A stretch of DNA of 64,000 bases from a virus. Lineage: Duplodnaviria; Heunggongvirae; Uroviricota; Caudoviricetes. Both the position numbers and the translations under genes were made by a program. The notes beneath the pieces are model-generated. The model was not told where the DNA came from and did no database searches. It saw only the letters and a program-made list of their open reading frames with translations. The DNA lies in IMG/VR virus record IMGVR_UViG_2565956726_000008; one strand, written 5' to 3'. This document shows, piece after piece, positions 1-64,000 of this stretch (position 1 is the first letter of the stretch; every line of letters begins with the position of its first letter).

Positions 1-98
1 CGCCAAGTGAACAGGCAGCGCCAGATCCGATCATCGCATACTGCCAGGAAGACGTAACCCTGGAAGCGGAAGATTTTATCCGCGTTCGCGTTGCTTAA
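1..98 (+). CDS. 3' end of an upstream phage head gene (partial; product unknown)
   Basis: Reading frame open from window start to TAA at 96-98 (...EDVTLEAEDFIRVRVA*), followed by RBS and the capsid gene; start codon lies outside the window. Confidence 0.35.
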   Translation, partial: PSEQAAPDPIIAYCQEDVTLEAEDFIRVRVA

Positions 99-115
99 TT
101 TAAAAGGGGAAAAAC

Positions 116-1180
116 ATGTACTTTACAAAAGAAAACCTTGCCACCAACGCCCGTATGCAGGGCCATTGGAAAGAACTGTGGGCGCAACGCAATATCTTCA
201 ACGAGCAGCACAACGCCATGATTGCAGCAAATCAGGCAAATATGACCGCTGAAATGTTGACCTGTAACGCCGTCGGCGGCTTCGCAAAAGAATTCTGGAA
301 AGAAATCGATAACCAGATTATCGAACTGAACACCGAAGAAATCGGTATTGAGATCGTAAACGACCTGATGGGTGTGCAAACCGTGCTGCCAGTCGGTAAA
401 ACGCTGAAAATGTACAACGTATCCGGTGACATCAATGATGAAGTTGTGATGTCTATGGATGGTCAAGCGCCACACGGCTTTGATCACACCGAATACGATA
501 GCGATGGCGACCCGATCCCGATGTTCGCGGCTGGTTACGGTGTTAACTGGCGTCTCGCTCAGGGCTTGAATACTGTAGGCATCGACCTTGCCCTGGATAG
601 TCAGCGCCTGAAACTGAAAAAATTCAACAAAGCACGCGTCCAGTTCTACCTGAATGGTAACGATCGCATCGTGGTTGATGGTCATAAAGCTATGGGTATT
701 AAAAACCACAAAAGCACCCAGCAGCTTAAACTAAAAACCGTCGCAAAAGTCGACCTGACTACTGCGGTTTTCGACAAGATCATTGACTTCTTCACCGTTG
801 GTGAGTTCGGCAAGCTGGCTCGCGCCAACTTCGTAGCTAAATACGACGTCATGTGGGTATCGCCTGAGATCATGGCTAACCTGGCCCGTCCACACATCGT
901 CAATGGTGCTGTAGTCGGTAGCGTGCTGAGCGTCATTATGCCGTTCGCTCCGGTTGGTGAGATTCGCCAGAGCTATGCATTGTCCGGCAACGAGTTCATT
1001 GCTTATCAGCGCAGCCGTAGCGTAATTACCCCGCTGGTTGGTATGACTACTGGTGTTGTACCGTTACCGCGCATGATGCCGACTGATAACTACAACTTCC
1101 GCATCATGTCCGCTGAGGGTCTGCAAATCACCCGTGACATGGAAGGTCGTTCAGGAGTGGTCTACGGCAGCAATACCTGA
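116..1180 (+). CDS. phage major capsid protein (prophage A), putative
   Basis: 354-aa ORF with RBS, first complete gene of a head-to-tail structural operon, followed by a strong terminator hairpin as expected for a highly expressed coat gene. Family not identified from memory. Confidence 0.55.
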   Translation: MYFTKENLATNARMQGHWKELWAQRNIFNEQHNAMIAANQANMTAEMLTCNAVGGFAKEFWKEIDNQIIELNTEEIGIEIVNDLMGVQTVLPVGKTLKMYNVSGDINDEVVMSMDGQAPHGFDHTEYDSDGDPIPMFAAGYGVNWRLAQGLNTVGIDLALDSQRLKLKKFNKARVQFYLNGNDRIVVDGHKAMGIKNHKSTQQLKLKTVAKVDLTTAVFDKIIDFFTVGEFGKLARANFVAKYDVMWVSPEIMANLARPHIVNGAVVGSVLSVIMPFAPVGEIRQSYALSGNEFIAYQRSRSVITPLVGMTTGVVPLPRMMPTDNYNFRIMSAEGLQITRDMEGRSGVVYGSNT

Positions 1181-1197
1181 TTGATATGTTTCTGTAG

Positions 1198-1229
1198 CTC
1201 CCCGGCGCAATGCCGGGGATTTTTTTTGT
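1198..1229 (+). terminator. rho-independent terminator after capsid gene
   Basis: GC hairpin ccccggc-gcaat-gccgggg followed by a run of 8 T. Confidence 0.6.
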
Positions 1230-1245
1230 ATGTGGAGAAAACAAA

Positions 1246-1632
1246 ATGGTTACCACACAACAGGCGCGGGAATATCTCGAAAGCCAGGGGATTGAAATAC
1301 CAGACGTGGTTTTATCTTTGCTGGTGGAGCAGGCAAATAGCGTTAATGAATGCCTTGATGCCAATTATCCGTCCTCCACTGCAACATTGATTCAGCTTTA
1401 TCTCATTGGCCTGTTAGGACTCAGCCAGGCTGATAAATACGTTTCCTCGCAGACTGGTCCGAACGGTGCAAGCCAGTCTTACCGCTATGTCGATTTTAAT
1501 AAGCGATGGAAGGCGGCCTATTCGTTGCTTTACTCACTGGACAAACACCATTGTACAGCCGAACTAATTCCACCAGATCCAGAAAACACCGTGCACGCCG
1601 GGCTGTGGATTGGTAAGAGCAGGAGGATGTGA
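1246..1632 (+). CDS. head-tail connector protein (gp6-like), putative
   Basis: 128 aa from internal ATG with RBS (the listed ORF 1210 start lies inside the terminator). N-terminus MVTTQQAREYLESQGIEIPDVVLSLLVEQANSV resembles gp6-type connector/DNA-packaging proteins; position right after capsid gene. Confidence 0.5.
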   Translation: MVTTQQAREYLESQGIEIPDVVLSLLVEQANSVNECLDANYPSSTATLIQLYLIGLLGLSQADKYVSSQTGPNGASQSYRYVDFNKRWKAAYSLLYSLDKHHCTAELIPPDPENTVHAGLWIGKSRRM

Positions 1633-1634
1633 CA

Positions 1635-1820
1635 ATGTGGAACGACCTGACATTACCAAATCCAGTATTGCCGAAACCATTTACCCGCGTGTGGGTTAAA
1701 ACGGATAGCGGACGCCAGGTGGCGGCCTACCTCAATGATGCTGGCTTATGGGTAATTCTTTGCCCGCGCGTGGCGAAAACTCATCCAAAGGTCATTAGCT
1801 GGAGTTACGGCTATGAGTAA
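1635..1820 (+). CDS. hypothetical phage neck-region protein
   Basis: 61-aa ORF whose start overlaps the stop of the previous gene and whose 3' end overlaps the next gene start (translational coupling within the structural operon). Confidence 0.35.
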   Translation: MWNDLTLPNPVLPKPFTRVWVKTDSGRQVAAYLNDAGLWVILCPRVAKTHPKVISWSYGYE

Positions 1821-2181
1821 GATTGCGCGATTCAGTTACAAGGCATTAGCCACCATCTACCCCGTAACGCATGACGACTGGACAAACGCCGACGTATACG
1901 GCGCACCATACCTGATTAACTGCGCATGGGAGCGCACCGACGGCACTGCAACAGACACAAACGGTAATGAGGTTAGCAATACAATAACCGTATTTACCGA
2001 ACTGCTTCATAATATGCAGCCAGTGCAGCGCCCGAAAAACGGCTGGATGATTGCCACTGGCGACACCACTAATATTTCCGACCCGCTGGTGGCTGGGGCC
2101 AACGTTATTACCGGGATCGTTGAATGGGATATGAGCATGTTTAACGACACGCCGGATTATAAGATCGTGACAGGGGGTTAA
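1813..2181 (+). CDS. head closure / head-tail adaptor protein, putative
   Basis: 122-aa ORF, start overlaps previous stop, canonical position in neck gene block. Confidence 0.4.
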   Translation: MSKIARFSYKALATIYPVTHDDWTNADVYGAPYLINCAWERTDGTATDTNGNEVSNTITVFTELLHNMQPVQRPKNGWMIATGDTTNISDPLVAGANVITGIVEWDMSMFNDTPDYKIVTGG

Positions 2182-2183
2182 TC

Positions 2184-2648
2184 ATGCCTATCAAGGGGGT
2201 TAAACGCGTCCGTGAGAGATTAAAGCAGGAACTAAAGGAAATCACCGATAAAAAGACGCACGAAGTTTTATGGCGCGTCGGTATGCTGGCTGGTGGCTTC
2301 GCGGCTAATATGACGCCAGTCGATACGGGCTTCTTAATTAACAGTCAGTTCCAGTACATAGGGAACACGGCGGACGGTATGCAATTACGCCTGGGATATA
2401 CGGCCCGCTACGCTGAATGGGTGCACAATATGCCGGGTACATTAAAAGGCCAGCCGCGCGAAGATTTCGGCAAAACGAATAACCTTTCAGATTTCGGACC
2501 GAAACAGGTAATTAGTTTTGGTGGTGGTACTGGAAAGGGTAATTATTGGGATCCAAATGCGGAGCCTGGATTCTTGCGTAAGGCATTCGAAGATCCTAAC
2601 CACGCCGATGATATTTATAAAGAAATTGTAGAAGGTTACAAAGTATGA
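2184..2648 (+). CDS. HK97 gp10-like neck / tail-completion protein
   Basis: 154-aa ORF; motif ANMTPVDTGFLINSQF resembles the PVDTG-L-S signature of HK97 gp10-family proteins; position. Confidence 0.5.
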   Translation: MPIKGVKRVRERLKQELKEITDKKTHEVLWRVGMLAGGFAANMTPVDTGFLINSQFQYIGNTADGMQLRLGYTARYAEWVHNMPGTLKGQPREDFGKTNNLSDFGPKQVISFGGGTGKGNYWDPNAEPGFLRKAFEDPNHADDIYKEIVEGYKV

Positions 2649-3031
2649 AACGCAGCGAAGTTTACGACGAAATAAGGGATTGGATTCAATCCCACGGATA
2701 CGATGAAGGCTATATTTTGCAGGCCCGTTTCTGGAATGAGCGAAGTAATTCGAATAATGACAGATACATCGTGATCCAGCAAAACGGCGGCGCGGCTGGT
2801 GAGGAAGCAATAACCCGTGATTATTTCCGCATCCTGGTTATTTCAGCGCGTAATGATGCAAATATCAGTGAGGTGGAAGACCTTGCCGATGCCATCCGTC
2901 AAAGTATGTTAACAGAATATAAAACTGATAAAATTACACACATGAAGCCAGTTGGCGCTATTCCTGCAATACAGACAAGAGAAGGGCGCTTTATTTTTAC
3001 CGTAGCCTTTCAAACCATCATATCAAGATAA
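2645..3031 (+). CDS. tail terminator-like protein, putative
   Basis: 128-aa ORF overlapping previous stop (ATGA), directly upstream of the tail tube gene. Confidence 0.35.
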   Translation: MKRSEVYDEIRDWIQSHGYDEGYILQARFWNERSNSNNDRYIVIQQNGGAAGEEAITRDYFRILVISARNDANISEVEDLADAIRQSMLTEYKTDKITHMKPVGAIPAIQTREGRFIFTVAFQTIISR

Positions 3032-3044
3032 GAGGTAAATTAAC

Positions 3045-3521
3045 ATGTCTCAGACTTGCGAAAAAGGCACGTTTACAGGCCGTGACGTTGCTGTATTCTT
3101 CGCTATCGCTTGTCCAAATGCGAAGCCGGAAGTTGGAGCGTACAAAGCGTTAGGCATGATGCGTGGTAAAACACTTTCCGTTGAATGGGAAACCGCTGAC
3201 GCCACCGCCGATAAATCAGCCGATTACACGAAAGAATCAATGGTTACTTACAAATCCGTTTCTTTCTCCGGCGACGGTGTGTCCCGCACTGAAGAAATCC
3301 ATAATCAGAAAGCGCTGAAACGCCACGTAATTACGCCAGGTGAAACCACCGGATCACAACCTTATGTATGGCTGAAGATCGTTTCTCCTGTAGACGTAAC
3401 TGAAGGCCCATTCCTTTGCACTTCCTTTAAAGAAGAAGATCCGCATGATGATGTTTCCACCTGGTCTATTGAGTGCGAAAGCGCTGGCAAGGTAACGGTA
3501 GGCGACGTTCCGCCAGCATAA
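3045..3521 (+). CDS. major tail (tube) protein, putative
   Basis: 158-aa ORF with RBS, followed by its own terminator hairpin; position between neck genes and chaperone/tape-measure genes. Confidence 0.5.
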   Translation: MSQTCEKGTFTGRDVAVFFAIACPNAKPEVGAYKALGMMRGKTLSVEWETADATADKSADYTKESMVTYKSVSFSGDGVSRTEEIHNQKALKRHVITPGETTGSQPYVWLKIVSPVDVTEGPFLCTSFKEEDPHDDVSTWSIECESAGKVTVGDVPPA

Positions 3522-3538
3522 CAGCCAATATTAACAAT

Positions 3539-3563
3539 CGGGGCCATTTGGCCCCTTTTCTTT
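3539..3563 (+). terminator. rho-independent terminator after tail tube gene
   Basis: Hairpin cggggccatttggcccc followed by TTTTCTTTT. Confidence 0.5.
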
Positions 3564-3567
3564 TAAG

Positions 3568-4254
3568 GTGAATACTATGATCCATGTTCGTACAGGACAA
3601 TTTGCTGCCGTGGTGAACGGTAAGCGCTATGAGTTTAATCCTTGCTTTGCTGCGATGGCTAAAATCGGCAACGATAGTGAGCTTGTCGAATATTTCGCAC
3701 TTATCCACGGCGGCAAATATCCATCACGATTGCCAGCAGATCCAGACCTCCGCAATCGCATTATGGCGCGGTGTTATGGTGAGATAGTACAAACGTCAAT
3801 GCGCATCCTGAAATGTTGCTCAGACGACGAAATAGCCCCGTTATTGGGTGAATGTAGGTCAACTTCTTCCGGCAAGTTACGACTAAAACCCGGACTGATG
3901 CCGACCAGTGACGTTATCACGCTGGCACAACATTGCATGTACCACGGTTTAATCGGTGACGGGCCAGAAGAAGACGCCGGAGAGATCCGGGAAGGGGAAT
4001 ATAAGCCGACTTTTAACGTGCTGGAATTCGTTTATTCTGCCGTAGCTCACCTGGGATTATCTGAATCAGAAGCGTGGAATATGACAATGACCGGATATAG
4101 GGCCGCTGTACGCGCTAAAACGCCGCCAGAAGCAAGAAACAAACAAAAACGCCCAAATGTATTGCTGGATAAAAAGGCTTATGACGATGGAATGAATGGT
4201 GCTATGGAGATACTAAAAAGAATGAAAAATCGCGAGCAAGAAAAAACCCGGTAG
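3568..4254 (+). CDS. tail assembly chaperone-like protein (G/GT position), putative
   Basis: 228-aa ORF (alternative start MIHV at 3577) between tail tube and tape measure genes; no frameshift signal recognised here, so assignment is positional only. Confidence 0.3.
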   Translation: MNTMIHVRTGQFAAVVNGKRYEFNPCFAAMAKIGNDSELVEYFALIHGGKYPSRLPADPDLRNRIMARCYGEIVQTSMRILKCCSDDEIAPLLGECRSTSSGKLRLKPGLMPTSDVITLAQHCMYHGLIGDGPEEDAGEIREGEYKPTFNVLEFVYSAVAHLGLSESEAWNMTMTGYRAAVRAKTPPEARNKQKRPNVLLDKKAYDDGMNGAMEILKRMKNREQEKTR

Positions 4255-4269
4255 ATCCGGGCGTTTTTG
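4241..4269. terminator. bidirectional terminator between convergent genes
   Basis: aaaaaa-cccgg-tagat-ccggg-cgttttt: short hairpin flanked by an A-run and a T-run, lying between the + strand chaperone gene and the - strand cassette. Confidence 0.45.
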
Positions 4270-4279
4270 TTAAGTTCGC

Positions 4280-4600
4280 TTATGCTATTTTTTCGTAAAG
4301 CACATTCATCTGGGTGCGAATCACTGTTAATATATTGATTGCTGCGTTCTTATTAATGCGTTTATTCGCTACTATTTTTGTTTTCCCATCAATAACAACC
4401 AGATCTGCGTGCAATACATGGTTGAAGTTGACAATGTAATAATACTGTTTATCGCCAACATGTTGAACATATGCACCATTTAGATTTCCTTTATACCCAC
4501 AATCACGCTCTGCGACACCGAAGTCAAATTCGCGGTTCATCTTGCGATTATATGCTACTTGTTTATGTTCCCATTTTCTCATCCATTCATCGCGTTTCAT
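4280..4600 (-). CDS. hypothetical protein (moron cassette 1, distal gene)
   Basis: 106-aa minus-strand ORF 9 nt downstream of the lipoprotein gene, antisense to the tail operon; no family recognised. Confidence 0.45.
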   Translation of the reverse strand: MKRDEWMRKWEHKQVAYNRKMNREFDFGVAERDCGYKGNLNGAYVQHVGDKQYYYIVNFNHVLHADLVVIDGKTKIVANKRINKNAAINILTVIRTQMNVLYEKIA

Positions 4601-4609
4601 GTTTCACCC

Positions 4610-5269
4610 TTAATTCCAGTTGCAAGCGTTTTTCACTTTGTCGATGTGGTTATAAAGACCATCAATGTTAAACACTGCTTTCTCAATGTCGCCAGCTTCC
4701 GGCACTGCTTCAATGATAAATTGTTTTTCGTTAACCAGTTTTTTAATCATTGGGATGGCTTTTTTGCCGTCCCATAATCCAAGAGCTTTATAATTAGTTG
4801 ACCGCCACCACTCAGTAGCTACAGCTTTGTGATCGCCGATCCGGTAGTTAATATAAGTAGTGTCCCCAGCGTCAGTTACATGGTTTGACCATGCTACGAA
4901 CATTTTTGTTTTATTACCCTGGCAAGCGATTGTTAATACAGGTTTGTTTTCATCCCGTGCTTTCAGTGTAGGGAAAGCATCAAGACTTCCGCTGAAATGT
5001 TCTGCTTTCACGAAAAGGAACACGTTTTTTGTGTCCTGCATATCATCTTTTCTTTCGACCACAAGCCACTGTTTACCAGCTTTTTCTTTTGCTAACTGTG
5101 CCTCATATGCGGCTTGTTTTGCTTGTTGTTCTGCAAGCCATTTAGCATTTTTCTCTGCTAATGCTTGTTGTTCTTGAGTGGTCACTATAGGCGCTTTTTC
5201 ATTATCCTCATTGCAACCAACCAGACCCAATACCGCCGCAATCATTGCCACTTTTGCTAACCGTTTCAT
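4610..5269 (-). CDS. lipoprotein (moron cassette 1), function unknown
   Basis: 219-aa ORF; N-terminus MKRLAKVAMIAAVLGLVGC has a signal peptide and lipobox (LVGC); GGTGGG Shine-Dalgarno upstream. Confidence 0.6.
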   Translation of the reverse strand: MKRLAKVAMIAAVLGLVGCNEDNEKAPIVTTQEQQALAEKNAKWLAEQQAKQAAYEAQLAKEKAGKQWLVVERKDDMQDTKNVFLFVKAEHFSGSLDAFPTLKARDENKPVLTIACQGNKTKMFVAWSNHVTDAGDTTYINYRIGDHKAVATEWWRSTNYKALGLWDGKKAIPMIKKLVNEKQFIIEAVPEAGDIEKAVFNIDGLYNHIDKVKNACNWN

Positions 5270-5315
5270 AACCCACCACGCTAACTTGATTTACTGACCA
5301 TTCCCTTTGGCTTCT

Positions 5316-5357
5316 TTATACAAAATGGAGTCGTTGAAGTAAAGCCATTTTGTATAA
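5316..5357. promoter_or_regulatory. 13-bp perfect inverted repeat in divergent intergenic region
   Basis: ttatacaaaatgg (5316-5328) and ccattttgtataa (5345-5357) are exact reverse complements, between the divergent lipoprotein gene and tape measure gene; TATAAA -10-like element at 5353-5358. Confidence 0.35.
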
Positions 5358-5396
5358 AATAGATACACAGATCACATTTTTGCATGAGGTTAAATC

Positions 5397-7739
5397 ATGG
5401 ATACCAGTGTAGGTACAATTTATTACGAAGTTGATGCGAAAACTAGTCAACTTCTCGTTGCACAACGACAGGCAGACCAGGCCTTTGGGCGTATAGAGCG
5501 CGGCGCAAAACAGGCTGACCGCCAGGTAAACACCCTGAAAACATCCATCAAGGCACTGACCAGGGTTATCCATTTGCTAATTGCTGCGGAGGCCGTGCGT
5601 CAATTCATGGATATGGCGGAGCAAGCAAAAATGCTTCGCGTAAAAATCAAAATGCTTACGGGCGATGCGGAGTCCGCCGGACGGGTTTTTGATGGCCTGA
5701 AAGCAATATCAAAAGAAACAGGCCAAAGCATGAAGGATACCGGGGATCTGTGGCAAGGCTTAGCTATCTCACTGAAGAACACGTCCGCCACTGAAGGGCA
5801 ATTGCTTAACCTGGTAGGTACGATTCAGAAAATGGGGGCATTAGGCGGCGCGTCAGCGGAACAGATGTCTAACTCAATGCGTCAATTCCGTCAGTCTATC
5901 GACGGCGGTGTTCTTCGTGCCGAAGAATTTAACAGCCTGCTTGAAAATACGCCGACCATCGTACAAACAATGGCCCGCCATATGGGATTATCAATGGGCC
6001 AGTTCCGCGCCGAAATGCTGGACGGCAAGATCACGGCTGAAAGGATGGTTAACGCAATACAGGCGGCTACGCAGGAAACAAACGATAAGTTTGCTCAGTT
6101 GCCGCGCACATCCGGCATGGCTATCAATGAGCTTAAAGTAGAAATTATGGGCCTTGTTGAGCAGTTGGATGATCTTTTTGGCGTGTCAGATGGCGTTGTT
6201 TCAGCTATCGACTTGATCACGAAAGGCGTTAAAGGGCTTGGCGATGGCGCTAAATTCGCTAAAACCTGCTTCGACACACTCAAAACGGCTGGTAGCGAAT
6301 TTATCGACATGTTTGATGATGTGGCTGTTAAGGCTGGAGAGGTGGCAGAGAAGATCATCGCAATGGTGACGCCAATCAAGGCGCTAATGGATGGCTATAA
6401 ATGGATGAAGGAGGTAGTAGGAGAGCAAACCGACGAATATAACAGCAACTACGAGAAGAAATACGGGAAGACCGTTGGCAAGGTCATGCAACTACAGGAT
6501 GATCTGACCGCAGCAATCCAGGCTACAGAAGAAGCAAGGAAAAATGAACAGAATGCTGCCAATGACGGAGCGATTACCGGATTCGACAAGCCAGTAGACA
6601 AGCCGAAAAAACAGAAAAAAGAGAAGAAATCGGAAGCTGATCGGCTTGGTGACAAAGGTATAAGCGTTTCTGATCAGTACAACAAAGACGCCGCCGCCAT
6701 GCGCAAAGCGTTGGAGAACGGCAAGGCCATTGATGCTGCATTTGCCCAGGGTAAAATCACGCTCCTTGAGTACCGCGCCGCGCAAAAAGGGATCGGCAAG
6801 GAACTGAAAGAAGAATTAGCACAAATTCCGGTAGATGAATTGCGTGATAAATGGTCACAAATAGTAAGCCCGATGGATCAGCTAAAAGGCGAAGTTGACC
6901 CCATCCAGCAGGCGCAAAATGAATGGGCCATCCGTAAGCAAATGCTTATAGACCTGGGCGCTACTGAAGCGCAACAGAAACAGGAATTGTTAGCCTATGA
7001 GCAACAGATCCGCGATCTGAAATGGGAACAATGGCAGGCGCAAAGCGACACAAACGGCCTTATCGGTGATTGTGTTAATGGCCTTAAAGGCGGAATGAGT
7101 AATGCGCTTGTTGGCCTGTTAAACGGCACTCAATCATTGAGTGATGTTTTTGCTAACTTAGGAAGCAATATACTCGGCAATATCGGTAACAGACTCTCAG
7201 ACATAGCTGCAAACTGGATAGCAGATCAGATCATGATGGAGACACAAAGCAAGGCCACGCAAACAAGTACAACAGCAAGCGCGGTAGCAGCTCAGGGAAG
7301 CATTGCTGCGGCGGCGGCCCCAGCAGCGGCGGCAACTGCGGCGTCAACTGGCGGTAGCTGGGCGGCGGCTGGTTCGGCGGCGCTCACTGCGATCATGTCG
7401 CTGGCTACGTCAATTTTCGGCGGCGGTCGCTTTAATGGTGGTAGCGTCATTGGTGGTAATATGTACCGCGTAGGGGAACACAACAGGCCGGAGCTATTCC
7501 AGACATCTAACGGCAATCAATATATGATCCCTGGCGAGAACGGCAGAGTTATTCCGGGCCGTGATATTGGCGGCGGTGGCGGTATTAGTATGCCTGTCAG
7601 TATCAGCATTCAGACCACGAACGGATTCAGCGACGAAGACAGCCGCAGACTTGAATTAACAATGGAACGTGTAGCCATGAAAATGATAACAAGGGAATCT
7701 CAAAGACCAGGCGGAATGTTGCAACCTCGCCGCAAATAA
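5397..7739 (+). CDS. tail tape measure protein (prophage A)
   Basis: 780-aa ORF, long predicted coiled-coil N-terminal part, Ala/Gly-rich C-terminal segment (AAAAPAAAATAASTGGSWAAAGSAALTA), position upstream of M-L-K-I-J. Confidence 0.8.
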   Translation: MDTSVGTIYYEVDAKTSQLLVAQRQADQAFGRIERGAKQADRQVNTLKTSIKALTRVIHLLIAAEAVRQFMDMAEQAKMLRVKIKMLTGDAESAGRVFDGLKAISKETGQSMKDTGDLWQGLAISLKNTSATEGQLLNLVGTIQKMGALGGASAEQMSNSMRQFRQSIDGGVLRAEEFNSLLENTPTIVQTMARHMGLSMGQFRAEMLDGKITAERMVNAIQAATQETNDKFAQLPRTSGMAINELKVEIMGLVEQLDDLFGVSDGVVSAIDLITKGVKGLGDGAKFAKTCFDTLKTAGSEFIDMFDDVAVKAGEVAEKIIAMVTPIKALMDGYKWMKEVVGEQTDEYNSNYEKKYGKTVGKVMQLQDDLTAAIQATEEARKNEQNAANDGAITGFDKPVDKPKKQKKEKKSEADRLGDKGISVSDQYNKDAAAMRKALENGKAIDAAFAQGKITLLEYRAAQKGIGKELKEELAQIPVDELRDKWSQIVSPMDQLKGEVDPIQQAQNEWAIRKQMLIDLGATEAQQKQELLAYEQQIRDLKWEQWQAQSDTNGLIGDCVNGLKGGMSNALVGLLNGTQSLSDVFANLGSNILGNIGNRLSDIAANWIADQIMMETQSKATQTSTTASAVAAQGSIAAAAAPAAAATAASTGGSWAAAGSAALTAIMSLATSIFGGGRFNGGSVIGGNMYRVGEHNRPELFQTSNGNQYMIPGENGRVIPGRDIGGGGGISMPVSISIQTTNGFSDEDSRRLELTMERVAMKMITRESQRPGGMLQPRRK

Positions 7740-7745
7740 ACTAAA

Positions 7746-7775
7746 TCCCGGTGCAATGCCGGGGTTATTTTTCGT
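7746..7775 (+). terminator. rho-independent terminator after tape measure gene
   Basis: cccggtgcaatgccgggg hairpin followed by TTATTTTT; near-identical hairpin sequence to the terminator at 1198-1229. Confidence 0.55.
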
Positions 7776-7825
7776 ATTTATAAACGACCATTCCGCGCGA
7801 TATATCCCCTTTCGAATATCTCGAC

Positions 7826-8080
7826 TCACTTATGAGTGCCTTTCACGCCACATAACTTGTTATAGGCATGGTGCTCAACAATTAACCAAACCTTCAAATC
7901 TTCGCTAAACAGCCTCCAATCAAGATTGATATCCATTTTGTATCCGTAACCGTCGCGTAACTTTTTGGGGTAAACTTCTTTTCTCAGAAAGGCTTTAAGT
8001 AATTCCTTACCTTTCTTGATGATCCGGTCCTGTGCGTTTTTCTGTGCTTTCAGATTTCTGTCAATCGCTACCAGTTTCAT
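7826..8080 (-). CDS. hypothetical protein, possible RelE/YoeB-like toxin (moron cassette 2, distal gene)
   Basis: 84-aa minus-strand ORF; loose resemblance to YoeB/RelE-type toxins (QDRIIKKGKELLK; DWRLFSEDLKVWLIVEHHAY). Assignment is weak. Confidence 0.35.
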   Translation of the reverse strand: MKLVAIDRNLKAQKNAQDRIIKKGKELLKAFLRKEVYPKKLRDGYGYKMDINLDWRLFSEDLKVWLIVEHHAYNKLCGVKGTHK

Positions 8081-8097
8081 AACTCACCCCATCATCC

Positions 8098-8253
8098 TTA
8101 GTTAAGTGCCTTCAGGAAGAAGTCCCGGTATTCATCTTCTTTCGCATTCATCATGAATTGACCGTATTTGAATGCGTCGTCGAAACCCTTAACGATTGCT
8201 ATTTCCACTTGTTCGAATGCGTTATTTAGCATTACTACTACATAGCGTTTCAT
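8098..8253 (-). CDS. small hypothetical protein (moron cassette 2, proximal gene; candidate antitoxin)
   Basis: 51-aa ORF not in the provided track (below 60 aa); ATG at 8251-8253 preceded by GGAGG at correct spacing; stop 17 nt upstream of the 84-aa gene start. Confidence 0.4.
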   Translation of the reverse strand: MKRYVVVMLNNAFEQVEIAIVKGFDDAFKYGQFMMNAKEDEYRDFFLKALN

Positions 8254-8420
8254 TTTGGGCCTCCTTCGTTGGTACTACTTTCTTCTTGCTTTCTATATAC
8301 ATCTTGTTGCGTGCTATGTGAAGCCATTTTGTAAACTAGCTATAATCATTGTGACAATGATCTTATTTTTCGCGTAGAAGCGCGTAAAGATATATACAAA
8401 ATGTAACTTGTGGGGGTTTT

Positions 8421-8774
8421 ATGCCGGAAGTGTTCAGATGGACGCCGCAAAGAAGCTACAGCGTGACCAGGAAGCCAGACGTATCTGTTGTTAAGCTGGG
8501 CGATGGTTATGAGCAAAGACAGGTAAAAGGTATCAATCCATTGCTTGATAGCTACACCCTGGTGTTTAAAGGCAGTAGCGCCGGATGTGGTGATGGTGGA
8601 AACGTAGCAATCCAGGCGGAAGCATTCTTGAGGGCGCGCGGCGCGGTCGAGGCTTTTTACTGGTCGCCGTCAATGGATAACGTGCAAAGGCTTTTTGTCT
8701 GTCGGCAATGGAGCATGACTAAAGACGGGCCTTTGTACACGCTAAACGCAACGTTTGAGCAAGTTGTTGGCTAA
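8421..8774 (+). CDS. minor tail protein M (lambda gpM homolog, divergent)
   Basis: 117 aa; shares lambda M hallmarks (FRWTP..., KLGDGYEQR, C-terminal FEQVVG). Confidence 0.8.
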   Translation: MPEVFRWTPQRSYSVTRKPDVSVVKLGDGYEQRQVKGINPLLDSYTLVFKGSSAGCGDGGNVAIQAEAFLRARGAVEAFYWSPSMDNVQRLFVCRQWSMTKDGPLYTLNATFEQVVG

Positions 8775-8971
8775 TGGGGGTTGTTATGTACGGGACTTGT
8801 GTAGTTGACAAAACTTACGCTTTTACATTGTTTGACGACTATGAGATCAACGACCTTACTGTAAAAGCTGACAACGGCGATATATGGTATCTTCACGACG
8901 TTGGTGATGGGTACGTTGGGTGTAGATCCCGGGAAGGGAAGGAGGTTTTATTTTTGGTTGATGGCGTATAA
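8774..8971 (+). CDS. hypothetical protein translationally coupled to M
   Basis: 65-aa ORF starting in TAATG overlap with M stop; no lambda counterpart between M and L. Confidence 0.4.
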   Translation: MGVVMYGTCVVDKTYAFTLFDDYEINDLTVKADNGDIWYLHDVGDGYVGCRSREGKEVLFLVDGV

Positions 8972-8975
8972 ACAC

Positions 8976-9003
8976 GACCCCGCGCGAAGCGGGGTTATTT
9001 TTA
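8976..9003 (+). terminator. rho-independent terminator
   Basis: ccccgcgcgaagcgggg hairpin followed by TTATTTTTATT. Confidence 0.5.
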
Positions 9004-9127
9004 TTCTATTTCCATTAATGCTATATTTTCTGCTATCGTTTTCCAGTCCAGATCTACAGCATGAACGCCAAATACTATCAACCCCATTATTATTAGCGCC
9101 AAAACTTCTATTTTTATAATCAGTCAC

Positions 9128-9376
9128 CTATAAGTTATCACGCAGATAATTAACGCCCTTATCAGTGACGAATGAATGGTTAACCTGGTTTTCATCCGTC
9201 ATGATGATGAATAACTTTTCATGTAGGTATTTCGCTTTCGGGTACAGCGTTAAACAGACCTGGTACAGTATCCCGCGCTCAATCAGCAAATCAATAAATT
9301 CGTGTTCATGATAACCGATGAGGCGGGCGGCCTGTTTCAACGTGTACACATAATCACCGTGATTGCGCCGCCCCAT
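9128..9376 (-). CDS. hypothetical protein with HTH-like segment (moron cassette 3, gene 3)
   Basis: 82-aa minus-strand ORF; YTLKQAARLIGYHEHEFIDLLIERGIL resembles MerR/excisionase-type helix-turn-helix. Confidence 0.45.
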   Translation of the reverse strand: MGRRNHGDYVYTLKQAARLIGYHEHEFIDLLIERGILYQVCLTLYPKAKYLHEKLFIIMTDENQVNHSFVTDKGVNYLRDNL

Positions 9377-9385
9377 GTTGCCGCC

Positions 9386-9733
9386 TTATTTATCGAATGC
9401 TGAAAGGTTATCGATACAGAAATCTTTCGCCGCTTTTTCGTATTCGCGTTTTGCTTCTGGATCGTCAGCCGGGAAACCTTTTGCGTGTATTTCACCAGGG
9501 CAAGACTGGTCCATAGAATCTGCATAATAAGCAGTGAAGCTACCATTAATATCTTTCGGGTTCATATCTTCCACCTCATCAACTATCTGTACCGGATTAG
9601 CAGCATATTTCACTGGATGGCCTAAACTACATTCAAGAATCCTGCCTTCTTCCAGGGCTACTTCTTCGCTATCAAATAATCCGAAACACTCCTTGCTACC
9701 ACTTAACCACACATCAAGACTGTATTTTTTCAT
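9386..9733 (-). CDS. hypothetical protein (moron cassette 3, gene 2)
   Basis: 116 aa from internal ATG (MKKYSLDVWLSG...); the 149-aa listed ORF would overlap the upstream gene extensively. N-terminus appears paralogous to gene 1. Confidence 0.45.
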   Translation of the reverse strand: MKKYSLDVWLSGSKECFGLFDSEEVALEEGRILECSLGHPVKYAANPVQIVDEVEDMNPKDINGSFTAYYADSMDQSCPGEIHAKGFPADDPEAKREYEKAAKDFCIDNLSAFDK

Positions 9734-9902
9734 TTTTGTTAGCCTCATATTTGACAGGTTCGATCTGGTATCCCAAAAGGCGGTCATCCTCAGCAAGTAA
9801 AAGCGCGTCAACCAATGCTTCACCCTCGTCGTCATACAGGGCGATAACCTTTTCCCTACCGTCTGTCATGAATACCGTCAACTTCCATAGCTTTTCAGTC
9901 AT
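9714..9902 (-). CDS. hypothetical small protein (moron cassette 3, gene 1)
   Basis: 62 aa from internal ATG (MTEKLWKLTVFMTDGREKVIALYDDEGEALVDA...); overlaps gene 2 by 20 nt. Confidence 0.4.
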   Translation of the reverse strand: MTEKLWKLTVFMTDGREKVIALYDDEGEALVDALLLAEDDRLLGYQIEPVKYEANKNEKIQS

Positions 9903-10031
9903 AACGCACCTCCGCGCCATTTTGTTAACTATGCTTCCGTTTGAGTAAAATATACATATTGTAAAAACCGCGATCAATCCATTTTGGTATGATTTAGCGT
10001 GACGCAGATCACAGAATGACAAGGTGAGAAA

Positions 10032-10736
10032 ATGCGCAATATTCCGAGAGAAATGATTATTGATTCCGTCGATGCCGGAGTCGGCGCGGTAATTGACTTG
10101 TTTGAATTAGACCTCACGCCCCTGGGTGGCGAGGTTATCCGCTTCCATTCCGGCGTGAATGGCTATTACGGCCCGGTTATCTGGAAGGGGGTGGCTTACA
10201 ACAGCTACCCTATCGAGGCCACTGGCTTCGAAATGAAAAACGAGGGTGTCTATTCACGCCCGCAAATGGTTGTAGCCAACATTGGCGGCCTAATCACCGG
10301 GATGAATAACGATTTCAACGACCTGCGAGGAATGAAAGTTACACGCCGCCAGGTGGAAGTAAAATACCTGGACGCCATCAACTTCCCCAACGGCAACCCG
10401 GATGCAGATCCGTCTATCGAGGCGGTGTCTTTTTACGTCGTTGAGGCGATGAGCGAAGAAACAGCCGACCAGGTGCAATATGAGCTGTCAACGCCAATTG
10501 ATGCTGACAAGGCGGTTATCCCAGGGCGCACAATCCTTGCTGACGTTTGCCAATGGCAATATCGCGGCGACGGTTGCGGATACAGTGGCGGCCCTGTAGC
10601 TACTGATAAAGACGAATCGACCAGCGATCCAAAGCTGGATAAATGCAGCCACCGCCTGAGCGGTTGCCGTTTACGTTTCCCGCGCCCGAATCCGTTACCA
10701 ATTTCATGTTTCCCAGGATCGAGCAAGGTGGGTTGA
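10032..10736 (+). CDS. minor tail protein L (lambda gpL homolog, divergent)
   Basis: 234 aa; alignable with lambda L (e.g. WQYRGDGCGYSGGPVA vs lambda WTYRGDECGYSGPAVA). Confidence 0.85.
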   Translation: MRNIPREMIIDSVDAGVGAVIDLFELDLTPLGGEVIRFHSGVNGYYGPVIWKGVAYNSYPIEATGFEMKNEGVYSRPQMVVANIGGLITGMNNDFNDLRGMKVTRRQVEVKYLDAINFPNGNPDADPSIEAVSFYVVEAMSEETADQVQYELSTPIDADKAVIPGRTILADVCQWQYRGDGCGYSGGPVATDKDESTSDPKLDKCSHRLSGCRLRFPRPNPLPISCFPGSSKVG

Positions 10737-10738
10737 TT

Positions 10739-11470
10739 ATGGCACTTGAAGATAAAATGATTCGCTATGCAGCAGCCCACCCGCGCGAGGAAGTGTGCGG
10801 GCTGGTGATAGATAACGATTATTTTTACCCGTGCGCTAACGTGTCTGAAACGCCGCACAACAGCTTTAAAATCTCGCCTGACGATTATATCAAAGCTGAC
10901 GAATTGGGCGTTATAACAGCCGTTTTCCACTCTCACGTTGAAGATATTCCGGTATTGTCGGCACGGGATCGACAACAGCAGGTTATTTCCGGCCTGCCGT
11001 GGTTTTTATGTTCCGGTGGCAGGGTTAGAAAATTCCGCCCGGTAGCGCACCTGTTAGGCCGAAAATTTGAGCACGGGAAAACAGACTGCTACGCGCTTTT
11101 CCGCGACGCATATCACCTTTGTGGCGTGGATCTACCGGACTTCGAGCGCCTTGATGGCTGGTGGCTGCGTGGGGAAAACCTGTACATAAAAAACCTGCCA
11201 TTGAACGGGTTTTTCATGGTTGATGCGCAAAGCATTCAGCCTGGTGACGTGATTATTCGCCAGCCGTTCAAGGGTGCTGACCCATGTCACGCGATGATTT
11301 ACCTGGGCGATAACACTGTTTTGCATCATGACAATGCCGGACTGCTAAGCCGCCGCGAGCAAATGCGGCCCGCGTATGTTCGACAAACGCATTCAATATG
11401 GAGATCTGACAAATGCTCAAATTTAGATTTACGGGCAATCTTCGAAGATATTACGGCAAAGTGTGTTTAA
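10739..11470 (+). CDS. tail assembly protein K (lambda gpK homolog; NlpC/P60 and JAB/MPN-like)
   Basis: 243 aa from MALEDKMIRYAAAHP; conserved HSH and C...H motifs as in lambda K; start 3 nt after L stop. Confidence 0.8.
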   Translation: MALEDKMIRYAAAHPREEVCGLVIDNDYFYPCANVSETPHNSFKISPDDYIKADELGVITAVFHSHVEDIPVLSARDRQQQVISGLPWFLCSGGRVRKFRPVAHLLGRKFEHGKTDCYALFRDAYHLCGVDLPDFERLDGWWLRGENLYIKNLPLNGFFMVDAQSIQPGDVIIRQPFKGADPCHAMIYLGDNTVLHHDNAGLLSRREQMRPAYVRQTHSIWRSDKCSNLDLRAIFEDITAKCV

Positions 11471-11943
11471 ACGTTGATACGCCAGCACAAGGACTTAGCC
11501 TATTGACCGCGCAGAATCAGGAGTTCAAGAAGGCTTTTTTAAATACACCTTTGCGGTTACGGATTGCCGGGAAAGATTATAACGAAAAGACGGCCCCGGC
11601 AGCGGTTAATAGTAAATACCCTGACGGAACTACCGTCATTATTGCGCCAGTAGTTGAAGGCGGTATTGCTGGGATTGGTGTTGTAGGCTGGATCCTGATT
11701 GGTGTTTCGGTGGTTAGCGTTGCGTTCTCAATCTTTATGTCCCGCAACATGAAGATAAAAACATCGGCAGAAAGCGCACAAGATAACACCATAACGAACA
11801 ACACCTACACCAGCATTGAAAACAAGGTGGGCCAGGGTAGACCAGTGCCAATACTATTAGGTGAAATGAAAATAGGTTCAAACGTCGGATCGTTAGGCAT
11901 AGACACAAGCAACAATAGAGACGCCTTAGACGTTGTAAGTTAA
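11413..11943 (+). CDS. tail assembly protein I (lambda gpI homolog, divergent)
   Basis: 176 aa overlapping the 3' end of K as in lambda; C-terminus LLGEMKIGSNVGSLGIDTS resembles lambda I LYGEMRVGSRVVSQEIST. Confidence 0.7.
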   Translation: MLKFRFTGNLRRYYGKVCLNVDTPAQGLSLLTAQNQEFKKAFLNTPLRLRIAGKDYNEKTAPAAVNSKYPDGTTVIIAPVVEGGIAGIGVVGWILIGVSVVSVAFSIFMSRNMKIKTSAESAQDNTITNNTYTSIENKVGQGRPVPILLGEMKIGSNVGSLGIDTSNNRDALDVVS

Positions 11944-11956
11944 CAGGAGAAAAACC

Positions 11957-14900
11957 ATGAGTAGCGGCGGCGGCAAAGCCAAAACACCAACATTATTGAA
12001 CGATAACCTGTATCACAAACAGTTTTATCGTGTTTTAGATATTCTCAGCGAAGGGCCGATATACGGTCCGGTAAACCAGAAAGCGCCATTGAATGACGTG
12101 ATGCTTAATGACACTCCTGTTACTGACGCAAACGGGAATACATCAATTCCGGGGATTAGTATAGCCTGGCGCAACGGCACGGCTGACCAATCGCCGATTA
12201 ATGGTTTTAACGCCATTGAGTCAACCGTTATTGTCAACGCAAAGGTAACTCACGACACACCAATAATCAGGACTGTTTCAGATCCAAACGTTACCCGCGT
12301 CAGGTTGAATCTTGGTGTTGATGCTCTCGTTCAGTCAGATGAAAAGGGCAATCAATATAATACATCCGTCATGTTGATGGTTGATGTTAAACCGTCATCA
12401 TCTTCTACGTGGTCGCTGATTAAAGACATACACATTGGCCCTGGTAAACAAAGCGGTGAATACCTGGAAGCTCACATCATTAAAGCGCCGGATGAAAAAC
12501 CGTTTGATATTCGCGTTCGTCGCATAACACCAGACAGCAACGGCGATCTATTGCGGAATGATACGCGGTGGAGTAGTTACAGCGAAATAATAGATGATAA
12601 TCTGTCTTATCCTCATACCGCTGTAGCTGGCGCCGTAATTGACCATGATCAGTATACTGATACGCCTACCCGCACCTATCACCTTCGCGGCCTGATTGTT
12701 GATGTGCCTGACAACTACAACCCTGAAACGCGCACATATTCAGGTTTATGGCTTGGTGGATTTAAAAAGGCGTATACCAATAACCCTGCATGGCTTTTCC
12801 GGTATCTGGTTAAAAACGAGCGCTTTGGACTTGCTCGACATGCTGGTTACATTGATGTTGATGATGGCGCTTTGTACGTGCTTTCTCAATACTGCGATCA
12901 GTTGGTTGATGATGGCTATGGTGGCCTTGAACCTCGCATGACGCTTAACGCTTACATTACGGAGCAAATGAGCGCCCGCGACCTACTGGATAACATCGCA
13001 GGTATGTTCCGTGGTATCGCGTTATGGGACGGACAACGTCTTACCGTGATGATTGATGCGCCACAAGATCCAATCGCCACCATCACAAATGCAAACGTCG
13101 TTGATGGCGCGTTTACTCGTTCAAGTATCGCACGCGCAGAATGCTACAACGCCGTGATCGTATCCTGGACTGACCCTGAAAACGGCTGGGAGCAATCAAA
13201 AGAATATGTCGCAGATGATAAACTAATCGCCCGTGATGGTTATAACGAAACCACGTTGGAGGCGTTCGGTTGCACTTCACGCGGGCAAGCGCACCGCGCT
13301 GGTAAATGGCTGATCGAAACAGCGAAACGCGAGCCGTCAAAATTCACATTTAAAATGGCCCGTGACGCCATTCACTTTACGCCGGGGGATATAATCGAGA
13401 TCCTCGATAATAATCGCGCAGGCGCTCGTTTAGGCGGTCGCATCGTGGCGAACAATGGCAGAGCGATCACGGTCGACAAGGTTGATTCTGAATATATCGC
13501 GGCTGGCGACACCATCAGCTTACTTGATAGCGATGGTAAATTTAAAAAACACCAGATCATCGGAGTTAACGGGAACATTATCACCCTTGCAGCCGCCCCG
13601 GCGTGGATTCGTAACGGCACTGTTTTTGCTGTATCAACCAACGCAGCAAAACCCGTTTTATGTCGAATCACCAGTGTAGCAGAAACAGAAAATAACAGCG
13701 TATACACCATCGAGGCCGCACAGCATGATCCACATAAGCAGGCCGTAGTCGATAATGGCGCAATCTTCGAGATCAATAACGACACGCTTAATCACTTCCG
13801 CGTGCCGAACATTGAAAATCTGAAGGTGTTAAACGTTGGATCTGAAACGGTTCAATGTCGCGCAACATGGGAAACACAGACGACAACGCGTCGCCTGACC
13901 TTTGAGATTCGCGTGTATAACGCCGAAGGCGCTGTAGTTAAAAGCTACGAAACCACGAATTACAGTTATGATTTTTATGGCATTGATGCTGGCAACTACT
14001 CATTAGGCATTCGTGGCAGAAATGACACGGGCATGAAGGGTGCGGAAAGCATTGTCGATCTGGTTATTGGCGCACCAGCGGCCCCAGTTGGCGTTAATTG
14101 GGTTCCCGGTGTATTCCAGGCTACAGTTTACCCGATCAGCAGAACAACGCTCACCACTGATACCAGTTACGAGTTTTATTACTCAGGTGAAACGCAGATC
14201 ACTGATCCGGCATCAATAACCACTAAAGCACAATATACCGGGCGTGGTCATCAGTGGACGTTTGGCGGCATGAATACAGGTCACACATATTACGTTTATG
14301 TGCGCGCGCGTAACGCTTTTGGTGTGTCTGACTTTGTGGAAGCGTCAGGTAAGCCAACAGAAAACTTTGATGAAATTACCGATTACGTCACCAAAGACGT
14401 AATGAATTCCAAACAATTTAAAGAAATGGTTGGTGACATTAAAGATCTAGGCGACCGCACTGATCTTATCGAAAGCGCTACGAATGACCTTAAAACTGCT
14501 ACTGACAACCTCAAAACTGCAACTGATAATCTGACCAACATAACTGACGATTTAAGGACTGAAACTGACAACCTAACCATAGAAACAGGATCAATAAAAG
14601 CTGATACTGATACGCTCAAAAAAGAAACGGAAGATCTTTATAAAAAAGTTAAGGAAAACGCCGATGATATTGGACAGCATGAGTCGAGAATCGACTCGCT
14701 GGAGGTGTCTAGCGAAAAAGTTGGCAGCGAACTGGCGCAAGCAAAAGCAAGTCTGCAAAACGCCTCACTTGCTCTTATTAATAACTCGCTTGCACAGACT
14801 AACACTCGCGTAACTCTTACCGCTCAGTACAAGAAAGGCAGGACAGAGACGAAAGCGGAAATTGACCGCATTGACAACGTTATCGCTGAAGAGAAAAAAG

Positions 14901-16819
14901 CGACAGCGGAATCACTGGAAACCATCACGGCAGAAATGAATGTGATGGACACAAACCTTAAAGGTCAGATCTCTAATGTGCAACGCGCAGTAGCTGACGA
15001 GGCCAGCGCCCGCGCTGAAGCTATTAACGGTGTAAATGCCTCAATAAGCAATCTTGACAAGAAAACTGACGCCAGCGTAAACCGTCTTGATCAGGCAATT
15101 GCAGACGAAACAAGTGCGCGTACTCAGGCTATCAGCGACGTGAACGCAAGTATCTCAACACTTGACAAGAAAACTGACGCCAGCGTTAAGCGCCTCGATA
15201 ATGCAATATCAGATGAAACGCAGGCAAGAAGCGACGCAATAACAGTGGTTAAAGCTGATTTAACAACGCTTGAAAATAACACAAATGCCAGTGTTAGCCG
15301 TCTTGATCAAGCTATCGCTGATGAATCAAGCGCACGTGCTCAGGCGATATCAGGTATCAGCGCGACGCTTGGCGGCGTTAAAAGTGAGGTTGATAAAAAC
15401 AGCGACGAGATAGATCAGGCGAAAGCAAGTCTGCAAAACGCATCTCTGGCGCTTATTAATAACTCAATGGCGCAAAGCAAGATGAGCACTGTTATTGAGG
15501 CGAAATACAGGAAAGGACAAACAAAAACAAAAGCGGAAATAGCAAGGGTAGACACAGCAATCGCAGATGAGGCGAGCGCACGCGCAGAAGCTATTAGCGG
15601 GGTTAATGCGTCAATTTCCACGCTCGATAGCAAGGTGACAAGCAACGTAACCAGGATGGATAAAGCGATCGCAGATGAGAAGAATGCACGCACTGACGCA
15701 ATCAGCAGCCTTAACTCATCGCTTACCAGTACGATTAATTCGAAAGTATCCGAAGTGTCAACTGCACTTTCTACGCATGAAACATCAAGCGCGGAAAAAT
15801 TTGGCCAGATCTCGGCATCTTTCGACGATGTAAACTCAAGCATCACGGAATGGTCACAGGCTATGGCAACGGCAGACGAGGCATTGTCAACCAGAATCGA
15901 CCAGTTGAAAGTAACTATTAACGGAAACACAACGGCGATAGAAACGACATCAAAAGCACTGACTGACTTCAAAGGTAACGTTGATGCGTCATATTCAATT
16001 AAGATTGCCACTGATAAAAACGGTATGAAATACGCTACAGGAATGTCGCTCGGCCTTACTGGTAGCGGGACTAACGTTCAATCGCAGTGTATTTTCCTCG
16101 TTGACCGTTTCGTGCTTATGACTGCGGCAGGTGGCTCCTATCAGACCCCGTTCTATGTTACTAACGGTGCTTGCTACATCCGTGATGCGTGGATCAGAGA
16201 CGCATCAATCACTACCGCGAAGATTGCGCAGCAAATTCAGTCAACCAACTATAAAGCTGGTTCGGCTGGCTGGATGCTAAATAAAAACGGCAATGCGGAG
16301 TTCAACAACGTCACTGTACGCGGTACGGTGTACGCAACATCTGGTAAATTCACTGGTGAGATTCAGGCCACAAGCGGGAAGTTTAAAGGTACAGTAGAGG
16401 CAAAGTCATTTGTCGGTGACGTTGCTAACATGGGGGTTGGTCCAGATCGAGTGCTTGGGCATAACGGAAGTTATAGCGCAACCATCACATATAAAGACAG
16501 CACGGATAATGCATTGACGAAATCAGTTATGCTTATGGCGACTATTTCATTAATGTCTGGTGAATATAGATCCACTTATAACGTAACGTTTAGTTGCGGA
16601 GATAAAAACAAAACAATTTCATATTACGTGCCTTATGGTGGATGCACATTAACAGTGCAATGCGCTTTTTCTGGTTTAAAAGCATCAGATATTATCGGGA
16701 AAATATATTGTCCTCAAACATCATCATCTGAAGGATACGCATATTGTACCGCGTTGTATTCTCCAACAATGATAGTAGCAAGAGGCACCGGATCATTTAG
16801 AACATCAACGACAGCATAA
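11957..16819 (+). CDS. host specificity / central tail fibre protein J (lambda gpJ homolog with extended repeat-rich fibre region)
   Basis: 1620 aa; N-terminal 1100 aa alignable with lambda J; followed by about 450 aa of coiled-coil-type repeats and a distinct C-terminal domain not resembling the lambda J LamB-binding end. Confidence 0.85.
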   Translation: MSSGGGKAKTPTLLNDNLYHKQFYRVLDILSEGPIYGPVNQKAPLNDVMLNDTPVTDANGNTSIPGISIAWRNGTADQSPINGFNAIESTVIVNAKVTHDTPIIRTVSDPNVTRVRLNLGVDALVQSDEKGNQYNTSVMLMVDVKPSSSSTWSLIKDIHIGPGKQSGEYLEAHIIKAPDEKPFDIRVRRITPDSNGDLLRNDTRWSSYSEIIDDNLSYPHTAVAGAVIDHDQYTDTPTRTYHLRGLIVDVPDNYNPETRTYSGLWLGGFKKAYTNNPAWLFRYLVKNERFGLARHAGYIDVDDGALYVLSQYCDQLVDDGYGGLEPRMTLNAYITEQMSARDLLDNIAGMFRGIALWDGQRLTVMIDAPQDPIATITNANVVDGAFTRSSIARAECYNAVIVSWTDPENGWEQSKEYVADDKLIARDGYNETTLEAFGCTSRGQAHRAGKWLIETAKREPSKFTFKMARDAIHFTPGDIIEILDNNRAGARLGGRIVANNGRAITVDKVDSEYIAAGDTISLLDSDGKFKKHQIIGVNGNIITLAAAPAWIRNGTVFAVSTNAAKPVLCRITSVAETENNSVYTIEAAQHDPHKQAVVDNGAIFEINNDTLNHFRVPNIENLKVLNVGSETVQCRATWETQTTTRRLTFEIRVYNAEGAVVKSYETTNYSYDFYGIDAGNYSLGIRGRNDTGMKGAESIVDLVIGAPAAPVGVNWVPGVFQATVYPISRTTLTTDTSYEFYYSGETQITDPASITTKAQYTGRGHQWTFGGMNTGHTYYVYVRARNAFGVSDFVEASGKPTENFDEITDYVTKDVMNSKQFKEMVGDIKDLGDRTDLIESATNDLKTATDNLKTATDNLTNITDDLRTETDNLTIETGSIKADTDTLKKETEDLYKKVKENADDIGQHESRIDSLEVSSEKVGSELAQAKASLQNASLALINNSLAQTNTRVTLTAQYKKGRTETKAEIDRIDNVIAEEKKATAESLETITAEMNVMDTNLKGQISNVQRAVADEASARAEAINGVNASISNLDKKTDASVNRLDQAIADETSARTQAISDVNASISTLDKKTDASVKRLDNAISDETQARSDAITVVKADLTTLENNTNASVSRLDQAIADESSARAQAISGISATLGGVKSEVDKNSDEIDQAKASLQNASLALINNSMAQSKMSTVIEAKYRKGQTKTKAEIARVDTAIADEASARAEAISGVNASISTLDSKVTSNVTRMDKAIADEKNARTDAISSLNSSLTSTINSKVSEVSTALSTHETSSAEKFGQISASFDDVNSSITEWSQAMATADEALSTRIDQLKVTINGNTTAIETTSKALTDFKGNVDASYSIKIATDKNGMKYATGMSLGLTGSGTNVQSQCIFLVDRFVLMTAAGGSYQTPFYVTNGACYIRDAWIRDASITTAKIAQQIQSTNYKAGSAGWMLNKNGNAEFNNVTVRGTVYATSGKFTGEIQATSGKFKGTVEAKSFVGDVANMGVGPDRVLGHNGSYSATITYKDSTDNALTKSVMLMATISLMSGEYRSTYNVTFSCGDKNKTISYYVPYGGCTLTVQCAFSGLKASDIIGKIYCPQTSSSEGYAYCTALYSPTMIVARGTGSFRTSTTA
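14455..14640 (+). repeat. tandem 21-bp (7-codon) repeats inside J
   Basis: Encodes ATNDLKTATDNLKTATDNLTNITDDLRTETDNLTIETGSIKADTDTLKKETEDL; repeated gctactgacaacctcaaaact-type units. Confidence 0.5.
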
Positions 16820-16822
16820 AAA

Positions 16823-16850
16823 ACGGGGCATAAGCCCCGTTTTTTTTTAT
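16823..16850. terminator. bidirectional terminator after J
   Basis: aaaaaacggggcataagccccgttttttttt: hairpin flanked by A-run and T-run between convergent genes. Confidence 0.6.
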
Positions 16851-16859
16851 GCATTGTTT

Positions 16860-17105
16860 TTATTTTTTACACCCATCATTTACACCAGAAAAATGGATAG
16901 GTAAATTACATTCACTGTCAATAATTTTACCTTGTAGTTGTTTTTCTTTCCATGAGTCAGTATTGAAATAACTCGAACGTTGGTTATCAAGGCCAGTATC
17001 ACCATATTGAGCAGTGCCAGCATCACTCTTATCTGTCGAATTTACAGAAGCAAAAGCACCAAAAGACAGAGCTGATAAGATGCAAGCAACAATTAGTTTT
17101 TTCAT
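16860..17105 (-). CDS. small secreted cysteine-containing protein (moron, lom/bor position)
   Basis: 81 aa from MKKLIVACILSALSFGAFA (signal peptide); three Cys in the last 20 residues; minus strand between J and the tail fibre gene. Confidence 0.5.
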   Translation of the reverse strand: MKKLIVACILSALSFGAFASVNSTDKSDAGTAQYGDTGLDNQRSSYFNTDSWKEKQLQGKIIDSECNLPIHFSGVNDGCKK

Positions 17106-17302
17106 TGTATTCACCTTACTGTTTGTTTTACTGTCATTTGTTGTTCGTGATGATCCACCCATCCGATGAGCAAATCACCGCAGAAGCTATCATTTCGTAT
17201 GTTGATATAGATCAAAAAATACACTATGTATAAGCCCAAAGTGTAACACAGATCACAAAATGGTAGAATTGTTTAGTTAATTAACAAAACGGAGTTATTG
17301 CG

Positions 17303-19099
17303 ATGATTTACACAACAGGCACTATAGCTGTTAGCGGAAACACAGTTACCGGGGCAGGGACTGAATTCAACGCCGCATTATCTCTGATCAGAGTGGGTTG
17401 CACTCTTATTGCCATTAGCGATCCGGTGCAGATTTTTTCAATCACAAAGGTAAAAAGCGCAACAAGTTTGTCGGTAACTCCTGCGGCAAGTCCGGCTATT
17501 CCGGCTGGAACTAAATTTAGCATCCTGCTTTCAGATTCGATCTCTGTGGATGGTCTTGCTCAGGATGTTGCCGAAACACTGCGTTACTACCAGGGCAAAG
17601 AATCAGAAATAGCTGACGCTGTGGAGTTTTTCAGCGACAACAAAGATGTGATTTCAGCATCAAAATTAGCATTAGCATCAGCTACCACTGCAACCAATGC
17701 GGCAACAACAGCGACAAGCGCCGCCGATTCAGCCAAGACATACAGAGACGAAGCCCACGAATACGCCAATCAGACCGCACAGCCTTACGCGTATGTTTTG
17801 CAACCGCTGCCGGACGTATGGATACCGTTTAACGATTCTCTCGATATGATCACGGGCTACGGCCCTGGTACTAAAAAAGTAACCATTAATGGGGAAGAAA
17901 AAACAATATCATCAGATAAAGTTGTTTCTTTCTCACGCGCAAGCACTGCTACTTACATTAACAAATCAGGTGTTTTAACTGTGGCTGGTATTAATGAGCC
18001 ACGTTTTGAACGCGAAGGATTACTGATTGAGGGGACGCGCACAAACCTGTTAATAAACAGTACAGACCCTTCGAAGTGGAATAAGTCAACTTCACTGGAC
18101 GTTACAGAAACAGGCACAGATAGTTTTGGGTTTAATTATGGCCGGTTTGTCGTACAGGATTCGATTGTTGGTACAAGTAAAGCGCATACCATTATCGGAC
18201 TGTATTCGAGTGCCGGAGGGGTTGATACTTCAGGGGACGAAAAGCATGTAACTATATCCTGTCGGGTAAAAAGTGAAGTTGATAATATCGCCGTTCGTAT
18301 TTTATTTGAACATTATGATGGGGAGGTAAGGACATCAATAGGAGCAGCAAACCTGAACCTTACCACCCGCATAATTAGCAAGACAGGTCAGACAAGCCGT
18401 GTTACAGCAAGGTCTGTTAAGGATGATGCAACTGGCTGGATATTTTTTGAGGCTACATTAAAAGCAGATACAACAGAAAATACGGTTGGTGGTTTCGTCC
18501 AGTATTCTCCGGATACAGGTCAGATGGTGGCATCAGGGGATTGTCTCGATGTAACCACTCCACAGATTGAGGCTGGTGCAGGCGCATCATCTTTTATTGT
18601 TACGGGGTCGGCACCAGCAACGCGGGCAAGCGATATGGTGACAGTCCCAATCAAGAATAACCTTTATAATCTTCCTTTTACGGTTCTTTGTGAGGTACAT
18701 AAGAACTGGTATAAAACGCCAAATGCAGCGCCGCGTGTTTTTGATACCGGCGGTCATCAAACCGGAGCGGCGATCGTAATGGGGTTTGGTTCATCAGGTG
18801 GGTACGACGGTTTTCCGTATTGTGATATAGGTGGTTCAAACCGACGAATAAATGAAAATGCCGGGCTGGAAAAAATACTTATTGGTATGCGGGTAAAGTC
18901 CGAACGGTCCACATGTGTAGTCAGTAACGGTAAGTTAAGCAGCGAAACAAAAACAACCTGGACTTATATTCAAAGCTCCGCAACTATTCGTATCGGTGGT
19001 CAGACAACGACAGGACAACGTCATTTATTTGGTCATGTTAGAAATTTTCGAGTATGGCATAAGGCATTAACTGATGCGCAATTAAGCGAAATTGTTTAA
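17303..19099 (+). CDS. tail fibre protein with LamG-like (jelly-roll) C-terminal domain, putative
   Basis: 598 aa; Ala/Thr-rich shaft segment (ASATTATNAATTATSAADSAKT); C-terminal NFRVWHKALTDAQLSEI resembles LamG-type domains in phage fibre proteins. Confidence 0.55.
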   Translation: MIYTTGTIAVSGNTVTGAGTEFNAALSLIRVGCTLIAISDPVQIFSITKVKSATSLSVTPAASPAIPAGTKFSILLSDSISVDGLAQDVAETLRYYQGKESEIADAVEFFSDNKDVISASKLALASATTATNAATTATSAADSAKTYRDEAHEYANQTAQPYAYVLQPLPDVWIPFNDSLDMITGYGPGTKKVTINGEEKTISSDKVVSFSRASTATYINKSGVLTVAGINEPRFEREGLLIEGTRTNLLINSTDPSKWNKSTSLDVTETGTDSFGFNYGRFVVQDSIVGTSKAHTIIGLYSSAGGVDTSGDEKHVTISCRVKSEVDNIAVRILFEHYDGEVRTSIGAANLNLTTRIISKTGQTSRVTARSVKDDATGWIFFEATLKADTTENTVGGFVQYSPDTGQMVASGDCLDVTTPQIEAGAGASSFIVTGSAPATRASDMVTVPIKNNLYNLPFTVLCEVHKNWYKTPNAAPRVFDTGGHQTGAAIVMGFGSSGGYDGFPYCDIGGSNRRINENAGLEKILIGMRVKSERSTCVVSNGKLSSETKTTWTYIQSSATIRIGGQTTTGQRHLFGHVRNFRVWHKALTDAQLSEIV

Positions 19100-19109
19100 G
19101 GTGGTTAAC

Positions 19110-19376
19110 ATGAAAGACGTTAGCTTGCAATTTACTGACAAACAGCAATACAACGACATTGTGATTAATAGCGGCTGGCTGGATGCCAATTGGTCAACCG
19201 TGTTTATTGATGATATCGGTTTTGTCCTTGTATTCGACGATCCAGAAAGCGAGACACCTGTACTTATTGGGAAAAAAGGTTATTACGTCAACGTGCGTAT
19301 AACTGGTGACGATGTTGATATTTCTCAGCTTGAGCCTTTCATCGTTCCAGATCCAGGCGTCCGCGCATGGGCTTAA
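19110..19376 (+). CDS. hypothetical protein downstream of tail fibre (possible fibre assembly/accessory)
   Basis: 88 aa from ATG at 19110 with AAGGTGG RBS, starting 11 nt after the fibre gene stop. Confidence 0.4.
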   Translation: MKDVSLQFTDKQQYNDIVINSGWLDANWSTVFIDDIGFVLVFDDPESETPVLIGKKGYYVNVRITGDDVDISQLEPFIVPDPGVRAWA

Positions 19377-19418
19377 TGATGCGGCAGTGATAGCATGGTG
19401 ATGTTGAAAGCATCGCCG

Positions 19419-19450
19419 AGAAACGAGGCTAACGCCTCGTTTCTTTTTGT
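19419..19450 (+). terminator. rho-independent terminator at end of prophage A late operon
   Basis: gaaacgaggctaacgcctcgtttc hairpin followed by TTTTTGT. Confidence 0.6.
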
Positions 19451-19823
19451 GTACCAAATAGTGACCAAATATCAAAAACTAAAATCAAAAACAACATAAC
19501 ATTATGTTTTATAAATGATTATTCGTTACACTAATCATTCCAGACAGGACTGGTGAGTAAGTCCAGGGTATTGAAGTTGTGCGTAATCATTGAGATCCCG
19601 TTATTTTTATCAATTTTTGTTGCTATCCGATCGCAAAAAAGCCACGTCATATGATCAGATAATTCTGATAATGATAGACGCTATTTAACACTTCACACGG
19701 TTTGTATATGGAAAAGCATTTTGCTTTTTGTATTCAATTTAGACAGAATTTTATTAATCATTTCAGGGTAATGGGGTGATGAGATGTTGCGTAACAGGGC
19801 CAGAAGGCTAGACTACAAAATAA

Positions 19824-20828
<1,005 letters not shown>

Positions 20829-20997
20829 CAAAAGCAATTTTTCCGGCTATCTGTATACAAAAACGCCGCAAAGTTTGAGCGAAGTCAATAAACTCTCTAC
20901 CCATTCAGGGCAATATCTCTCTTGCAGGTGAATGCAACGTCAAGCGATGGGCGTTGCGCTCCATATTGTCTTACTTCCTTTTTTGAATTACTGCATA

Positions 20998-21025
20998 GCA
21001 CAATTGATTCGTACGACGCCGACTT
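20998..21025 (+). terminator. rho-independent terminator downstream of zntB
   Basis: gccgactttgatgagtcggc hairpin followed by 8 T. Confidence 0.5.
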
Positions 21026-21102
21026 TGATGAGTCGGCTTTTTTTTGCCTGTTATTTATCAGCGTCTACCCTTTAAGAGTCCACCCAATGACCGGAGGGAA
21101 AT

Positions 21103-21276
21103 ATGACGACACTTATTTATTTGCAAATTCCTGTCCCTGAACCGATTCCTGGCGATCCTGTTCCAGTGCCCGATCCGATCCCTCGCCCGCAACCCATGCC
21201 TGACCCACCACCCGATGAAGAACCGATTAAATTGTCGCATCGTGAGCGTAGATCTGCGAGGATACGCGCCTGCTAA
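21103..21276 (+). CDS. proline-rich small ORF (57 aa) upstream of dbpA
   Basis: Not in the provided track (below 60 aa). ATG at 21103 preceded by GGAGGG; product MTTLIYLQIPVPEPIPGDPVPVPDPIPRPQPMPDPPPDEEPIKLSHRERRSARIRAC. Confidence 0.35.
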   Translation: MTTLIYLQIPVPEPIPGDPVPVPDPIPRPQPMPDPPPDEEPIKLSHRERRSARIRAC

Positions 21277-21305
21277 CTTTGCGTCGATGACCACGAGAAT
21301 AGATT

Positions 21306-22679
21306 GTGACCGCTTTTTCTACCCTGAATGTTTTGCCTCCCGCCCAACTCACGAACCTTAATGAGTTGGGTTATTTAACCATGACGCCGGTGCAGGCCGC
21401 CGCGCTTCCGGCGATCCTTGCCGGAAAAGATGTTCGCGTGCAGGCGAAAACCGGCAGCGGCAAAACGGCGGCTTTTGGCCTCGGCTTGTTACAGCAAATT
21501 GATGCGTCGCTATTTCAAACCCAGGCTTTAGTGCTGTGTCCTACGCGTGAACTGGCGGATCAGGTGGCAGGTGAATTGCGTCGGCTGGCGCGTTTTCTAC
21601 CAAATACCAAAATTTTGACGTTGTGCGGTGGTCAACCGTTCGGTATGCAGCGTGATTCGTTGCAACATGCGCCGCATATTATCGTGGCAACGCCGGGCCG
21701 TTTGTTGGATCATCTGCAAAAAGGCACGGTATCACTGGATGCGTTGAATACGCTGGTGATGGATGAGGCCGACCGCATGCTGGATATGGGATTTAGCGAC
21801 GCCATTGATGATGTCATCCGTTTTGCGCCAGCATCTCGACAGACGCTTCTGTTTTCGGCAACCTGGCCGGAAGCCATCGCCGCAATCAGCGGACGAGTGC
21901 AACGCGATCCTTTAGCGATTGAAATTGACTCAACAGATGCTCTGCCACCTATTGAACAACAATTTTATGAGACATCCAGCAAAGGCAAAATTCCGTTGTT
22001 GCAACGGTTATTAAGTTTACATCAGCCATCCTCTTGCGTGGTGTTTTGCAATACCAAAAAAGATTGCCAGGCTGTCTGCGACGCGCTGAATGAAGTAGGG
22101 CAAAGTGCATTGTCGTTACACGGCGATCTGGAGCAACGTGATCGCGATCAGACCCTGGTACGTTTTGCTAACGGTAGCGCCCGTGTACTGGTTGCGACTG
22201 ATGTTGCTGCGCGAGGTCTGGATATTAAATCGCTTGAGCTGGTGGTGAACTTTGAGCTGGCGTGGGATCCTGAAGTTCATGTACATCGCATCGGTCGTAC
22301 AGCGCGTGCAGGAAATAGCGGTCTGGCGATCAGTTTCTGTGCCCCGGAAGAAGCACAGCGGGCCAATATCATTTCTGACATGTTGCAGATAAAACTTAAC
22401 TGGCAAACGCCGCCAGTTAATAGTTCCATTGTGCCGCTGGAAGCCGAAATGGCAACGTTATGTATCGATGGCGGGAAAAAAGCCAAAATGCGCCCGGGTG
22501 ATGTATTAGGTGCGCTGACAGGAGATATCGGGCTTGATGGCGCAGATATTGGCAAAATCGCCGTGCATCCGGCGCATGTCTATGTCGCGGTGCGTCAGGC
22601 TGTTGCTCATAAAGCATGGAAACAGTTACAGGGCGGGAAGATTAAAGGAAAAACGTGCCGGGTGCGGTTATTAAAATAA
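21306..22679 (+). CDS. dbpA: ATP-dependent RNA helicase DbpA (DEAD-box)
   Basis: 457 aa, GTG start; Q-motif, Walker A (AKTGSGKT), DEAD, SAT and HRIGRTAR motifs; matches recollection of E. coli DbpA. Confidence 0.93.
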   Translation: MTAFSTLNVLPPAQLTNLNELGYLTMTPVQAAALPAILAGKDVRVQAKTGSGKTAAFGLGLLQQIDASLFQTQALVLCPTRELADQVAGELRRLARFLPNTKILTLCGGQPFGMQRDSLQHAPHIIVATPGRLLDHLQKGTVSLDALNTLVMDEADRMLDMGFSDAIDDVIRFAPASRQTLLFSATWPEAIAAISGRVQRDPLAIEIDSTDALPPIEQQFYETSSKGKIPLLQRLLSLHQPSSCVVFCNTKKDCQAVCDALNEVGQSALSLHGDLEQRDRDQTLVRFANGSARVLVATDVAARGLDIKSLELVVNFELAWDPEVHVHRIGRTARAGNSGLAISFCAPEEAQRANIISDMLQIKLNWQTPPVNSSIVPLEAEMATLCIDGGKKAKMRPGDVLGALTGDIGLDGADIGKIAVHPAHVYVAVRQAVAHKAWKQLQGGKIKGKTCRVRLLK

Positions 22680-22727
22680 TGAAATGTTGAATCGCAGGGT
22701 GCAAGAGTAAACATCTTATTCGGGATT

Positions 22728-22799
22728 GCCGGATGCGACGCTGGCCGCGTCTTATCCGGCCTCCATAAGAGTAGCCCGATAAGCTTGCGCATCGGGCGC
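22728..22799. repeat. REP (repetitive extragenic palindromic) element pair
   Basis: gccggatgcgacgctggccgcgtcttatccggcc and gcccgataagcttgcgcatcgggcgc in the convergent dbpA/ttcA intergenic region; classic E. coli REP consensus. Confidence 0.6.
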
Positions 22800-22807
22800 T
22801 ATCCGGG

Positions 22808-23743
22808 TTATTTCACTTCAACCACATTCAGTCGTAACTCATCCAACTGATTTTCATCTTCTTCAGGCTGCCAACCCGCCGGTTGTAGAGGGAGCTCTTC
22901 GCGATCAAACGCCAGATCACCCCCGTTAACCACTTCAGAACCGTGGGTAATGCCTTTGAAATCGAACAGGTTGGTATCGCACAGATGCGACGGCACCACA
23001 TTCTGCATCGCGCTGAACATCGTCTCGATACGCCCTGGATAACGTTTATCCCAGTCACGCAACATGTCAGCAATCACCTGACGTTGCAGGTTAGGCTGTG
23101 AACCGCACAGATTGCACGGAATAATCGGGAATGCTTTTGCATCGGCAAAGCGCTGAATATCTTTCTCGCGGCAGTAGGCCAGCGGACGAATCACAATATG
23201 TTTGCCATCATCGCTCATCAGTTTCGGAGGCATACCTTTCATCTTGCCGCCGTAGAACATATTTAAGAACAACGTTTGCAGGATATCGTCACGATGGTGA
23301 CCCAGCGCGATCTTCGTCGCTCCCAGTTCCGTTGCGGTACGGTAAAGAATTCCGCGACGAAGACGAGAACACAGTGAGCAAGTGGTTTTGCCCTCCGGAA
23401 TCTTCTCTTTCACGATACCGTAAGTGTTCTCTTCCACAATCTTGTACTCAACGCCCAGCTTTTCAAGATACTCGGGCAGAACGTGTTCCGGGAAGCCCGG
23501 TTGTTTTTGATCGAGGTTGACAGCCACCAGCGAAAAATTGATTGGCGCGCTTTGCTGCAAATTGCGCAGAATTTCCAGCATGGTATAGCTGTCTTTACCC
23601 CCGGAGAGGCAAACCATGATGCGATCGCCTTCTTCAATCATATTGAAGTCAGCAATGGCTTCGCCCACGTTACGACGCAGACGTTTTTGTAATTTGTTCA
23701 GGTTGTATTGTTCTTTCTTTGTAATTTGTTGATTTTCTTGCAT
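22808..23743 (-). CDS. ttcA: tRNA 2-thiocytidine biosynthesis protein TtcA
   Basis: 311 aa; PP-loop SGGKDS motif and CxxC pairs; matches recollection of E. coli TtcA (YdaO). Confidence 0.93.
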
Positions 23744-23794
23744 TATTTCAGTTCTCTGGTACTAAATGGGGCAAATTGGGGGCAAACTTTGCAA

Positions 23795-25030
23795 CTACGA
23801 TAACCGCGCATTCAACATGGCTATCTGTTCGTCGTTCATGTCATCAATCCACATACCGTAAATTTCATACACCATCTGCGCAGTTTCATGCCCCATTTGG
23901 CTGGCTATAAATGCCGGGTTCGCTCCTGCCGTCAACAGCCAGCAGGCAAAAGTATGCCGCGTATGGTACGGATTACGGCGGCGAATACCAGCACGTTTTA
24001 CTGCTGCATTCCACCTTGCCCCCAAACTGCTTACCGAGTAATAAGGTTTTTGTTTTCCGTTACACACCCTGGGCATGAAAACAAAATGCAGTTTTTGCTT
24101 TTCGGTTCTGCCGTACTCCCGATGATAAAAGGTGATTTCGCTTTTGCGATGATGCCCGGTCAGTTTGTATTGCTCCTTCAGTGCTTCAAGAGCAGGCTGC
24201 AGTAGTGTTACTGTTCGGATCCCGGCATTTGTTTTTGGGGGACCGAACATATCAAGTATCGTCAGGTTTCTTCTGACATTCACTATTCCCTTTTCGAGAT
24301 CCACATCCTCCCACGCCAGAGCTGCCAGTTCCCCGTGACGAAGTCCTGAGTAAACGGCAAATTTCCACAAGTTCTGGCTCTGTCCTTTTTCACTTTCCAT
24401 TAATGCATTGAATTCTGTTTTAGATAACGGATCAGGCTTTATTCTGTTTCGCTGTAATTTTTTTACTCCTTCAAATGGTTTGGTTGATATAAATCCCGAC
24501 TGATACGCAAAACGCAACAGCGAACAGAGCAGGGCGATATAGTTATCAACTGTGCGCACGGTTCTTCCTTTTTTGTTGGATCTTGGATTATCCAGGTAAA
24601 GCGTTTCTCCATGCAGCAGTTCATTCCGGTAGTTTAAGATATCGCTATAACGAATATGTGATATCGGGGTACTTTCACAAATTATTATTCTGAGTGTTTT
24701 TAATTGTGATTTCGTTTTCTTCATTGTGTTTGTTGTTAACTCTGTCTCTTTAATTTTTGTCCAGATATCACAAAGCTCTCCGAACGTTTTTATGACTCTC
24801 GTTGTCACCATTTTTGCCCCAGTGCTGGACTGGGGAAAACGTCTTAAATACTCAAATTCACCGGAGTTTATTTCATGAACTATCAGCGCTCTTAAATTTC
24901 CGGCCTTTTTAATATTACTGTTTGTAATCTCCCAGCCTTTTAATGTTTCCCGACATCGTTTTCCTCGAAACATGAACCAGATGCGAATGTATCTACCTCT
25001 AATCTCGACACCTGTTGGTAATTTAGACAT
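23795..25030 (-). CDS. intR: prophage integrase (tyrosine recombinase), Rac-type
   Basis: 411 aa; C-terminal catalytic region with R...HTRHT...Y residues; located next to ttcA as in K-12 Rac. Confidence 0.9.
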   Translation of the reverse strand: MSKLPTGVEIRGRYIRIWFMFRGKRCRETLKGWEITNSNIKKAGNLRALIVHEINSGEFEYLRRFPQSSTGAKMVTTRVIKTFGELCDIWTKIKETELTTNTMKKTKSQLKTLRIIICESTPISHIRYSDILNYRNELLHGETLYLDNPRSNKKGRTVRTVDNYIALLCSLLRFAYQSGFISTKPFEGVKKLQRNRIKPDPLSKTEFNALMESEKGQSQNLWKFAVYSGLRHGELAALAWEDVDLEKGIVNVRRNLTILDMFGPPKTNAGIRTVTLLQPALEALKEQYKLTGHHRKSEITFYHREYGRTEKQKLHFVFMPRVCNGKQKPYYSVSSLGARWNAAVKRAGIRRRNPYHTRHTFACWLLTAGANPAFIASQMGHETAQMVYEIYGMWIDDMNDEQIAMLNARLS

Positions 25031-25031
25031 A

Positions 25032-25247
25032 TCATGAGTCTTTGATAAACTGATTTATCTTTGGATAGTTGTACCAGATAATCCCTCGTTTGCTGTCTGG
25101 CTTACCTAAAGGAGATACTCGTTTGAAGTGGAAGCCCTCCACCCAACAGTTCTGGCGGTATGCTTCAATTTGTCTGGCCCCCAGACCAGTGCGAAGCATC
25201 AGGCCGTATTCAACCATCCACTCTTCATTAAAGATTACTTGTGCCAT
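25032..25247 (-). CDS. xisR: excisionase-like protein
   Basis: 71 aa from [10 protein letters not shown], directly upstream of int with 1-nt spacing; xis position. Confidence 0.65.
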
Positions 25248-25325
25248 CGCATCACCTCTGGCAGGCGCCAATGTTAGACTGAAATTGACGCCCGATGTTG
25301 ATTATTAATAATCAGCTATGAAGTT

Positions 25326-25535
25326 TTAATTTGAATACAATGCAATTCTCGAGGACTGAAGTTTCTCGCAATTAAAATTTATCAGTTTTACTTTCTGCTC
25401 TCTGGAAACGCCTGCTTCTTTTTTACCTGAGAGCATTTTTTCGCATTCTGATTTCGTTAGTTTAGATTTTGAATATCTTGTCCAGTTAGTAGGAGTGCCA
25501 CCTTCCTTTTCAATAGTGGCGGTAATTTTATACAT
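25326..25535 (-). CDS. ydaC: Rac prophage protein YdaC-like
   Basis: 69 aa from MYKITATIEKEGG; position between xis and ralR as in Rac. Confidence 0.65.
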   Translation of the reverse strand: MYKITATIEKEGGTPTNWTRYSKSKLTKSECEKMLSGKKEAGVSREQKVKLINFNCEKLQSSRIALYSN

Positions 25536-25719
25536 GAACACCTCCATTATTATTTCCAGTGGTTCGTTTATTCCATCTTTCGAGTGCTTCTTTTTCACTT
25601 CCACCATAACCGGTTCGGGATTCGCATCCGTTACACTTCGCTCGGTAATATCCTGAAATGGCTTTCACCGTTACTGATGGACAACCACAAAATGGACATG
25701 GTTTAACATTGTCATATCT
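25528..25719 (-). CDS. ralR: restriction alleviation protein Lar/RalR
   Basis: 63 aa from MRYDNVKPCPFCGCPSV; CxxC...CxxC zinc-ribbon; matches recollection of K-12 RalR. Confidence 0.8.
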   Translation of the reverse strand, partial: RYDNVKPCPFCGCPSVTVKAISGYYRAKCNGCESRTGYGGSEKEALERWNKRTTGNNNGGVHV

Positions 25720-25778
25720 CATAATTTTTCTCATAAAAAATATTTCAAGTTGGCGGTGCATTACACCGCCAGGCTGAA

Positions 25779-26588
25779 TTATTCCTCTGAATTATCGATT
25801 ACACTGTATTCCCCGGTTAATACAGAGGAATCTGCAGGATCGATTGTCAGTGGTTCCTTTTCATCCATTGATACTGCACGCTGGATCTCAATTGATACGG
25901 GCAGATATTTGAACAGGCGACGAATAGCCGTTTTCTTTGCCATTTCTTCCCAGTGAGTTACCCACGGCCCGTTATTACCAGCTTTACTCAGGCTGCGCAC
26001 CAGCTCAATCTGTTTGCGCGTCATAACTTCAAACTGAGTACCTCCGTCTTTCAGTCTTGCGACAGCATAGACGTGGGTAACCGGGGCATCTTCGTTTTCT
26101 CCCGGGCGGTGTATTAACTTTTCATCAAGGCCAAATTCGAAGCTAAACTCGTCACCTTCACGGACAACACGGGCTGACAGGCTGGCGATTTGACCAGAAC
26201 GGCGAGCCAGATCAATCATGCCGCGATAGCCAATGATTAGCTGAACGTTCTTTTTACCGCTCTTTTCGTTTTTATTACCAAAAGGCAGTAAATATGCATG
26301 ACCGAGGGCGCTACCTGGCTCAAGTCCGAGCTGTGAACACTGTACGATCGCACTGACAAAACTCATAGTGTCACAGTTTCCTAACGCCGGAACTTTACGA
26401 ATTTCTGTAGTGGCGATACGGATCATACGTTCAGCCGTCATATGGCGTGGAAGAGCTGCTGCCAGTTGCTCTTTCATTGATGGCTGGTTAATAAAACTAA
26501 TCACGTCGCTATTTTTAACTGCTGCTGGTGCACGGTTTCCCTGAGTTTTTTGCAGATCGGCTTTTGCGATTGGTGGTTGCTTAGTCAT
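25779..26588 (-). CDS. recT: recombinase RecT (single-strand annealing protein)
   Basis: 269 aa from [12 protein letters not shown]; matches recollection of E. coli RecT. Confidence 0.9.
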
Positions 26589-29181
26589 TTGCATATTCCT
26601 TAGCCCAGCGGGGCAGTGATAATGTCTTAATAGCTGGCCATTCATCGGTATTCAGGCAGTCAGACAGGGTTCGCAGATTGCGGTGATATTCCTGTTGACC
26701 TGCCAGTTTTGCTTCTTCGCCCATCATGAAAATTTCAACCGGATAACGTCCGCATTCAATAGTTGTGCTGGCAACCAGAAAAACGAAAGTTGGCTGCACT
26801 CCAAACAGTGCTTCATAACCGTCACTGTAGAATGCATCCTGAACGTGATAGCGGTAGTCGTAATAAGCGGTTTTGAATCGTTGAATATCCGCCGTAGTTT
26901 TCACGTCCATGATCCAGTGAAATTCAGGGATAATTTTGTCCGGACGGCACCGACACAAAATTCCTGTTTCAGGATCTTCCCAGTAAATTGATGATTCAGC
27001 GTGTCCGGCGCTTTCAACAAGCCATTGCCCCAGCGGCAAAGCCATAACGCTTTGATACATGAGTTCAATTTTCCGGCCTTCTTCCGCAGTGATAACCGTT
27101 TTTCCTGTGCTTGCGCATTCCATCAGAAACGCTTTCTCTTCTTCTTTTCCGGCGTTTGTACGGCGGTTAAATTCAGGTGCTACGATAAAGCGGTTACTGA
27201 ATTCTTCCGGTTCAAGTACCCGGCAGTGGAAAGCAGTTCCTAAATCGAGCGTTTTTGTCTTTGTGGTGTCCACGGGGGCATTTTTACGCCACAAATATAG
27301 TGCCGGAGTATCAGCAATGTCATCGAGCTGAGACTTACTGATACCGGGACCCGCGTGGTAATTCTCATTCGAAATTCCGTAATAAATACCTGGCTCTATG
27401 TCTTCTACGATTACGGGATCTGCGACTTCGCCAGTTTCATCACTGCAATCGTGATGCGGATCGCTGCCAGCATTCTCATTGTGCGGATGTTCAGCGCCTT
27501 CCATTTCCTCCGGATCATTTTCCTTAGCTTCAACCTGACTCTCTTCATCGAATGTTTCCTGGTATGTTGCGTCGCCCATCACCGCACCACAGTCAGGGCA
27601 GTTATCCCCGCCAGTCTGGCCGCAGGCATTGCAGGCTATTTCCGGTTCCTGTTGCACTACTGGCTCAGGTTGATTCATATCTGGGCTGGTTTTTTCCGTT
27701 TCTGGCTGGTTCTGGTACACACAATCGCGAGTCTGGATCCCCTTTACCCATTTCGGATCGTTCGGGTCGCTAATTCCGTCAACAAATTCACCACGTGATG
27801 CAGCAAGCAATTTATCGGCATCGACAGGATTTTTTGATGGAATGTTTTTCCGGGCTTCATGGAGTTCTGCCCGCAGTTCCTGATATTTCGCATCAACAGA
27901 ATTTACCTGTGACTGAGCATCCAGCGGCTGCGTGTCCTGATGATGTTCAGTTGCGTCCGGTTCCATTGTTTCAGCCTCTCCCTGTTCAACTGCCGTTGTT
28001 CCAGATGGTTGCGGTTTTTCTTCATCATCCTGTTTTCCTTCTTCTGTTACTCGCTGCGGCATCGGGGCAGAGGAGCGACTGCAGGCAATATCCACGATTT
28101 CCGGATCAGGGTTGGCATGATCGGTTTCAGTCAGTACTTTGTTCAGATATTCAGTGACGTGCGCGGGGATGACCTCGATCCCAATTGGTGCTTCTTTTAC
28201 GGACGCAACCACGATGGCGCGGGAATAATCCAGCCCGCCAGGCATGGTGATGAATTTGTCGCGGAAAACAGAAAAGGGCGGTTTATTTTCAGCGATAATT
28301 TCCTCAATGCGTTTAGCGTGTGCCGGATGAAGGTTATAGATGTCCAGATCCATTGAACGGGCCAGTACGCCAGTGGCTACGTCGCGCGCCAGTGACGTCA
28401 GATCGTGTACGAAACCTTCGCCGCGATCGGTGAGGTTTCCGCCGCCAGCATTAGCACCGGAAGCCGTGCGAGTGATGTGTGAAACACGATTACCCTTCAT
28501 CCACTCTTTTGTCAGCAGTCCTCGATCGGTGTAGTCAGCGTTCAGGTATGCTTCGAAAAAAGCAGTTATCAGTCCCAGGTTTGAATTACCAGGATTAGGG
28601 AAAACTTTGTCAGTGTCACGAACCAGTTTGTGGAGTTCGCGAATTTCCAGCGGGTCGAGCAGGCTGGTTTTGTGGGAAACAGCCAGGGCAGTAACAGCCG
28701 GTAGTTCTTCAGCCCGAGCAATGTGTAATGCCTGGAGTCCGTCGCGTGAAACGTGCGTTACCGGTTTTTCGCTGCCGTGTTGAGCAAGCCAACGAATGGG
28801 CAGTTCCTGGCCAGAAATTGGGAGTAGCATATTCTCCTCAATCTCAGTCATGTCTTCGCCGTTGACGTTGGTATTGCCTTGATAATGAGCGTTGTCTGGT
28901 GCTGCTCCCGGTTTTAGTTCCCATGTCATGGAGTCTTTGCTGAGTTGATAGCGTTCACTCCAGGTAAAATCGATCTCACCTTCAGCGGGCAGGTCATTAA
29001 CGACAGGAAAATTCGTGGCAACAGCTTTAAAATAGCTGCTCAGTTTTTTACCTGACTTAACGATCAGGTAGTCCAGAGTGGCACAGGTCGATTCAAAATC
29101 GTTGCTTGCCCACAGGACGACGTCAGGTTCACCGGATGATTTTTTCGCTTTCCGTAACAGGAAGAGTGGTTTTGTGCTCAT
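26581..29181 (-). CDS. recE: exonuclease VIII RecE
   Basis: 866 aa, same length as K-12 RecE; overlaps recT start by 8 nt as in Rac. Confidence 0.9.
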
Positions 29182-29282
29182 TGTTTTTTAACCTCAACTC
29201 AGATTAAAATTCGTTTTGTTCAGTGAATGATCTTGCCGGATACACACTGTTCATAGCCTGCGCCATACGCAGGCTATTTCTT

Positions 29283-29558
29283 TCAGATTTCACCTTTTAA
29301 TTTCATTGCAATTAGAGTTGCCAGAAATTCGGCTTTTTTTTCTGCGGGCAGATTCTTTCCGATATGCACCAGGCACATTTTTTTGACACCTTCATCAAGT
29401 GTTTTTACGTTGCCTGATGGACCATCGATATCAACCACAGTGAATGGGGTTTCTTTATTTTCTGTTTTAATTACGTAGCCAATGCGCTTTCCTTCCAGAT
29501 TCACCTCGTGAACAATGTCATCGGTAGTTACAACAGTGGCTTCATAATTGGTAATCAT
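29283..29558 (-). CDS. racC: Rac prophage protein RacC
   Basis: 91 aa from MITNYEATVV; matches recollection of K-12 RacC. Confidence 0.8.
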   Translation of the reverse strand: MITNYEATVVTTDDIVHEVNLEGKRIGYVIKTENKETPFTVVDIDGPSGNVKTLDEGVKKMCLVHIGKNLPAEKKAEFLATLIAMKLKGEI

Positions 29559-29632
29559 GTTTTTCTCCTTAATTAAGGTTGAGCGAATACCTGCCATTTC
29601 TGGCATAAATTCAGTTTCGAATAGTCAATTAA

Positions 29633-29809
29633 TTAAAGTTCATGTGCCATCTGGTCTTTTTCGGCACAAGCTTCACTGCAATATTTTCTCGGTTCGTCTT
29701 TTGATAAAATCCCGTGCATGAAGTGAAGCATTCTTTCAATAGCTTTGCTTTCTTCAACGTCTTTTTTGCAAAGGTGGTAAGCACATTTTATTTTCTTAGT
29801 CATCACCAT
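29633..29809 (-). CDS. ydaE: small zinc-ribbon-like protein YdaE
   Basis: 58-aa ORF absent from the provided track: [58 protein letters not shown]; sits between racC and kilR as in Rac. Confidence 0.6.
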
Positions 29810-30024
29810 GACTCCGCCTTTACAGGTAAACCATCACAACCGAGGAAGACTTTAATCATGCGGTCAGTAATGCATGTTTTTGTGGTCAGGTTACGAATAT
29901 ATAGTTTTCGCTTTTTAATATTGTTTGCCGAGGCAATATATGTCCGGCCTTCATGAAGAACATAATCGCCAGGAGTCACACACTGACGTGGTATTTCATC
30001 AGTTCCGAAGTGATGTGCAATCAT
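29803..30024 (-). CDS. kilR: cell-division inhibitor KilR (FtsZ inhibitor)
   Basis: 73 aa from [14 protein letters not shown]; matches recollection of K-12 KilR. Confidence 0.8.
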
Positions 30025-30465
30025 AATTATCTCCATTTTTACAAATGAATTTTGTTGATGCGGTGCCTGGTGCCTCCAGGTGACTGCAACCAGTTAACAA
30101 TTACAGTCGGCTTTCCCACCCAAACCAATAAGGACTAACATGACTTTTAACTGTGCCACGTGCGCTTAGCCGCATTCACCGCATCACAAAATTCACTTTA
30201 AAAAGGGCGGACATCAGCCGAACTTCAAGAAAAAAACTGATGCCGCCAGGACTACACACAGCAATGTCGTTATTTACAACCGGAGGCGCACTCCCACCAT
30301 TTAAATTTAACAGACAAGACCGACTCTTTATGGATATCGGAAATGCGCCTTCGTGTTGTGCCCGGTTTTATTTCACCACCTCCGGGCTTCGGTGGTCTCG
30401 GCTATACCCCTACAGCGAGAGCTTGTGTTAACATTTCAATACCCTTACAGTTGAGAGTTATTGAT

Positions 30466-30954
30466 ATGTTGGATGTATTTACTCCATTGTTGAAACTTTT
30501 TGCTAACGAGCCACTCGAAAGACTTATGTATACGATTATCATTTTTGGTCTCACTCTCTGGCTGATACCGAAAGAGTTTGCTGTCGCATTCAATGCTTAT
30601 ACTGAAATACCCTGGCTCTTTCAGATTATCGTTTTTGCCTTTTCTTTCGTGGTCGCTATTTCCTTCTCAAGATTGCGAGCACATATTCAAAAGCATTATT
30701 CATTGCTACCAGAGCAACGAGTATTGCTTCGTTTATCTGAGAAAGAAATCGCTGTATTTAAAGATTTCCTTAAAACAGGAAATCTTATTATCACTTCTCC
30801 TTGCCGTAACCCGGTTATGAAAAAATTAGAACGGAAGGGCATCATTCAACATCAGAGTGATAGCGCAAACTGTTCTTATTATCTCGTCACCGAAAAATAC
30901 TCCCACTTTATGAAGTTATTCTGGAACAGCAGGAGCAGGCGTTTTAATCGTTAG
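30466..30954 (+). CDS. sieB: superinfection exclusion protein SieB
   Basis: 162 aa from MLDVFTPLLKLFANEP with two TM helices; matches recollection of Rac SieB. Confidence 0.8.
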   Translation: MLDVFTPLLKLFANEPLERLMYTIIIFGLTLWLIPKEFAVAFNAYTEIPWLFQIIVFAFSFVVAISFSRLRAHIQKHYSLLPEQRVLLRLSEKEIAVFKDFLKTGNLIITSPCRNPVMKKLERKGIIQHQSDSANCSYYLVTEKYSHFMKLFWNSRSRRFNR

Positions 30955-31106
30955 CTTACTGTGTGCTTCTCCAACCATCGTCGTGCGCCAGCTTCGGTTT
31001 TAAACGTTTTGCTTTTGGTATACGTCATGGCAGTGAACGTTCCATCCTGGTTGGGGAACACGCCGCACACCAGGGATTCGTTATTGCCGAGGTCGATTTT
31101 TTGCAT
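30951..31106 (-). CDS. ydaG: small Rac protein YdaG
   Basis: 51-aa ORF absent from the provided track: MQKIDLGNNESLVCGVFPNQDGTFTAMTYTKSKTFKTEAGARRWLEKHTVS. Confidence 0.55.
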   Translation of the reverse strand: MQKIDLGNNESLVCGVFPNQDGTFTAMTYTKSKTFKTEAGARRWLEKHTVS

Positions 31107-31116
31107 TTTTCGCACC

Positions 31117-31251
31117 TCACATCTTGTTGTTGCGGATAGAGGCTTCTGCCTGCCAGAGATCCCAGTCGTTGCTGCGTAGAGCCTGTACAGCCTGGCTGTA
31201 AGTGATATCGCAACAATCCATCAAATACTGAACTACTTCGTAATGCACCAT
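31117..31251 (-). CDS. ydaF: small Rac protein YdaF-like
   Basis: 44 aa from MVHYEVVQYLMDCCDITYSQ with AAGGGGAGA Shine-Dalgarno; the listed 60-aa form (to 31299) is the alternative. Confidence 0.45.
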   Translation of the reverse strand: MVHYEVVQYLMDCCDITYSQAVQALRSNDWDLWQAEASIRNNKM

Positions 31252-31541
31252 CTTATCTCTCCCCTTAACGCCGGGTGGCGGAACTGAAACCTGCTGCACT
31301 GCAAAATCTGAACCCTGCCGTCATGTTCATACGCCTCGGGCTGGCTACTTAACCCCTGACCACTGCCTGGTAACTCGAAGTATTGCCCTGCGTTCTGTGG
31401 GGCGGGGTGGGTTGGTAGGTATATGATGTACTTTGTGTTCATTGATGTAAAGTACTTTAAGTACATTTTGTGTGTAAAAAAATGAGATGGGATAAAGTGA
31501 AGCACAAACCCGGAGGGGGGAGCTACCGGATTTATGCTGGT

Positions 31542-31961
31542 TTAAGAGGCTTTTTGTTTTTTCTTTCGTGCTAACTCTTCGTAAATTGCATTGTACTTCT
31601 GTTTTTTCTCCTCAAGAGTTTTTAAAAGTTCATCTGTCTCACTGTCAGGGAGCTCGTCCAGAAGGTCAATGATGATTTTTTGTCTTGGATTTAACTCCTG
31701 ATAGAAACGTACCTGTCCACTTTCTTCTGTATCCTCTCCCAAAAGATAGGTTGGTGTTGTTCCAATGAGTGTTGCTAATTCCCTTAATTTCTCTCGGCGA
31801 GGAATTGTTTCGCCATTAAACCATTTGCTAACCGCTTTTGGTGTTAATTTCATTCGACGGGCAATTTCTGCCTGCCTTCCATGTTGTTCATAACCAGCGT
31901 TTTCACAGGCTAGCGCAAGCCTACTGGCGAACTCTTTACGCGCTTTATCTTCATGAACCAT
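31542..31961 (-). CDS. racR: prophage repressor RacR (XRE-family HTH)
   Basis: 139 aa; HTH region QAEIARRMKLTPKAVSKWFNGETIP; divergent from the ydaS operon. Confidence 0.8.
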   Translation of the reverse strand: MVHEDKARKEFASRLALACENAGYEQHGRQAEIARRMKLTPKAVSKWFNGETIPRREKLRELATLIGTTPTYLLGEDTEESGQVRFYQELNPRQKIIIDLLDELPDSETDELLKTLEEKKQKYNAIYEELARKKKQKAS

Positions 31962-32040
31962 AAGTTCAATGATATTCGCTCTTGAATGTACTGTCAGTTC
32001 TGTTATAGCATGTACTCAAAGTTCACATTGTGAGGGTGAT
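31962..32040. promoter_or_regulatory. divergent racR / ydaS promoter-operator region
   Basis: 79-bp intergenic region between divergently transcribed repressor and cro-like genes, with repeated tgtact half-sites (atgtactgtcag, agcatgtactcaaag). Confidence 0.4.
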
Positions 32041-32295
32041 ATGAACCAGAAAACACTTGAAGATGTAATCAAAACTGTTCGCGTTTCTGTTGTGGCCGAC
32101 GTTTGTGGTGTCAGCCAAAGAGCAATCTACAAATGGATGGATAACGGAAAATTGCCTCGCACAGAATATACCGGCGAAACAAATTACGCTGAAAAAATCG
32201 CTCATGCATCAAACGGATTATTTTCTGCCGATGTAATTTTAACTATTGGCAGAAATAAAACTACTACGAAAAAGCTGATGGGAGTTGATTCATGA
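32041..32295 (+). CDS. ydaS: Cro-like HTH protein YdaS
   Basis: 84 aa from MNQKTLEDVIKTVRVSVVADVCGVSQRAIYKWM. Confidence 0.75.
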   Translation: MNQKTLEDVIKTVRVSVVADVCGVSQRAIYKWMDNGKLPRTEYTGETNYAEKIAHASNGLFSADVILTIGRNKTTTKKLMGVDS

Positions 32296-32714
32296 AAATC
32301 AAGCATGAGCACATCGAGTCAGTGTTGTTAGCCCTGGCAGCCGAAAAAGGGCAGGCATGGGTAGCCAATGCCATTACTGAAGAATATCTGCGCCAGGGGG
32401 GCGGCGAATTGCCCCTGGTACCAGGCAAGGACTGGAATAATCAGCAGAACATCTATCACCGTTGGTTAAAAGGTGAAACGGAAGCGCAAAGGGAAAAAAT
32501 TCAGAAACTGATCCCTGCAATTCTGGCAATCCTTCCGCGCGAGCTGCGTCACCGACTCTGCATCTTCGATACCCTGGAACGCCGTGCATTACTGGCGGCG
32601 CAGGAAGCGTTAAGTACGGCAATTGATGCGCATGATGATGCAGTCCAGGCCGTTTACCGGAAAGCGCATTTCAGCGGCGGCGGGTCTTCCGACGATTCTG
32701 TCATTGTTCATTAA
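32292..32714 (+). CDS. ydaT: Rac prophage protein YdaT
   Basis: 140 aa; ATGA overlap with ydaS stop. Confidence 0.8.
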   Translation: MKIKHEHIESVLLALAAEKGQAWVANAITEEYLRQGGGELPLVPGKDWNNQQNIYHRWLKGETEAQREKIQKLIPAILAILPRELRHRLCIFDTLERRALLAAQEALSTAIDAHDDAVQAVYRKAHFSGGGSSDDSVIVH

Positions 32715-32726
32715 GCAAAAGTTTCC

Positions 32727-33584
32727 ATGCTGTTTGTGCTTATTCTAAGCAACCGGGCAGCATCATACGGGGCAATTATGGCCGCATTACCATACATGCA
32801 ACTGTACATAGCTGATTACCTGGCTGACACCATGCATTTGTCAGCAGAGGAGCATGGTGCGTATTTGTTGCTGATGTTCAATTACTGGCAAACAGGAAAG
32901 CCAATACCTAAAAACAGGCTGGCAAAAATTGCCCGTCTGACTAACGAGCGATGGGCTGATGTTGAACCATCCTTGCAGGAGTTTTTTTGCGATAACGGCG
33001 AGGAATGGGTGCATCTTCGGATTGAGGAAGATCTGGCATCAGTCAGGGAAAAATTAACCAAAAAATCAGCCGCAGGAAAAGCATCTGTTCAGGCCAGAAG
33101 AAGCAGAAAGGAAGCAGATGTTCAAACAAAACAAGAGAGAAATTTAACAGGTGTTCAAACAGATGTTGAAGTGGTGTTTGAACATGATGTCAACACAAAG
33201 GCAACTAATAAAGATACAGATAAAGATCTAAAAACAGATCCCCCCCTAAATCCCCCCCGGGGGAATCGAGGTGTCAAAAAGTTTGACCCTCTGGATATTG
33301 CTTTGCCGAACTGGATTTCTGTCTCGCTTTGGCGTGAGTGGGTTGAATTTCGCCAGGCATTGCGAAAACCGATTCGAACGGAGCAGGGCGCTAACGGGGC
33401 GATACGGGAGCTGGAAAAATTCCGCCAGCAGGGTTTTTCACCTGAGCAGGTGATTCGACACAGCATCGCCAATGAATACCAGGGCTTGTTCGCGCCGAAA
33501 GGTGTTCGACCTGAGACGTTACTCCGACAGGTTAACACCGTCTCGTTACCGGATAGTGCGATCCCGCCAGGCTTCAGGGGGTAA
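32727..33584 (+). CDS. ydaU: replication-associated protein YdaU (DUF1376-like)
   Basis: 285 aa; position upstream of the DnaC-like gene, analogous to lambda O. Confidence 0.75.
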   Translation: MLFVLILSNRAASYGAIMAALPYMQLYIADYLADTMHLSAEEHGAYLLLMFNYWQTGKPIPKNRLAKIARLTNERWADVEPSLQEFFCDNGEEWVHLRIEEDLASVREKLTKKSAAGKASVQARRSRKEADVQTKQERNLTGVQTDVEVVFEHDVNTKATNKDTDKDLKTDPPLNPPRGNRGVKKFDPLDIALPNWISVSLWREWVEFRQALRKPIRTEQGANGAIRELEKFRQQGFSPEQVIRHSIANEYQGLFAPKGVRPETLLRQVNTVSLPDSAIPPGFRG

Positions 33585-33590
33585 CTGACC

Positions 33591-34337
33591 ATGAAAAATA
33601 TTGCGACAGGCGATGTTCTTGAACGTATCCGCAGACTGGCCCCGTCACATGTAACCGCGCCATTCAAGACGGTAGCGGAGTGGCGCGAGTGGCAACTTTC
33701 CGAAGGCCAGAAACGTTGTGAGGAGATCAACCGTCAGAATCGTCAGTTGCGGGTGGAAAAAATTCTGAATCGCTCTGGCATCCAGCCATTGCACCGCAAA
33801 TGCTCGTTTTCGAATTACCAGGTGCAGAACGAAGGGCAGCGATACGCGTTGAGTCAGGCGAAATCCATCGCTGATGAACTGATGACCGGGTGTACAAATT
33901 TTGCGTTCAGCGGAAAACCTGGTACCGGGAAGAACCACTTAGCGGCAGCTATCGGGAATCGCCTGCTGAAAGACGGTCAGACAGTGATTGTGGTTACCGT
34001 GGCTGATGTTATGAGTGCCCTGCACGCCAGCTATGACGATGGGCAGTCAGGCGAAAAATTTTTGCGGGAACTGTGCGAAGTGGATCTGCTGGTTCTTGAT
34101 GAAATTGGCATTCAGCGCGAGACGAAAAACGAGCAGGTGGTACTGCACCAGATTGTTGATCGCCGGACAGCGTCGATGCGCAGCGTGGGGATGCTGACAA
34201 ACCTGAACTATGAGGCCATGAAAACATTGCTCGGCGAGCGGATTATGGATCGCATGACCATGAACGGCGGGCGATGGGTGAATTTTAACTGGGAGAGCTG
34301 GCGTCCGAATGTCGTCCAGCCAGGAATTGCGAAGTAA
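33591..34337 (+). CDS. ydaV: DnaC-like helicase loader (IstB-type AAA+ ATPase) YdaV
   Basis: 248 aa; Walker [12 protein letters not shown] and Walker B LLVLDEIG. Confidence 0.85.
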
Positions 34338-34359
34338 TTTTTACCGGGAGAAAAATTTA

Positions 34360-35121
34360 ATGGAGACTGTTTTTGACGCACTGAAAGCAATGGGAAAAGC
34401 CACATCCATAGAACTTGCTGCGCGACTTGATATCAGTCGTGAAGAAGTGCTGAACGAACTATGGGAACTGAAAAAGGCTGGTTTTGTTGATAAAAGCGCG
34501 TACACCTGGCGTGTGGCTGATAACAACGTTCAGCAGGAACAGCCAGCGCAGGCAGAACTGCCGGAAGAAATCACCACAGCAACAGTAGCGAAAATCTCAG
34601 AGTGCGATTTAACCGCGACGATTGAACAACGAGGACCACAAACGGCTGATGAGCTGGCTACATTGTTTGGTACCACATCACGCAAAGTGGCTTCAACGCT
34701 GGCAATGGCAATCAGCAAAGGTCGTCTGATTCGCGTAAATCAGGGCGGTAAATTTCGTTACTGCATACCGGGCGATAATTTACCAGCAGAGCCGAAAGCA
34801 GCATCGGTAGCGGAAACTGATGGTAAGGCCTTTCCTCAGACCGCAGGTGTTGCGTTACCAGTACAGGAGGCTGCAACACAGGAAGATATTAAAACAGAAA
34901 CTGTGGCGGACATTGTGCAGTCGCTGCCATCGTTTACTGAAACGCGAGCGGATGACCTGGTTTTACCATCACTGCATATGGCAAACCGCGAACTGCGTCG
35001 GGCGAAAAATCATGTCCAGAAGTGGGAGCGTGTCTGCGCCGCGCTGCGTGAGTTGAACAAGCACAGGGATATTGTACGACAGATTACTGATTCTTCCCGC
35101 CATGTTGCATCGGAAAAGTGA
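34360..35121 (+). CDS. ydaW: YdaW-like prophage protein (full length)
   Basis: 253 aa from [14 protein letters not shown] (listed ORF begins at 34309, overlapping ydaV). Confidence 0.55.
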
Positions 35122-35136
35122 TTGCCGGAGGCACCT

Positions 35137-35559
35137 ATGGCAAAAGTATTTACACCAGAAGAGCGAGAAAAAATTAAAGGACAGGTTGTTGAACTTGTAC
35201 CTCTGAGCGGTCGCGAGACGTTACGGCAACTGGAAGCCAAGACAGGTGAGACAAGATATCTGATGAGTGTTCTCGCCAGTGAGCTGGTTGCCAGTGGCGA
35301 TGTATACAACTCTGGTTACGGGTTATTCCCGTCTGAACAGGCGCGTAAAGACTGGCAAAACGCCCGCAAAAAACTATCGAGGGCAAAGGTGAAGAAACCT
35401 GCTGTAGTTGATCCGGACCTTATCTGGTCATTACCAGACGGAGAAATACGCCGCTATGACAGGCGTCTGAATATAATCTGTCGCGAGTGCCGGAAGAGCG
35501 AAGTCATGCAGCGTGTACTGGCGTTCTATCAGGGTAATTTTCAGGATGTGCTGTTGTGA
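35137..35559 (+). CDS. hypothetical prophage protein
   Basis: 140 aa from MAKVFTPEEREKIKG; CxxC near C-terminus (ICRECRK). Confidence 0.45.
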   Translation: MAKVFTPEEREKIKGQVVELVPLSGRETLRQLEAKTGETRYLMSVLASELVASGDVYNSGYGLFPSEQARKDWQNARKKLSRAKVKKPAVVDPDLIWSLPDGEIRRYDRRLNIICRECRKSEVMQRVLAFYQGNFQDVLL

Positions 35560-35720
35560 GCCAAATTAACAATCAGGGAACTGCGTGAACTGAAAGAGAA
35601 ATCATAATCCAAATCTGAATAATTAAATTTAGCACTGTAAATAAAATTTAATCCTTAACCGGAGGGGGGGGCTGCACCCTCAAAATATTAGGAGGCGGCC
35701 CGAAAGGGCGGTAATGAAAA

Positions 35721-36224
35721 ATGACTGAATTAACCAAAAAGCAATTAATCGAAGAAGCTAAATTAAAAATAGCGATTGAGAAATGCCACCCCAATTCAGG
35801 GATGGCACGGGTAGAGGGCGAATTATTCAAAATTGCTCTGGCATCGCTGGAAGCAGAGCCAGTTGGTGATTTTTATGAATACAAACCGGATGACTGGTAT
35901 CAGCGTTCGGCTGGAGATAAAGCGCCAAAATGGACGCCACCCTATGCCGTTTTTCCAGCGCCCGTAGTGCCGGAAGAAATGGATTTGCTTACATGCCATC
36001 TCGATGGTGTAACTGAAACATATGCTGAGGGATGGAACGCTTGCCGCGCTGCCCTGCTTCAGGGCAAAGGGGAGCCCGGGAAACAAGTTCGCGAATTGAC
36101 AATGCTGGTTAAACAATTGGTTAGTCAACTGAAGAAACCGAAACCGGGCTGCAAATTGCCGGATAAAGTGATGGACTACCTGGAGCGAAGCGGACTTATA
36201 AGCGTGGAGGATGTTTTACGATGA
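35721..36224 (+). CDS. hypothetical prophage protein
   Basis: 167-aa ORF with AGGAGG RBS. Confidence 0.5.
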   Translation: MTELTKKQLIEEAKLKIAIEKCHPNSGMARVEGELFKIALASLEAEPVGDFYEYKPDDWYQRSAGDKAPKWTPPYAVFPAPVVPEEMDLLTCHLDGVTETYAEGWNACRAALLQGKGEPGKQVRELTMLVKQLVSQLKKPKPGCKLPDKVMDYLERSGLISVEDVLR

Positions 36225-36304
36225 CCTGGCCTGAAGCATTCACAACGGTAGGAATTGCGATGGCGGTGGCGCTGGTGGTGTATTCGATTTGCCGCTGGGG
36301 TTGA
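36221..36304 (+). CDS. small hydrophobic peptide (27 aa), translationally coupled
   Basis: ATGA overlap with preceding stop; MTWPEAFTTVGIAMAVALVVYSICRWG is a single predicted TM helix. Not in the provided track. Confidence 0.3.
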   Translation: MTWPEAFTTVGIAMAVALVVYSICRWG

Positions 36305-36317
36305 TAATACTAAATAA

Positions 36318-36336
36318 CCAGCCCTTATGGGGCTGG
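36318..36336. terminator. hairpin between convergent genes (possible terminator)
   Basis: ccagccc-ttat-ggggctgg stem-loop; only a weak U-run on either strand. Confidence 0.3.
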
Positions 36337-36344
36337 CTAATCAT

Positions 36345-37118
36345 TTAGAACTGTTCATTGCCATCGAGGTTAGGTAGCATAATTTTTTCAATCAAGGCGA
36401 GAGCCTTTTTGTCCCGGTCAGCGAAGTATTTCGGGGCATATTGCGGCAACCAAATATTGTTAAAATGTTCTTTGAAATCTGCTAAATATTCATTTGGGTA
36501 CAGCCTTGCAGGGTATACGCGACCATCGGGATATTCATGGTCATAGGTAGGGAATGTTTTGGGTTCTACGTTTCTATTATCTCTTAACCATTGTGAAAAT
36601 ACTCTTCCTTGTGAAATGTCAGGAACCATTTTTTCTGGGAGTGTGTACCCTGCTTGTTCAAGAGGTGCAACCAAGTTGAATGTCAGTTCATTAAGAATAG
36701 AAAAGTGCGTGTGAGGAATTCTACTACGATTAACCATGTACCGTTTTAAATGTACAGGCATTTCTGCTGTAGTTCTTTCCCCTGACATCCATTCACGAAC
36801 CCATCTTGAAACCTGGACTGCAAATTTGGGCGATAGCCACTGCGCTAGATTAATAGCGATGTCAGGATGCACCCATGTCCCTTGGTTTTCAGGTCTTCCA
36901 CCTTTAAATGATTGAATTAACTCCGATATGGGAATTCCCATATCGCGTGATAATTCGTCAAAAAACTCTTGAGTAGTTTTGAGTCTAGTGTAATCAGAGA
37001 GCAGTTTGCCCGCAGTTCTACACATTGATGTGGCGTTTATGTAACCATCTTTGGCACGTAAATGTATTATTTCGCCGTCAATTTCACGAGAAATCAAAGA
37101 TAATTGAAAGGATGTCAT
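36345..37118 (-). CDS. KilA-N domain protein with uncharacterised C-terminal domain
   Basis: 257 aa; N-terminal about 100 aa (EIDGEIIHLRAKDGYINATSMCRTAGKLLSDYTRL...WVHPDIAINLAQWL) matches the KilA-N DNA-binding fold pattern. Confidence 0.55.
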   Translation of the reverse strand: MTSFQLSLISREIDGEIIHLRAKDGYINATSMCRTAGKLLSDYTRLKTTQEFFDELSRDMGIPISELIQSFKGGRPENQGTWVHPDIAINLAQWLSPKFAVQVSRWVREWMSGERTTAEMPVHLKRYMVNRSRIPHTHFSILNELTFNLVAPLEQAGYTLPEKMVPDISQGRVFSQWLRDNRNVEPKTFPTYDHEYPDGRVYPARLYPNEYLADFKEHFNNIWLPQYAPKYFADRDKKALALIEKIMLPNLDGNEQF

Positions 37119-37640
37119 TGAAAATTCCTCAAGTTGGAGAGTTCTGGAACATTAAGGCGAGGTGGCAGTAATGCACCATCTGTAATCTTTTGATACTGAC
37201 GTAATCGGGCCTGATGTGCAACGCCTTGCAAGTATGTAACTCATTGAAAACGATCATTTTTATCTATTGACATCAAATGGCAAACTGTCATTGTGCGGCT
37301 ATGGCAAGTGGCAAATGCTTATAAATCATATGGATATAAATAGTACAGAAAGAGTTGTTTTCTCTAGGATATGAGTATACGCCCAATGCTGATTGGTTGA
37401 ATTTTGTTCTTGTTTTAAAGGGTAAGAGTTTAAAGTGTTGGCAGTGATGTATTGGATAGTTAGAATTGCTGTGGGTGCTTGAGGCTATCTGCCTCGGGCA
37501 TGAACACCAAAGGTAGATAGAGAAAAGCCCCAGTTAACATTACGCGTCCTGCAAGACGTTTAACATTAATCTGAGGCCATATCTATGCGACACATAGAGA
37601 TTAGCCTCTTACGGACCGAAAGGTCAAGGAGAAGCAGGCT

Positions 37641-37766
37641 ATGAAGCAGCAAAAGGCGATGTTAATCGCCCTGATCGTCATCTGTTTAACCGTCATAGTG
37701 ACGGCACTGGTAACGAGGAAAGACCTCTGCGAGGTACGAATCCGAACTGGCAGACGGAGGCTCTGA
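37641..37766 (+). CDS. Hok/Gef-family toxin homolog with divergent, truncated C-terminus (possible pseudogene)
   Basis: 41-aa ORF MKQQKAMLIALIVICLTVIVTALVTRKDLCEVRIRTGRRRL; first 37 residues match HokD/RelF-type toxins as I recall them, then the frame departs from the canonical ...TGQTEVAVFTAYE... end. Confidence 0.55.
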   Translation: MKQQKAMLIALIVICLTVIVTALVTRKDLCEVRIRTGRRRL

Positions 37767-37848
37767 TTCGTAGACTACTAATCTGAGTAAAAGACCCAGC
37801 GGGGAAAGAACCACGCCGGGACTAGTTAATAAGATATTTATAGCGTGG

Positions 37849-38190
37849 CTATTCTTTTTTTGCGGTATAGACTTTTTCGCCTGAGAAGTCTGGAGCTACC
37901 CAAAAGTTAATATTAAACTGAGCATCATCGCTTAGTTCAACACGGTGCCAGTATTGTGGTGGGCTTGTTGCAAAAGCGCCAGCATTAATGACTACTTTTA
38001 TCTCCGGTTCAGTAGCATTCTCATCAGCAAAACCATAATATGTTACAGTACCTTCCATCACGCATAACTGTCCAAAAACACCTGCTGCTGTATTATGATG
38101 TGTTAATAACGCTGAAGGTACGTTCTCTTTTGTGAAGAACGGAGTTGAGCGTTTGATTACCCAGTCTTTAGGAATTCTCTTGTGTGTCAT
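37849..38190 (-). CDS. YeaR-like cupin (DUF1971-type)
   Basis: 113 aa from MTHKRIPKDWVIKRSTPFF; alignable with my recollection of E. coli YeaR (RSTPF..., NIDFFVAP-type end). Confidence 0.5.
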   Translation of the reverse strand: MTHKRIPKDWVIKRSTPFFTKENVPSALLTHHNTAAGVFGQLCVMEGTVTYYGFADENATEPEIKVVINAGAFATSPPQYWHRVELSDDAQFNINFWVAPDFSGEKVYTAKKE

Positions 38191-38558
38191 AACCACCTCC
38201 CATAAAACATGCATTATAAATGCACCTTTTTGAGGGTTATGTCAAGCTGTTATGAAACACATAATTGATATGTTGATTAGAGGAGAAGATAGAATCAATA
38301 TGGTTGTTTTTCGTATAACTATTTGTTTTACTTTTAGTTTGTGCATTCTGTGTGTTAGGAATAACTTATTAAAGTTTAACTAAAAAATCTCGATATAGTC
38401 CGCATAGATTACTGTTACTGAATCTTATTGTGTGCATTAGTTGTGTTCTGAAATTTCAATTTAATTACTTATGATATATTTTTAACGATAAATGTTTTCC
38501 GGGTGAAAGACAGTGGGGGATGAGATAAGCAATATATCATTAATCTTGATTATTTCCA

Positions 38559-38618
38559 GGATGCCTTTACTGTGCATATAAATAAATCATATACGCATCA
38601 AATAATGTAAAGGCATCC
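38559..38618 (+). promoter_or_regulatory. 12-bp perfect inverted repeat followed by a T-run (hairpin / terminator-like)
   Basis: ggatgcctttac (38559-38570) and gtaaaggcatcc (38607-38618), 36-nt spacer, followed by TTTT. Confidence 0.35.
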
Positions 38619-39057
38619 TTTTAGATATATCTTATCAAATGTTAATGATTTGAGTGGGAAACATGATTCCAGAAACTAATCATGCGGCTACTTTATAAAA
38701 ATAATGCCCATATAAAACAGCCAGCGAAAAGGATTACGGATAAAAAAGGAGCGAGATGTGCATAGTTGTTATTTTCCATGTTTAACCACCTTAAATAATT
38801 GATGATGACGGGATGTGCATCTGTAATGCTTTTGTTGAAATGTTATGATAAAAAAGAACTTTTTCATAACATTAAAATGTAATTTATCTAATCGTTTTTA
38901 ATAATAAGTGTTGTATTTCTATCCTTGTATCAGCTATTTGATATGTAGTGTTTGTTCATGTTATGTGGAGCTTTACACCATAGCCAGTTTATTTATACTT
39001 TATTCGTCAGCCTGAACAACTGGCATCTGCTGCACTGCGCCATCGAGAGATTGAGAA

Positions 39058-39657
39058 ATGGCGCATATACAACTGGTCAAACAAACCTCTTCTGGACTAC
39101 TTCTCCCGGCGACGCCGGAGAGTTGCGATTTTTTGCATCAAATCAAAATAGGCGAGTGGATACACGCAGACTTTAAGCGTGTGCGTAACTACGCATTCCA
39201 CAAGCGTTTTTTCAAACTCCTGCAACTGGGATTCGATTACTGGACTCCGGTCGGTGGGGCGATCACGCCTCGCGAACGAAAGCTGGTTTCAGGATTCGTT
39301 GATTACCTATGTGAATCAGTAGGCCGGGAACATACGCCAGCTCTGAGCGAAGCCGCAGAGCAATATCTGAATACAGTTGCGACACGCAGAACCCGGGATA
39401 CGGCATTGCTAAAGTCGTTTGAGGCTTTCCGCGAGTGGGTAACCATTCAGGCCGGATTTTACACCGAGCATCTTTATCCTGATGGTAGCCATGGGCGTCG
39501 GGCGAAATCCATCGCTTTTGCGAATATGGACGAAACCGAGTTTCAGCAGGTTTATAAATCTGTTCTGAATGTGCTGTGGAACTGGATTCTGTTCCGTAAA
39601 TTTTCCTCTCCGGAACAAGTCGAAAATGTGACCGCGCAGCTGCTGGAGTTTGCGTAA
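39058..39657 (+). CDS. DUF1367-like prophage protein
   Basis: 199-aa ORF, first gene of the operon leading to Q; family recalled from lambdoid nin/Q regions, identity not verified. Confidence 0.5.
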   Translation: MAHIQLVKQTSSGLLLPATPESCDFLHQIKIGEWIHADFKRVRNYAFHKRFFKLLQLGFDYWTPVGGAITPRERKLVSGFVDYLCESVGREHTPALSEAAEQYLNTVATRRTRDTALLKSFEAFREWVTIQAGFYTEHLYPDGSHGRRAKSIAFANMDETEFQQVYKSVLNVLWNWILFRKFSSPEQVENVTAQLLEFA

Positions 39658-39947
39658 TGGTGGATTTACGTAAAGCGGCGCGGGGGCAGATGTGCACCGT
39701 CAGAATTCCTGGCTACTGCAATCACGATCCGGAAACGTCTGTGCTGGCGCATTACCGACTGGCGGGAACGTGCGGAACAGCGACAAAACCACACGATATG
39801 CAGGCGGCGATTGCCTGTAGCTCATGCCACGATCTAATCGACGGGCGGGTAAAAACCAGCGATTACACCAAAGAAGAATTACGCCTGATGCATGCAGAAG
39901 GTGTTTTTCGCACACAAGAAATCTGGAGAAAGGAGGGATATTTGTGA
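39657..39947 (+). CDS. YbcO-like putative nuclease (DUF1364)
   Basis: 96 aa; MVDLRKAARGQMCTVRIPGYCNHDPETSVLAHYRL...IACSSCHD closely resembles my recollection of DLP12 YbcO. Confidence 0.6.
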   Translation: MVDLRKAARGQMCTVRIPGYCNHDPETSVLAHYRLAGTCGTATKPHDMQAAIACSSCHDLIDGRVKTSDYTKEELRLMHAEGVFRTQEIWRKEGYL

Positions 39948-40486
39948 TTTACCCAACGAATACAGGAAAAAGCGGAGAACACCTTCGTCTCGCCACGCTG
40001 GAAAGTGTCTGGATTCAGGGCAAACTGCGTATGTGGGGGCGCTGGTCGTATATTGGCGGTGGCAGGTCAGGAAATATGTTCAATCAGTTGTTGGCATCCA
40101 AAAAATTGACGAAAACAGCCATCAATGAAGCCCTGCGCAGAATGAAAAAAGCGGGAATAGAGAAAGCTGAGCTGGAAGCGTTTTTGCGAGAGATGATCAA
40201 CGGCAAGCAAAAGAGCTGGCTGGCGCATTGTACTGATGCAGAGGCGTTATGTATTGATCGAGTCATAAGTGAGGTGCTGGCAGAGCATCCTGGATTGATT
40301 AGTGTCCTCCGGCAACGGTATGAAGGACGGGGGATGACTAAGCGCAAAATGGCTGAATTGCTAAATGATGCACATCCTGAGTGGTGTTTTAGCACATGCG
40401 AAAAGCGAATTGCTAATTGGTTGGCTGTTGCTGAGTATGCCCTATATATTCCCATGCGAGAATCATTTGCTCAAAAAATAGCTTGA
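39944..40486 (+). CDS. late-gene antiterminator Q-like protein, putative
   Basis: About 180 aa from GTG at 39944 (listed ORF starts earlier at 39824); last gene before the terminator and lysis cassette. Assignment is mainly positional. Confidence 0.4.
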   Translation: MIYPTNTGKSGEHLRLATLESVWIQGKLRMWGRWSYIGGGRSGNMFNQLLASKKLTKTAINEALRRMKKAGIEKAELEAFLREMINGKQKSWLAHCTDAEALCIDRVISEVLAEHPGLISVLRQRYEGRGMTKRKMAELLNDAHPEWCFSTCEKRIANWLAVAEYALYIPMRESFAQKIA

Positions 40487-40570
40487 TTTTTTACGCATAA
40501 ACTGCTTCAATTCCGGTATGCTTCGCAAAGCTGTATCGCGAGGCGAACCAAGCGCATGAACTTTACCAGA

Positions 40571-40598
40571 ACCCGCCATTGAGCGGGTTTTGTTGTTT
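40571..40598 (+). terminator. rho-independent terminator downstream of Q-like gene
   Basis: acccgc-cattga-gcgggt hairpin followed by TTTTGTTGTTT. Confidence 0.5.
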
Positions 40599-40707
40599 CT
40601 GGTACTGGTGAACCTGATGTTTCATTTCTGGAGCGCGATTCCTGGCGGAATACCTAGAATCGAGACATTCTGGTAAAATTGTTTTCAGTACAGGATGTGG
40701 AGGTGAG

Positions 40708-41277
40708 ATGAGAGAACTACCTAAAGATTATTTTTTAGGAGTAGATGATGAGCTCGTCGATTATCTTGAAAAACAAGGGGAAGAGACGATACGAGAGATT
40801 CATCTTTCTAACAAAACCAATGTTGAGAATGGATACAAACTTCTGAACATTCAGATTGTTGGAATTGGTTCATCTTTTTTATTGCTGACACAGAAAACTA
40901 ATTTCGATTTTCTCACCGCCGGAATTACCACATTTACATTACTATGGACATGGTGCGCCATTTACTTGGTATGTACTGGTTTATCTGTGAAGGTTAGGGG
41001 CCTGATCAATGCCCCTCCTGATCATATATATCATGAAAAATATAAGGATATGGAGCCCTCGAGCTTTAAAATATTCGCTGATGCAGGATATTTAGGACCT
41101 GATAAGTTATTGCCGCTTATACGAAGGTATCGCCTTGTTGACTTGAGTGATACAGCAAGAGAGTTACTGTTGGAAAATGAGAAAATCCGCACGAGTCTCG
41201 ATAAAGCAAGGATGTATACCATCCTTGCTCCGGTAGCGGCGATGTTTATCTCGGCTGTTTTTTTATATGTTCAATGA
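40708..41277 (+). CDS. predicted membrane protein (moron between Q and lysis genes), function unknown
   Basis: 189 aa; GGAGGTGAG RBS; hydrophobic helices (GIGSSFLLLTQ, FTLLWTWCAIYLVCTGL, ILAPVAAMFISAVFLYV); no family recognised. Confidence 0.5.
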   Translation: MRELPKDYFLGVDDELVDYLEKQGEETIREIHLSNKTNVENGYKLLNIQIVGIGSSFLLLTQKTNFDFLTAGITTFTLLWTWCAIYLVCTGLSVKVRGLINAPPDHIYHEKYKDMEPSSFKIFADAGYLGPDKLLPLIRRYRLVDLSDTARELLLENEKIRTSLDKARMYTILAPVAAMFISAVFLYVQ

Positions 41278-41407
41278 CTGAGTCGGCAGAATCTCCAACA
41301 AAAACACGACGTGTAGCAAAGTCTGTAGTACTTTGTGTTGGAGTTGGTTTTGGTGCCACGGGTTGCTGAGGTTTATTTTCACCTTGTGGTTTGTTTTTTT
41401 CAGACAT
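41246..41407 (-). CDS. small hypothetical protein (53 aa), convergent with the membrane-protein gene
   Basis: ATG at 41405-41407 with AAAGAGGA Shine-Dalgarno; low-complexity Pro/Gln-rich product MSEKNKPQGENKPQQPVAPKPTPTQSTTDFATRRVFVGDSADSVIEHIKKQPR; overlaps 3' end of 40708-41277 by 32 nt. Confidence 0.3.
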   Translation of the reverse strand: MSEKNKPQGENKPQQPVAPKPTPTQSTTDFATRRVFVGDSADSVIEHIKKQPR

Positions 41408-41500
41408 AAAAATCCTCTTTGTTTGAATTGTTACTTTTGGCGATTTAACGATATCAAACACGAGTATATACCGCCAGAAGCTTAATCTGGCACTCCATCT

Positions 41501-41527
41501 GGCCCCGGCATGTCCCGGGGCTTTTTC
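41501..41527 (+). terminator. rho-independent terminator upstream of holin (tR'-like)
   Basis: ggccccggcatgtcccgggg hairpin followed by CTTTTT, about 90 nt before the holin start. Confidence 0.5.
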
Positions 41528-41615
41528 GTTGTTAGGCTCTGGAAACATCCTCGACTTCTTGTTAGCAAGCCTGAGAGCCTGAATCTTACACTTAGCACCA
41601 TCCGAACTCTCGGAG

Positions 41616-41966
41616 GTGAGGCTTATGAAAATGCACAATGCCCCTCATTCCTGGCCTGACTTACTGGAACTCTTACAAAGTTGGTGGCGTGGAGATACGC
41701 CGCTGGGTGCAGTGGTTATGTCAATTATTATGGCTGGTTTGCGCATTGCCTATTTTGGCGGTGGCGGCGGCTGGAAACGAAAAACGCTTGAGATTCTGCT
41801 TTGTGGTGCTCTGACGCTGACCTTTGCATCCGCGCTTGAGTATGTCGGATGGCCTAAATCACTTTCTGTTGCCATTGGTGGTGGGGTGGGGCTGATTGGT
41901 GTTGATGCTATTCGTGGTGCGGCAATGAGGGTCATCGGTAACAAGTTCGGTGCCCATAAGGAGTAA
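41616..41966 (+). CDS. holin (lambda S-like, with dual-start motif)
   Basis: 116 aa; N-terminus MRLMKMHNAP offers alternative Met starts as in lambda S107/S105; hydrophobic helices; directly upstream of endolysin R. Confidence 0.6.
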   Translation: MRLMKMHNAPHSWPDLLELLQSWWRGDTPLGAVVMSIIMAGLRIAYFGGGGGWKRKTLEILLCGALTLTFASALEYVGWPKSLSVAIGGGVGLIGVDAIRGAAMRVIGNKFGAHKE

Positions 41967-41969
41967 TTA

Positions 41970-42446
41970 ATGCAGACACTTAATTCCCAGCGTAAAGCTT
42001 TCCTTGATATGGTGGCATGGTCAGAAGGAACAGATAACGGACGGCAGAAAACCAGAAATCACGGTTATGATGTTATTGTCGGTGGCGAACTGTTCACTGA
42101 TTACTCCGATCACCCCCGCAAACTTGTCACGCTAAATCCGAAACTCAAATCAACAGCCGCTGGACGTTACCAGCTTCTTTCACGCTGGTGGGATGCCTAC
42201 CGCAAGCAACTTGGCCTGAAAGATTTTTCTCCAGAAAGTCAGGATGCTGTAGCGCTGCAGCAGATTAAAGAGCGTGGCGCTTTGCCGATGATTGATCGCG
42301 GTGATATCCGTCAGGCTATCGACCGTTGCAGCAATATATGGGCTTCACTGCCGGGCGCTGGTTATGGTCAGTTCGAGCATAAGGCTGACAGTCTGATTGC
42401 AAAATTCAAAGAAGCTGGCGGAACGGTCAGAGAGATTGAGGTATGA
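41970..42446 (+). CDS. R: endolysin R (lytic transglycosylase)
   Basis: 158 aa; near-identical to lambda R as I recall it ([45 protein letters not shown]...). Confidence 0.93.
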
Positions 42447-42907
42447 GCAGAGTAACCGCGATTATCTCCGCTCTGGTTATCTGCATCGTCGTCTGCCTGT
42501 CATGGGGTGTTAATCATTACCGTGATAACGCCATCGCCTACAAAGAACAGCGCGACAAAAATGCCAGAGAACTGAAGCTGGCGAACGCGGCAATTACTGA
42601 CATGCAGATGCGTCAGCGTGATGTTGCTGCGCTCGATGCAAAATACACGAAGGAGTTAGCTGATGCGAAAGCTGAAAATGATGCTCTGCGTGATGATGTT
42701 GCCGCTGGTCGTCGTCGGTTGCACATCAAAGCAGTCTGTCAGTCAGTGCGTGAAGCCACCACCGCCTCCGGCGTGGATAATGCAGCCTCCCCCCGACTGG
42801 CAGACACCGCTGAACGGGATTATTTCACCCTCCGGGAACGACTGGTAATGATGCAGGCCCAACTTGAAGGTGCTCAGCAATACATAACCGAGCAGTGTTT
42901 AAAGTAA
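42443..42907 (+). CDS. Rz: i-spanin Rz
   Basis: 154 aa; N-terminal TM helix then coiled coil; near-identical to lambda Rz as I recall it. Confidence 0.9.
42663..42848 (+). CDS. Rz1: o-spanin Rz1 (embedded in Rz, +1 frame)
   Basis: 61-aa ORF inside Rz; lipoprotein signal [15 protein letters not shown] and proline-rich [15 protein letters not shown] as in lambda Rz1. Confidence 0.85.
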
Positions 42908-43044
42908 AATCTTAACTACAATATGATTCATTTTGATGATTGTTTCATAAGGAACAGTGAAGTAAGATCTAAGAGGAGTTAAATTTTATACAGTATAATC
43001 ATAATATTGCAGCAAGGTGGTTATAATTGAAAGAATATTTAGAT

Positions 43045-44502
43045 ATGAATACATCTCATGTAAGAGTTGTTACTCATATGTGTGGGTTCCTGGTTTGGCT
43101 CTATAGTCTTTCAATGTTGCCACCAATGGTTGTAGCATTGTTTTATAAAGAAAAAAGCCTGTTCGTTTTCTTTATAACTTTCGTTATATTTTTTTGCATT
43201 GGTGGCGGAGCGTGGTATACAACTAAGAAATCTGGCATTCAATTACGTACCCGTGATGGGTTTATTATAATTGTAATGTTTTGGATTTTGTTTTCTGTTA
43301 TTAGTGCATTCCCTTTATGGATTGACTCAGAACTTAATTTAACGTTCATTGATGCTCTGTTTGAAGGGGTTTCTGGAATAACAACAACAGGAGCAACTGT
43401 AATTGATGATGTTAGTTCATTACCTCGGGCATATTTGTACTATCGGTCACAGTTAAATTTTATAGGTGGTTTAGGAGTTATTGTTCTGGCGGTTGCTGTA
43501 TTGCCATTATTGGGTATTGGTGGTGCAAAGCTTTATCAGTCAGAAATGCCGGGGCCATTTAAGGATGACAAACTCACTCCCCGCCTGGCCGATACGTCAC
43601 GGACACTGTGGATAACTTATTCTTTATTAGGTATTGCTTGTATTGTCTGTTATAGACTTGCAGGAATGCCTTTGTTTGATGCTATTTGTCACGGGATTTC
43701 CACAGTTTCGCTTGGTGGTTTCTCAACTCATAGCGAGAGTATCGGATATTTTAATAACTATTTGGTTGAGCTGGTGGCTGGTTCTTTTTCCCTGCTATCG
43801 GCTTTCAACTTCACTCTTTGGTATATTGTTATTAGCAGGAAAACGATAAAACCTTTAATCAGAGATATTGAACTTCGTTTCTTTCTGTTAATAGCCTTAG
43901 GGGTGATCATTGTTACCTCTTTCCAGGTCTGGCATATAGGTATGTATGACTTGCATGGAAGTTTTATTCATTCGTTTTTTCTTGCCAGCTCCATGCTCAC
44001 TGATAATGGTTTAGCTACGCAGGATTATGCAAGTTGGCCCACGCACACGATAGTGTTTTTGCTGTTGTCAAGTTTCTTTGGGGGATGTATAGGTTCAACT
44101 TGTGGTGGAATTAAGTCACTTCGATTTCTTATACTTTTCAAACAAAGCAAACACGAGATAAATCAGCTTTCTCATCCCAGAGCGTTGTTGAGTGTAAATG
44201 TAGGAGGGAAGATAGTTACAGATCGTGTAATGAGGTCTGTATGGAGTTTCTTTTTTCTTTATACTCTCTTCACGGTGTTTTTTATACTGGTGTTAAATGG
44301 TATGGGATATGATTTTCTTACATCATTTGCAACAGTGGCTGCATGTATTAATAATATGGGATTAGGTTTTGGGGCTACTGCATCGTCATTCGGAGTGCTT
44401 AATGACATTGCAAAATGTTTAATGTGCATAGCTATGATTCTTGGTCGCCTTGAAATTTATCCTGTTATTATATTGTTTTCAGGTTTTTTTTGGCGCTCCT
44501 AA
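43045..44502 (+). CDS. trkG: Trk system potassium uptake protein TrkG
   Basis: 485 aa from MNTSHVRVVTHMCGFLVW; matches recollection of K-12 Rac trkG; AT-rich, multi-TM. Confidence 0.9.
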   Translation: MNTSHVRVVTHMCGFLVWLYSLSMLPPMVVALFYKEKSLFVFFITFVIFFCIGGGAWYTTKKSGIQLRTRDGFIIIVMFWILFSVISAFPLWIDSELNLTFIDALFEGVSGITTTGATVIDDVSSLPRAYLYYRSQLNFIGGLGVIVLAVAVLPLLGIGGAKLYQSEMPGPFKDDKLTPRLADTSRTLWITYSLLGIACIVCYRLAGMPLFDAICHGISTVSLGGFSTHSESIGYFNNYLVELVAGSFSLLSAFNFTLWYIVISRKTIKPLIRDIELRFFLLIALGVIIVTSFQVWHIGMYDLHGSFIHSFFLASSMLTDNGLATQDYASWPTHTIVFLLLSSFFGGCIGSTCGGIKSLRFLILFKQSKHEINQLSHPRALLSVNVGGKIVTDRVMRSVWSFFFLYTLFTVFFILVLNGMGYDFLTSFATVAACINNMGLGFGATASSFGVLNDIAKCLMCIAMILGRLEIYPVIILFSGFFWRS

Positions 44503-44639
44503 TATATGGCTGATTTATAATTGTGAGTTTAATATTATGTTGACTCACTCATTGATCCAATACCTAACTTTACCAGCAACACCTCCGTCCCCAGTAGCAC
44601 TGGCTGCTGGGGTGCGTTTTATTCATAAAGCAAGGCTGT

Positions 44640-45431
44640 ATGAGCGAGAAATTAAAGATAGTCTATCGCCCATTACAAGAATTGTCACCGTATGCGCACA
44701 ACGCCAGGACGCACAGTACTGAGCAGGTGGCACAACTGGTAGAAAGTATTAAGCAATTCGGCTGGACTAATCCGGTGCTGATTGACGAAAAGGGCGAAAT
44801 TATTGCGGGTCACGGTCGTGTTATGGCGGCTGAAATGCTCAAAATGGATTCTGTTCCGGTCATTGTTCTGTCTGGCCTGACGGATGAGCAGAAAAAGGCG
44901 TACCGCCTGGCAGATAATCGCCTGCCGATGAATGCTGGCTGGGATGAAGATCTGTTGCGGATGGAGCTGTCGGACCTAATCAATGCTGATTTTGATGTCT
45001 CCCTGACAGGCTTCATCCCGACAGAAATTGATGAACTGTTGACGGATGTTTTGCCCGGTACAGGAAATGAGGAGGAGCCGTATACGACGAAAATTGATAC
45101 GCCTGTTTATGAGCCGTCGGGCGGTAAACCGGATATCAGTGAACTGTACGACGATACGAAAACTCAGGAGCTGATCAGCCGGATACGTTCGGCGTCCCTT
45201 GAGCCTGATATTGAGAAATTCCTCCTGTGTGCGGCAGAACGTCACACGGTGTTTAATTTCAGCAGAATTGCGGACTATTACGCTCACGCCCCCTCTGAAA
45301 TTCAGTGTTTTTTCGAGGAGTCGGCGCTGGTGATCATTGATTATCAGCAGGCTATTGAAAATGGATTTGTCCGGATGACGCAGCGCATGGTGGAGATCAT
45401 GCATGGTGGTGAGGAGGAGGAATATGCGTGA
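44640..45431 (+). CDS. ParB-like nuclease domain protein (YnaK-like, full length)
   Basis: 263 aa; N-terminal ParB/Srx-like region (LKIVYRPLQELSPYAHNARTHS...ILIDEKGEIIAGHGRVMAA). Confidence 0.6.
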   Translation: MSEKLKIVYRPLQELSPYAHNARTHSTEQVAQLVESIKQFGWTNPVLIDEKGEIIAGHGRVMAAEMLKMDSVPVIVLSGLTDEQKKAYRLADNRLPMNAGWDEDLLRMELSDLINADFDVSLTGFIPTEIDELLTDVLPGTGNEEEPYTTKIDTPVYEPSGGKPDISELYDDTKTQELISRIRSASLEPDIEKFLLCAAERHTVFNFSRIADYYAHAPSEIQCFFEESALVIIDYQQAIENGFVRMTQRMVEIMHGGEEEEYA

Positions 45432-46356
45432 TGATTTTTGCGCCTTTATTCTGACTCACGGGCGACCGGACAAAGTTCTGACTTACCGGACGTTGCGTCG
45501 TGCTGGCTATACCGGGAAAATTTTTATCGTTGTTGATGATGAAGATAAGACACGGCATCAGTACATGGCTGAATTTGGTGAACAGGTGCTGGTGTTTTCC
45601 AAAGCCGATATCGCCAGTCGTTTTGACGAAGCCGATAATTTCTGTGACCGCCGCTCAATTTTTTACGCCCGTAATGCCTGTTTCGACCTGGCAAAACTGG
45701 TCGGGTGTAAATACTTCATTCAGCTCGATGATGATTATCACGAGTTCCAGTTTCGGGTGGATCGCAACTATGACCAGGCCTATTTTCCGATAAGGAAACT
45801 GGATGCGATCCTTTCTGAAATGCTGGCGTACTACGAATCAATACCTGCTCTTTCCATCGCTATGTCGCAGGGCGGGGATTTTCTTGGTGACAATGGCGGC
45901 CATGCTTCGTGGGTGAAACGCAAGGCAATGAACAGCTTTATCTGTTCGGTTGATCGACCGTTCTCATTCATGGGGCGCATTAACGAGGATGTGAATACGT
46001 ACACGAATCTCGGTCGCTGTGGTGAATTGTTTATGACGATCGGTGCTGTCCAGTTAGGGCAGAAACAGACGCAGAAAAACAGCGGCGGAATGACCGAGCT
46101 GTATCTGGATTCCGGAACCTACGTTAAAAGTTTTTACTCCGTCATGTATGCGCCGTCGTGCGTAAAAATCTCACTGATGGGTGCCAGCCATAAACGCATT
46201 CACCATCAGGTCACCTGGAACAACGCTGCAGTAAAAATCCTTCACGAAAAATACAGGAAGAAGACACCCTGCATATCAATGGGGGTGACAAATGATTCCG
46301 TATTCGAAAGTCGAGTCTCTGGCAGCGTGCCGGATGACTGCACAACAAATCGCTGA
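45424..46356 (+). CDS. GT-A-like (glycosyltransferase-fold) protein, putative; YdaY-position
   Basis: 310 aa from MRDDFCAFILTHGRPDKV; N-terminal region and DxD-like QLDDDY motif resemble GT-A glycosyltransferases; tentative. Confidence 0.4.
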   Translation: MRDDFCAFILTHGRPDKVLTYRTLRRAGYTGKIFIVVDDEDKTRHQYMAEFGEQVLVFSKADIASRFDEADNFCDRRSIFYARNACFDLAKLVGCKYFIQLDDDYHEFQFRVDRNYDQAYFPIRKLDAILSEMLAYYESIPALSIAMSQGGDFLGDNGGHASWVKRKAMNSFICSVDRPFSFMGRINEDVNTYTNLGRCGELFMTIGAVQLGQKQTQKNSGGMTELYLDSGTYVKSFYSVMYAPSCVKISLMGASHKRIHHQVTWNNAAVKILHEKYRKKTPCISMGVTNDSVFESRVSGSVPDDCTTNR

Positions 46357-46543
46357 CGTTCTGGATGTTGATCTGAACCGACTGAAAGAAAATCGGGAAG
46401 CAATGACAGATTTTTATGCGGCCATCCGTAAGGGCAGAGCGAAAGGTGAAGCCGAGTTACGAGCGGCATTGTTTAAGCTTGCCAGAAAAGGGGATGCCTT
46501 TGCTCTGCGCGAACTACTCAGGGTGGATAAAAATCAGGACTAA
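46334..46543 (+). CDS. small HTH-like protein upstream of terminase, putative
   Basis: 69 aa from MTAQQIADVLDVDLNRLKENREAM (listed ORF starts 46292); overlaps the end of the preceding gene. Confidence 0.35.
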   Translation: MTAQQIADVLDVDLNRLKENREAMTDFYAAIRKGRAKGEAELRAALFKLARKGDAFALRELLRVDKNQD

Positions 46544-46546
46544 CTG

Positions 46547-47641
46547 ATGAGCAGACCGGACTGGGGGGCGTTGCAGCAGGAGTATATTGCTGAATACACC
46601 CGCTCCGGTATATCTCCGGTGGCATGGTGTGAAGCAAGGGGACTGAATTACGCAACAGCCCGTCGTTACATCAAAAAAACTCCGAAAAATGCGCAGACAG
46701 AAATGTGCAAAACTGCGCAAAAAAGTGCGCAGAAAAAATCTGCGCAGACTGCACAAAAGCGGAACGAAAAATCTCAGGAAAAAAAGCCAGTATTCGATGC
46801 GGGCCTGAATGAGGGCGACGCGGAGGAATTTTCGTTCTGTCCCGATGAATTCGGCATTTCTGACCAGCAGGCTAAGTTTGCGATGCTTGTTGCTCAGGGT
46901 AAAAAGCCGACAGAGGCGTACCGACTAGCCGGTTATGAGGGGCAAGGTGCGACAGCTAATAGCAACGCCAGTCGTATGCTTAGAAATGCCAGGGTTTTTC
47001 GCGCTATCAGCTACTTCCGCAATCAGTACCAGAAACGCTATACCGCAGACCTGGATTTACTAGTGAGTCAGTTGATGGCCATTGTCCTGGCCGACCCCAA
47101 TCAGCTTGCACAATTTCGCCGTGTTAACTGCCGTTATTGCTGGGGCGAGAATCATCTCTACCAGTGGCGCGATATAGCAGAATTCGACAAGGCAGCGGCG
47201 CAGGCTTCCAGAGATGGCAAACCCGAACCGGAATATGGAGGCCTCGGCTTTGTTGATAACGCCATACCCAATCCGGACTGCCCGAAGTGCTGCGGTGAGG
47301 GAACGGGACAGCTTTATATGGCTGATACCACTCTGCTTGATGGGGATGCGCGGCAATTATATGCAGGGGCAAAATTCGGAAAATTCGGCGTTGAGATCCT
47401 GCTGGAGGATAAGGCTGCCGCCCGGCGTGAATTGTTGCGTTTGCTTTCTGCTGGCGGGGCTTTATGTGCAGATAAGCGGCTACAGGAACTGGAAATTGAA
47501 CGGCGCAGAATGGAAAACCAGAAGCTGCGCAAAGAGATCGAAACGGTGGAAGATAATGAACATCCCCAGCCTGTGGCGATCAATATTAATGTGGTTGATG
47601 CCAGAGTAAGGAGTGATGAAGATGATCTCTCCGACGCTTAA
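46547..47641 (+). CDS. terminase small subunit with Cys-rich insertion
   Basis: 364 aa; AKFAMLVAQGKKPTEAYRLAGYEGQGATANSNASRMLRN is a typical small-terminase HTH segment; additional CxxC...CxxCC cluster; contains a DNA repeat array at 46685-46765. Confidence 0.6.
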   Translation: MSRPDWGALQQEYIAEYTRSGISPVAWCEARGLNYATARRYIKKTPKNAQTEMCKTAQKSAQKKSAQTAQKRNEKSQEKKPVFDAGLNEGDAEEFSFCPDEFGISDQQAKFAMLVAQGKKPTEAYRLAGYEGQGATANSNASRMLRNARVFRAISYFRNQYQKRYTADLDLLVSQLMAIVLADPNQLAQFRRVNCRYCWGENHLYQWRDIAEFDKAAAQASRDGKPEPEYGGLGFVDNAIPNPDCPKCCGEGTGQLYMADTTLLDGDARQLYAGAKFGKFGVEILLEDKAAARRELLRLLSAGGALCADKRLQELEIERRRMENQKLRKEIETVEDNEHPQPVAININVVDARVRSDEDDLSDA

Positions 47642-48923
47642 TGTGCCTCAGGCGCGATTTCTTTCAATGCCCCATAAATTTAAAGCCTATATTGCTGGTT
47701 TTGGCTCGGGCAAAACATGGGTTGGGTGTGGCGGCATATGCAAGGGGATTTGGGAGCATCCAGGTATAAATCAGGGATATTTTGCGCCAACGTATCCCCA
47801 AATTCGCGATATTTTTTACCCTACAGTGGAAGAAGTTGCTGCTGACTGGGGATTGAACGTAAAAATTAATGAGGGAAATAAAGAGGTTCACTTTTATTAC
47901 GGACGCCAGTATCGGGGAACCACTATCTGCAGATCGATGGAGAAGCCACAAACGATCGTCGGTTTCAAAATTGGTAATGCGTTGGTGGATGAACTGGACA
48001 TTTTGCCGAAGGAAAAAGCCAGAACGGCGTGGCGCAAGATAATTGCACGTATGCGTTATAAGATTGATGGACTTCGCAACGGTATTGACGTTACAACCAC
48101 GCCGGAAGGATTCAAATTTGTCTACGAGCAGTTTGTTAAAGCCGTGCGTGAAAAAACAGAGCTGGCCTCACTGTATGGTCTGGTGCAGGCATCTACTTTC
48201 GATAATGAAAAGAACCTGCCAGCAGATTACATTCCTTCGCTTCTTGAATCATACCCTCCAGAGCTGATTAAAGCCTATCTTCGAGGACAGTTTACTAACC
48301 TGACAAGTGGTACTGTTTACCATCAGTTTGACCGGAAACTGAATAATTGCGAAGAAGTGGAGCAGCCAGGGGAGCCGATTTATATTGGGATGGATTTTAA
48401 CGTTGGAAAGATGGCGGGAATCGTCCATGTGCTGCGTTTGGGGCTTCCATGTGCGGTAACTGAAATCATCAATGCCTACGATACGCCGGATATGATCCGC
48501 ATCATTAAAGAACGCTTCTGGCTGTATGATGGGAATGATTACCGGAAAGTGAGGGAAATTTATATTTATCCAGATGCTTCCGGGGATTCCAGAAAATCAA
48601 GTAACGCAAGTACGACGGATATAGCCCAGCTTAAGCAGGCTGGTTTTAACGTTGTGGTGAACAGCTCGAACCCGCCAGTAAAAGATCGCGTTAACTCAAT
48701 GAATGCAATGTTCTGCAATGCCAATGGTGAGCGTCGCTATAAAGTTAATGTGAAGCGTTGCCCGTTATATGCCGAATCTCTGGAGCAACAGGTCTGGGAT
48801 GAGAAGGGGGAGCCTGATAAAAAATCTGGCAATGATCACCCGAATGATGCCGGAGGTTATTTCATCGTTAAGCAATTCCCTATTGTCAAACCGACCGGAA
48901 GAGTCACATCACTTCGGATTTAA
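47613..48923 (+). CDS. terminase large subunit
   Basis: 436 aa; Walker A (GFGSGKT) and C-terminal nuclease-type acidic motifs; follows small subunit. Confidence 0.8.
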   Translation: MMKMISPTLNVPQARFLSMPHKFKAYIAGFGSGKTWVGCGGICKGIWEHPGINQGYFAPTYPQIRDIFYPTVEEVAADWGLNVKINEGNKEVHFYYGRQYRGTTICRSMEKPQTIVGFKIGNALVDELDILPKEKARTAWRKIIARMRYKIDGLRNGIDVTTTPEGFKFVYEQFVKAVREKTELASLYGLVQASTFDNEKNLPADYIPSLLESYPPELIKAYLRGQFTNLTSGTVYHQFDRKLNNCEEVEQPGEPIYIGMDFNVGKMAGIVHVLRLGLPCAVTEIINAYDTPDMIRIIKERFWLYDGNDYRKVREIYIYPDASGDSRKSSNASTTDIAQLKQAGFNVVVNSSNPPVKDRVNSMNAMFCNANGERRYKVNVKRCPLYAESLEQQVWDEKGEPDKKSGNDHPNDAGGYFIVKQFPIVKPTGRVTSLRI

Positions 48924-48925
48924 TT

Positions 48926-50332
48926 ATGGCTGATATATCAACACCCAACCTCGACTATAACGATATGCTGGAGGCGTGGGATATTAACGACGCACTGATG
49001 GGCGGTACGCTTGAAATGCGCAGGCAGGGGGAAAATTATCTCCCAAAATGGCCTAACGAAGATGAAGACGCTTATAAAAAACGCCTGTCTGTGGCTACGC
49101 TACTTCCTGTGTATGAAGAAAGCATCAAGCAAAATATTGGGCGCATATTTGCAGAGCCGACAGTATTGAGTGAGGAAACGCCGGCAAAAATCAGGGAATA
49201 TGCAGAAAATATCGACATGGAGGGGAGCCGACTGGATGTGTGGGCGCAGCAATTTTTCAGCCTCGCATTTCAGTATGGTGTGGCACATGCGCTGGTGGAC
49301 TATCCACGAACGGATATGAAAGAGATTCGGACAAAAGCCGATGAAAACGCGGCCGGTGGTCGTCCGTACGTTACGATGCTGAATCCACGCCAGGTTATTG
49401 GATGGAAATCGAAAGTTGAAAAAGGGAAAGTTGTTCTCACTGATTTGCGTATAAAAGAGGTCATCATTATTGATGGTGATGATTTCGGGCAGAAGAAGGT
49501 GGAGCAGATCCGCCATATTATGCCCCGTCGAGTTGAAATTTATCGACGTAGCGAAGGCACTAATGGCGAATCTGTCTGGACGCTTCATGAGTCATGGAAT
49601 ACCAGCCGTGATGATATTCCTCTGGTAACACTGTACACGAAGAAAACAGGATTTATGCGTGGTACACCGCCATTGCTTAATCTTGGCTTGCTGAATATCA
49701 AGCACTGGCAAAGCCAGAGCGAGCAGGACAATATTCTTCATGTTGCCCGCGTTCCATTGCTGGTGGCCTACGGGCTGGACAGGAATGAAGAACTGACGGT
49801 TGGTGCATCCACCGCTACGATTTTTGAGGACAGAACAAAAAATGGCCTCGAATATGTTGAACATAGTGGCGCAGCGATAGAATCTGGCGAAACATCACTT
49901 GAGAAGCTGGAAAATCAGATGCGTCATGCCGGCGCTAAACTTCTGCGTGCTGAAAATACATCCACCAAATCTGTTGATCAGACTAATGAAGAGCGAATGC
50001 AGGAAAACTCGCCGCTTTATACAATGGCGAACTCCCTCGAAGATGCCCTCGATAATATTCTCCAGATAATGGCGGAATGGATCGGAGAGAGTTGCGGTGG
50101 CAATGTGGATGTGCGCACTGAACTGGATGTATCTGCCCAGGTGTTTGACTCATCCTCCGCGCTGGCTGTTCAGTCATTGCGTCAGGGCGGTGATATACGT
50201 CAGATTGATGCGGTTCGGGTGTTGCAGGCGTTGAAATTTATCGATCAGGATTCCCGTCCAGAGGAAGTGATCGATGAATTAAAAAATCAGAGTGTAATGC
50301 TGATGGAAATCAATGATGCAAACCGTGAATGA
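48926..50332 (+). CDS. portal protein
   Basis: 468-aa ORF immediately after terminase large subunit; size and position. Confidence 0.7.
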   Translation: MADISTPNLDYNDMLEAWDINDALMGGTLEMRRQGENYLPKWPNEDEDAYKKRLSVATLLPVYEESIKQNIGRIFAEPTVLSEETPAKIREYAENIDMEGSRLDVWAQQFFSLAFQYGVAHALVDYPRTDMKEIRTKADENAAGGRPYVTMLNPRQVIGWKSKVEKGKVVLTDLRIKEVIIIDGDDFGQKKVEQIRHIMPRRVEIYRRSEGTNGESVWTLHESWNTSRDDIPLVTLYTKKTGFMRGTPPLLNLGLLNIKHWQSQSEQDNILHVARVPLLVAYGLDRNEELTVGASTATIFEDRTKNGLEYVEHSGAAIESGETSLEKLENQMRHAGAKLLRAENTSTKSVDQTNEERMQENSPLYTMANSLEDALDNILQIMAEWIGESCGGNVDVRTELDVSAQVFDSSSALAVQSLRQGGDIRQIDAVRVLQALKFIDQDSRPEEVIDELKNQSVMLMEINDANRE

Positions 50333-51428
50333 ACGGCTGCGTGATGAATCAATTGCTCATGCAGTCTGGATATCCCGCTATAGCACTGGCGTGGCTGCCA
50401 GAATGGTGAAAATACTGAATGACAGCGATGCGGAACTTACTGCTCGCCTGCTGATAGCACTGGACAGCCTCGATCCAGGTAGTTTTACCGTTAAGCGCCT
50501 GGAGTCACTTCTGGCGAGCGTCAGAGAGGTTAACCGCACTGCTATTAACAGCATGTTTACCAGTCTCTCCGGAGAGCTGAACGAGCTGGCAATTTATGAG
50601 GCTGGTTATCAGTTAAGTCTGTTTGATTCTATGCTACCTGATTTTGTTGCTGATGTTCACCCTCTGGTTGGTATCTCTCCTGATGCACTTTATGCCGCTG
50701 CAATGGCGCGACCATTCCAGGGACGACTGCTCAGTGAGTGGGCCTCAGATCTTGAAGCGGATCGGCTCAGACGCATAACAAATACAGTGCGTCAGGGTTT
50801 TTTGCTGGGGGATACCAATGAGCAGATCGCAAGAAAAATTCGGGGACATGTCAGTAAGGGATTTCAGGATGGTGCATTGCAGATGAGCCGGGCTAATGCG
50901 GCCAGCATTGCAAAAACAGCGGTTGGACATCTTGCTGCTACTGCCCGTGAGAGTTTTGCCAGCGCGAATAATGATTTGATTAAGGGTAAGCAATGGTTAT
51001 CAACGCTTGATAATCGTACTACGCCACAATGTCGAATCAGGGATCGCCTCAAATATACGCTGAATAATAAACCTGTAGGTCACAGCGTGCCTTATTTGCA
51101 GGGGCCGGGAAAAATTCATTTCTGCTGCCGCTCAACGGAAACGTTCATTCTGAAATCAGCGAAGGAACTGGGTATTGATGTTCGCGATATTTCCCCGGCT
51201 GAGCGGGCCAGCATGGATGGCGTGGTGGCCGGAGATACAACCTACAGGGAATGGTTTTTGCGTCAGCCTTACACCAGACAAAAACAGATTGTGGGGGAAA
51301 CCCGAGCAAAGCTGATTCGGGATGGTGGTATGTCGCCAGATGAATTTTACACCGATAAAGGCGAATGGCTGACGCTGAAGCAGCTCCGTGAGCGTGATGC
51401 ACAGGTATTCAGAAAAGCAGGGATTTAA
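50313..51428 (+). CDS. head morphogenesis protein (Mu F / SPP1 gp7-like)
   Basis: 371 aa overlapping portal 3' end; position and size typical of F-like minor head protein. Confidence 0.6.
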   Translation: MMQTVNERLRDESIAHAVWISRYSTGVAARMVKILNDSDAELTARLLIALDSLDPGSFTVKRLESLLASVREVNRTAINSMFTSLSGELNELAIYEAGYQLSLFDSMLPDFVADVHPLVGISPDALYAAAMARPFQGRLLSEWASDLEADRLRRITNTVRQGFLLGDTNEQIARKIRGHVSKGFQDGALQMSRANAASIAKTAVGHLAATARESFASANNDLIKGKQWLSTLDNRTTPQCRIRDRLKYTLNNKPVGHSVPYLQGPGKIHFCCRSTETFILKSAKELGIDVRDISPAERASMDGVVAGDTTYREWFLRQPYTRQKQIVGETRAKLIRDGGMSPDEFYTDKGEWLTLKQLRERDAQVFRKAGI

Positions 51429-51444
51429 ATAAATCATTTATTAC

Positions 51445-51475
51445 AACAGGCTACCTTCGGGTGGCCTTTTTTATT
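51445..51475 (+). terminator. hairpin/terminator after head morphogenesis gene
   Basis: aggctacc-ttcg-ggtggcct hairpin followed by TTTTTATT. Confidence 0.45.
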
Positions 51476-51532
51476 GCTGCGATCCGGATGGTGAGCAGCG
51501 TAACTGTCGGAAGACTTAAACCAGGTACTAAT

Positions 51533-52297
51533 ATGAAACTGAAAACGGTCGAGATTAACGGAAAACAATACGCAGAAATTGATACTGCTGGCCTGCCAGT
51601 TTATGTGCACGACGATGGTAAAGAAATTGGCTTCGATGCACCGCTGGCGACAAAAAAAATTACAGAGCTTAATGGCGAGGCAAAAAATCATCGCCTGGCT
51701 AAAGAAGCTGCAGAGGAAAAACTGGCTAAGTTTGCCGCTATCGAAGACCCGAAGAAGGCGATCGAGGCACTGGAAATGCTGTCAAAAATCGACCAGAAAA
51801 AGCTGCTCGATGCGGGACAGGTTGACCAGGTTAAGGCAGAAATTACGAAAAATTTTCAGCAGCAATTAGATGAAGAAAAGCAACGCTCTCAGATGCTGGA
51901 GAAGCAGCTTTACGATTCTATGATTGGCGGTAGTTTTGCGGGTTCAAAATATATTGCCGATAAAATTGCGATCCCGGCAGATTTATTACAAGCCCGCTTC
52001 GGGCAGGCATTCAAAGTGGAAGAAGGGAGGATCGTTGCTTATGACGCTTCCGGCAACAAAATTTATTCCCGCGCGAAGCCTGGCGAACTGGCGCAGTTTG
52101 ATGAGGCGCTGGAGTTCCTTGTCGAAAATTACCCTCAGAAAGACTACATCCTGAAAGCCAGTGGCAACAATGGCGGCGGCTCCCGTCCGACACAGCATGA
52201 TATTGGTCAGAAAACGATGAAACGCTCTGCTTTTGATGCACTGGATGTTGCAGGTAAGCAAAACGCATTGAAAGACGGTATCACAATCGTTGATTAA
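51533..52297 (+). CDS. scaffolding protein, putative
   Basis: 254 aa from MKLKTVEINGKQY; charged, helix-rich; immediately upstream of the capsid gene. Confidence 0.5.
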   Translation: MKLKTVEINGKQYAEIDTAGLPVYVHDDGKEIGFDAPLATKKITELNGEAKNHRLAKEAAEEKLAKFAAIEDPKKAIEALEMLSKIDQKKLLDAGQVDQVKAEITKNFQQQLDEEKQRSQMLEKQLYDSMIGGSFAGSKYIADKIAIPADLLQARFGQAFKVEEGRIVAYDASGNKIYSRAKPGELAQFDEALEFLVENYPQKDYILKASGNNGGGSRPTQHDIGQKTMKRSAFDALDVAGKQNALKDGITIVD

Positions 52298-52395
52298 CAC
52301 ATTTGTCAGCTTCCGGATGGGAGCTGGTGTCAGGGCTGGATAGCTCATTACTCCATCTATTCACAATTACGCAAATTTTTAAGGAATATTTAATT

Positions 52396-53535
52396 ATGGC
52401 TGGAAATACCCTGACCGGGTTGATCCCGACTATTTATACCGCCCTGGATGTTGTATCCCGTGAGCAGGTAGGTTTTATCCCTGCGGTAGCAAAAAACGCA
52501 AAAGCTGACGCCGCAGCAAAAGATCAGACGGTAACCGCGCCAGTTGCGCCTGAGGCGAAAACCGAAGATATCGTACCGGGGCCGTCAGCTCCGAATACCG
52601 GTGATCAAAATATTGGCACTGTTGATGTAAAAATTACTAAATCCAAAATGGCACCGGTTAAATGGAATGGTGAAGAACAACTGGCTCTTGGCCCTTCAGG
52701 GACTTACAACACCATTCTGGCTGATCAGTTCAAGCAGGCTTTTCGCGCCCTTGCAAACGAGGTTGAGGCTGATCTTGGTGCGTTGTATTTCGGTGCTTCC
52801 CGCGCCGTGGGAACCGCAGGGACAACGCCGTTTGGTGTTAAAGATGATCTTTCTGATGCTGCTCTGGCTCGTCAGGTTCTGGAGGATAACGGCGCACCGA
52901 CAACCGATCTGCAGATGGTGCTTGGCTCCACTGCCATTGCTAATTTGCGCGGAAAACAGTCTGTATTGTTTAAAGTGAATGAATCCGGCACTGAACAGCT
53001 ACTGCGTGAGGGCGTGTTGGGGCGTCTGGAGGGATTCAATATTCACAGTTCGGCAGGTGTGAAACGAGCGCCAAAGGTTGCTGCAACTGGTTATCTCGTG
53101 AATGGAGAGAAAAAAGAAGGCGATGTTCTTATTTCCATTGATACTGGTTCGGGGAGTATTTCTGCAGGTCAGATTGTTACGTTCGCTGGTGATCCGAATC
53201 AGTATGTTGTGGCAGCAGCGACCAGCAATCTGATTACTCTTGCAGCGCCCGGACTGCGTCAGGATCTGGCCGATGATACTGCCATCACAGTTGTTGGGGC
53301 CTTTACTGCAAATATGGCGTTTGATCGCAACGCGTTTCTGCTGGCATCCCGTACTCCGGCAATGCCGGAAGGTGGCGATAATGCTGATGATGTAATGAAT
53401 GTTACGGACCCGATTTCAGGGATTACGTTCCAGATTGCACTGTATCGTCAGTATCGCCAGGTGCGCTATGAAGTTGGACTGGCATGGGGTGTTTCATCAG
53501 TGAAGCCGGCACATGGTTGTCTGATTCTTGGTTAA
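52396..53535 (+). CDS. major capsid protein (prophage B)
   Basis: 379 aa from MAGNTLTGLIP with AAGGAA RBS; followed by strong terminator; position after scaffold. Confidence 0.65.
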   Translation: MAGNTLTGLIPTIYTALDVVSREQVGFIPAVAKNAKADAAAKDQTVTAPVAPEAKTEDIVPGPSAPNTGDQNIGTVDVKITKSKMAPVKWNGEEQLALGPSGTYNTILADQFKQAFRALANEVEADLGALYFGASRAVGTAGTTPFGVKDDLSDAALARQVLEDNGAPTTDLQMVLGSTAIANLRGKQSVLFKVNESGTEQLLREGVLGRLEGFNIHSSAGVKRAPKVAATGYLVNGEKKEGDVLISIDTGSGSISAGQIVTFAGDPNQYVVAAATSNLITLAAPGLRQDLADDTAITVVGAFTANMAFDRNAFLLASRTPAMPEGGDNADDVMNVTDPISGITFQIALYRQYRQVRYEVGLAWGVSSVKPAHGCLILG

Positions 53536-53545
53536 ACATTCAAAC

Positions 53546-53566
53546 GGGGCTTCGGCCCCATTTTTA
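53546..53566 (+). terminator. rho-independent terminator after capsid gene
   Basis: ggggc-ttcg-gcccc hairpin followed by ATTTTT. Confidence 0.6.
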
Positions 53567-53577
53567 ATGGGGGGCAT

Positions 53578-53754
53578 ATGGCCGGATTAACTAAAGAGCA
53601 AAGAGCACAGCGTGAAGCCGCACAAAAAACGCAAATTGAGTTAGTGGTTATGGTGACCGATTATCAGATGTTTCCCGGCGCACCAACTATCGCTAATGTT
53701 CATCCTGATGAAGTTGACAACTGGAAGGCTATGGGCTGGAAAACTCAGGAGTAA
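53578..53754 (+). CDS. small hypothetical head-region protein (58 aa)
   Basis: Not in provided track; MAGLTKEQRAQREAAQKTQIELVVMVTDYQMFPGAPTIANVHPDEVDNWKAMGWKTQE; stop 3 nt before next gene. Confidence 0.4.
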   Translation: MAGLTKEQRAQREAAQKTQIELVVMVTDYQMFPGAPTIANVHPDEVDNWKAMGWKTQE

Positions 53755-53757
53755 CAC

Positions 53758-54153
53758 ATGATCACTTACGTGACCTGTGATGACGTTGATAATGCGTTTG
53801 GGAACGCCTGGACGAGTGAGAACGCTAAAAATAAAGCTGTTTTAATGGCTAATGCCTGGCTTAATGGCTTCAACCTGAAAATTAACCCATCCCGTATTCC
53901 GGAAGAGGTAAAACTTGCGGGAGCATATGCAGCCAGAATTGCCTCATTCGGTAAGTTGTTTCAGCAGAAAAATGATTCTGGCGTTGTTATCAGTAAAGCC
54001 GTGTCGGCTGACGGGGTCAGTGTATCGAAATCATTTTCTGAGTTGCCAGCAAACAGCACTGCATTGCTTGAACCCGATTTACAGCTTGCGATAGCACTGC
54101 TGAAACAGTACGGACTTAGTCGCTCACAAGTCAGGGTTGTGAGGGGGGGATAA
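53758..54153 (+). CDS. head-tail connector protein, putative
   Basis: 131-aa ORF, first of four short overlapping neck genes. Confidence 0.4.
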   Translation: MITYVTCDDVDNAFGNAWTSENAKNKAVLMANAWLNGFNLKINPSRIPEEVKLAGAYAARIASFGKLFQQKNDSGVVISKAVSADGVSVSKSFSELPANSTALLEPDLQLAIALLKQYGLSRSQVRVVRGG

Positions 54154-54536
54154 TGGGGCTTCGTGAAGAGATTCAGTCAGAGGTTGCCGCTGCTTTTGAT
54201 GAGGATTTAGCGGACGCCGTGAGTGATTTTTCTGGTTCTTACGTTACGCACCGGCACTGGGATCCTGTGACGGAAACTGGCGGCGAATCCACCGCAATCT
54301 ATACCGGGCGAGGCGTGTTGACACGTTATAAGCTGGGCAGAATTGATGGGATTAATATTTTGCATGGTGACCTTAAATTAACCGCTCTGGTATGCGAGGT
54401 TACGGATAAACCAGCTGTCGACCATATTATTGAGATTTATGATCCTGTATCAAGGCAGTTACAACGATACGAGGTAATTACAGCAAGTGTAGATCCTTCC
54501 GCATCAGTTTACTCTATCCAGTTAAGGAGAGCGTAA
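54153..54536 (+). CDS. head closure protein, putative
   Basis: 127-aa ORF, start overlaps previous stop. Confidence 0.4.
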   Translation: MGLREEIQSEVAAAFDEDLADAVSDFSGSYVTHRHWDPVTETGGESTAIYTGRGVLTRYKLGRIDGINILHGDLKLTALVCEVTDKPAVDHIIEIYDPVSRQLQRYEVITASVDPSASVYSIQLRRA

Positions 54537-54917
54537 ATGGCAAAGGCATGGGATATAGAACCGTCAATATTTGCCGGGATGATTGAGGAAGATGTAGGGC
54601 TGAAGATTCGCTACATCGCTATTCAGATTCTTACTGCTATTGATATTGCTGCTCCGGTTGATACCGGACGTTTCAGAAATAACAACCTGGTGTCGTTACA
54701 GCATCCCGATTTTGGTATATCTGATAACGTGGATCCGAACGGTACGATTGCTGTTCAGCGTGGGATCGGGGTTATTTCGAAAGCTGCAAATTACGGGGTT
54801 ATTTATATCCAGAATAACCTTCCTTATGCAGAGGCTCTTGAAAACGGTCATTCACAACAAGCGCCAACTGGCGTGTATGCCAACGCTTTTCATGGTGTTT
54901 TACAGGCTTACAAATGA
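54537..54917 (+). CDS. HK97 gp10-like neck / tail-completion protein
   Basis: 126 aa; APVDTGRFRNNNLVS matches the gp10-family PVDTG motif. Confidence 0.5.
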   Translation: MAKAWDIEPSIFAGMIEEDVGLKIRYIAIQILTAIDIAAPVDTGRFRNNNLVSLQHPDFGISDNVDPNGTIAVQRGIGVISKAANYGVIYIQNNLPYAEALENGHSQQAPTGVYANAFHGVLQAYK

Positions 54918-55306
54918 AGTTTACTGAAATCAGAAATACGGTTATTTCCAGAATGACGGCACAGACGATTATTGATGGAAAAGACGTATTGTATCCGAAC
55001 GGGCCAACGTTCGATCCTTCCGGTAAGTTAATCTGGGCGCGGTTAAGTAATATTCCCGGGCAAGCTGGAGTTAATGAAATTGGCGCGGGGCCGGTTGTTT
55101 ATCGCACGGGGATAATCATTATTCAGTTATTTGTCCCCGCAGGTTCTGGTTCAAAACTCATTACTGAGACAGCCGATAAATTGCGGGAACTGTTTGAGTT
55201 TCAGGATGACGATCGTCTCAGTTACCAGGCTGTTTCCTCAATAGCCGTCGGCGAAAAGAATGGCTGGTTCCAGCTTAATCTTCAAATTCCATATCGCGCG
55301 CTCTAG
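54914..55306 (+). CDS. tail terminator-like protein, putative
   Basis: 130-aa ORF overlapping previous stop, directly before major tail gene. Confidence 0.4.
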   Translation: MKFTEIRNTVISRMTAQTIIDGKDVLYPNGPTFDPSGKLIWARLSNIPGQAGVNEIGAGPVVYRTGIIIIQLFVPAGSGSKLITETADKLRELFEFQDDDRLSYQAVSSIAVGEKNGWFQLNLQIPYRAL

Positions 55307-55332
55307 CGCAATTAATGACATAGGAGGCTCCT

Positions 55333-56295
55333 GTGAGTTCAGGTGCAAAGGTTATCTCGGCATTTATCCGGGAGACAGTTGCAGGCACTACGCCAGCAAG
55401 TGGTGACTGGAGTTTATTAAAACGCACAAGCTGGGGAGTAAAACCCACCCAGAATAAAGGCGAAAATAATGAGATTGGTGGCTCCCGGATGGCTCAGGGG
55501 GCGACGCCTGGCACTGTGGATGTCGGCGGTGATGTTGGTACCAAATTTCGCTGGGGTCAACATGATGATTTTCTTGCATCCTGTTTCGGCGCGGAATGGT
55601 CAGGCGATTCTCTGACAATGGGGAATGAGCGAATAACATTTTCTCTGGCGACCTATGCGTCCGATGTCGGAATTGCCTCTGTCGTCAGAGGAGCGCAGGT
55701 TGGCTCATGGAAAATGCAGATCCCTAACGACGGCGATATTACAGCGACCGTAACCTTTGCCGGGCTGGGCTGGGAATCAAAGGCCGATGATACGAATTTT
55801 ATCAAAGGCGAACCTGTGGATAGTGCAGGAAAGTTACGCTATTCGTTTAAGGCGGTTTCAGCAGTAAGCCTGAATGGTGTTGCCGGAGGTAACGGTTTTT
55901 GTATCGACAGTTTTGATATTCAGTTCGATAACAAACTCCAGACACAGCGTTGTATCGGGACTGGCTCGCCTTATGCAGGAGCAAATATTCCGACTACTTT
56001 TACACCGTCCGGTACGGTGACGCTTTCATGGTCTAAAGCCGCGTGGGAAATCTGGAGTAAAACACTGACTGGAGAAACAGTTCCGTTCAGCTTCACGCTT
56101 TCGAATGGAGAGGGGGCATACACTTTCAGTTTCCCGAAGGTTCAGGTGTCAGGTGAATGGCCTGATGGGGGTAATACTGACATTATCCAGGTTCAATTGA
56201 GCATTACCGCAGCAGATGAAGCACCTACGATAACCAGAAAAAAATGCTCCCCGACTGCCGTGATCGCAAAAGCCAGTGCTGATGCGATTAGTTGA
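55333..56295 (+). CDS. major tail protein
   Basis: 320-aa ORF (GTG start), upstream of chaperone/frameshift pair and tape measure. Confidence 0.55.
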   Translation: MSSGAKVISAFIRETVAGTTPASGDWSLLKRTSWGVKPTQNKGENNEIGGSRMAQGATPGTVDVGGDVGTKFRWGQHDDFLASCFGAEWSGDSLTMGNERITFSLATYASDVGIASVVRGAQVGSWKMQIPNDGDITATVTFAGLGWESKADDTNFIKGEPVDSAGKLRYSFKAVSAVSLNGVAGGNGFCIDSFDIQFDNKLQTQRCIGTGSPYAGANIPTTFTPSGTVTLSWSKAAWEIWSKTLTGETVPFSFTLSNGEGAYTFSFPKVQVSGEWPDGGNTDIIQVQLSITAADEAPTITRKKCSPTAVIAKASADAIS

Positions 56296-56343
56296 TTTTC
56301 CGTTATTCCCCCTGTGGTACTGCACTACAGGGGGACGCATTGA

Positions 56344-56805
56344 ATGAGGTTATGGATGTTTATTCTTAATCAGAAAATTATCATCGGTGGAGAACGCTGG
56401 TTTACGCCAATGAAGGACTTAAAACCTATAGACGGGTTAAAACTGTTGGTGGCAAGCAGCGATAACGATCAGTATCGCTCCCGTAATGCATTAATCCGTC
56501 GTCACATTGAGAAAATGGATGCCAGTTTGCACGTCGGAACGAAGGAGTTTGATATTTCAAAGGTTTCCGAGGTAGATTCTGTTGATGATTTACTCATTGA
56601 TAATGCTGCTCGTTATCTGCTGAAAGACTGGAAAGGGGTTGGTGAACTGGTTAATGGTGCTGAGGTTGCACTGGAATATACGCCAGAACGAGGGATCGCG
56701 CTGCTTAAGCAGAATCCAGAGTTGTACTGGCAGATCCTTGCAGAAGCAGCCAGCATCGCCCAGGGTAAAGAGCAGCAGAAGCAGGATACGATAAAAAAGC
56801 CATAG
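56344..56805 (+). CDS. tail assembly chaperone (G-like)
   Basis: 153-aa ORF ending just after an A_AAA_AAG slippery heptamer; followed by overlapping -1 frame ORF. Confidence 0.6.
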   Translation: MRLWMFILNQKIIIGGERWFTPMKDLKPIDGLKLLVASSDNDQYRSRNALIRRHIEKMDASLHVGTKEFDISKVSEVDSVDDLLIDNAARYLLKDWKGVGELVNGAEVALEYTPERGIALLKQNPELYWQILAEAASIAQGKEQQKQDTIKKP

Positions 56806-57113
56806 CCGCCCAGCGGTGGTTATCGGAGTTCGGGGGAGAAAGGGGGGAAAAGGCAAGATGGAAGCGAGAAAAACTCAGGTTGCCACCGATACCGGAACCA
56901 GAAATAGACCCGGTGCTTAAGGAATTGTTGTACGCCTATTCGGTAATATCCCGTGCCCGACGTTATGCTGGAATGACCGGGGTGCCTTTGCCTTTATCTC
57001 TGACAGAGATAAATGAATATTTAGCCACTCATCCGGTATTGATTGAGCGCGATGAGTTTGAAGCAGTGATCTTTGCACTGGATGACCAGTATTTTCAGGA
57101 GCAGTGTGTGTAG
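56344..57113 (+). CDS. tail assembly chaperone GT-type fusion via programmed -1 frameshift (predicted)
   Basis: -1 frame is open from 56769 to stop at 57113 and overlaps the G-frame slippery site at 56793-56799. Confidence 0.5.
56793..56799 (+). other. -1 ribosomal frameshift slippery heptamer A_AAA_AAG
   Basis: aaaaaag with AAA (56794-56796) and AAG (56797-56799) in the chaperone reading frame. Confidence 0.55.
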
Positions 57114-57276
57114 TTGTTAATTACGTACACTCTGTTACAGAGATGTGATGGTGTCTTTAATTAAATCGATGATGCTCCTGGAGAAAAGCATTGCGTGGCC
57201 TCGTAATCGCTATATCTACTATTATGTCGCCTGAAACCCACTTCGGTGGGCTTTTTGTTGTCTGGAGTTTTAATAA

Positions 57277-60200
57277 ATGGCAGAGCAAACCTCGCGTCTC
57301 GCAATAATTATTGATAGCACTGGAGCAAAAAATAATGCTGACAATCTGACCTCCTCATTAGTCAAAATGACGCAGGCCGGGGAAACTGCTGCAAATAGCG
57401 CAGGGAAAGTGACTAAGGCAACAGAAGATGAGAAGAACGCGCTCGCAAAATTAAAAGCAGCTATTGATCCAGTTGGTGCCGCAATTGATACTGTCGGTCG
57501 ACGCTATTCTGAATTAAAGAAATTTTTCGATAAAGGGCTTATTGATAAAGAAGAATATGAATTTCTTGTCCGTAAACTTAATGAAACCACAGAGGAATTG
57601 AGCGGGGTTGCGCAAGCGCAGAGAGAAGCCGAGAAGGCCGGAAAACTTGCTGCCGCCCAGCAGGAAGCGCAGACTCAGGCCTTTCAAAGAATGCTGGACA
57701 AGATCGACCCTCTGGCTGCGGCGCTAAGAAATCTTGAACAACAGCAGGATGAACTTAATGCTGCGTTTGCATCCGGGAAAATAAATGGTTCTCAGTTTGA
57801 GAATTATAGCCGAAAAATACAGGAAACACGGCGAGAGCTTACCGGAGAGGCTCAGGCAGAGCGAGAAGCAGCAAAAGCGCATGATGAACAGGTTGCTGCT
57901 TTGCAACGTCTGATTGCTCAACTTGACCCTGTCGGAACTGCTTTTAATCGTCTGGTAGAACAACAGAAACAGCTCAATGAAGCAAAAGCTAAGGGGATGC
58001 TCTCTCCTGAAATGTATGAGGAACTTTCTGGAAAACTTCGTGCTATGCGGAGTGAGCTTGAGGTTACTCAATCTCAATTAAGCAAAACCGGAATGTCGGC
58101 AAAACAAACGGCTTTTGCTATGCGCATGTTGCCTGCACAAATGACGGATATTGTTGTTGGGTTGTCCACTGGTCAGTCGCCTTTTATGGTGTTAATGCAG
58201 CAGGGCGGCCAGCTAAAAGATATGTTCGGTGGGATTGGCCCGGCGATCAAAGGTGTTGGTTCTTATGTGCTGGGATTAATTAATCCTTTTACCCTGGCCG
58301 CAGCAGCCGTTGGCGTCTTAGGGCTGGCTTACTATAAAGGCTCTCAGGAGCAGGACGAATTTAATAAGTCTCTTATTCTTACCGGAAATCAGTTGGGGAC
58401 AACCAGCGGGCAATTGGCCGATATAGTTCAACGTGCCGGGAATGCGGCTGATTCGACAACTGGCGCTGCGGCGGCAGTATTAAACCAGCTTGTGCGTTCG
58501 GGAAAGGTAGCGAGCAGTTCGCTGGAGCAAGTGACGACAGCGATAGTAAAAACGAGCGAAGTAACAGGAATATCAACCGAACAACTGGTTAATGACTTCA
58601 ATGAAATTGCAAAGGATCCTGTCAGTGCCATATCAAAACTTAATGATCAGTACCATTTTCTGACAATTGCGACTTATAACCAGATTAAGGCGCTACAGGA
58701 TGAAGGGAACCAGCAGGAGGCCGCCCGCATTGCGACAGAAGCATACTCATCCTCAATGATCCAGCGCACCAACCAGATTAAAGAAAATCTTGGTTATCTT
58801 GAGACTGCATGGAAAGCTGTCGCAGACTCCGCAAAATGGGCATGGGATTCCATGCTGGATATTGGCCGTGAGGCCTCCCTTGATCAAAAAATCTCAGATG
58901 TTCTCCGTCAAATTGATGAAATAGAAAAAAATACCCGACCCGGAGTTTTCGGGTTAGGTGGCATTGGAGATGGCGGAGCTCAAAATAAAAGGCTGGCACG
59001 ATTAAAGCAGCAATTGGGCGTACTTCAAGCAGAAAAAATTGCTCAGGACGTACTAAATTCATCAATAAACGATTACAACAAGCGACAACAGGAAGGAATT
59101 GAACTCAGACAGAGAGCAGATGCCTTTTCAAAACAATATCAGACCCGGGAGCAGCAGAGAGCTAGTGAACTTGCAAAACTGGAAAAACTAAAGAGTCAGT
59201 ATTCAAAGGAAGAATATAATAATCTTATCGCTCAAATAAATGAGCGTTATAAAGATCCAAAGCAACCAAAGGCGAAAGGTTATTCGGATGATGCTGCCCA
59301 ACGAATGATTGATCATCTGAATCAACAGAATGCGTTACTAAGTTCACAAACTGAATTAACCGTTAAATTAAGTTCCTCTGAACAGGAACTGGTTAAGTGG
59401 CGTCAGCAGATTGCCGACCTGGAGTCACGACCGTCATCGAAATTAACCAAGGATCAGAAATCGCTTCTCTTACACCGGGAAGAAATAACCGCGTTGATGG
59501 AGAAAAATGTTGCGATTGAAAAAAATAACAGGCTAATCAAGGAATCCGCCGAAATAGCTGCATGGCGTGATTCATTGCAGGCTTCGATTGATAATCGTCA
59601 ACAGGGGTATGATATTCAGATTGCTGGTTATGGGGTTGGCGATAAAAATCAGCAACGCCAGCAGGAATTACTGCGGATTGAACGTGAATATAACAATCAG
59701 CGTCTGCAACTTGAACGTGACTATGCAGATAAATCCCGTGGGATGTCAAATCATGTTTTTCAGGAGAAAATGCAGGCTCTGAATGATGCTCTGGAACGAG
59801 AAAAAGAAATTGTCAGACAGAAAAACGAGCAGCTCGATATTCAGGCAGGAGACTGGGTTAGTGGTGCCTCCCAGGGATTCAATAACTGGCTGGATGACAC
59901 TAAGGATATCAGTGAGCAGATAAAATCAACCACGACTCAGATGTTTGATGGAATGACCGATGCGCTGGGTGATTTTGTCACGACAGGCAAAGCAAATTTT
60001 CGTTCTTTCGCTACTTCCGTGATTTCGGATCTTAGTCGAATAGCATTAAAGGCTTCAATTACTGGGATTTTCGACAGCATTAGTAACAGTTCTTCTGGGG
60101 GGATTTTAGGAACTATCGGGAGTGCTATTAGTAAATTTATTCCGAATGCAAAGGGCGGTGTTTATGAGTCTCCGTCATTGAACACGTATTCGAACGGTAT

Positions 60201-60510
60201 TTATGATTCCCCGCAATTTTTTGCTTTTGCAAGAGGGGCTGGTGTTTTTGGTGAGGCTGGTCCGGAAGCCATTATGCCATTAACACGAACTTCCGATGGT
60301 TCTCTTGGTGTCAGAGCTGTTAATAGTAAAAGTGGTAATGGAGGCGGAGATATTACCTATGCCCCTGTATACCAAATCACTATTCAAAATGACGGCCAGA
60401 ATGGAGAGATTGGCCCTCAGGCAATAAAAGCACTTATGGGGATGGTTGATCAGCGGGTGCAGGGCAATCTGTTAAATATGCGACGTGATGGGGGAATGTT
60501 AAGTGGCTAA
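57277..60510 (+). CDS. tail tape measure protein (prophage B)
   Basis: 1077 aa, predicted coiled-coil-rich, immediately upstream of M. Confidence 0.85.
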
Positions 60511-60841
60511 TACGGAAGAATTTCACTGGTTACCAGAGGATGGAATGAAAACAGAAAATAAACCATCGATAAAAACTGTAAGATTTGGCGATGGTTATGA
60601 GCAACGAAGTCCAAATGGACTTAATCATTCTCTGCGCGTTTTCACCTGTGATTTCAAAGTTGAGGCGAATGAACGTGATTCATTTGAAAAATTTTTAGCC
60701 CGGCATGAAGGCTATAAATCTTTTTTTTGGCGCCCGCCGGGTATTAACAGAAAAATCAGAGTGGTGTGTCGAACGTGGTCAGCGACAGAACATATCACCT
60801 ATACCGATTTTTCGTGTCAGTTTGACGAAGTGGTGATCTGA
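60503..60841 (+). CDS. M: minor tail protein M
   Basis: 112 aa; [18 protein letters not shown]...WRPPG...QFDEVV close to lambda M as I recall it. Confidence 0.9.
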
Positions 60842-61539
60842 TGCAGGACATACAACAGGAAACACTGAATGAATGCATTCGTGCGGAGCAGTCGGCCAGC
60901 GTGGTGCTCTGGGAAATCGACCTGACCGAGGTAGGCGGGGATCGCTACTTTTTCTGTAATGAGCAGAACGAAAAAGGTGAGTCTGTCACCTGGCAGAGTC
61001 GGCAGTATCAGGCCTATCCCATTCAGGGGAGTGGATTTGAGATGAACGGCAAGGGCAGTGCTGCCCGTCCGACACTGGCGGTCTCTAACCTGCACGGCAT
61101 GATCACCGGGATGGCGGAAGATCTGCAGAGTCTGGTCGGCGGAACGGTGGTCCGGCGTAAGGTTTACGCCCGCTTTCTGGATGCGGTGAACTTCGTCAAC
61201 GGAAACAGCGAAGCCGATCCGGAGCAGGAGGTGATCAGCCGCTGGCGCATCGAGCAGTGCAGCGAACTGAGCGCGGTCAGTGCCTCTTTTGTACTGTCCA
61301 CGCCGACTGAAACGGATGGCGCTGTTTTTCCGGGACGTATCATGCTGGCCAACACCTGCACCTGGACCTATCGCGGCGATGAGTGCGGTTATAGCGGTCC
61401 GGCGGTCGCGGATGAATATGACCAGCCGACGTCCGATATCACGAAGGATAAATGCAGCAAATGCCTGAGTGGCTGTAAGTTTCGCAATAATGTCGGCAAC
61501 TTTGGCAGCTTCCTTTCCATTAACAAACTTTCGCAGTAA
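60841..61539 (+). CDS. L: minor tail protein L
   Basis: 232 aa, almost identical to lambda L as I recall it ([12 protein letters not shown]...FLSINKLSQ). Confidence 0.95.
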   Translation: MQDIQQETLNECIRAEQSASVVLWEIDLTEVGGDRYFFCNEQNEKGESVTWQSRQYQAYPIQGSGFEMNGKGSAARPTLAVSNLHGMITGMAEDLQSLVGGTVVRRKVYARFLDAVNFVNGNSEADPEQEVISRWRIEQCSELSAVSASFVLSTPTETDGAVFPGRIMLANTCTWTYRGDECGYSGPAVADEYDQPTSDITKDKCSKCLSGCKFRNNVGNFGSFLSINKLSQ

Positions 61540-61544
61540 ATCCC

Positions 61545-62288
61545 ATGACAGAGACAGAATCAGCGATTCTGGCGCACGCCCGGCGATGTGCGCCAGCGGA
61601 GTCGTGCGGCTTCGTGGTGAGAACGCCGGAGGAGGAAAGATATTTTCCCTGCGTGAATATCTCCGGTGAGCCGGAGGAGTATTTCCGGATGTCGCCGGAG
61701 GACTGGCTGAGTGCAGAAATGCAGGGAGAGATTGTGGCGCTGGTCCACAGCCACCCCGGTGGTCTGCCCTGGCTGAGTGAGGCCGACCGGCGGCTGCAGG
61801 TACAGAGTGATTTGCCGTGGTGGCTGGTCTGCCGGGGGGCGATTCATAAATTCCGCTGTGTGCCGCATCTCACCGGGCGGCGCTTTGAGCACGGGGTAAC
61901 GGACTGTTACACGCTGTTCCGGGACGCTTACCATCTGGCGGGAATTGAGATGCCGGATTTTCATCGCGGGGATGACTGGTGGCGTAACGGTCAGAATCTC
62001 TATCTGGATAATCTGGAGGCCACAGGGCTGTATCAGGTGCCGTTGTCAGCGGCGCAGCCGGGCGATGTGCTGCTGTGCTGTTTTGGTTCATCGGTGCCGA
62101 ATCATGCCGCCATTTACTGTGGTGACAGCGAGCTGCTGCACCATATTCCTGAACAACTGAGCAAACGAGAGAGGTACACCGACAAATGGCAGCGACGCAC
62201 ACACTCCCTCTGGCGTCACCGGGCATGGCACGCATCTGCCTTTACGGGGATTTACAACGATTTGGCCGCCGCATCGACCTTCGAGTGA
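61545..62288 (+). CDS. K: tail assembly protein K
   Basis: 247 aa, near-identical to lambda K as I recall it (MTETESAILAHARRCAPAESCGFVV...). Confidence 0.9.
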   Translation: MTETESAILAHARRCAPAESCGFVVRTPEEERYFPCVNISGEPEEYFRMSPEDWLSAEMQGEIVALVHSHPGGLPWLSEADRRLQVQSDLPWWLVCRGAIHKFRCVPHLTGRRFEHGVTDCYTLFRDAYHLAGIEMPDFHRGDDWWRNGQNLYLDNLEATGLYQVPLSAAQPGDVLLCCFGSSVPNHAAIYCGDSELLHHIPEQLSKRERYTDKWQRRTHSLWRHRAWHASAFTGIYNDLAAASTFE

Positions 62289-62827
62289 AAACGGGGTCCG
62301 AAGCCATCCGGGCGCTGGCCATGCAGATCCCGGCATTTCGTCAGAAACTGAGCGACGGCTGGTACCAGGTACGCATTGCCGGGCGTGATGCAGGTGAAAC
62401 CGAATTGTCTGCCCGTCTTAATGAGCCGCTGGAAAATGGTGCCGTGATCCATATCGTGCCGCGTCTGGCAGGAGCCAAAAGTGGCGGTGTGTTTCAGGCT
62501 GTGCTGGGGGCGGCTGTTATGGCGGTTGCTATATGGATGCCGGGGGTAGGAATTATGGCGAGTAATCTGCTGTTTTCTCTCGGTGCCAGTATGACGCTTG
62601 GCGGTGTTGCACAGATGCTGGCCCCTAAACCCAAAACCCCCCGCACACAGACAACGGATAACGGCAAACAGAACACCTATTTTTCTTCACTGGATAACAT
62701 GGTTGCCCAGGGCAATGTTCTGCCGGTTCTGTACGGTGAAATGCGCGTGGGGTCACGCGTGGTTTCTCAGGAGATCAGCACGGCAGACGAAGGGGATGGT
62801 GGTCAGGTTGTGGTGATTGGTCGCTGA
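62186..62827 (+). CDS. I: tail assembly protein I
   Basis: 213 aa, near-identical at both ends to lambda I as I recall it (MAATHTLPLASPGMARICLYGDLQRFGRR...GGQVVVIGR); overlaps K 3' end. Confidence 0.9.
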   Translation: MAATHTLPLASPGMARICLYGDLQRFGRRIDLRVKTGSEAIRALAMQIPAFRQKLSDGWYQVRIAGRDAGETELSARLNEPLENGAVIHIVPRLAGAKSGGVFQAVLGAAVMAVAIWMPGVGIMASNLLFSLGASMTLGGVAQMLAPKPKTPRTQTTDNGKQNTYFSSLDNMVAQGNVLPVLYGEMRVGSRVVSQEISTADEGDGGQVVVIGR

Positions 62828-62887
62828 TGCAAAATGTTTTATGTGAAACCGCCTCCGGGCGGTTTTATCGTTTATGGAGCATGACGA

Positions 62888-64000
62888 ATGGGTAAAGGCA
62901 GCAGTAAGGGGCATACCCCGCGCGAAGCGAAGGACAACCTGAAGTCCACGCAGCTGCTGAGTGTGATCGATGCCATCAGCGAAGGGCCGGTTGAAGGTCC
63001 GGTGGATGGATTAAAAAGCGTGCTGCTGAACAGTACGCCGGTGCTGGACAGTGAGGGGAATACCAATATATCCGGCGTCACGGTGGTGTTCCGGGCCGGT
63101 GAGCAGGAGCAGACACCGCCGGAGGGATTTGAATCCTCCGGCTCCGAGACGGTGCTGGGTACGGAAGTGAAGTACGACACGCCGATTACCCGGACCATCA
63201 CGTCGGCAAACATCGACCGTCTGCGCTTTACCTTCGGTGTGCAGGCACTGGTGGAAACCACCTCAAAGGGGGACCGGAATCCGTCGGAAGTCCGCCTGCT
63301 GGTTCAGATACAGCGTAATGGTGGCTGGGTGACGGAAAAAGACATCACCATTAAAGGCAAAACCACCTCACAGTATCTGGCCTCGGTGGTGGTGGGTGAC
63401 CTGCCGCCGCGTCCGTTCAATATCCGGATGCGCAGGATGACGCCGGACAGCACCACAGACCAGCTGCAGAACAAAACGCTCTGGTCGTCATACACCGAAA
63501 TCATCGATGTGAAACAGTGCTACCCGAACACGGCACTGGTCGGCGTACAGGTGGATTCGGAGCAGTTCGGCAGCCAGCAGGTGAGCCGTAATTATCATCT
63601 GCGCGGGCGTATTCTGCAGGTGCCGTCGAACTATAACCCGCAGACTCGGCAATACAGCGGTATCTGGGACGGAACGTTTAAGCCAGCATACAGCAATAAC
63701 ATGGCCTGGTGTCTGTGGGATATGCTGACCCATCCACGCTACGGCATGGGGAAACGTCTTGGTGCGGCGGATGTGGACAAATGGGCGCTGTATGTCATCG
63801 GCCAGTACTGCGACCAGTCAGTGCCGGACGGCTTTGGCGGCACGGAGCCGCGCATCACCTGTAATGCGTACCTGACCACACAGCGCAAGGCGTGGGATGT
63901 GCTCAGTGATTTCTGCTCGGCGATGCGCTGTATGCCGGTATGGAACGGGCAGACGCTGACGTTCGTGCAGGACCGACCGTCGGATAAGGTGTGGACCTAT
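62888..64000 (+). CDS. J: host specificity protein J (5' part; continues beyond window)
   Basis: ATG at 62888; MGKGSSKGHTPREAKDNLKSTQLLSVIDAISEGP... is near-identical to the lambda J N-terminus as I recall it; no stop before window end, so absent from the ORF track. Confidence 0.9.
   Translation, partial: MGKGSSKGHTPREAKDNLKSTQLLSVIDAISEGPVEGPVDGLKSVLLNSTPVLDSEGNTNISGVTVVFRAGEQEQTPPEGFESSGSETVLGTEVKYDTPITRTITSANIDRLRFTFGVQALVETTSKGDRNPSEVRLLVQIQRNGGWVTEKDITIKGKTTSQYLASVVVGDLPPRPFNIRMRRMTPDSTTDQLQNKTLWSSYTEIIDVKQCYPNTALVGVQVDSEQFGSQQVSRNYHLRGRILQVPSNYNPQTRQYSGIWDGTFKPAYSNNMAWCLWDMLTHPRYGMGKRLGAADVDKWALYVIGQYCDQSVPDGFGGTEPRITCNAYLTTQRKAWDVLSDFCSAMRCMPVWNGQTLTFVQDRPSDKVWTY

Follow-up and report, generated by a model that had tools for sequence, protein, structure and literature searches.

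A repeat-built, probably alpha-helical shaft in the J central tail fibre protein of an mEpimmI-type prophage and its copy-number alleles

The window, a stretch of 64,000 nt of DNA from the Caudoviricetes record IMGVR_UViG_2565956726_000008, carries on its plus strand an open reading frame at 11957–16819 that, according to the ORF list and its translation, encodes 1620 aa. Pfam domains in the product comprise FNIII-A_GpJ, Phage-tail_3, Ig_J, Ig_J_second, and Phage_Tail_Tip, the first four all scoring far above the Pfam cut-offs, and PHROG 31, 'central tail fiber J', matches it with E = 0. Three ORFs lie directly 5' of this gene (10032–10736, 10643–11470, and 11413–11943); their counterparts in relatives are annotated as minor tail protein L, a C40 peptidase, and a tail assembly protein, respectively, which gives the order L–K–I–J. 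Judged by domain set and gene order, the product is a lambda-type tip attachment/central fibre protein, J, and by analogy it would form a trimer at the virion's tail tip. The J protein of phage mEp021 was found in virions by mass spectrometry (PMC11893012). The features of the gene are listed below.

11957–16819, plus strand: gene J, tip attachment/central tail fibre protein, 1620 aa (Pfam, PHROG, gene order)
11957–14389, plus strand: N-terminal hub and FNIII/Ig part, aa 1–811, homologous to lambda J 1–~800; the Pfam domains stop at aa 811
14456–14644, plus strand: heptad array, aa 834–896, nine 7-aa units (RTDLIES, ATNDLKT, ATDNLKT, ATDNLTN, ITDDLRT, ETDNLTI, ETGSIKA, DTDTLKK, ETEDLYK)
14738–14878, plus strand: header A, aa 928–974, QAKASLQNASLALINNSLAQTNTRVTLTAQYKKGRTETKAEIDRIDN (repeat search and alignment)
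14879–14986, plus strand: degenerate 36-aa unit, aa 975–1010, in register with the array and aligned by BLASTP with block B's first canonical unit
14987–15415, plus strand: array A, four 36-aa/108-nt units starting at aa 1011, 1047, 1083, and 1119 (108-nt spacing, unit table)
15416–15556, plus strand: header B, aa 1154–1200, a second copy of the header, 678 nt downstream of header A; AF2 helix, pLDDT 77–91
15557–15772, plus strand: array B, two 36-aa units at aa 1201 and 1237; AF2 helix, pLDDT 97–98
15773–15901, plus strand: distal non-repetitive helical segment, aa 1273–~1315, helix to aa 1311–1315 in both AF2 models
15902–16423, plus strand: beta-meander/beta-prism part with Phage_Tail_Tip at aa 1327–1464, homologous to the central straight fibre of lambda J
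16424–16816, plus strand: putative receptor-binding domain, aa 1490–1620, beta-rich; AF2 beta strands, pLDDT ~70–89

A comparison of positions 1–19538 with six mEp phages and MagusPhagus disclosed 84–86% DNA identity over 49–60% of the 25-kb query, the window containing the structural half of the prophage only. On this structural half, the prophage is assigned to the mEpimmI group and not to the lambdoid phages, an identity absent from the original prediction.

Alignment of J with its lambda counterpart (1132 aa) revealed 38% identity over 866 aa in the N-terminal part. The aligned pairs are aa 1–850 with lambda 1–857 and aa 1324–1489 with lambda 841–997. The alignment thus stops at lambda ~857 and restarts at ~841, indicating that the insert sits inside the short alpha-helical shaft of lambda J (PMC11101478). 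Nearly all of the excess over lambda J is found between the end of the second Ig domain (aa 811) and Phage_Tail_Tip; it amounts to 488 aa, in line with the ~490 aa that had been estimated from the nucleotide sequence. A Pfam search of aa 812–1326 returned no family, even at E = 0.1, and a PHROGs search of the repeat zone returned generic tail-fibre families only. An antisense ORF inside the repeats (15415–16011, 198 aa) had no Pfam match and was taken as spurious.

The original prediction described tandem 7-codon repeats at 14455–14640 and a duplicated block of roughly 680 bp, both copies of which would start alike near 14735 and near 15415, with the repeat zone reaching to 15700. Internal repetition beyond compositional bias is evident: a BLOSUM autocorrelation of aa 820–1330 gave z values of 9.8, 13.3, and 10.0 for lags of 7, 36, and 226 aa, respectively, against a largest z of 4.1 in 200 composition-preserving shuffles. 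Three repeat scales were recognized in the insert, namely nine heptads, two 47-aa headers, and units of 36 aa (108 nt). The heptads are in frame and of the type xTDNLxT, and the position proposed for them was accurate; TRF reported a period of 21 at 14477–14526. At this array the J protein of mEp021 carries two heptads more than that of the window. Both headers start QAKASLQNASLALINNS, at nt 14738 and 15416, where a common start had been anticipated, and their DNA is 83% identical over 59 nt at a spacing of 678 nt. These spaced copies bear out one part of the proposed ~680-bp block, but a single simple duplication was ruled out, as the number of 36-aa units that follow is not the same for the two headers. 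BLASTP of block A against block B gave 49% identity over 96 aa together with off-register unit matches. The limit at 15700 held only roughly, the repeat zone ending at ~15772.

The 36-aa (108-nt) unit, which the original prediction lacked, represents the strongest period. Its consensus is AIADExSARxxAIxxVNASIxxLDxKTDASVxRLDx, and header A is followed by four copies, header B by two. HMM matches to the units in array A are spaced exactly 36 aa apart; in the last unit of this array the second half has diverged and contains LGG at aa 1138–1140. At the DNA level, the units of the window allele share 44–69% identity, and exact repeats reach 26 and 20 nt at most. The units within this allele are old, which makes it less suited to recombination than the alleles of its relatives. 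The units at aa 1011 and 1047 have 27 identical residues, 15 of them specified by different codons, indicating purifying selection on the unit sequence. Beyond the repeats, the distal helical segment (aa 1273–~1315) is conserved in relatives, with many invariant columns.

Several observations support the proposal that the repeat zone is a fibre shaft. Besides its position at the lambda shaft, the 531-aa shaft segment contains no proline, and its hydrophobic residues recur with a period of 3.52 in the heptads and 3.60 in the 36-mer array; the periodicity power was above that of all shuffles for the 36-mer array and for the whole shaft. Each 36-aa unit provides ten hydrophobic core positions per 36 residues (period 3.6), while the exposed helix positions of the shaft are rich in Ala, Ser, and Thr. 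AF2 was run on monomers of aa 1154–1620 and 1190–1500, with 11 and 32 sequences in the alignments. It modelled one continuous helix at aa 1155–1315 (pLDDT ~90–98 over most of it, up to 98), followed by a beta meander with long antiparallel strands from aa 1316. Of the two architectures put forward earlier, a trimeric coiled coil or a beta-helical fibre, the helix stood, and the beta-helical alternative was rejected for the repeat zone on account of the periodicity, the lack of proline, and, in the part modelled, the AF2 helix. The shaft is most likely a three-stranded coiled coil, the trimer being inferred from homologues, one of which, the F2-pyocin fibre, has been solved. The AF2 models cover aa 1154–1620; in the heptads and block A (aa 812–1153), the shaft may fold back or kink, for example at LGG 1138–1140.

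We therefore favour, with a probability of about 85%, the reading that the ~490-aa insert is an expanded alpha-helical shaft of modular construction, which gains or loses whole units by recombination or slippage. On its N-terminal side the shaft would adjoin the FNIII/Ig tip domains, and on its C-terminal side the beta-prism and the receptor-binding end; it begins with the heptad run, after which come two blocks in which a 47-aa header leads into 36-aa units. Since a unit measures 108 nt and keeps the reading frame, slippage during replication or unequal recombination between neighbours would add or remove whole units and leave the flanking domains intact; related prophages would consequently have shafts of different lengths with one receptor-binding domain. 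Both the actual length of the fibre and the adaptive value of that length we infer. With a helix rise of ~0.15 nm per residue, each 36-aa unit is calculated to add ~5.3 nm of fibre, and a given length might serve reach through O-antigen or capsule, or set the amount of shaft remodelled after receptor binding.

The C-terminal part (about 16000–16819) had been expected to differ from lambda J, which is only partly the case. The stretch 16000–16423 is homologous: Phage_Tail_Tip (PF09327, DUF1983) matches aa 1327–1464 with E = 2.8e-40, and lambda J 841–997 aligns to this part with E = 1e-9 and 23% identity. Sequence matches of the beta-prism part in the PDB comprise T1 gp33, gp24, F2 pyocin, and lambda J. 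By contrast, the last ~131 aa (16424–16816) showed no similarity to the lambda or mEp021 C-termini by BLAST, in agreement with that expectation. This domain is 25–33% identical to those of the LamB-dependent mEp010, mEp013, and mEp044. It is identical in five E. coli prophages, and it is found on shafts of five lengths (J of 1527, 1620, 1656, 1692, and 1728 aa). In a Foldseek search with the model of aa 1154–1620, the best PDB matches were the lambda (8xck, 8xcj) and A8 gpJ central fibres. Superposition on the lambda central fibres was poor (TM ~0.2, rmsd ~25 Å) and the matched stretch was not localised, so these matches do not establish a lambda-like fold of the last 131 aa.

The closest known systems are the J proteins encoded by the mEpimmI phages mEp021, mEp010, mEp013, mEp044, mEp515, and mEp554 (PMC11893012), which share the layout of the window J, with heptads, one or two headers, and 36-aa units, after which a conserved stretch leads to a variable end. 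These proteins were reported in 2025 to vary in size, with 'repeats of different length (positions 950-1,475)' (PMC11893012). The C-terminal domain of the window J is nevertheless of a distinct type, given its low identity to the LamB-dependent members and the lack of a BLAST match to the OmpA-dependent mEp021, and neither the 36-aa unit nor the 3.6 periodicity nor an allelic series of 0, 1, 2, and 3 units is defined in PMC11893012. When the literature was searched for earlier descriptions of a 36-residue J repeat, the general remark in that paper was the only one to emerge. Lambda gpJ (PDB 8IYK, 8XCK, 8XCJ; PMC11101478) has the same order of hub, FNIII/Ig domains, alpha-helical shaft, beta-prism central straight fibre, and receptor-binding domain; unlike in the window J, its shaft measures a few tens of residues, without 36-aa units or headers.

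Similarities extend to phages and particles outside this group. Residues 859–1148 of T1 gp33 (PDB 9L9P, PMC11945409; Drexlerviridae) align with the header-like segment and AIA[DT]ExxAR units with E = 2e-30, although the T1 units look ~33 aa long by eye in the alignment, compared with 36 aa here. Residues 821–1172 of T1 gp33 were unresolved experimentally (PMC11945409). The tail fibre of Klebsiella phage KMI8 contains at least 17 such units, with a dominant lag of 36. These T1-like phages (T1, KMI8) are virulent, and their genomes are otherwise unrelated to the window prophage. Overall, the 36-aa unit is present in 140 phage records. Finally, the central fibres of F-type pyocins (F2: PDB 25VF, PMC13455828; F7: PMC12874032) have, like the window J, a long alpha-helical shaft before the beta-prism, and the solved structure of the F2 shaft is a three-stranded coiled coil (PMC13455828). 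As in these pyocins, the window shaft is Ala/Ser-rich, and matches to the loose pattern SxSxxMxxLxS occur along it. In contrast, the pyocin shaft has ~163 switching residues and no 36-aa tandem units described, whereas the window shaft has ~500 residues; moreover, pyocin fibres lack a receptor-binding domain of their own (PMC13455828), and fold switching, demonstrated for the F7 fibre, is hypothetical in the window J.

The pyocin resemblance raises the question of whether the shaft is metastable. Upon receptor binding, at least aa ~1200–1315 of the coiled coil, and perhaps the 36-aa units generally, would become a triangular beta-prism seeded by the adjacent strands; the energy released would open the tail tip and eject the tape-measure protein, as in the central fibre of F7 pyocin, and unit number would set the stored energy and the degree of shortening. 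In F7 pyocin, a coiled coil of 163 residues refolds into a beta-prism, each strand of which bears the motif SxSxxMxxLxS, and of 24 siphophage central fibres, 21 were predicted to switch, those of the lambdoid mEp390 and HK639 among them (PMC12874032). Consistent with this idea, window aa 1206–1446 align with residues 946–1185 of the F2-pyocin fibre (E = 4e-27), which points to homology of shaft and beta-prism seed, although the homology to the pyocin switch region is limited to block B and the distal helix, without the heptads or block A. The motif occurs, in either orientation, 26 times in aa 812–1345 compared with 6.8 ± 2.6 (maximum 15) in 1000 shuffles, an excess inflated by the looseness of the motif and the non-independence of the units. 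Each 36-aa unit typically has both orientations, the forward one at positions 8–18 and the reverse one at 21–31 or 29–39. The Ala/Ser/Thr-rich exposed positions also fit, as does the observation that LamB binding turns shaft residues 841–861 of lambda into beta strands (PMC11101478); the F7 authors, however, place lambda and T5 among the fibres without an extensive switch (PMC12874032). Both AF2 runs yielded the helical state only, with very high confidence, which speaks against a switch; these were monomers with shallow alignments, and shallow-alignment runs yield helices in the F7 study too (PMC12874032). The second of these runs, in which a beta alternative was sought from a slightly deeper alignment, again gave just the helix, a result uninformative about fold switching. 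On balance, we regard a metastable shaft as a tentative possibility. Less likely still is its extension, in which the 36-aa units would be interchangeable 'quanta' of a fold-switching shaft, each ~5 nm of helix refoldable to a beta-hairpin prism layer, whose gain or loss would tune reach, energy, and shortening.

Returning to the modular alpha-helical shaft, its variation in length was evaluated in relatives. Protein searches with the repeat region gave 13 matches, mostly partial, the word candidates being swamped by low complexity, and those with the non-repetitive stretch gave mainly partial C-terminal fragments; the survey was therefore carried out on 18 annotated genomes and phages. The 18 related J proteins range from 1358 to 1914 aa with 2–14 units, and length tracks unit number (r = 0.95, slope ~40 aa per unit). 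A header HMM found one or two copies in 18/18 of them and none in lambda. Comparison of the whole gene showed four E. coli prophages to be near-identical (≤2 mismatches in ~4.8 kb) except for 1, 2, or 3 extra 108-nt units at 15557; the number of extra units is 0 in the window, 1 in MS 21-1, 2 in GN04592, and 3 in LP-26-E1-261. The variable site is marked by the first 42 nt of array B (15557–15598): the extra unit and the next unit have 42 identical nt in common, and the extra copies of LP-26-E1-261 are perfect 108-nt tandems. These alleles lend direct support to the earlier suggestion that J length varies by recombination.

The copy-number differences could instead be neutral slippage products, or in part sequencing or assembly artefacts, without functional meaning. 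Homologues of the repeat region are mostly 'partial' proteins at contig ends, which shows that assemblies do break there, and the window's form with no extra unit was found in none of 5,426 complete E. coli genomes; this allele may be an assembly collapse of one 108-nt unit in the source. Nonetheless, the differences are all exact multiples of 108 nt and were observed in complete, mostly long-read-era genomes of unrelated strains and countries. The conservation of unit protein despite codon divergence (units 1011/1047) and the retention of the same 36-aa unit in distant phages, such as KMI8, likewise render a purely neutral or artefactual origin improbable.

Least probable is that the headers or shaft kinks are docking sites for the side fibres encoded at 17303–19099, with block or unit number setting their place and count: F2 pyocin carries three side-fibre trimers at a Gly-induced kink of its alpha-helical shaft (PMC13455828), a side-fibre/central-fibre interface is drawn in Fig. 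2 of the F7 preprint (PMC12874032), LGG lies directly before header B, header copies number one or two across relatives, and the fibre-like gene 3' of J is replaced by other fibre genes in relatives, but the header is predicted as plain helix by AF2, and in the closest relatives it is the 36-aa units that vary in number, not the headers.

Taken as a whole, the repeat shaft is genuine, but features of its kind are largely known, and it represents no new kind of system; repeats of different length in J are already mentioned in PMC11893012, so the window J adds a member to a known kind. The repeats explain the frequent truncation of J at contig ends in draft assemblies of this group, and why J length poorly reflects relatedness. 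The site at 15557 provides unusually clean in-frame copy-number variation, with 0–3 units in near-identical genes that have an identical receptor-binding domain. These alleles could be used to ask whether the length of the central fibre matters for adsorption across O-antigen or capsule, and whether siphophage J shafts act as fold-switching energy stores, as proposed for F-type pyocins. If the latter were true, alleles with 0, 1, 2, and 3 units on one receptor-binding domain would constitute a natural experiment in which the mechanism of F7 pyocin could be followed in a true phage.

Gene J of prophage A was assigned to PHROG 31 'central tail fiber J' (E = 0). A Pfam scan of the whole protein placed the following domains and gave no match for aa 812–1326.

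11957–16819, + strand: gene J ORF, 1620 aa
aa 88–214 of J: FNIII-A_GpJ (Pfam)
aa 335–492 of J: Phage-tail_3 (Pfam)
aa 609–707 of J: Ig_J (Pfam)
aa 709–811 of J: Ig_J_second (Pfam)
aa 1327–1464 of J, nt 15935–16348, + strand: Phage_Tail_Tip (Pfam), common to lambda J

The original prediction put J about 490 aa beyond lambda J, and the computed excess is 488 aa (1620 versus 1132 aa). BLASTP aligned J aa 1–850 with lambda J 1–857 (38% identity) and J aa 1324–1489 with lambda J 841–997 (23% identity, E = 1e-9); from the breakpoints of these alignments, the excess is therefore a single insert of about 470–490 aa. It occupies the place of the short alpha-helical shaft of lambda gpJ (domain names from PMC11101478). 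The claim that 16000–16819 differs from lambda J holds only for aa 1490–1620, which have no sequence similarity to lambda J, and fails for the shared Phage_Tail_Tip domain. The C-terminal domain shows 25–33% identity to those of mEp010, mEp013 and mEp044, and BLAST found no relation to that of mEp021; the receptors are LamB for the former three and OmpA for mEp021 (PMC11893012).

Autocorrelation (BLOSUM62) of J aa 820–1330 revealed repetition at lag 7 (z = 9.8), lag 36 (z = 13.3) and lag 226 (z = 10.0), while z never exceeded 4.1 at any lag in 200 shuffles; the repeats thus go beyond compositional bias. Further peaks fell at lags 72, 108, 190 and 154, the last two corresponding to 226 less one or two 36-aa units. 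The heptads and the duplicated start were all found where the original prediction had placed them. Nine heptads lie in frame, with a period of 21 at 14477–14526 (Tandem Repeats Finder), and QAKASLQNASLALINNS begins twice, at nt 14738 and nt 15416, with 83% DNA identity across 59 nt. The strongest signal, which the prediction did not name, is a 36-aa (108-nt) unit with the consensus AIADExSARxxAIxxVNASIxxLDxKTDASVxRLDx.

14456–14644, + strand: heptads RTDLIES, ATNDLKT, ATDNLKT, ATDNLTN, ITDDLRT, ETDNLTI, ETGSIKA, DTDTLKK, ETEDLYK, in order
aa 975–1010 of J: degenerate unit, in block A only
starts at aa 1011, 1047, 1083 and 1119 of J: units after header A, 36 aa each
starts at aa 1201 and 1237 of J: units after header B, 36 aa each

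The paired starts of the proposed 680-bp duplicated block are real, but a more accurate account of the region is a pair of 47-aa headers, with an array of units after each one. The two resulting blocks, A and B, share 49% identity over 96 aa, with additional off-register unit–unit matches (BLASTP). Within the window, units share 44–69% identity in DNA and 31–75% in protein; units 1011 and 1047 encode 15 of 27 conserved residues by different codons, and the longest exact repeats are 26 and 20 nt. Judged by this divergence, the units of the window allele are old.

Proline is absent from J aa 812–1342, where Ala, Ser, Thr and Asp abound. The peak of the hydrophobic moment gives a period of 3.52 residues for the heptads and of 3.60 for the 36-mers, the latter equivalent to ten core positions per 36 residues. 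An AlphaFold2 monomer model from 11 sequences predicted a single helix for aa 1155–1315 (pLDDT about 90), and one from 32 sequences a helix for aa 1191–1311 (pLDDT 97–98) with long antiparallel strands from aa 1316 on. Together with the location at the lambda shaft, these data support the predicted fibre shaft. A Foldseek search of the PDB with the 11-sequence model ranked A8 gpJ (9wca) and the central tail fibre of lambda (8xck, 8xcj) best (E about 2e-6, TM about 0.2, rmsd about 25 Å), which is weak support. By sequence, the shaft and beta part align with T1 gp33 (9l9p, E = 2e-30), the F2-pyocin fibre (25vf, E = 4e-27) and 'J-like tail tip protein gp24' (23gd). The equivalent region is a three-stranded coiled coil in the solved F2-pyocin structure (PMC13455828) and is too flexible for resolution in T1 (PMC11945409). 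We conclude that the insert is likely an expanded alpha-helical shaft, of which the models cover aa 1155–1315; kinks or fold-backs may occur further upstream, in the heptad array and in block A.

The central fibre of F7 pyocin converts a 163-residue coiled coil into a beta-prism on cell contact, refolding that reportedly drives tape-measure ejection; the pattern SxSxxMxxLxS marks each beta strand, and the same switch was predicted for 21 of 24 siphophage central fibres (PMC12874032, a 2026 preprint). A similar switch in the distal shaft of J is a tentative, rather unlikely reading by analogy. Homology of J aa 1206–1446 to the pyocin fibre speaks for it, as do 26 occurrences of this loose pattern in aa 812–1345 (6.8 ± 2.6 in shuffles; units not independent), typically in both orientations within a unit. 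However, both AlphaFold2 monomer predictions gave helix only, and the evidence overall is suggestive only. That the units would be interchangeable pieces of such a fold-switching shaft seems doubtful. The headers or kinks could possibly serve as side-fibre docking sites, as in F2 pyocin. A beta-helix for the repeat segment was rejected on the basis of the AlphaFold2 helix over aa 1155–1315, the 3.52–3.60 period and the lack of proline.

Window 1–19538 shares 84–86% identity with mEp021, mEp010, mEp013, mEp044, mEp515, mEp554 and MagusPhagus, and prophage A is on this basis of mEpimmI type (mEp021-like), not lambdoid. The likeness ends at about 19538, and in the stretch beyond it (19539–25000) the sequence matches E. 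coli chromosomal genes. A Rac-type integrase/ttcA junction, 97% identical to phage Rac-SA53, follows at 22973–24992, which places the start of a second prophage about 3.5 kb downstream of the end of prophage A. Genes I and J are only 13 nt apart in the window (11943–11957) and in the E. coli prophages compared; in mEp021, a putative HNH endonuclease gene is inserted between the two (1437–2003 of its locus). Three further ORFs lie within or beyond J.

15415–16011, − strand: antisense ORF, 198 aa, wholly within the J repeat region
16860–17162, − strand: small ORF directly after J; 81-aa hypothetical protein in relatives (WP_000734009.1)
17303–19099, + strand: fibre-like ORF, 598 aa, downstream of J; 'phage head spike fiber domain-containing protein' in relatives

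The antisense ORF has no Pfam match and is probably an artefact of periodic Ala/Ser-rich coding sequence. The small ORF, also without a Pfam match, is annotated as a lipoprotein in MagusPhagus. Its position is compatible with the superinfection-exclusion lipoprotein (Lpp) found inside the structural cluster of the mEpimmI group (PMC11893012). The only Pfam match of the fibre-like ORF is a weak Laminin_G_3 at its C-terminus. It looks like a swappable side-fibre cassette, because other relatives hold quite different genes in this slot (a pyocin-knob S74 peptidase fibre or a tail fiber domain protein). The E. coli UMNK88 prophage (7535–7774 of its locus) combines an mEp021-type J C-terminus with a downstream cor exclusion-lipoprotein gene, unlike the window; this, too, points to an exchange of cassettes at the distal end of J.

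In order to compare J among 17 relatives, modules were counted with HMMs built from the window's own units and headers. The 18 J proteins, including that of the window, span 1358–1914 aa with 2–14 units and 1–2 headers; the same HMMs detected neither in lambda J. Unit starts within arrays are exactly 36 aa apart, except for two 35-aa steps in strain 190, and unit number correlates with J length (r = 0.95, about 40 aa per unit). An identical C-terminal 135 aa occurs on J proteins of 1527, 1620, 1656, 1692 and 1728 aa. Additional 108-nt units at nt 15557, absent from the window, number one in E. coli MS 21-1, two in GN04592 and three in LP-26-E1-261, and the remainder of the 4.86-kb gene has no more than 2 mismatches to that of the window; four more genomes (100% matches) carry the same 4971-nt gene as MS 21-1. 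One extra unit is also present in GN05505, but upstream of the junction its gene and that of the window disagree at 296 positions. The extra unit and the unit after it are identical over their first 42 nt, and the extra copies in LP-26-E1-261 are perfect tandems, the hallmark of unequal recombination or slippage in the recent past. Near-identical alleles with 0, 1, 2 and 3 extra units at one site support the proposed length variation by recombination.

The exact 1620-aa form was present in 0 of 5,426 complete E. coli genomes, and all near-identical genes found had 1–3 extra units; either the window carries a rare deletion allele, or one unit was collapsed when it was assembled. Nearly all homologues of the shaft and distal J in the database are 'partial' C-terminal fragments at contig ends, and the 108-nt repeats would thus seem to be a regular breaking point of short-read assemblies. 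In more recent Pfam annotation, some of these partial homologues bear PF28217, a family missing from the Pfam copy searched here.

The J proteins of mEpimmI phages are known to vary in size, with C-terminal repeats of varying length at positions 950–1,475, followed by a conserved stretch and then by a terminus of lower conservation (PMC11893012). The 36-aa unit also occurs beyond the mEpimmI phages. A tblastn search with four units retrieved 140 phage records, mostly from siphophages of Klebsiella and Escherichia, and Klebsiella phage KMI8 (Drexlerviridae) has a 2206-aa tail fibre with at least 17 units and a dominant lag of 36. The window's J therefore belongs to a known kind: repeats in J proteins of this group had already been described, and the detail added here is the definition of the unit, its 3.6 period and a clean copy-number series.

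Follow-up and report, generated by a model that had tools for sequence, protein, structure and literature searches.

SecM, TnaC, and MifM are nascent-chain arrest peptides, the SecM motif being GIRAGP. For proline-containing leader open reading frames (ORFs) under the control of EF-P, there is a precedent in mgtP, in the leader of Salmonella mgtCBR (PMC5299641; PMC3641672), and EF-P has been assigned a role in transcription-translation coupling (PMC5021804). The sequence contexts that make translation dependent on EF-P have also been described: Asp preceding a diprolyl sequence and Asp following it are both strong contexts (PMC4176338), and the highest pause scores include those of PPD and PPP (PMC13602936). 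An ORF that is short, has consecutive proline codons, and is located immediately upstream of another gene invites comparison with both kinds of system. In Escherichia coli K-12, one such ORF, ynaL, is on record as a small-protein gene. VanOrsdel et al. (2018; PMC6001520) list a YnaL protein of 57 aa in the table row 'ynaL fnrS/dbpA 1409308-1409481' and detected YnaL carrying a chromosomal SPA tag by immunoblot. Nakahigashi et al. (2016; PMC4909307) obtained the ynaL start codon by tetracycline-inhibited ribosome profiling (TetRP), and their supplementary file 3 contains, as entry P_ECK1339_1340_1407332, a + strand ORF of 57 aa with DNA and protein sequences identical to those of YnaL. Here we compare the ynaL locus present in a 64,000-nucleotide stretch of DNA (the whole of which we refer to as 'the window') with the corresponding loci of other enterobacteria and with these described systems.

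Results

The ORF upstream of dbpA is ynaL

An earlier note on this DNA, made from the letters alone, had described a proline-rich, 57-codon frame that contains a PPP run, opens with an ATG at 21103 behind a GGAGGG, and lies upstream of dbpA, and the sequence agrees exactly with that description. The Shine-Dalgarno sequence GGAGGG, read from the sequence at 21093–21098 (+ strand), is followed by a 4-nt spacer and by the ATG (21103–21105), and the frame (21103–21276, + strand) comprises 57 codons, terminates with a TAA (21274–21276), and has the translation MTTLIYLQIPVPEPIPGDPVPVPDPIPRPQPMPDPPPDEEPIKLSHRERRSARIRAC. The note had called this ORF 'unlisted'; it is, in fact, annotated as ynaL both in K-12 and in RefSeq. 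In the annotation of E. coli K-12 MG1655, ynaL is b4743 (YP_009518775.1; 1409308..1409481), with fnrS (b4699) on one side and dbpA (b1343) on the other. A 571-bp query around the ORF is matched at at least 95% identity in 5393 of 5426 complete E. coli genomes, and in those genomes the RefSeq name of the ORF is "ynaL: proline-rich small protein YnaL." The same identification is given by Pfam PF23677 ('Protein YnaL-like'), for which the translation scores 136.9 bits against a cut-off of 27, with residues 1–57 aligning on profile positions 1–57.

The note had also suggested that the ORF could encode a small protein, and published data bear this out: the YnaL start is present in TetRP data, and the SPA-tagged protein is visible on an immunoblot. 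Ribosome occupancy, which the note had put forward as a check, is likewise documented, by the TetRP start-site entry with the same 57 aa (Nakahigashi et al., 2016). We conclude that the 21103–21276 ORF is ynaL, a genuine, translated, and already catalogued E. coli small-protein gene. The ORF itself adds nothing new, because the K-12 annotation has included ynaL since the small-protein studies of 2018. In the literature searched, no function, partner, or phenotype of YnaL is reported, and discussion of YnaL in a main text is confined to VanOrsdel et al. (2018).

The neighborhood of the gene in the window has two further features. Phage genes, encoding a tail tip fibre protein (17303–19099), a head spike fibre domain protein, and hypothetical proteins, occupy window positions 16500–19840, directly upstream of ynaN-zntB; at least 80% of this stretch is common to only 9 of 5426 complete E. 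coli genomes, and the strain is therefore one with an uncommon prophage, or prophage remnant, at the site. The ynaN gene (b4773 in K-12), an ORF of 15 codons just upstream of zntB, is located at about 19784–19831, as judged from the K-12 offset and from RefSeq annotation of near-identical strains.

The ynaL frame is under purifying selection

A scan of one genome per species yielded 45 loci, and 41 distinct sequences were used for codon analysis. The gene order zntB-fnrS-ynaL-dbpA is present in the window and at every usable locus of the scan. The ORF, its Shine-Dalgarno sequence, and its ATG are preserved at 43 of 43 usable loci of other species, and their conservation extends through the Enterobacteriaceae and to Mixta, with GGAGG(G) followed by ATG preserved in each genus examined. 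Within a 39-codon core, the variable columns of the 41 sequences comprise 29 third positions, as compared to 11 first positions and 10 second positions, and the pooled pN/pS ratio is 0.18 in the YnaL frame, as compared to 2.3–2.6 in the shifted frames. Across codons 18–40, amino acids are held and wobble positions are free, with all four proline codons occurring at most positions. Conservation of the frame in other species, which the earlier note had named as a second check, is confirmed by the counts of preserved loci together with this pN/pS ratio. A 57-codon frame alone could be a chance occurrence in C-rich, stop-poor DNA; the ORF is identified as real because it is conserved.

Two alternatives would deny ynaL a selected protein product. 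According to the first, ynaL is a chance or pervasively translated ORF without a selected product, and its conservation reflects the 5' region of dbpA or the DNA itself. The last third of ynaL accords with this, being conserved as nucleotides rather than as peptide (see below), but the retention of amino acids with free wobble in codons 18–40, the pN/pS ratio of 0.18, the conservation of the Shine-Dalgarno sequence and ATG, and the retention of ynaL at loci without dbpA are all contrary to it. We judge this reading highly improbable, and we regard it as already refuted by the pattern of substitution. According to the second alternative, the real gene is an antisense ORF of 78 aa (21058–21294, minus strand). 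In its favor, the wobble positions of one antisense frame coincide with those of ynaL, and the pN/pS ratio of that frame is also low, 0.24. However, the antisense ORF is open at only 11 of 38 loci, the longest open stretch outside Escherichia is 38–65 codons, and the experimentally determined start site and the tag are both on the + strand. We rejected the antisense ORF, since it is interrupted in most genera, and we consider its chance of being the gene to be next to nothing.

Homologues of YnaL are found in Citrobacter, Salmonella, Enterobacter, Klebsiella, Leclercia, Kosakonia, Raoultella, and Mixta. The YnaL family is small: when 1.84 billion representative proteins were searched exhaustively with a profile, only 35 clusters were recovered at E ≤ 0.001. 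In the alignment of homologues, the N-terminus is variable and the C-proximal 40 residues are conserved.

Some of the public records of this locus have peculiarities of their own. In Shigella flexneri SFBU1023 (L017), ynaL, zntB, and dbpA are apparently frameshifted or degraded, which could be pseudogenisation or sequencing error, and the records L002 and L003 have probable labelling or contamination problems. A 336-bp contig assigned to 'Alkalicoccobacillus porphyridii' has 100% identity to the fnrS-ynaL region of E. coli; the chromosome of 'Enterobacter hormaechei strain B17-3' has a ynaL identical to that of E. coli and a DbpA that is 98.9% identical.

The constant neighbor of ynaL is fnrS

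The earlier note had placed the ORF downstream of a 'zntB terminator.' The feature at that position is actually the gene for the FnrS sRNA together with its own intrinsic terminator (20924–21045, + strand), as established with Rfam RF01796 and a terminator scan, the terminator consisting of a stem at 21018–21037 and a T run. The match to RF01796 (FnrS) extends from 20924 to 21041, covers model positions 1–119 of 119, and scores 134.8 bits against a gathering threshold of 60 (E = 1.4e-25); no other Rfam family was found in 20000–22000 at E ≤ 1. In the K-12 annotation, fnrS (b4699) is 122 nt in length. At every locus examined, including loci that lack dbpA and those of Mixta (Erwiniaceae), ynaL is located directly 3' of fnrS. 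We conclude that the constant neighbor of ynaL is fnrS, not dbpA.

Conservation between the two genes points to a candidate sigma-70-type promoter for ynaL, TTGCCT (21044–21049)-N16-TACCCT (21066–21071), at 21044–21071 on the + strand, with its −35 element located inside the FnrS terminator tail. The candidate promoter is exact at 38 of 46 loci and, at 4 more, differs by one base and has the same spacing; the sequence of the spacer varies. A consensus promoter scan reported no site between fnrS and dbpA, and missed TTGCCT-N16-TACCCT because both hexamers are weak.

Pairing of FnrS with ynaL-dbpA RNA was evaluated and rejected, the duplex energy being worse than that of 198 of 200 shuffles. A literature search on dbpA and FnrS read-through returned nothing useful.

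Selection on ynaL is retained at loci that lack dbpA

The C-terminus of YnaL occurs in three forms. In type A, to which E. coli YnaL belongs, the protein ends with ...EEPIKLSHxxxRSARIRAC, and dbpA lies downstream. Type B, which accounts for 25 of 153 clusters and is found in Kosakonia cowanii and elsewhere, has a stop right after IKLS(H)R. The type B form is fixed across many K. cowanii genomes, and the premature stops at the type B loci L050 (Kosakonia-like), L057, and L058 are TAA, TGA, and TAG, respectively. Type C ends ...DPPPH(R/M), that is, with a further DPPPH(R/M), and occurs in Phytobacter diazotrophicus, Mixta (Erwiniaceae), Scandinavium, and one further lineage (loci L049, L051/L052, L053, and L055). 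In all four type C lineages, the order is zntB-fnrS-ynaL-terminator hairpin-convergent ttcA, and dbpA is absent.

Strict linkage of ynaL to dbpA thus fails at five loci, in four lineages, where dbpA is missing and a terminator comes right after ynaL. For the 23-codon core that the dbpA-less loci share, pS is 0.76 and pN is 0.13, giving a ratio of 0.18. Since ynaL is under purifying selection at loci where nothing lies downstream, ynaL is not only a leader for dbpA, and the 'regulatory leader peptide' that the earlier note had entertained is not supported as the main role of the gene. The dbpA-less loci carry a different YnaL C-terminus, and a divergence in function could in principle accompany it. 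The C-terminal tail is dispensable as a peptide.

The last third of ynaL contains two nucleotide blocks linked to dbpA

Two blocks in the last third of ynaL are invariant as nucleotides. Block 1, CCGATTAAATTGTCGCATC (21223–21241, + strand), corresponds to codons 41–46 (CCG ATT AAA TTG TCG CAT) and is invariant at wobble positions as well; block 2, AGATCTGCGAGGATACGCGCC (21250–21270, + strand), corresponds to codons 50–56 (AGA TCT GCG AGG ATA CGC GCC) and includes the rare codons AGA, AGG, and ATA. Across the 41 distinct sequences, from Escherichia to Klebsiella, blocks 1 and 2 show essentially zero synonymous change, and the 9 nt between them vary freely. Both blocks are present at 42 of 42 loci with dbpA and at none of the 5 loci that lack it. 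Three independent type B lineages have their premature stop within the variable stretch, and block 2, which in them is downstream of the stop and untranslated, is still conserved. From this pattern of conservation we conclude that the RSARIRAC tail is largely a by-product of reading through a dbpA-linked, nucleotide-level element. Blocks 1 and 2 are probably a control element of dbpA; one possibility is that they are a dbpA promoter or mRNA leader.

Block 2 contains a possible hairpin, AUCU-GCGA-GGAU, with a GNRA loop (21252–21263); its four pairs never vary. We make no claim for a sigma-70 promoter of dbpA within ynaL: none was returned by the consensus scan, and the candidate that can be picked by eye, with TGcGAGGAT as an extended −10 element followed by GC-rich ACGCGCC, is weak. 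Mimicry of the DbpA substrate (23S rRNA nt 2454–2606, hairpin 92) by the 3' end of ynaL plus the dbpA leader was also considered, and was rejected; shuffles scored at least equal to the actual alignment in 351 of 500 cases with the fragment and in 130 of 200 cases with the whole 23S rRNA.

The proline-rich core is predicted to be extended and to contain an EF-P-dependent stall site

The part of YnaL that is common to all family members is the proline-rich core, EPIPGDPVPVPDPIPRPQPMPDPPP, comprising residues 14–37 (21142–21213, + strand; delimited from the codon table). The core is acidic, consists of repeated (D/E)P-x-P units, and has DPPP at its end. Its pN/pS ratio is the same, 0.18, at loci with dbpA and at loci without dbpA. 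In an AlphaFold2 model of YnaL, residues 21–40 have a pLDDT of ~90, there is no helix or strand, and the pTM is 0.23, and the core is predicted to adopt an extended conformation of the polyproline type, without a globular fold. A PDB search with YnaL returned zero chains at E ≤ 1. Against the TonB polyproline region, YnaL scores 11 bits, as compared to a cut-off of 33 (PF16031), and 20.8 bits, as compared to a cut-off of 315 (NF008084). With scores this far under the cut-offs, and with a resemblance that is compositional only, we reject membership of YnaL in the TonB family.

The DPPPD motif at residues 34–38 (21202–21216, + strand), read from the sequence, is a predicted EF-P-dependent stall site. 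PPP is present in 142 of 153 YnaL family clusters (93%). PSP, without any diprolyl sequence, takes the place of PPP in E. albertii and the Citrobacter youngae/pasteurii group, the latter a well-populated clade. The earlier note had linked the PPP run to EF-P-dependent pausing, which is a reasonable prediction: it is plausible, from its sequence context, that the DPPPD of ynaL is an EF-P-dependent pause site; in the literature searched, we found no report on ynaL in efp mutants.

The RNA encoding the core is rut-like: it contains 46% C and 18% G, and it is at the 99.98th percentile for C>G within the window. It is conceivable that, upon failure of ynaL translation, such RNA would subject dbpA to Rho-dependent polarity, a concept that has been described (PMC5021804).

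Weighing ynaL as a leader ORF for dbpA

The downstream neighbor, dbpA, identified by its ORF and annotation, encodes an ATP-dependent RNA helicase of 457 aa (21306–22679, + strand). Its start region (21292–21308, + strand) has a weak GAGA Shine-Dalgarno sequence, a GUG start codon at 21306, and, in folds, a possible 5-bp hairpin, CACGA-N7-UUGUG. The GTG at 21306 is located 29 nt past the ynaL stop, and the spacing is 27–29 nt in most genera. The CACGA-N7-UUGUG hairpin recurs in per-species minimum-free-energy folds, 94.7% of the cells pair, and the changes in it are one-sided only. For the candidate helices taken together (AUCU-GCGA-GGAU, CACGA-N7-UUGUG, and a long-range helix pairing block 1 with the dbpA start), pairing reaches 97–98% of alignment cells; no compensatory changes in the candidate ynaL-dbpA leader helices were found in the alignment, and the folding energy of the leader is no better than that of shuffled sequence (z = 0.03 and +1.67). 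No reporter fusions on the effect of ynaL translation on dbpA were found in the literature searched.

If the main role of ynaL were that of a cis-acting leader ORF for dbpA, ribosomes would pause at DPPPD, in an EF-P-dependent manner, and/or at the rare codons AGA..AGG AUA, the position of the ribosome would set the exposure of the dbpA start or the loading of Rho on C-rich RNA, and synthesis of DbpA would report translation capacity, an arrangement similar to the control of mgtCBR by mgtP and EF-P or to the SecM and TnaC leaders. Much of the local architecture is consistent with this hypothesis: in most genera, 27–29 nt separate the end of ynaL from the dbpA GUG; this start has a weak Shine-Dalgarno sequence and is within helices able to form in 97–98% of alignment cells; D-PPP-D is a strong stall context (PMC4176338; PMC13602936), with PPP in 142 of 153 clusters; the core RNA, at 46% C and 18% G, is rut-like; the C-proximal part is conserved, unlike the variable N-terminus; and EF-P-dependent leader control has precedents (PMC5299641; PMC5021804). 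However, ynaL is under purifying selection in the four dbpA-less lineages, where a terminator directly follows it; PSP, without any diprolyl sequence, is present in E. albertii and the Citrobacter clade; tagged YnaL accumulates; neither covariation nor significant folding energy was found for a switch structure; and stops 33 nt earlier are fixed in K. cowanii and elsewhere, shifting the site of termination relative to dbpA. We consider it doubtful that ynaL is mainly a leader ORF, and a pure leader-peptide role is unlikely.

Discussion

Our analysis establishes the identity of the gene, its translation, selection on its coding sequence, its synteny, and conservation of its last third at the level of nucleotides. 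The details that are new are comparative: the linkage of ynaL to fnrS, the three types of YnaL tail, and the invariant blocks linked to dbpA.

The explanation that we favor, with moderate confidence, is that YnaL is a free-standing, proline-rich small protein that acts in trans, with a partner of its own, and that the tail of ynaL in E. coli-type loci overlaps a cis element of dbpA, with coupling a likely consequence. According to this explanation, the acidic polyproline core is selected as a peptide, and YnaL would act in trans with its own partner, as selection on the core and gene context suggest; action in trans is the most likely mode, because the constant neighbor of ynaL is fnrS, not dbpA. 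At loci of the E. coli, Salmonella, Klebsiella, and Enterobacter type, the last third of ynaL would be translated through the dbpA cis element formed by blocks 1 and 2, a putative promoter or mRNA leader. Translation of ynaL would likely affect the amount of DbpA, because it ends 29 nt short of a weak GUG; the effect would be exerted through translational coupling or through protection from Rho. Action in trans, coupling to dbpA, and sensitivity of DPPPD to EF-P are what we infer from these comparisons. One property of the protein counts against action in trans: a variable N-terminus together with 40 conserved C-proximal residues also fits nascent-chain arrest peptides.

The substrate of the DbpA helicase is hairpin 92 of 23S rRNA, beside the peptidyl-transferase center. 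A further reading, to which we give little credence, combines elements of those above: in species with dbpA, the 3' third of ynaL would be the control region of dbpA, and ribosome passage over DPPPD and over AGA/AGG/AUA would set DbpA synthesis, while YnaL would also be free-standing, travelling with the anaerobic sRNA gene fnrS. If true, this would amount to a feedback loop, in which the performance of peptide-bond formation, sensed on a proline peptide that is hard to translate, tunes a 50S assembly factor.

The comparisons narrow the question of what YnaL does: the core is selected with or without dbpA, fnrS always precedes ynaL, and the tail, which is dispensable as a peptide, overlaps an element found only with dbpA. 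This should be useful for placing mutations, and for choosing species, in functional work on YnaL or on dbpA regulation.

Comparison with known systems

The closest known counterpart is YnaL of E. coli K-12, which has the same 57-aa sequence and the same position between fnrS and dbpA and shows no difference: the window carries this very gene, from a different E. coli strain.

The TonB polyproline region resembles YnaL in having acidic X-Pro repeats and in being, likely, an extended rod; the domains of TonB, however, are absent from YnaL.

Leaders of the mgtP type have in common with ynaL that each contains consecutive proline codons in a short ORF located upstream of, and on the same strand as, another gene, and the stall context in ynaL is predicted to be strong. 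The differences are that YnaL accumulates as a protein, that ynaL is kept in several lineages without the downstream gene, that PPP is not universal in ynaL, and that alternative RNA structures are not supported.

The arrest peptides SecM, TnaC, and MifM share with YnaL a conserved C-proximal peptide, a variable N-terminus, and an ORF placed just before a gene whose start may be sequestered, and the IRA of the SecM motif GIRAGP is present in the YnaL tail too. In YnaL, however, conservation of the tail containing IRA is at the nucleotide and not the peptide level, and the tail is missing in many lineages, namely those with types B and C.

Follow-up and report, generated by a model that had tools for sequence, protein, structure and literature searches.

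The window is the whole stretch of 64,000 nucleotides of DNA that was analyzed, and the gene studied occupies positions 36,345-37,118 on its minus strand. It starts with ATG and encodes a protein of 257 amino acids, as supported by the ORF list, a match to PHROG 6287 and identical copies in E. coli phages and genomes. It is referred to below as the bstA-like gene, while the RefSeq entry for its product (WP_000200358) bears the name 'KilA-N domain-containing protein'. The gene is intact, being 100 % identical in three sequenced E. coli phages, and the 1.3-kb bstA-like locus was found in 117 of 5426 complete E. coli genomes, presence being counted at at least 80 % of this length. The same DNA is annotated in phage vB_EcoS-613R10 and in E. 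coli strain 7/2, and this annotation identifies the host element as a lambdoid prophage at the Rac site. The prophage has the order ttcA-intR-xisR-recET-kilR-sieB, then repressor/cro, O-like and DnaC-like genes, the bstA-like gene and hok, and continues with DUF1971, the Q region, lysis genes, trkG and terminase. The bstA-like gene is antisense to the early-right genes, with the replication genes on one side and a Q-type antiterminator on the other. A preliminary description had placed a minus-strand ORF of 257 codons with an N-terminal KilA-N-type domain in the replication-to-Q interval, bracketed by a hairpin and a hok-like locus, and all of this held.

Directly 3' of the stop codon lies a hairpin resembling an intrinsic terminator (36,315-36,339, minus strand), with a 10-bp stem containing six GC pairs and a T-rich tail. 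Homologues of the bstA-like gene have a terminator hairpin at the same place, but it is a different hairpin in each. A weak sigma-70-like promoter candidate, TTGCCA-16-AAAAAT, is located approximately 140 nt upstream of the start (37,256-37,283, minus strand); it is a consensus match that does not exceed shuffle expectation and overlaps one copy of a direct repeat. This repeat, TTTGCCA(T/C)TTG, is present as CAAATGGCAAA and CAAGTGGCAAA at 37,274-37,284 and 37,305-37,315 with a spacing of 31 bp. It covers the -35 element of the sole promoter-like match, and may be a regulator site or due to chance.

The bstA-like gene is adjoined by a complete hok/sok type I toxin-antitoxin module (37,473-37,766, plus strand). 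The module consists of sok (37,473-37,643, plus strand; Rfam RF01794, E = 1.9e-23) and the Hok ORF (37,641-37,766, plus strand), annotated by PGAP as 'Hok/Gef family protein' in an identical E. coli genome. A promoter-like site, TTGGCA-17-TAGAAT, was recognized by sequence match next to it (37,438-37,466, plus strand). The PGAP annotation of the identical genome further gives a DUF1971-family gene (37,849-38,214, minus strand). It is followed by approximately 0.8 kb with very short ORFs only (38,215-39,057) and then by a DUF1367 gene. Together, the bstA-like gene, hok/sok and the DUF1971 stretch form a cargo cluster of approximately 3 kb within the replication-to-Q interval.

Domains and family assignment of the protein

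The N-terminal part of the protein is a canonical KilA-N DNA-binding domain (amino acids 14-112; 36,783-37,079, minus strand). Its match to Pfam PF04383 (E = 4.3e-27) scores 94.5 bits and passes the Pfam gathering cut-off of 23.8. In the AlphaFold model of the protein (mean pLDDT 90.7) this domain has an APSES-like predicted fold, similar to the APSES/KilA-N folds of Mbp1, Bqt4 and PCG2 (Foldseek probability 0.97-1.0). The N-terminus of P1 KilA and the fungal proteins Mbp1, Swi4 and PCG2 belong to the same PF04383 family.

The C-terminal part (amino acids ~119-251; 36,366-36,764, minus strand) is a BstA-like domain and the presumed effector, as indicated by PF26567, PADLOC and BLASTP. The PADLOC BstA HMM matches amino acids 119-238 (E = 3.2e-21), and PHROG 6287, 'BstA abortive infection system, replication inhibitor', matches amino acids 1-254 (E = 2.7e-89). 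BLASTP aligned amino acids 125-251 with the founder of the family, BstA of Salmonella phage BTP1, with 32 % identity over 142 amino acids (E = 3e-16). In a large protein collection, the cluster of this protein and its 2652 relatives carry PF26567 together with PF04383. Here PF26567 is a precomputed Pfam annotation that our own Pfam scan of the protein did not report. Proteins with PF26567 are named 'BstA-like C-terminal domain-containing protein' in UniRef. The relatives that represent BstA proper have PF26567 alone, without PF04383. Profile-profile comparison (hhalign) of 30-sequence alignments of both subfamilies related the canonical-KilA-N subfamily to BstA proper with 98 % probability (E = 3e-13, 233 columns). 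BLAST and the PADLOC HMM align the C-terminal domain only, and the N-domain part of the profile alignment has few conserved positions. Invariant positions common to both subfamilies include R126, N130, S140, E144, D167-x-S169-x-G171, H194 and Y207-P208.

Other searches of the protein yielded little. Pfam at E ≤ 1 returned KilA-N and a sub-threshold RHH_3 and no Bro, ANT or KilA-C partner module, NCBIfam gave no match, and the sequence search of the PDB gave marginal matches to Mbp1 only. Foldseek comparison of the full model with the PDB found APSES folds for the N-domain and no solved relative of the C-domain. Among the viral structure predictions in BFVD nothing scored below E = 0.1 and none resembles the C-domain. 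In these PDB and BFVD comparisons the C-domain showed no recognizable catalytic fold. The BstA-like C-domain was also observed within very long proteins, at positions 1088-1219 of P0265 (1230 amino acids), 651-770 of P0313 (1770 amino acids) and 642-762 of P0337 (1656 amino acids). This suggests other domain partnerships and possibly hints at the activity of the domain.

Judged from these comparisons, the protein is a relative of the prophage defence protein BstA rather than an unknown fusion, and a candidate abortive-infection protein of a variant BstA subfamily. The preliminary description was correct in seeing a two-domain KilA-N fusion in a cargo region of which the partner domain decides the function, but the partner, considered unassignable at the time, proved to be BstA-like. 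The analysis of the C-terminal region that it proposed thus gave a domain of known family with no solved structural relative. A standard Bro or antirepressor module, which would have counted against the preliminary description, was not found there by Pfam.

Comparison with BstA and genomic context of the homologues

BstA is a prophage-encoded abortive-infection protein with a KilA-N-like N-domain (amino acids 32-147 of 307) and a separate C-domain; it co-localizes with the DNA of phages, the replication of which it blocks (Owen et al. 2021, PMC8585504). Homologues of BTP1 BstA that have been tested are BstA-Ec of E. coli and BstA-Kp of Klebsiella (PMC8585504). The protein studied here shares the two-domain organization of these three proteins, a KilA-N-type N-terminus and a homologous PF26567 C-domain. 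However, its N-domain is a canonical Pfam KilA-N domain, whereas that of BstA proper shows only remote homology and lacks PF04383. Owen et al. list E. coli bstA genes of 849-897 nt (PMC8585504), compared to 774 nt for the gene studied here, and with 257 amino acids the protein is approximately 50 residues shorter than BstA proper (~300-307 amino acids).

The bstA gene is typically located directly downstream of the prophage repressor gene, and bstA of BTP1 is expressed in the lysogen (PMC8585504). The bstA-like gene is placed differently, approximately 4.4 kb from the repressor gene in the replication-to-Q interval. Its close homologues do occupy the slot downstream of cI, as in BTP1: in E. 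coli phage PhiR5_2 (86 % identity) and in Proteus phage vB_BPM-V3 (81 % identity) the homologue directly follows cI. By analogy with BTP1, this position suggests that these homologues are expressed in the lysogen. An S24/HTH repressor is the upstream neighbour at 21 of 89 non-redundant homologous loci, and more distant homologues adjoin IS elements, AbiTii, SIR2 or a restriction enzyme (NgoFVII-type). The window and the cI-linked versions are similar in DNA sequence only from approximately 20 nt upstream of the start codon to the stop codon, and the mobile unit is therefore essentially the ORF itself. Like bstA, it is a single prophage gene with its own terminator. In this Rac-like E. coli prophage the gene is a stand-alone moron in a non-canonical position. 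In a pan-genome survey of E. coli defence genes, bstA was reported solely from prophages at a tRNA-Arg hotspot, which suggests that the bstA-like gene at the Rac site is not called by standard tools.

The family is widespread. Members with 52-60 % identity were found in many phyla, among which Proteobacteria, Verrucomicrobiota, Bacteroidota, Planctomycetota, Spirochaetia, Nitrospirota, Gracilibacteria and Armatimonadota. Such identity of a ~250-amino-acid protein over distant phyla (loci L006-L085) is unusually strong for a phage accessory gene.

A prophage that encodes BstA escapes its action by means of aba, a DNA-based element that acts only at high copy; the cognate aba is particular to each BstA (PMC8585504). 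The aba of BTP1 is 63 bp long, extends from -29 to +34 of the start codon and is non-palindromic with terminal CCCGCC direct repeats (PMC8585504). In the bstA-like gene the stretch between -29 and +34 lacks CCCGCC repeats and does not resemble BTP1 aba, and a BTP1-type aba at the start codon was rejected on this ground. Instead, the gene carries an intragenic palindrome that is absent from the genes of BstA proper; in both cases a cis DNA element is linked to the gene.

A palindrome within KilA-N coding sequences

A repeat scan revealed a perfect 22-bp palindrome, CGATATGGGAATTCCCATATCG, at 36,924-36,945 in the KilA-N coding sequence, covering codons R58-S65 (DMGIPIS). As single-stranded DNA, the two strands have folding energies of -8.6 and -8.4 kcal/mol (z about -3.8). 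Of 119 distinct homologous genes, 74 carry a palindrome at these codons, often with different arms, examples being CCGAAACGGGAATTCCCGTTTCGG, CCGATGCGGGAATTCCCGCATCGG, CGATATCGGAATTCCGATATCG, AGGTCTGCGGGAATTCCCGCAGACCT and CGATATCGGTATACCGATATCG; heterologous arm types are GAAACGGGAATTCCCGTTTC and GATGCCGGAATTCCGGCATC. A position-resolved scan found it to be the sole recurrent intragenic palindrome of the subfamily (70 of 118 genes), whereas the same type of scan found no such palindrome in 55 distinct genes of BstA proper. No further copies of the palindrome or its core were found in the 64-kb window, and a prophage-wide regulon of such sites was rejected because the site is unique there. Rfam contains no family at the palindrome.

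The two arms change together. Over all 95 distinct 45-nt segments, those without a palindrome included, the covariation score was 0.264, compared to 0.139 ± 0.010 in column shuffles (none of 500 reached 0.264) and at most 0.111 in slid controls. Paired cells amounted to 64 % at the palindrome register and to 30-41 % in slid controls. Codon 60 and Pro63 pair through their third bases, both wobble positions. These form G-C in 48, C-G in 14 and A-T in 4 of the 95 segments, a wobble-wobble pairing that cannot be produced by selection on the protein. The amino acids at the palindrome vary in an antisense-complementary pattern (M/I, T/V, A/A, V/T).

The core of the palindrome, GGAATTCC, derives from the conserved G-I-P motif. 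Inside KilA-N coding sequences such cores are extended by a mean of 5.9 bp (57 distinct sites), but outside them, in the same 2.2 Mb, by 0-1 bp (23 distinct sites). This control led to rejection of the view that the palindrome is a trivial result of the G-I-P codons.

The palindrome is not confined to genes of the BstA-like type. KilA-N genes with other C-termini carry it at the same codons, in a podovirus, a Bacteroides LoVEphage, Planktothrix phage PaV-LD and Synechococcus phage S-SRP02. Among 58 distinct KilA-N genes on viral contigs, 20 of the 24 that encode the BstA C-domain and 24 of the other 34 carried it, while an identical search at control positions 60 nt upstream and downstream gave 4/58 and 0/58. 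A palindrome specific to BstA was rejected, given its presence without the BstA C-domain and its absence from BstA-proper genes. As the KilA-N genes that carry it include some with unrelated C-termini, a BstA-specific role cannot be its primary one.

In several homologues the internal site is missing, and a perfect palindrome built from the same arm motifs lies just beyond the end of the ORF on one side. These relocated sites are TCGATATCG-TTTAAA-CGATATCGA at stop+7, followed by a separate terminator (L016), TTTCGATATCG-TGATCA-CGATATCGAAA at stop+13 (L033), TTTCCCGATATG-ACAATTGT-CATATCGGGAAA at start-18 (L083) and ACCGATGCCG-AGATAC-CGGCATCGGT at stop+14 (L081). The common pattern is one of inverted half-sites, often CGATAT(C/G), 6-8 bp apart and physically tied to the gene, an arrangement that resembles an operator. 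The arm type co-varies most with the contiguous residues 39-45 in the helix-turn-helix region, and more with N-domain than with C-domain columns (one-sided p = 0.015, with phylogeny only partly controlled). This covariation lends weak support to a link between palindrome and protein.

Some further loci deserve mention. At locus L041, a Hydromonas MAG, the KilA-N codons aligned to 36,915-36,954 of the window contain a perfect 34-bp palindrome, AAGTTCCGATGCCGGAATTCCGGCATCGGAACTT, that folds as a single-stranded DNA hairpin with -18.3 kcal/mol (z = -8.5). Two Stenotrophomonas loci (L029 and L034), of a clade without the G-I-P palindrome, carry another perfect palindrome of 18 bp, GAGTTCCTGCAGGAACTC, at approximately nt 150-168, some 30 nt upstream of the normal site. 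REP-like hairpins, AGCCGAGC...GCTCGGCT, are seen at neighbouring Stenotrophomonas loci. Two KilA-N genes sampled from giant-virus MAG contigs (L310 and L327) have no palindrome at the G-I-P-equivalent position, and the palindrome may be restricted to bacterial and phage KilA-N genes.

No description of the KilA-N palindrome was found in the searchable literature. One publication considered as prior art (PMC6563262) was rejected; it deals with KilA-N mRNAs of poxvirus, mimivirus and iridovirus, which serve there only to illustrate a method. As far as checked, the palindrome within KilA-N genes is undescribed, and it is statistically robust.

Proposed role and significance

Taken together, the protein is rather likely to be a BstA-family prophage abortive-infection protein that combines a canonical KilA-N domain with a BstA-like C-domain, the embedded palindrome being a candidate for its own binding site. 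The bstA-like gene would probably be expressed from its own promoter, as a moron in the Rac-like E. coli prophage. As a homologue of BstA from BTP1, E. coli and Klebsiella (PMC8585504), the protein would be expected to associate with the replicating DNA of a superinfecting phage; replication of the phage DNA would be blocked and the infected cell would die without phage release, as in the BstA family. The anatomy of the gene suggests that the palindrome may be bound by the protein's own KilA-N domain. Lying within or touching the ORF, it would travel with the gene to any insertion site. A site that travels with its gene follows the logic of the aba element, and also that of the internal iterons of lambda O. 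Replication of the prophage would amplify the palindrome, which could then act in cognate, aba-like self-recognition or as an autoregulatory site: in a BstA-like protein it might titrate or switch off the protein during the prophage's own replication, and in KilA-N proteins generally it might serve for autoregulation. That the palindrome is the DNA target of the canonical phage KilA-N domain and forms a self-recognition cassette, with the function of an aba-type self-immunity element in BstA-like proteins, is put forward tentatively, as a possibility of rather low probability. Points against a defence role are that identity to validated BstA is limited to the C-domain (32 %), the function of the canonical-KilA-N subfamily being assigned by homology, that the gene is not downstream of the repressor and that the 63-bp BTP1-type aba is absent.

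Lambda O offers a precedent for such an arrangement. The lambda origin lies within the O gene and is made up of dyad-symmetric iterons, to which O itself binds with its N-terminal domain; the four iterons lie in the inter-domain linker of O and have proven origin function. In the bstA-like gene, too, a dyad-symmetric cis site lies within the coding sequence of its proposed binder, such that site and specificity travel together. Unlike in lambda O, there is a single palindrome, it lies within the coding sequence of the DNA-binding domain itself and its binding is only proposed. For phage KilA-N domains, of which no DNA target is known, a palindrome within the coding sequence was not found in the literature searched.

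It is unlikely that the protein is instead a KilA-N transcription regulator, antirepressor or host-killing factor without a role in defence. On that view its C-domain would serve for oligomerisation or partner binding, and the palindrome would be a common operator for autoregulation. The canonical KilA-N domain and the annotation of many KilA-N proteins in phage records as regulators or antirepressors agree with this view, and a palindrome that occurs in KilA-N genes whatever the C-terminal partner fits a general autoregulatory site. However, BstA proteins whose defence role has been validated by experiment have a homologous C-domain, Bro, ANT and KilA-C modules are lacking, and distant homologues adjoin other defence genes. 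Furthermore, close homologues lie right after cI, in the slot that in BTP1 allows expression of bstA in the lysogen (PMC8585504), and an antirepressor or killer made from that slot would be self-defeating. The antirepressor or host-killing reading offered in the preliminary description accordingly found no support, and the defence reading is preferred.

As for the palindrome itself, template-switch correction of quasipalindromes is an established mutational mechanism, and a functionless quasipalindrome seeded by the G-I-P codons (GGAATTCC) could perpetuate itself, being kept perfect by such correction and mimicking compensation. The derivation of the core from the G-I-P motif and the fact that arm changes alter amino acids at tolerant positions are in line with this, yet it seems quite improbable, as GGAATTCC cores elsewhere in the same 2.2 Mb extend by 1 bp at most. 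Moreover, the palindrome persists in high-GC hosts although it requires the rare codons ATA, ATT and GGA, and an identical sequence of 22-24 nt recurs across phyla in genes for proteins that are only ~55 % identical. In two homologues (L247 and L248) the core has been lost to a non-palindromic spacer of 6-8 nt while the arms are still complementary, and where the internal site is missing the same arm motifs form perfect palindromes outside the ORF. A hairpin in the mRNA, which might for example affect the stability of the message, be processed by RNase III, control translation or be bound by the protein, is disfavoured on comparison of the sequences and has a low probability. Every copy does fall inside the transcription unit, even those relocated to start-18 or, ahead of the terminator, to between stop+7 and stop+14, and stems of 9-15 pairs with loops of 4-8 nt would fold stably. 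Among approximately 550 stem pairs of palindrome-bearing sequences, however, mismatches comprise 5 G·T/T·G and 11 A·C/C·A; this reveals no preference for G·U and points to a symmetry of DNA rather than of a sense-strand RNA hairpin. Pairing is strictly Watson-Crick and symmetric on both strands, and no Rfam family matches. The centre is mostly palindromic and shows compensatory changes (GGAATTCC to GGTATACC, TTTAAA to TGATCA), neither of which a hairpin loop needs. Sequence comparison across phyla has shown the palindrome to be conserved by compensatory change, as a selected, DNA-level cis element that is linked to the gene.

The bstA-like gene belongs to a variant subfamily within a known defence family. 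Its RefSeq name conveys the KilA-N domain only, and the canonical-KilA-N subtype of BstA may be under-counted in defence inventories. This part of the locus is ordinary to moderately interesting, and it is the palindrome that raises its interest. It represents a constraint at the nucleic acid level that overrides codon choice, and even amino acid choice, within a protein domain across many phyla. It is a candidate answer to the question which DNA is recognized by the widespread but poorly characterized KilA-N domain, and a candidate for how BstA-type systems tell self from non-self. If the palindrome indeed acts as an aba-type site, the prophage would be able to replicate while foreign phages are aborted.

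Follow-up and report, generated by a model that had tools for sequence, protein, structure and literature searches.

The DUF1971 gene and its relatives

In the window analysed, that is, the whole stretch of 64,000 nucleotides, the surroundings of the gene described here are those of a complete Rac-type prophage at ttcA in Escherichia coli, with int/xis, recET, kilR, sieB, replication, Q-like, lysis, trkG, terminase, capsid and tail genes. An open reading frame (ORF) at 37849-38190 (minus strand, stop codon included) encodes a 113-aa DUF1971 protein of the STM1808-type subfamily, as judged from the ORF, Pfam and the fold. That such a gene lies here, in prophage cargo and beside a hok-like locus, had been claimed in the first-pass annotation and is confirmed by the ORF, the Rac-type context and an Rfam match to sok. 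The frame is intact from its ATG at 38190 to its stop at 37851-37849 (product MTHKRIPKDW...AKKE), and is preceded by GGAGGTGG (38193-38200, minus strand), which reads as a Shine-Dalgarno sequence ending 2 nt before the ATG and whose GGAGG block is kept across orthologs in the promoter alignment. A 121-aa frame from an ATG at 38214, present in the mechanical ORF list, was rejected: 113 aa is the correct length because that ATG has no ribosome-binding site (RBS) and falls within the operator described below, while 80 of 80 orthologs begin later, at the MTHK/MSH position. RefSeq already labels the gene product a DUF1971 domain-containing protein.

The protein matches Pfam DUF1971 (PF09313) along all 80 positions of the profile, at 91.6 bits (E 3e-26) where the cutoff is 23.1, and its structure matches include 3dl3 (E 2.6e-59) and E. 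coli YeaR, 3bb6 (E 4.6e-25). An AlphaFold model (pLDDT 90.9), almost all-beta with one short helix, superposes on 3dl3 with a TM score of 0.93, on YeaR with 0.82 and on the N-domain of Haemophilus influenzae TehB (3m70) with 0.74; after the DUF1971 members, Foldseek returned weak matches to metal-dependent cupins and JmjC proteins (TM 0.46-0.57, probability 1.00). As modelled, the protein has a small double-stranded beta-barrel, cupin-like fold, which bears out its earlier description as a YeaR-related cupin. Cupin family models scored below cutoff (Cupin_2, 12.3 bits vs 27.2; Cupin_8, 15.2 vs 27.4) and, by inspection, the canonical cupin metal motif HxH...E is absent, a His32/His82 pair being all that is present. 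Both histidines are invariant in two alignments and conserved in YeaR, and in STM1808 mutagenesis has reportedly shown that zinc binding and NO resistance depend on them. The pair is probably a metal site.

Alignment with YeaR, proposed at the outset as a check, gives a similarity that is significant but amounts to only 44% identity, as against 72-83% to a separate, tightly conserved subfamily that is chromosomal in Salmonella (adjacent to dsbB, at the STM1808 position), Citrobacter, Klebsiella and Kluyvera. Identity to the dsbB-adjacent protein of Salmonella, Citrobacter and Klebsiella is 77-82%, and dsbB lies directly upstream of the ortholog in 31 loci, in an NhaB-DsbB-DUF1971 synteny whose NhaB and DsbB members were confirmed by Pfam. 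We take STM1808 to be the gene adjoining dsbB (STM1807) in LT2, going by the LT2 gene numbering and by the synteny computed here, and by identity and gene order the true counterpart of the prophage gene is this dsbB-adjacent Salmonella gene. E. coli K-12 has no STM1808-type gene at dsbB, and the ancestral dsbB-adjacent slot holds umuDC-hlyE. Comparison with every sampled ortholog shows saturation at synonymous sites, which in the case of the Salmonella gene speaks for an old, separate lineage and against recent transfer from Salmonella. Nucleotide identity is ~73% to the Kluyvera, Pantoea and Enterobacter orthologs; the spacing from NsrR box to ATG and the aligned -35 (see below) favour a Kluyvera/Leclercia-like source, and no donor can be named.

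Outside the enterobacteria, the gene lies directly after norV-norW, on the same strand, in 15 loci of Vibrio, Aliivibrio, Photobacterium, Shewanella and Agarivorans (NCBIfam equivalog scores above cutoff). No NsrR box was found adjoining the gene in the Vibrionaceae orthologs, which do without one of their own because they are co-oriented behind norVW. The Neptunomonas ortholog adjoins an nsrR-like gene and stands behind a 23.8-bit box.

The cassette in the cargo region

Downstream, the DUF1971 gene converges with the sok/hok locus (37473-37766, plus strand; Rfam sok, 101.5 bits vs a cutoff of 59), sok being the only RNA element that Rfam found. Upstream, a non-coding, AT-rich spacer (38229-38992; 28-32% GC), itself without an Rfam match, extends to the DUF1367 gene and travels with the DUF1971 gene; it is absent from phage Rac-SA53 and has no homology to the chromosomal ortholog loci. 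The DNA is homologous to Rac-SA53 up to 37805 and again from 38993; in between lies a cassette (37806-38992), at a spot where Rac-SA53 has rem. The gene has 41% GC (GC3 32%) and the DNA upstream of it 28-32%, between flanks of ~50%, and it is oriented opposite to the flanking phage genes, against the phage early-right operon. These are the features of a moron: an insert between phage genes, absent from Rac-SA53, of deviant GC content, and with a -35 hexamer, an operator and a hairpin (the promoter being predicted). The suggestion in the first-pass annotation that this could be a lysogenic-conversion gene gains from this anatomy of insertion, composition and predicted control of its own. A neighbouring gene encodes a BstA-type abortive-infection protein, and the left-hand cargo differs between strains and includes defence-like genes, with a SIR2-containing cluster in other strains; the DUF1971 gene is the constant element of this cargo hotspot.

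The gene is present in 458 of 5,426 complete E. coli genomes, and gene, operator and spacer are contiguous and adjoin the DUF1367 gene in 451 of the 5,426. Its earlier description as unusual thus holds only in a relative sense, the more so as it is annotated in RefSeq. A distant-mode nucleotide search detected no similarity in K-12, only the 458 genomes being matched. Gene-positive strains include carbapenemase-producing clinical isolates and avian pathogenic O78. Two prophage alleles, with ~9% synonymous divergence, show a dN/dS of 0.04, and the gene is under purifying selection; truncated variants occur in some E. coli, with a 68-aa form on 38 contigs. Among 50,697 phage records only three carry the gene (ON470614, ON470616, ON470590), all of them PHASTER-predicted prophages and not isolated virions, which therefore give no evidence that the element is inducible. 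The protein has a PHROG of its own, phrog_34268, to which no function is assigned.

A predicted NsrR operator and promoter

Between the RBS and the spacer lies a predicted NsrR operator, the 23-bp sequence AAGGTGCATTTATAATGCATGTT on the gene strand (38206-38228), whose centre is 27 bp upstream of the ATG and which forms an 11-1-11 inverted repeat, the arrangement that NsrR recognises (PMC5320621). A first scan with an NsrR consensus matched only here in the 64-kb window (0.00 matches expected), at a distance of 16 nt from the ATG. Scored with a matrix from 26 published CFT073 sites (PMC5320621 Table 4), the prophage operator reaches 26.1 bits, exceeding 25 of the 26 training sites as well as the site of yeaR itself (22.3 bits), and none of 1.86 million locally shuffled positions attains this value. 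A 20-30-bit NsrR site, centred 27-39 bp from the ATG, is found in ~55 of 56 enterobacterial ortholog loci and is the best in each ~8-kb locus; an earlier prediction of enterobacterial NsrR targets included a 'tehB homolog' (PMC1274295). Both prophage alleles keep the operator, RBS and -35 hexamer, the left half-site being weaker in the commoner allele 2 (20.7 bits). Nucleotide homology to the orthologs ends exactly at the operator edge (38228/38229), and most of the upstream columns that are invariant in the promoter alignment belong to the box, the few others to the aligned -35 region and the RBS. The association with nitrosative stress, which the first-pass annotation had drawn from the resemblance to YeaR, has more behind it than that annotation could have shown, since a near-consensus NsrR operator accompanies the gene.

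A -35-like hexamer, TTGACA (38240-38245, minus strand), aligns with a conserved ortholog hexamer, TTTACA/TTGAC, whose distance from the operator is fixed, and the candidate -10 region (38213-38224, minus strand) lies entirely inside the operator, offering TGcATTTAT with an 18-nt spacer or TATAAT with a 21-nt spacer. Either may be the -10 in use, as far as the letters allow a reading, and the true one is uncertain because TTGACA stands 21 nt from the perfect TATAAT; in the Kluyvera-clade orthologs the left half of the box holds a TATTTT, at a 17-nt spacing. A consensus scan called neither a promoter nor a terminator at the gene, so that the promoter reading rests instead on the cross-genus alignment and the terminator reading on folding. 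The latter points to a hairpin followed by UCUUUUA (37788-37823, minus strand; core stem 37820-37795), 26-61 nt after the stop codon, in a 101-nt stretch with a minimum free energy of -26.4 kcal/mol (z -2.86), which the strict terminator scan missed because its loop is too long. This hairpin may act as a terminator and also belongs to the 3' end of the hok transcript, which converges on it.

Other modes of control were also considered. The NarL site consensus is of 7-2-7 form, and control by NarL as in yeaR was rejected, there being no match at up to 3 mismatches in 38190-38992 and a window-wide count equal to chance. Control by Fur was likewise rejected: a Fur-like box stands at -83 to -85 in Kluyvera-clade and some Photobacterium orthologs, and in the phage copy it is lost (8 mismatches). 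With its 28-32% GC, the upstream DNA could be subject to H-NS silencing.

Interpretation and comparison with known systems

We consider it likely that the locus forms a self-sufficient moron of the prophage, tied into the NO regulon of the host, derepressed by NO and yielding an STM1808-type product, its parts being a promoter and an NsrR operator (both predicted), the RBS, the 113-aa ORF and the hairpin. In a lysogen without NO, host [4Fe-4S]-NsrR would occupy the operator at 38206-38228 and the gene would be off, RNA polymerase being occluded because every plausible -10 hexamer lies within the operator; NO would nitrosylate the NsrR cluster, NsrR would leave, and the gene would be transcribed independently of prophage induction. 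The product would be a small cytoplasmic cupin-fold DUF1971 protein of STM1808 type with the His32/His82 pair, and it probably helps the cell to tolerate nitrosative stress, by analogy with STM1808 and given the linkage of the family to norVW. NsrR binding in vivo, induction by NO and a fitness benefit are what we infer from this arrangement. The dsbB-adjacent slot of E. coli being taken by umuDC-hlyE, Rac-type prophages would therefore add an STM1808-type function beside the more distant paralog YeaR.

Other explanations have been weighed against this one. The first-pass annotation had spoken of a phage-carried paralog of YeaR, and the shared Pfam family and fold (3bb6, E 4.6e-25, TM 0.82), the cargo location and the presence of an NsrR box in both genes agree with the broad sense of that description. 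Taken to mean a phage-captured copy or recent paralog of chromosomal yeaR, it is effectively refuted by an identity to YeaR of 44% when that to another subfamily is 72-83%, by an operator centred 27 bp from the ATG and not 78 bp in an unrelated promoter as in yeaR, by the lack of a NarL site, by the lack of detectable nucleotide similarity to K-12 (distant-mode search; 458 genomes only), and by the absence of a downstream yoaG (DUF1869) partner, the convergent hok gene being found there, whereas yeaR-yoaG is an operon. It is also very improbable that the gene is a TehB determinant of tellurite resistance, which certain names in RefSeq, PDB and IMG imply, 3dl3 being deposited as 'tellurite resistance protein TehB' and some RefSeq records reading 'TehB family protein'. 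The comparison with TehB-associated DUF1971 proteins that had been recommended does reveal homology to the N-domain of H. influenzae TehB, but the likeness goes no further: the NCBIfam TehB equivalog scores 48 bits vs a cutoff of 303, only profile positions 11-106 of 289 match, and the SAM-methyltransferase domain, which performs tellurite methylation in TehB, is absent, so that the name appears to have been transferred from the fused H. influenzae protein. The true tehAB of Salmonella, moreover, is not NsrR-regulated (1.1-fold; PMC2884951).

A function in phage biology, be it anti-phage defence, counter-defence or host takeover, is brought to mind by a prophage hotspot beside a BstA-type protein and hok/sok, by variable left-hand cargo with defence-like genes (a SIR2-containing cluster in other strains), and by a PHROG of its own; yet a PADLOC search gave no match, phrog_34268 has no assigned function, only 3 PHASTER-predicted prophages among the 50,697 phage records have the gene, which is a constant and not a variable element of the hotspot, and all close relatives are chromosomal, in a housekeeping context linked to dsbB, norVW or nsrR, all of which makes such a function highly improbable. 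Or the gene might be a silent passenger, a relic operator and ORF that is H-NS-silenced or promoter-less and contributes nothing in E. coli. This we regard as unlikely: the 21-nt spacing from -35 to TATAAT, the want of a canonical promoter call, the low GC content upstream (28-32%), the degraded half-site of allele 2 and the truncated variants (68-aa form, 38 contigs) would fit such a fate, but not so the dN/dS of 0.04 at ~9% synonymous divergence, the intact ORF, the retention of the block in 451 genomes, or the RBS, -35 hexamer and operator kept in both alleles. Homology to the orthologs that stops at the operator, together with loss of the Fur-like box of one ortholog clade, is moreover what one would expect if constraint acted on the operator in particular.

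If the locus is indeed an NsrR-controlled moron, it carries a site for a host NO sensor, and its expression would therefore answer an immune effector, NO, rather than phage induction; as a prophage cargo gene with a predicted host-sensor site it offers a clean, testable example, and our literature search turned up no account of a gene under NsrR control in a Rac-type prophage. Rac is usually viewed as a cryptic relic, but should the gene protect against NO, prophages of the Rac type would confer tolerance of nitrosative stress by lysogenic conversion. A broader proposal, for which we claim only a tentative standing, is that Rac-type prophages may spread an NO-inducible defence gene with its NsrR switch through E. 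coli and Shigella, measurably improving survival under host-derived NO in macrophages, the inflamed gut or the urinary tract. If true, lysogens would gain an STM1808-type function absent from the E. coli core genome at the dsbB locus, and the constancy of the cassette in a fast-changing cargo hotspot, in 8% of sequenced strains, would be explained. The analysis also corrects the misleading labels 'TehB' and 'YeaR-like' to the STM1808 subfamily, and adds comparative evidence for a tie between this DUF1971 subfamily and NO biology across gamma-proteobacteria, through the enteric NsrR box, the norVW genes of Vibrionaceae and the adjacency to nsrR in Neptunomonas. Its three contexts, namely the NsrR regulon, the norVW operon and, in one clade, a Fur-like box, raise the possibility of a metal-centre protein acting alongside NO reductase.

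Among known systems, STM1808 of Salmonella enterica has ~80% amino acid identity to the prophage protein, the same length of 113 aa and an invariant His32/His82 pair, and the STM1808-type Salmonella gene is also monocistronic, its strong NsrR box lying immediately before the RBS. It differs in being chromosomal, directly downstream of dsbB behind the dsbB terminator and with the box centre 39 bp from the ATG, whereas the present gene belongs to a Rac-type prophage, lies within AT-rich DNA and has its box centre 27 bp from the ATG. STM1808 has been listed as a member of the NsrR regulon with a role in virulence (PMC7527575, citing Karlinsey 2012). E. coli YeaR (b1797) has the Pfam family, fold, two histidines and NsrR control in common with the prophage gene, but it is 119 aa long and 44% identical, its operator is weaker (22-24 bits) and stands in an unrelated promoter, 78 bp from the ATG, and yoaG follows it in an operon, whereas the prophage gene is monocistronic without yoaG. 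The yeaR-yoaG operon is repressed by NsrR and activated by NarL. Regulation of yeaR by NsrR has been reported (PMC5320621), and the same paper found that the NO-scavenging activity it studied does not need yeaR-yoaG; in E. coli, DUF1971 proteins may therefore have slight phenotypes or none. The Vibrio (Aliivibrio) fischeri protein of 3dl3, deposited as 'TehB', is 77-84% identical over ordered residues and belongs to the same subfamily, and its Vibrionaceae orthologs differ from the prophage gene in lying after norV-norW on the same strand without an NsrR box of their own, presumably expressed with the NO reductase operon.

Prophage morons under host regulators are familiar from lambda bor/lom, Gifsy sodCI and the Fur-regulated stx1. 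The present locus resembles classical morons in being an autonomous unit between phage modules, of deviant composition, missing from related phages and presumably expressed from the repressed prophage; it differs from them in that its control element is a predicted NsrR operator and that only this operator and the coding sequence have detectable DNA homology to chromosomal orthologs.

A DUF1971 protein of the STM1808 type

The prophage gene at 37849-38190, on the minus strand, runs from an ATG at 38190, preceded by the Shine-Dalgarno sequence GGAGGTGG (38200-38193, minus strand), to a stop codon at 37851-37849, and encodes a protein of 113 amino acids. A mechanical ORF list offered a 121-residue frame from an ATG at 38214, but this ATG lacks a ribosome-binding site and falls within the predicted operator, and all orthologs start later, at MTHK/MSH, so that the 113-residue frame is correct. 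The longer form, extended over 38191-38214, is annotated in several databases and phage records (e.g., P0001, ON470614), almost certainly through a mis-called start.

Pfam assigns the protein over its full length to DUF1971 (91.6 bits against a cutoff of 23.1, E = 3e-26). Among solved structures it best matches 3dl3 (E = 2.6e-59), which was deposited under the name "TehB" and comes from Vibrio fischeri; E. coli YeaR is second (3bb6, E = 4.6e-25), and Haemophilus influenzae TehB matches in its N-terminal domain (3m70, E = 3.7e-10). An AlphaFold model with 21 sequences as input is confident (pLDDT 90.9) and superposes on these three structures with TM-scores of 0.93, 0.82 and 0.74, respectively, after which come only weak matches (TM about 0.5) to metal-dependent cupin and JmjC enzymes; at the sequence level, neither cupin models nor canonical cupin metal motifs matched. 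The first-pass annotation had described a 113-residue, YeaR-related DUF1971 protein with a cupin fold, encoded on the minus strand of the prophage cargo region beside a hok-like locus, and had named alignment with YeaR and with TehB-associated DUF1971 proteins among its checks; the reading frame, family, fold, neighbourhood and both similarities are all confirmed.

Identity to K-12 YeaR is 44%, against 77-82% to the aligned enterobacterial and Vibrionaceae proteins. The gene order in Salmonella arizonae is NhaB-DsbB-DUF1971-...-YcgN, and DsbB lies directly upstream of the ortholog in 31 loci, a slot that we take, from LT2 numbering (STM1806 nhaB, STM1807 dsbB), to be the STM1808 position. According to Karlinsey et al., STM1808 is reportedly a zinc protein requiring His32 and His82; both residues are invariant in our alignments, occupy the same positions in the phage protein, and are present in YeaR too. 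In E. coli K-12 the dsbB-ycgN slot is occupied by umuDC-hlyE, and the E. coli core genome therefore lacks a DUF1971 gene of the STM1808 type. Two papers that cite Karlinsey et al. (2012), PMC7527575 and PMC7082413, place STM1808 in the NsrR regulon, calling its product putative and cytoplasmic and giving it a role in virulence. A "tehB homolog" was earlier predicted as an NsrR target in enterobacteria and Photobacterium profundum (Rodionov et al., 2005; PMC1274295), and the true tehAB of Salmonella, when tested, showed no NsrR effect (Gilberthorpe et al., 2007; PMC2884951); we infer that the 2005 prediction really concerned the DUF1971 gene.

A predicted NsrR operator and its conservation

Sixteen nucleotides upstream of the ATG, on the gene strand (minus), lies AAGGTGCATTTATAATGCATGTT (38228-38206), a predicted NsrR operator; the NsrR consensus, AANATGCATTTNAAATGCATNTT, has a single match in the 64-kb window, at this site, with two mismatches and 0.00 matches expected by chance. 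The E. coli NsrR target is an 11-1-11 inverted repeat, yeaR is under NsrR regulation, and 27 predicted sites are given for strain CFT073 (PMC5320621). With a weight matrix built on the 26 distinct sites of that list, the prophage operator scores 26.1 bits, exceeded among the training sites by ytfE alone and higher than the chromosomal yeaR operator (22.3 bits). When the local AT-rich DNA was shuffled, 1.86 million positions yielded no score that high. The second-best site of the window, AAGATATATACAAAATGTAACTT (8387-8409, 20.4 bits), has a 14.9-bit companion about 100 bp away. Both (8283-8409) belong to another phage-like element and fall within an insert made up of small minus-strand ORFs (84 residues, 7826-8080; about 51 residues, starting at 8254) flanked by tape-measure and minor-tail (8421) genes, and could reflect chance or a second NO-responsive moron (an autonomous prophage cargo unit).

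Database searches returned 467 relatives of the phage protein at E ≤ 1e-10. Across the best 120 of these, identity is 71-100%, with variants from E. coli and metagenomes at 88-96% and other relatives, from Salmonella, Klebsiella, Raoultella, Vibrio, Aliivibrio, Photobacterium, Shewanella, Agarivorans and Neptunomonas, at 71-83%. Among 80 ortholog loci, sampled as representatives with one genome per species, about 55 of the 56 enterobacterial ones, including Kluyvera, Leclercia, Citrobacter, the Klebsiella oxytoca group, Raoultella, Salmonella arizonae/diarizonae and Pantoea, carry a 20-30-bit NsrR site centred 27-39 bp 5' of the ATG, which in each of these is the top-scoring site of the entire locus of about 8 kb; one Leclercia locus scores only 12.2 bits and seems to carry a 1-bp indel. 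At the nucleotide level the phage gene and its chromosomal orthologs are homologous (about 73%) from the stop codon up to 38228/38229, and the homology ends there, exactly at the operator's outer edge.

In a 20-sequence promoter alignment, the box holds most of the invariant upstream columns, and a few others belong to the aligned -35 region or the ribosome-binding site. At a fixed distance stands a -35-like hexamer, which reads TTGACA in the phage and TTTACA in the Kluyvera clade. The Kluyvera-clade -10, TATTTT (17-nt spacer), lies within the left half of the box, and the phage candidates, TGcATTTAT with an 18-nt spacer and TATAAT, a perfect hexamer with a 21-nt spacer, also lie inside the operator. 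A simple consensus scan called no promoter at the gene. Because every candidate -10 is inside the operator, promoter occlusion would be the natural reading of repression. A Fur-box-like GATAATGAGATTCATTATC (two to five mismatches to the 19-bp consensus) occurs about 83-85 bp 5' of the ortholog ATG, directly upstream of the -35, in orthologs of Kluyvera, Leclercia, Pantoea, Buttiauxella and Silvania (L004, L006, L022-L024, L005, L015 and others) and in Photobacterium loci L062 and L075, which suggests dual iron and NO control there; with eight mismatches, it is lost from the prophage copy.

Prophage setting, alleles and selection

The window is E. coli chromosome with a complete Rac-type prophage at ttcA, comprising int/xis, ralR, recET, kilR, sieB, repressor and cro-like genes, replication genes and the cargo region, then DUF1367/DUF1364/Q-like genes, lysis genes, trkG, terminase, and capsid and tail genes. 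In the host flank (about 17590-19600), dgcM (ydaM) is interrupted and truncated by IS1; trkG (about 43045-44502) is a known Rac cargo gene. The DUF1971 gene is oriented opposite to the flanking early-right genes and convergent with a genuine hok/sok locus to its left (37473-37766, plus strand; sok, 37473-37643, plus strand, Rfam 101.5 bits against 59). The Hok ORF (37641-37766, plus strand) has 41 residues, ending ...RIRTGRRRL, against 51 in the related phage Rac-SA53, and the toxin may be frameshifted or truncated here. Beside this locus a KilA-N protein (36345-37118, minus strand) is a BstA-type abortive-infection protein (PADLOC 3e-21, phrog_6287 3e-89), which makes the left part of the cargo region a defence slot. 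Relative to Rac-SA53, which has rem at the same position, the insert spans 37806-38992; besides the gene and its control region, it holds AT-rich non-coding DNA (28-32% GC) of about 760 bp. This spacer (38229-38992), a constant companion of the gene (451 genomes), contains no ORF above 43 residues, gave no Rfam match and is not homologous to any part of the chromosomal ortholog loci. Farther along, a 189-residue ORF (40708-41277, plus strand), its end overlapped by a small convergent ORF, directly follows the Q-like antiterminator gene, a classical moron site; it has no Pfam or PADLOC match, and its sole PHROG, phrog_11870, is of unknown function.

Gene and promoter are present in 458 of 5,426 complete E. 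coli genomes, 103 with the window allele (at least 99% identity) and 354 with a second allele (about 95.6%), and the contiguous block of gene, spacer and DUF1367 gene occurs in 451. In the three second-allele loci inspected (E. coli fEC.1, APEC E12049 and Shigella flexneri), a DUF1367 gene adjoins the allele and the operator is retained with a weaker left half, AACACGCATTT (20.7 bits); both annotated E. coli strains carry it in Rac-type prophages. Left-hand cargo differs by strain, being BstA and hok in the window, and the DUF977-to-DUF1971 slot of Rac-type prophages is a cargo hotspot, holding BCCT transporter, DUF2254, LysR, gamma-glutamylcyclotransferase (GGCT) and MFS genes in fEC.1 (locus L083, 8024-14274) and defence-like TetR, adenosine deaminase, NTP pyrophosphatase and SIR2 genes in APEC E12049 (L084, 11162-14235). 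Among 50,697 phage records the gene occurs in three, all PHASTER-predicted prophages of carbapenemase-producing clinical isolates rather than virions.

Between the two alleles pN is 0.004 and pS 0.092 (dN/dS 0.04); against all chromosomal orthologs pS is about 0.9, with synonymous sites saturated, and pN about 0.1. With a GC3 of 0.32, the phage gene is unusually rich in A and T. The prophage lineage is old and evolves under purifying selection; it is not a recent capture. The box-to-ATG spacing and aligned -35 of the gene resemble the Kluyvera/Leclercia clade but single out no donor.

Nitric oxide and the competing readings

Most Vibrionaceae loci have no NsrR box adjoining the gene, apparently because of a norVW operon context, and three Photobacterium loci have their own. 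In 15 loci (L043-L045, L048, L049, L052, L058, L061, L064, L066, L068-L070, L077, L078) from Vibrio, Aliivibrio, Photobacterium, Shewanella and Agarivorans, the DUF1971 gene comes right after norV and norW in the same orientation, separated by 23-258 bp and, in Aliivibrio, by a ferredoxin-reductase-like gene; NCBIfam equivalogs identify the flavorubredoxin NO reductase (973-979 bits against 711) and NorW (518-570 against 392). This linkage is a strong guilt-by-association clue to the function of the family. In Neptunomonas (L063, 2966-4906; L055), a two-gene unit of DUF1971 and an Fe-S protein shares the 22-24-bit NsrR box in front of it with a divergent gene, read from its sequence as YtfE/RIC-like, and the DUF1971 gene is convergent with an adjoining NsrR-like Rrf2 gene that passes the Rrf2 superfamily model but falls below the NsrR equivalog cutoff (169 bits against 182). 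With NsrR boxes, norVW linkage and Neptunomonas taken together, every context of this subfamily points to NO.

The best-supported explanation, and in our view a probable one, is that the gene is an autonomous moron repressed by NsrR in the lysogen and derepressed by NO. Host NsrR would keep it silent, NO would destroy DNA binding by NsrR, and the STM1808-type product would contribute to nitrosative-stress tolerance. The first-pass annotation had taken the gene for a phage-borne paralog of chromosomal yeaR; a captured yeaR is refuted by identity, synteny and promoter alike, since the yeaR box lies 78 bp from its ATG in an unrelated promoter, with yoaG next downstream, and no NarL 7-2-7 site was found upstream of the phage gene. 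That the protein is a TehB tellurite-resistance protein is very improbable, the methyltransferase domain being absent and the TehB model scoring 48 bits against a cutoff of 303, and we give equally little credence to a phage-defence gene, for the DUF1971 protein has no PADLOC match and its relatives are encoded on chromosomes, in linkage with NO genes. A silent relic is possible, as the AT-rich DNA and imperfect promoter would suggest, yet disfavoured by purifying selection and the selective retention of the operator.

In the literature searched, DUF1971 is scarcely mentioned, and no paper tying NsrR to a Rac-type prophage gene was found. NsrR-regulated DUF1971 proteins and prophage morons are both already known kinds, and strain-specific NsrR targets in accessory DNA have a precedent in 10 CFT073-specific ChIP-seq sites.
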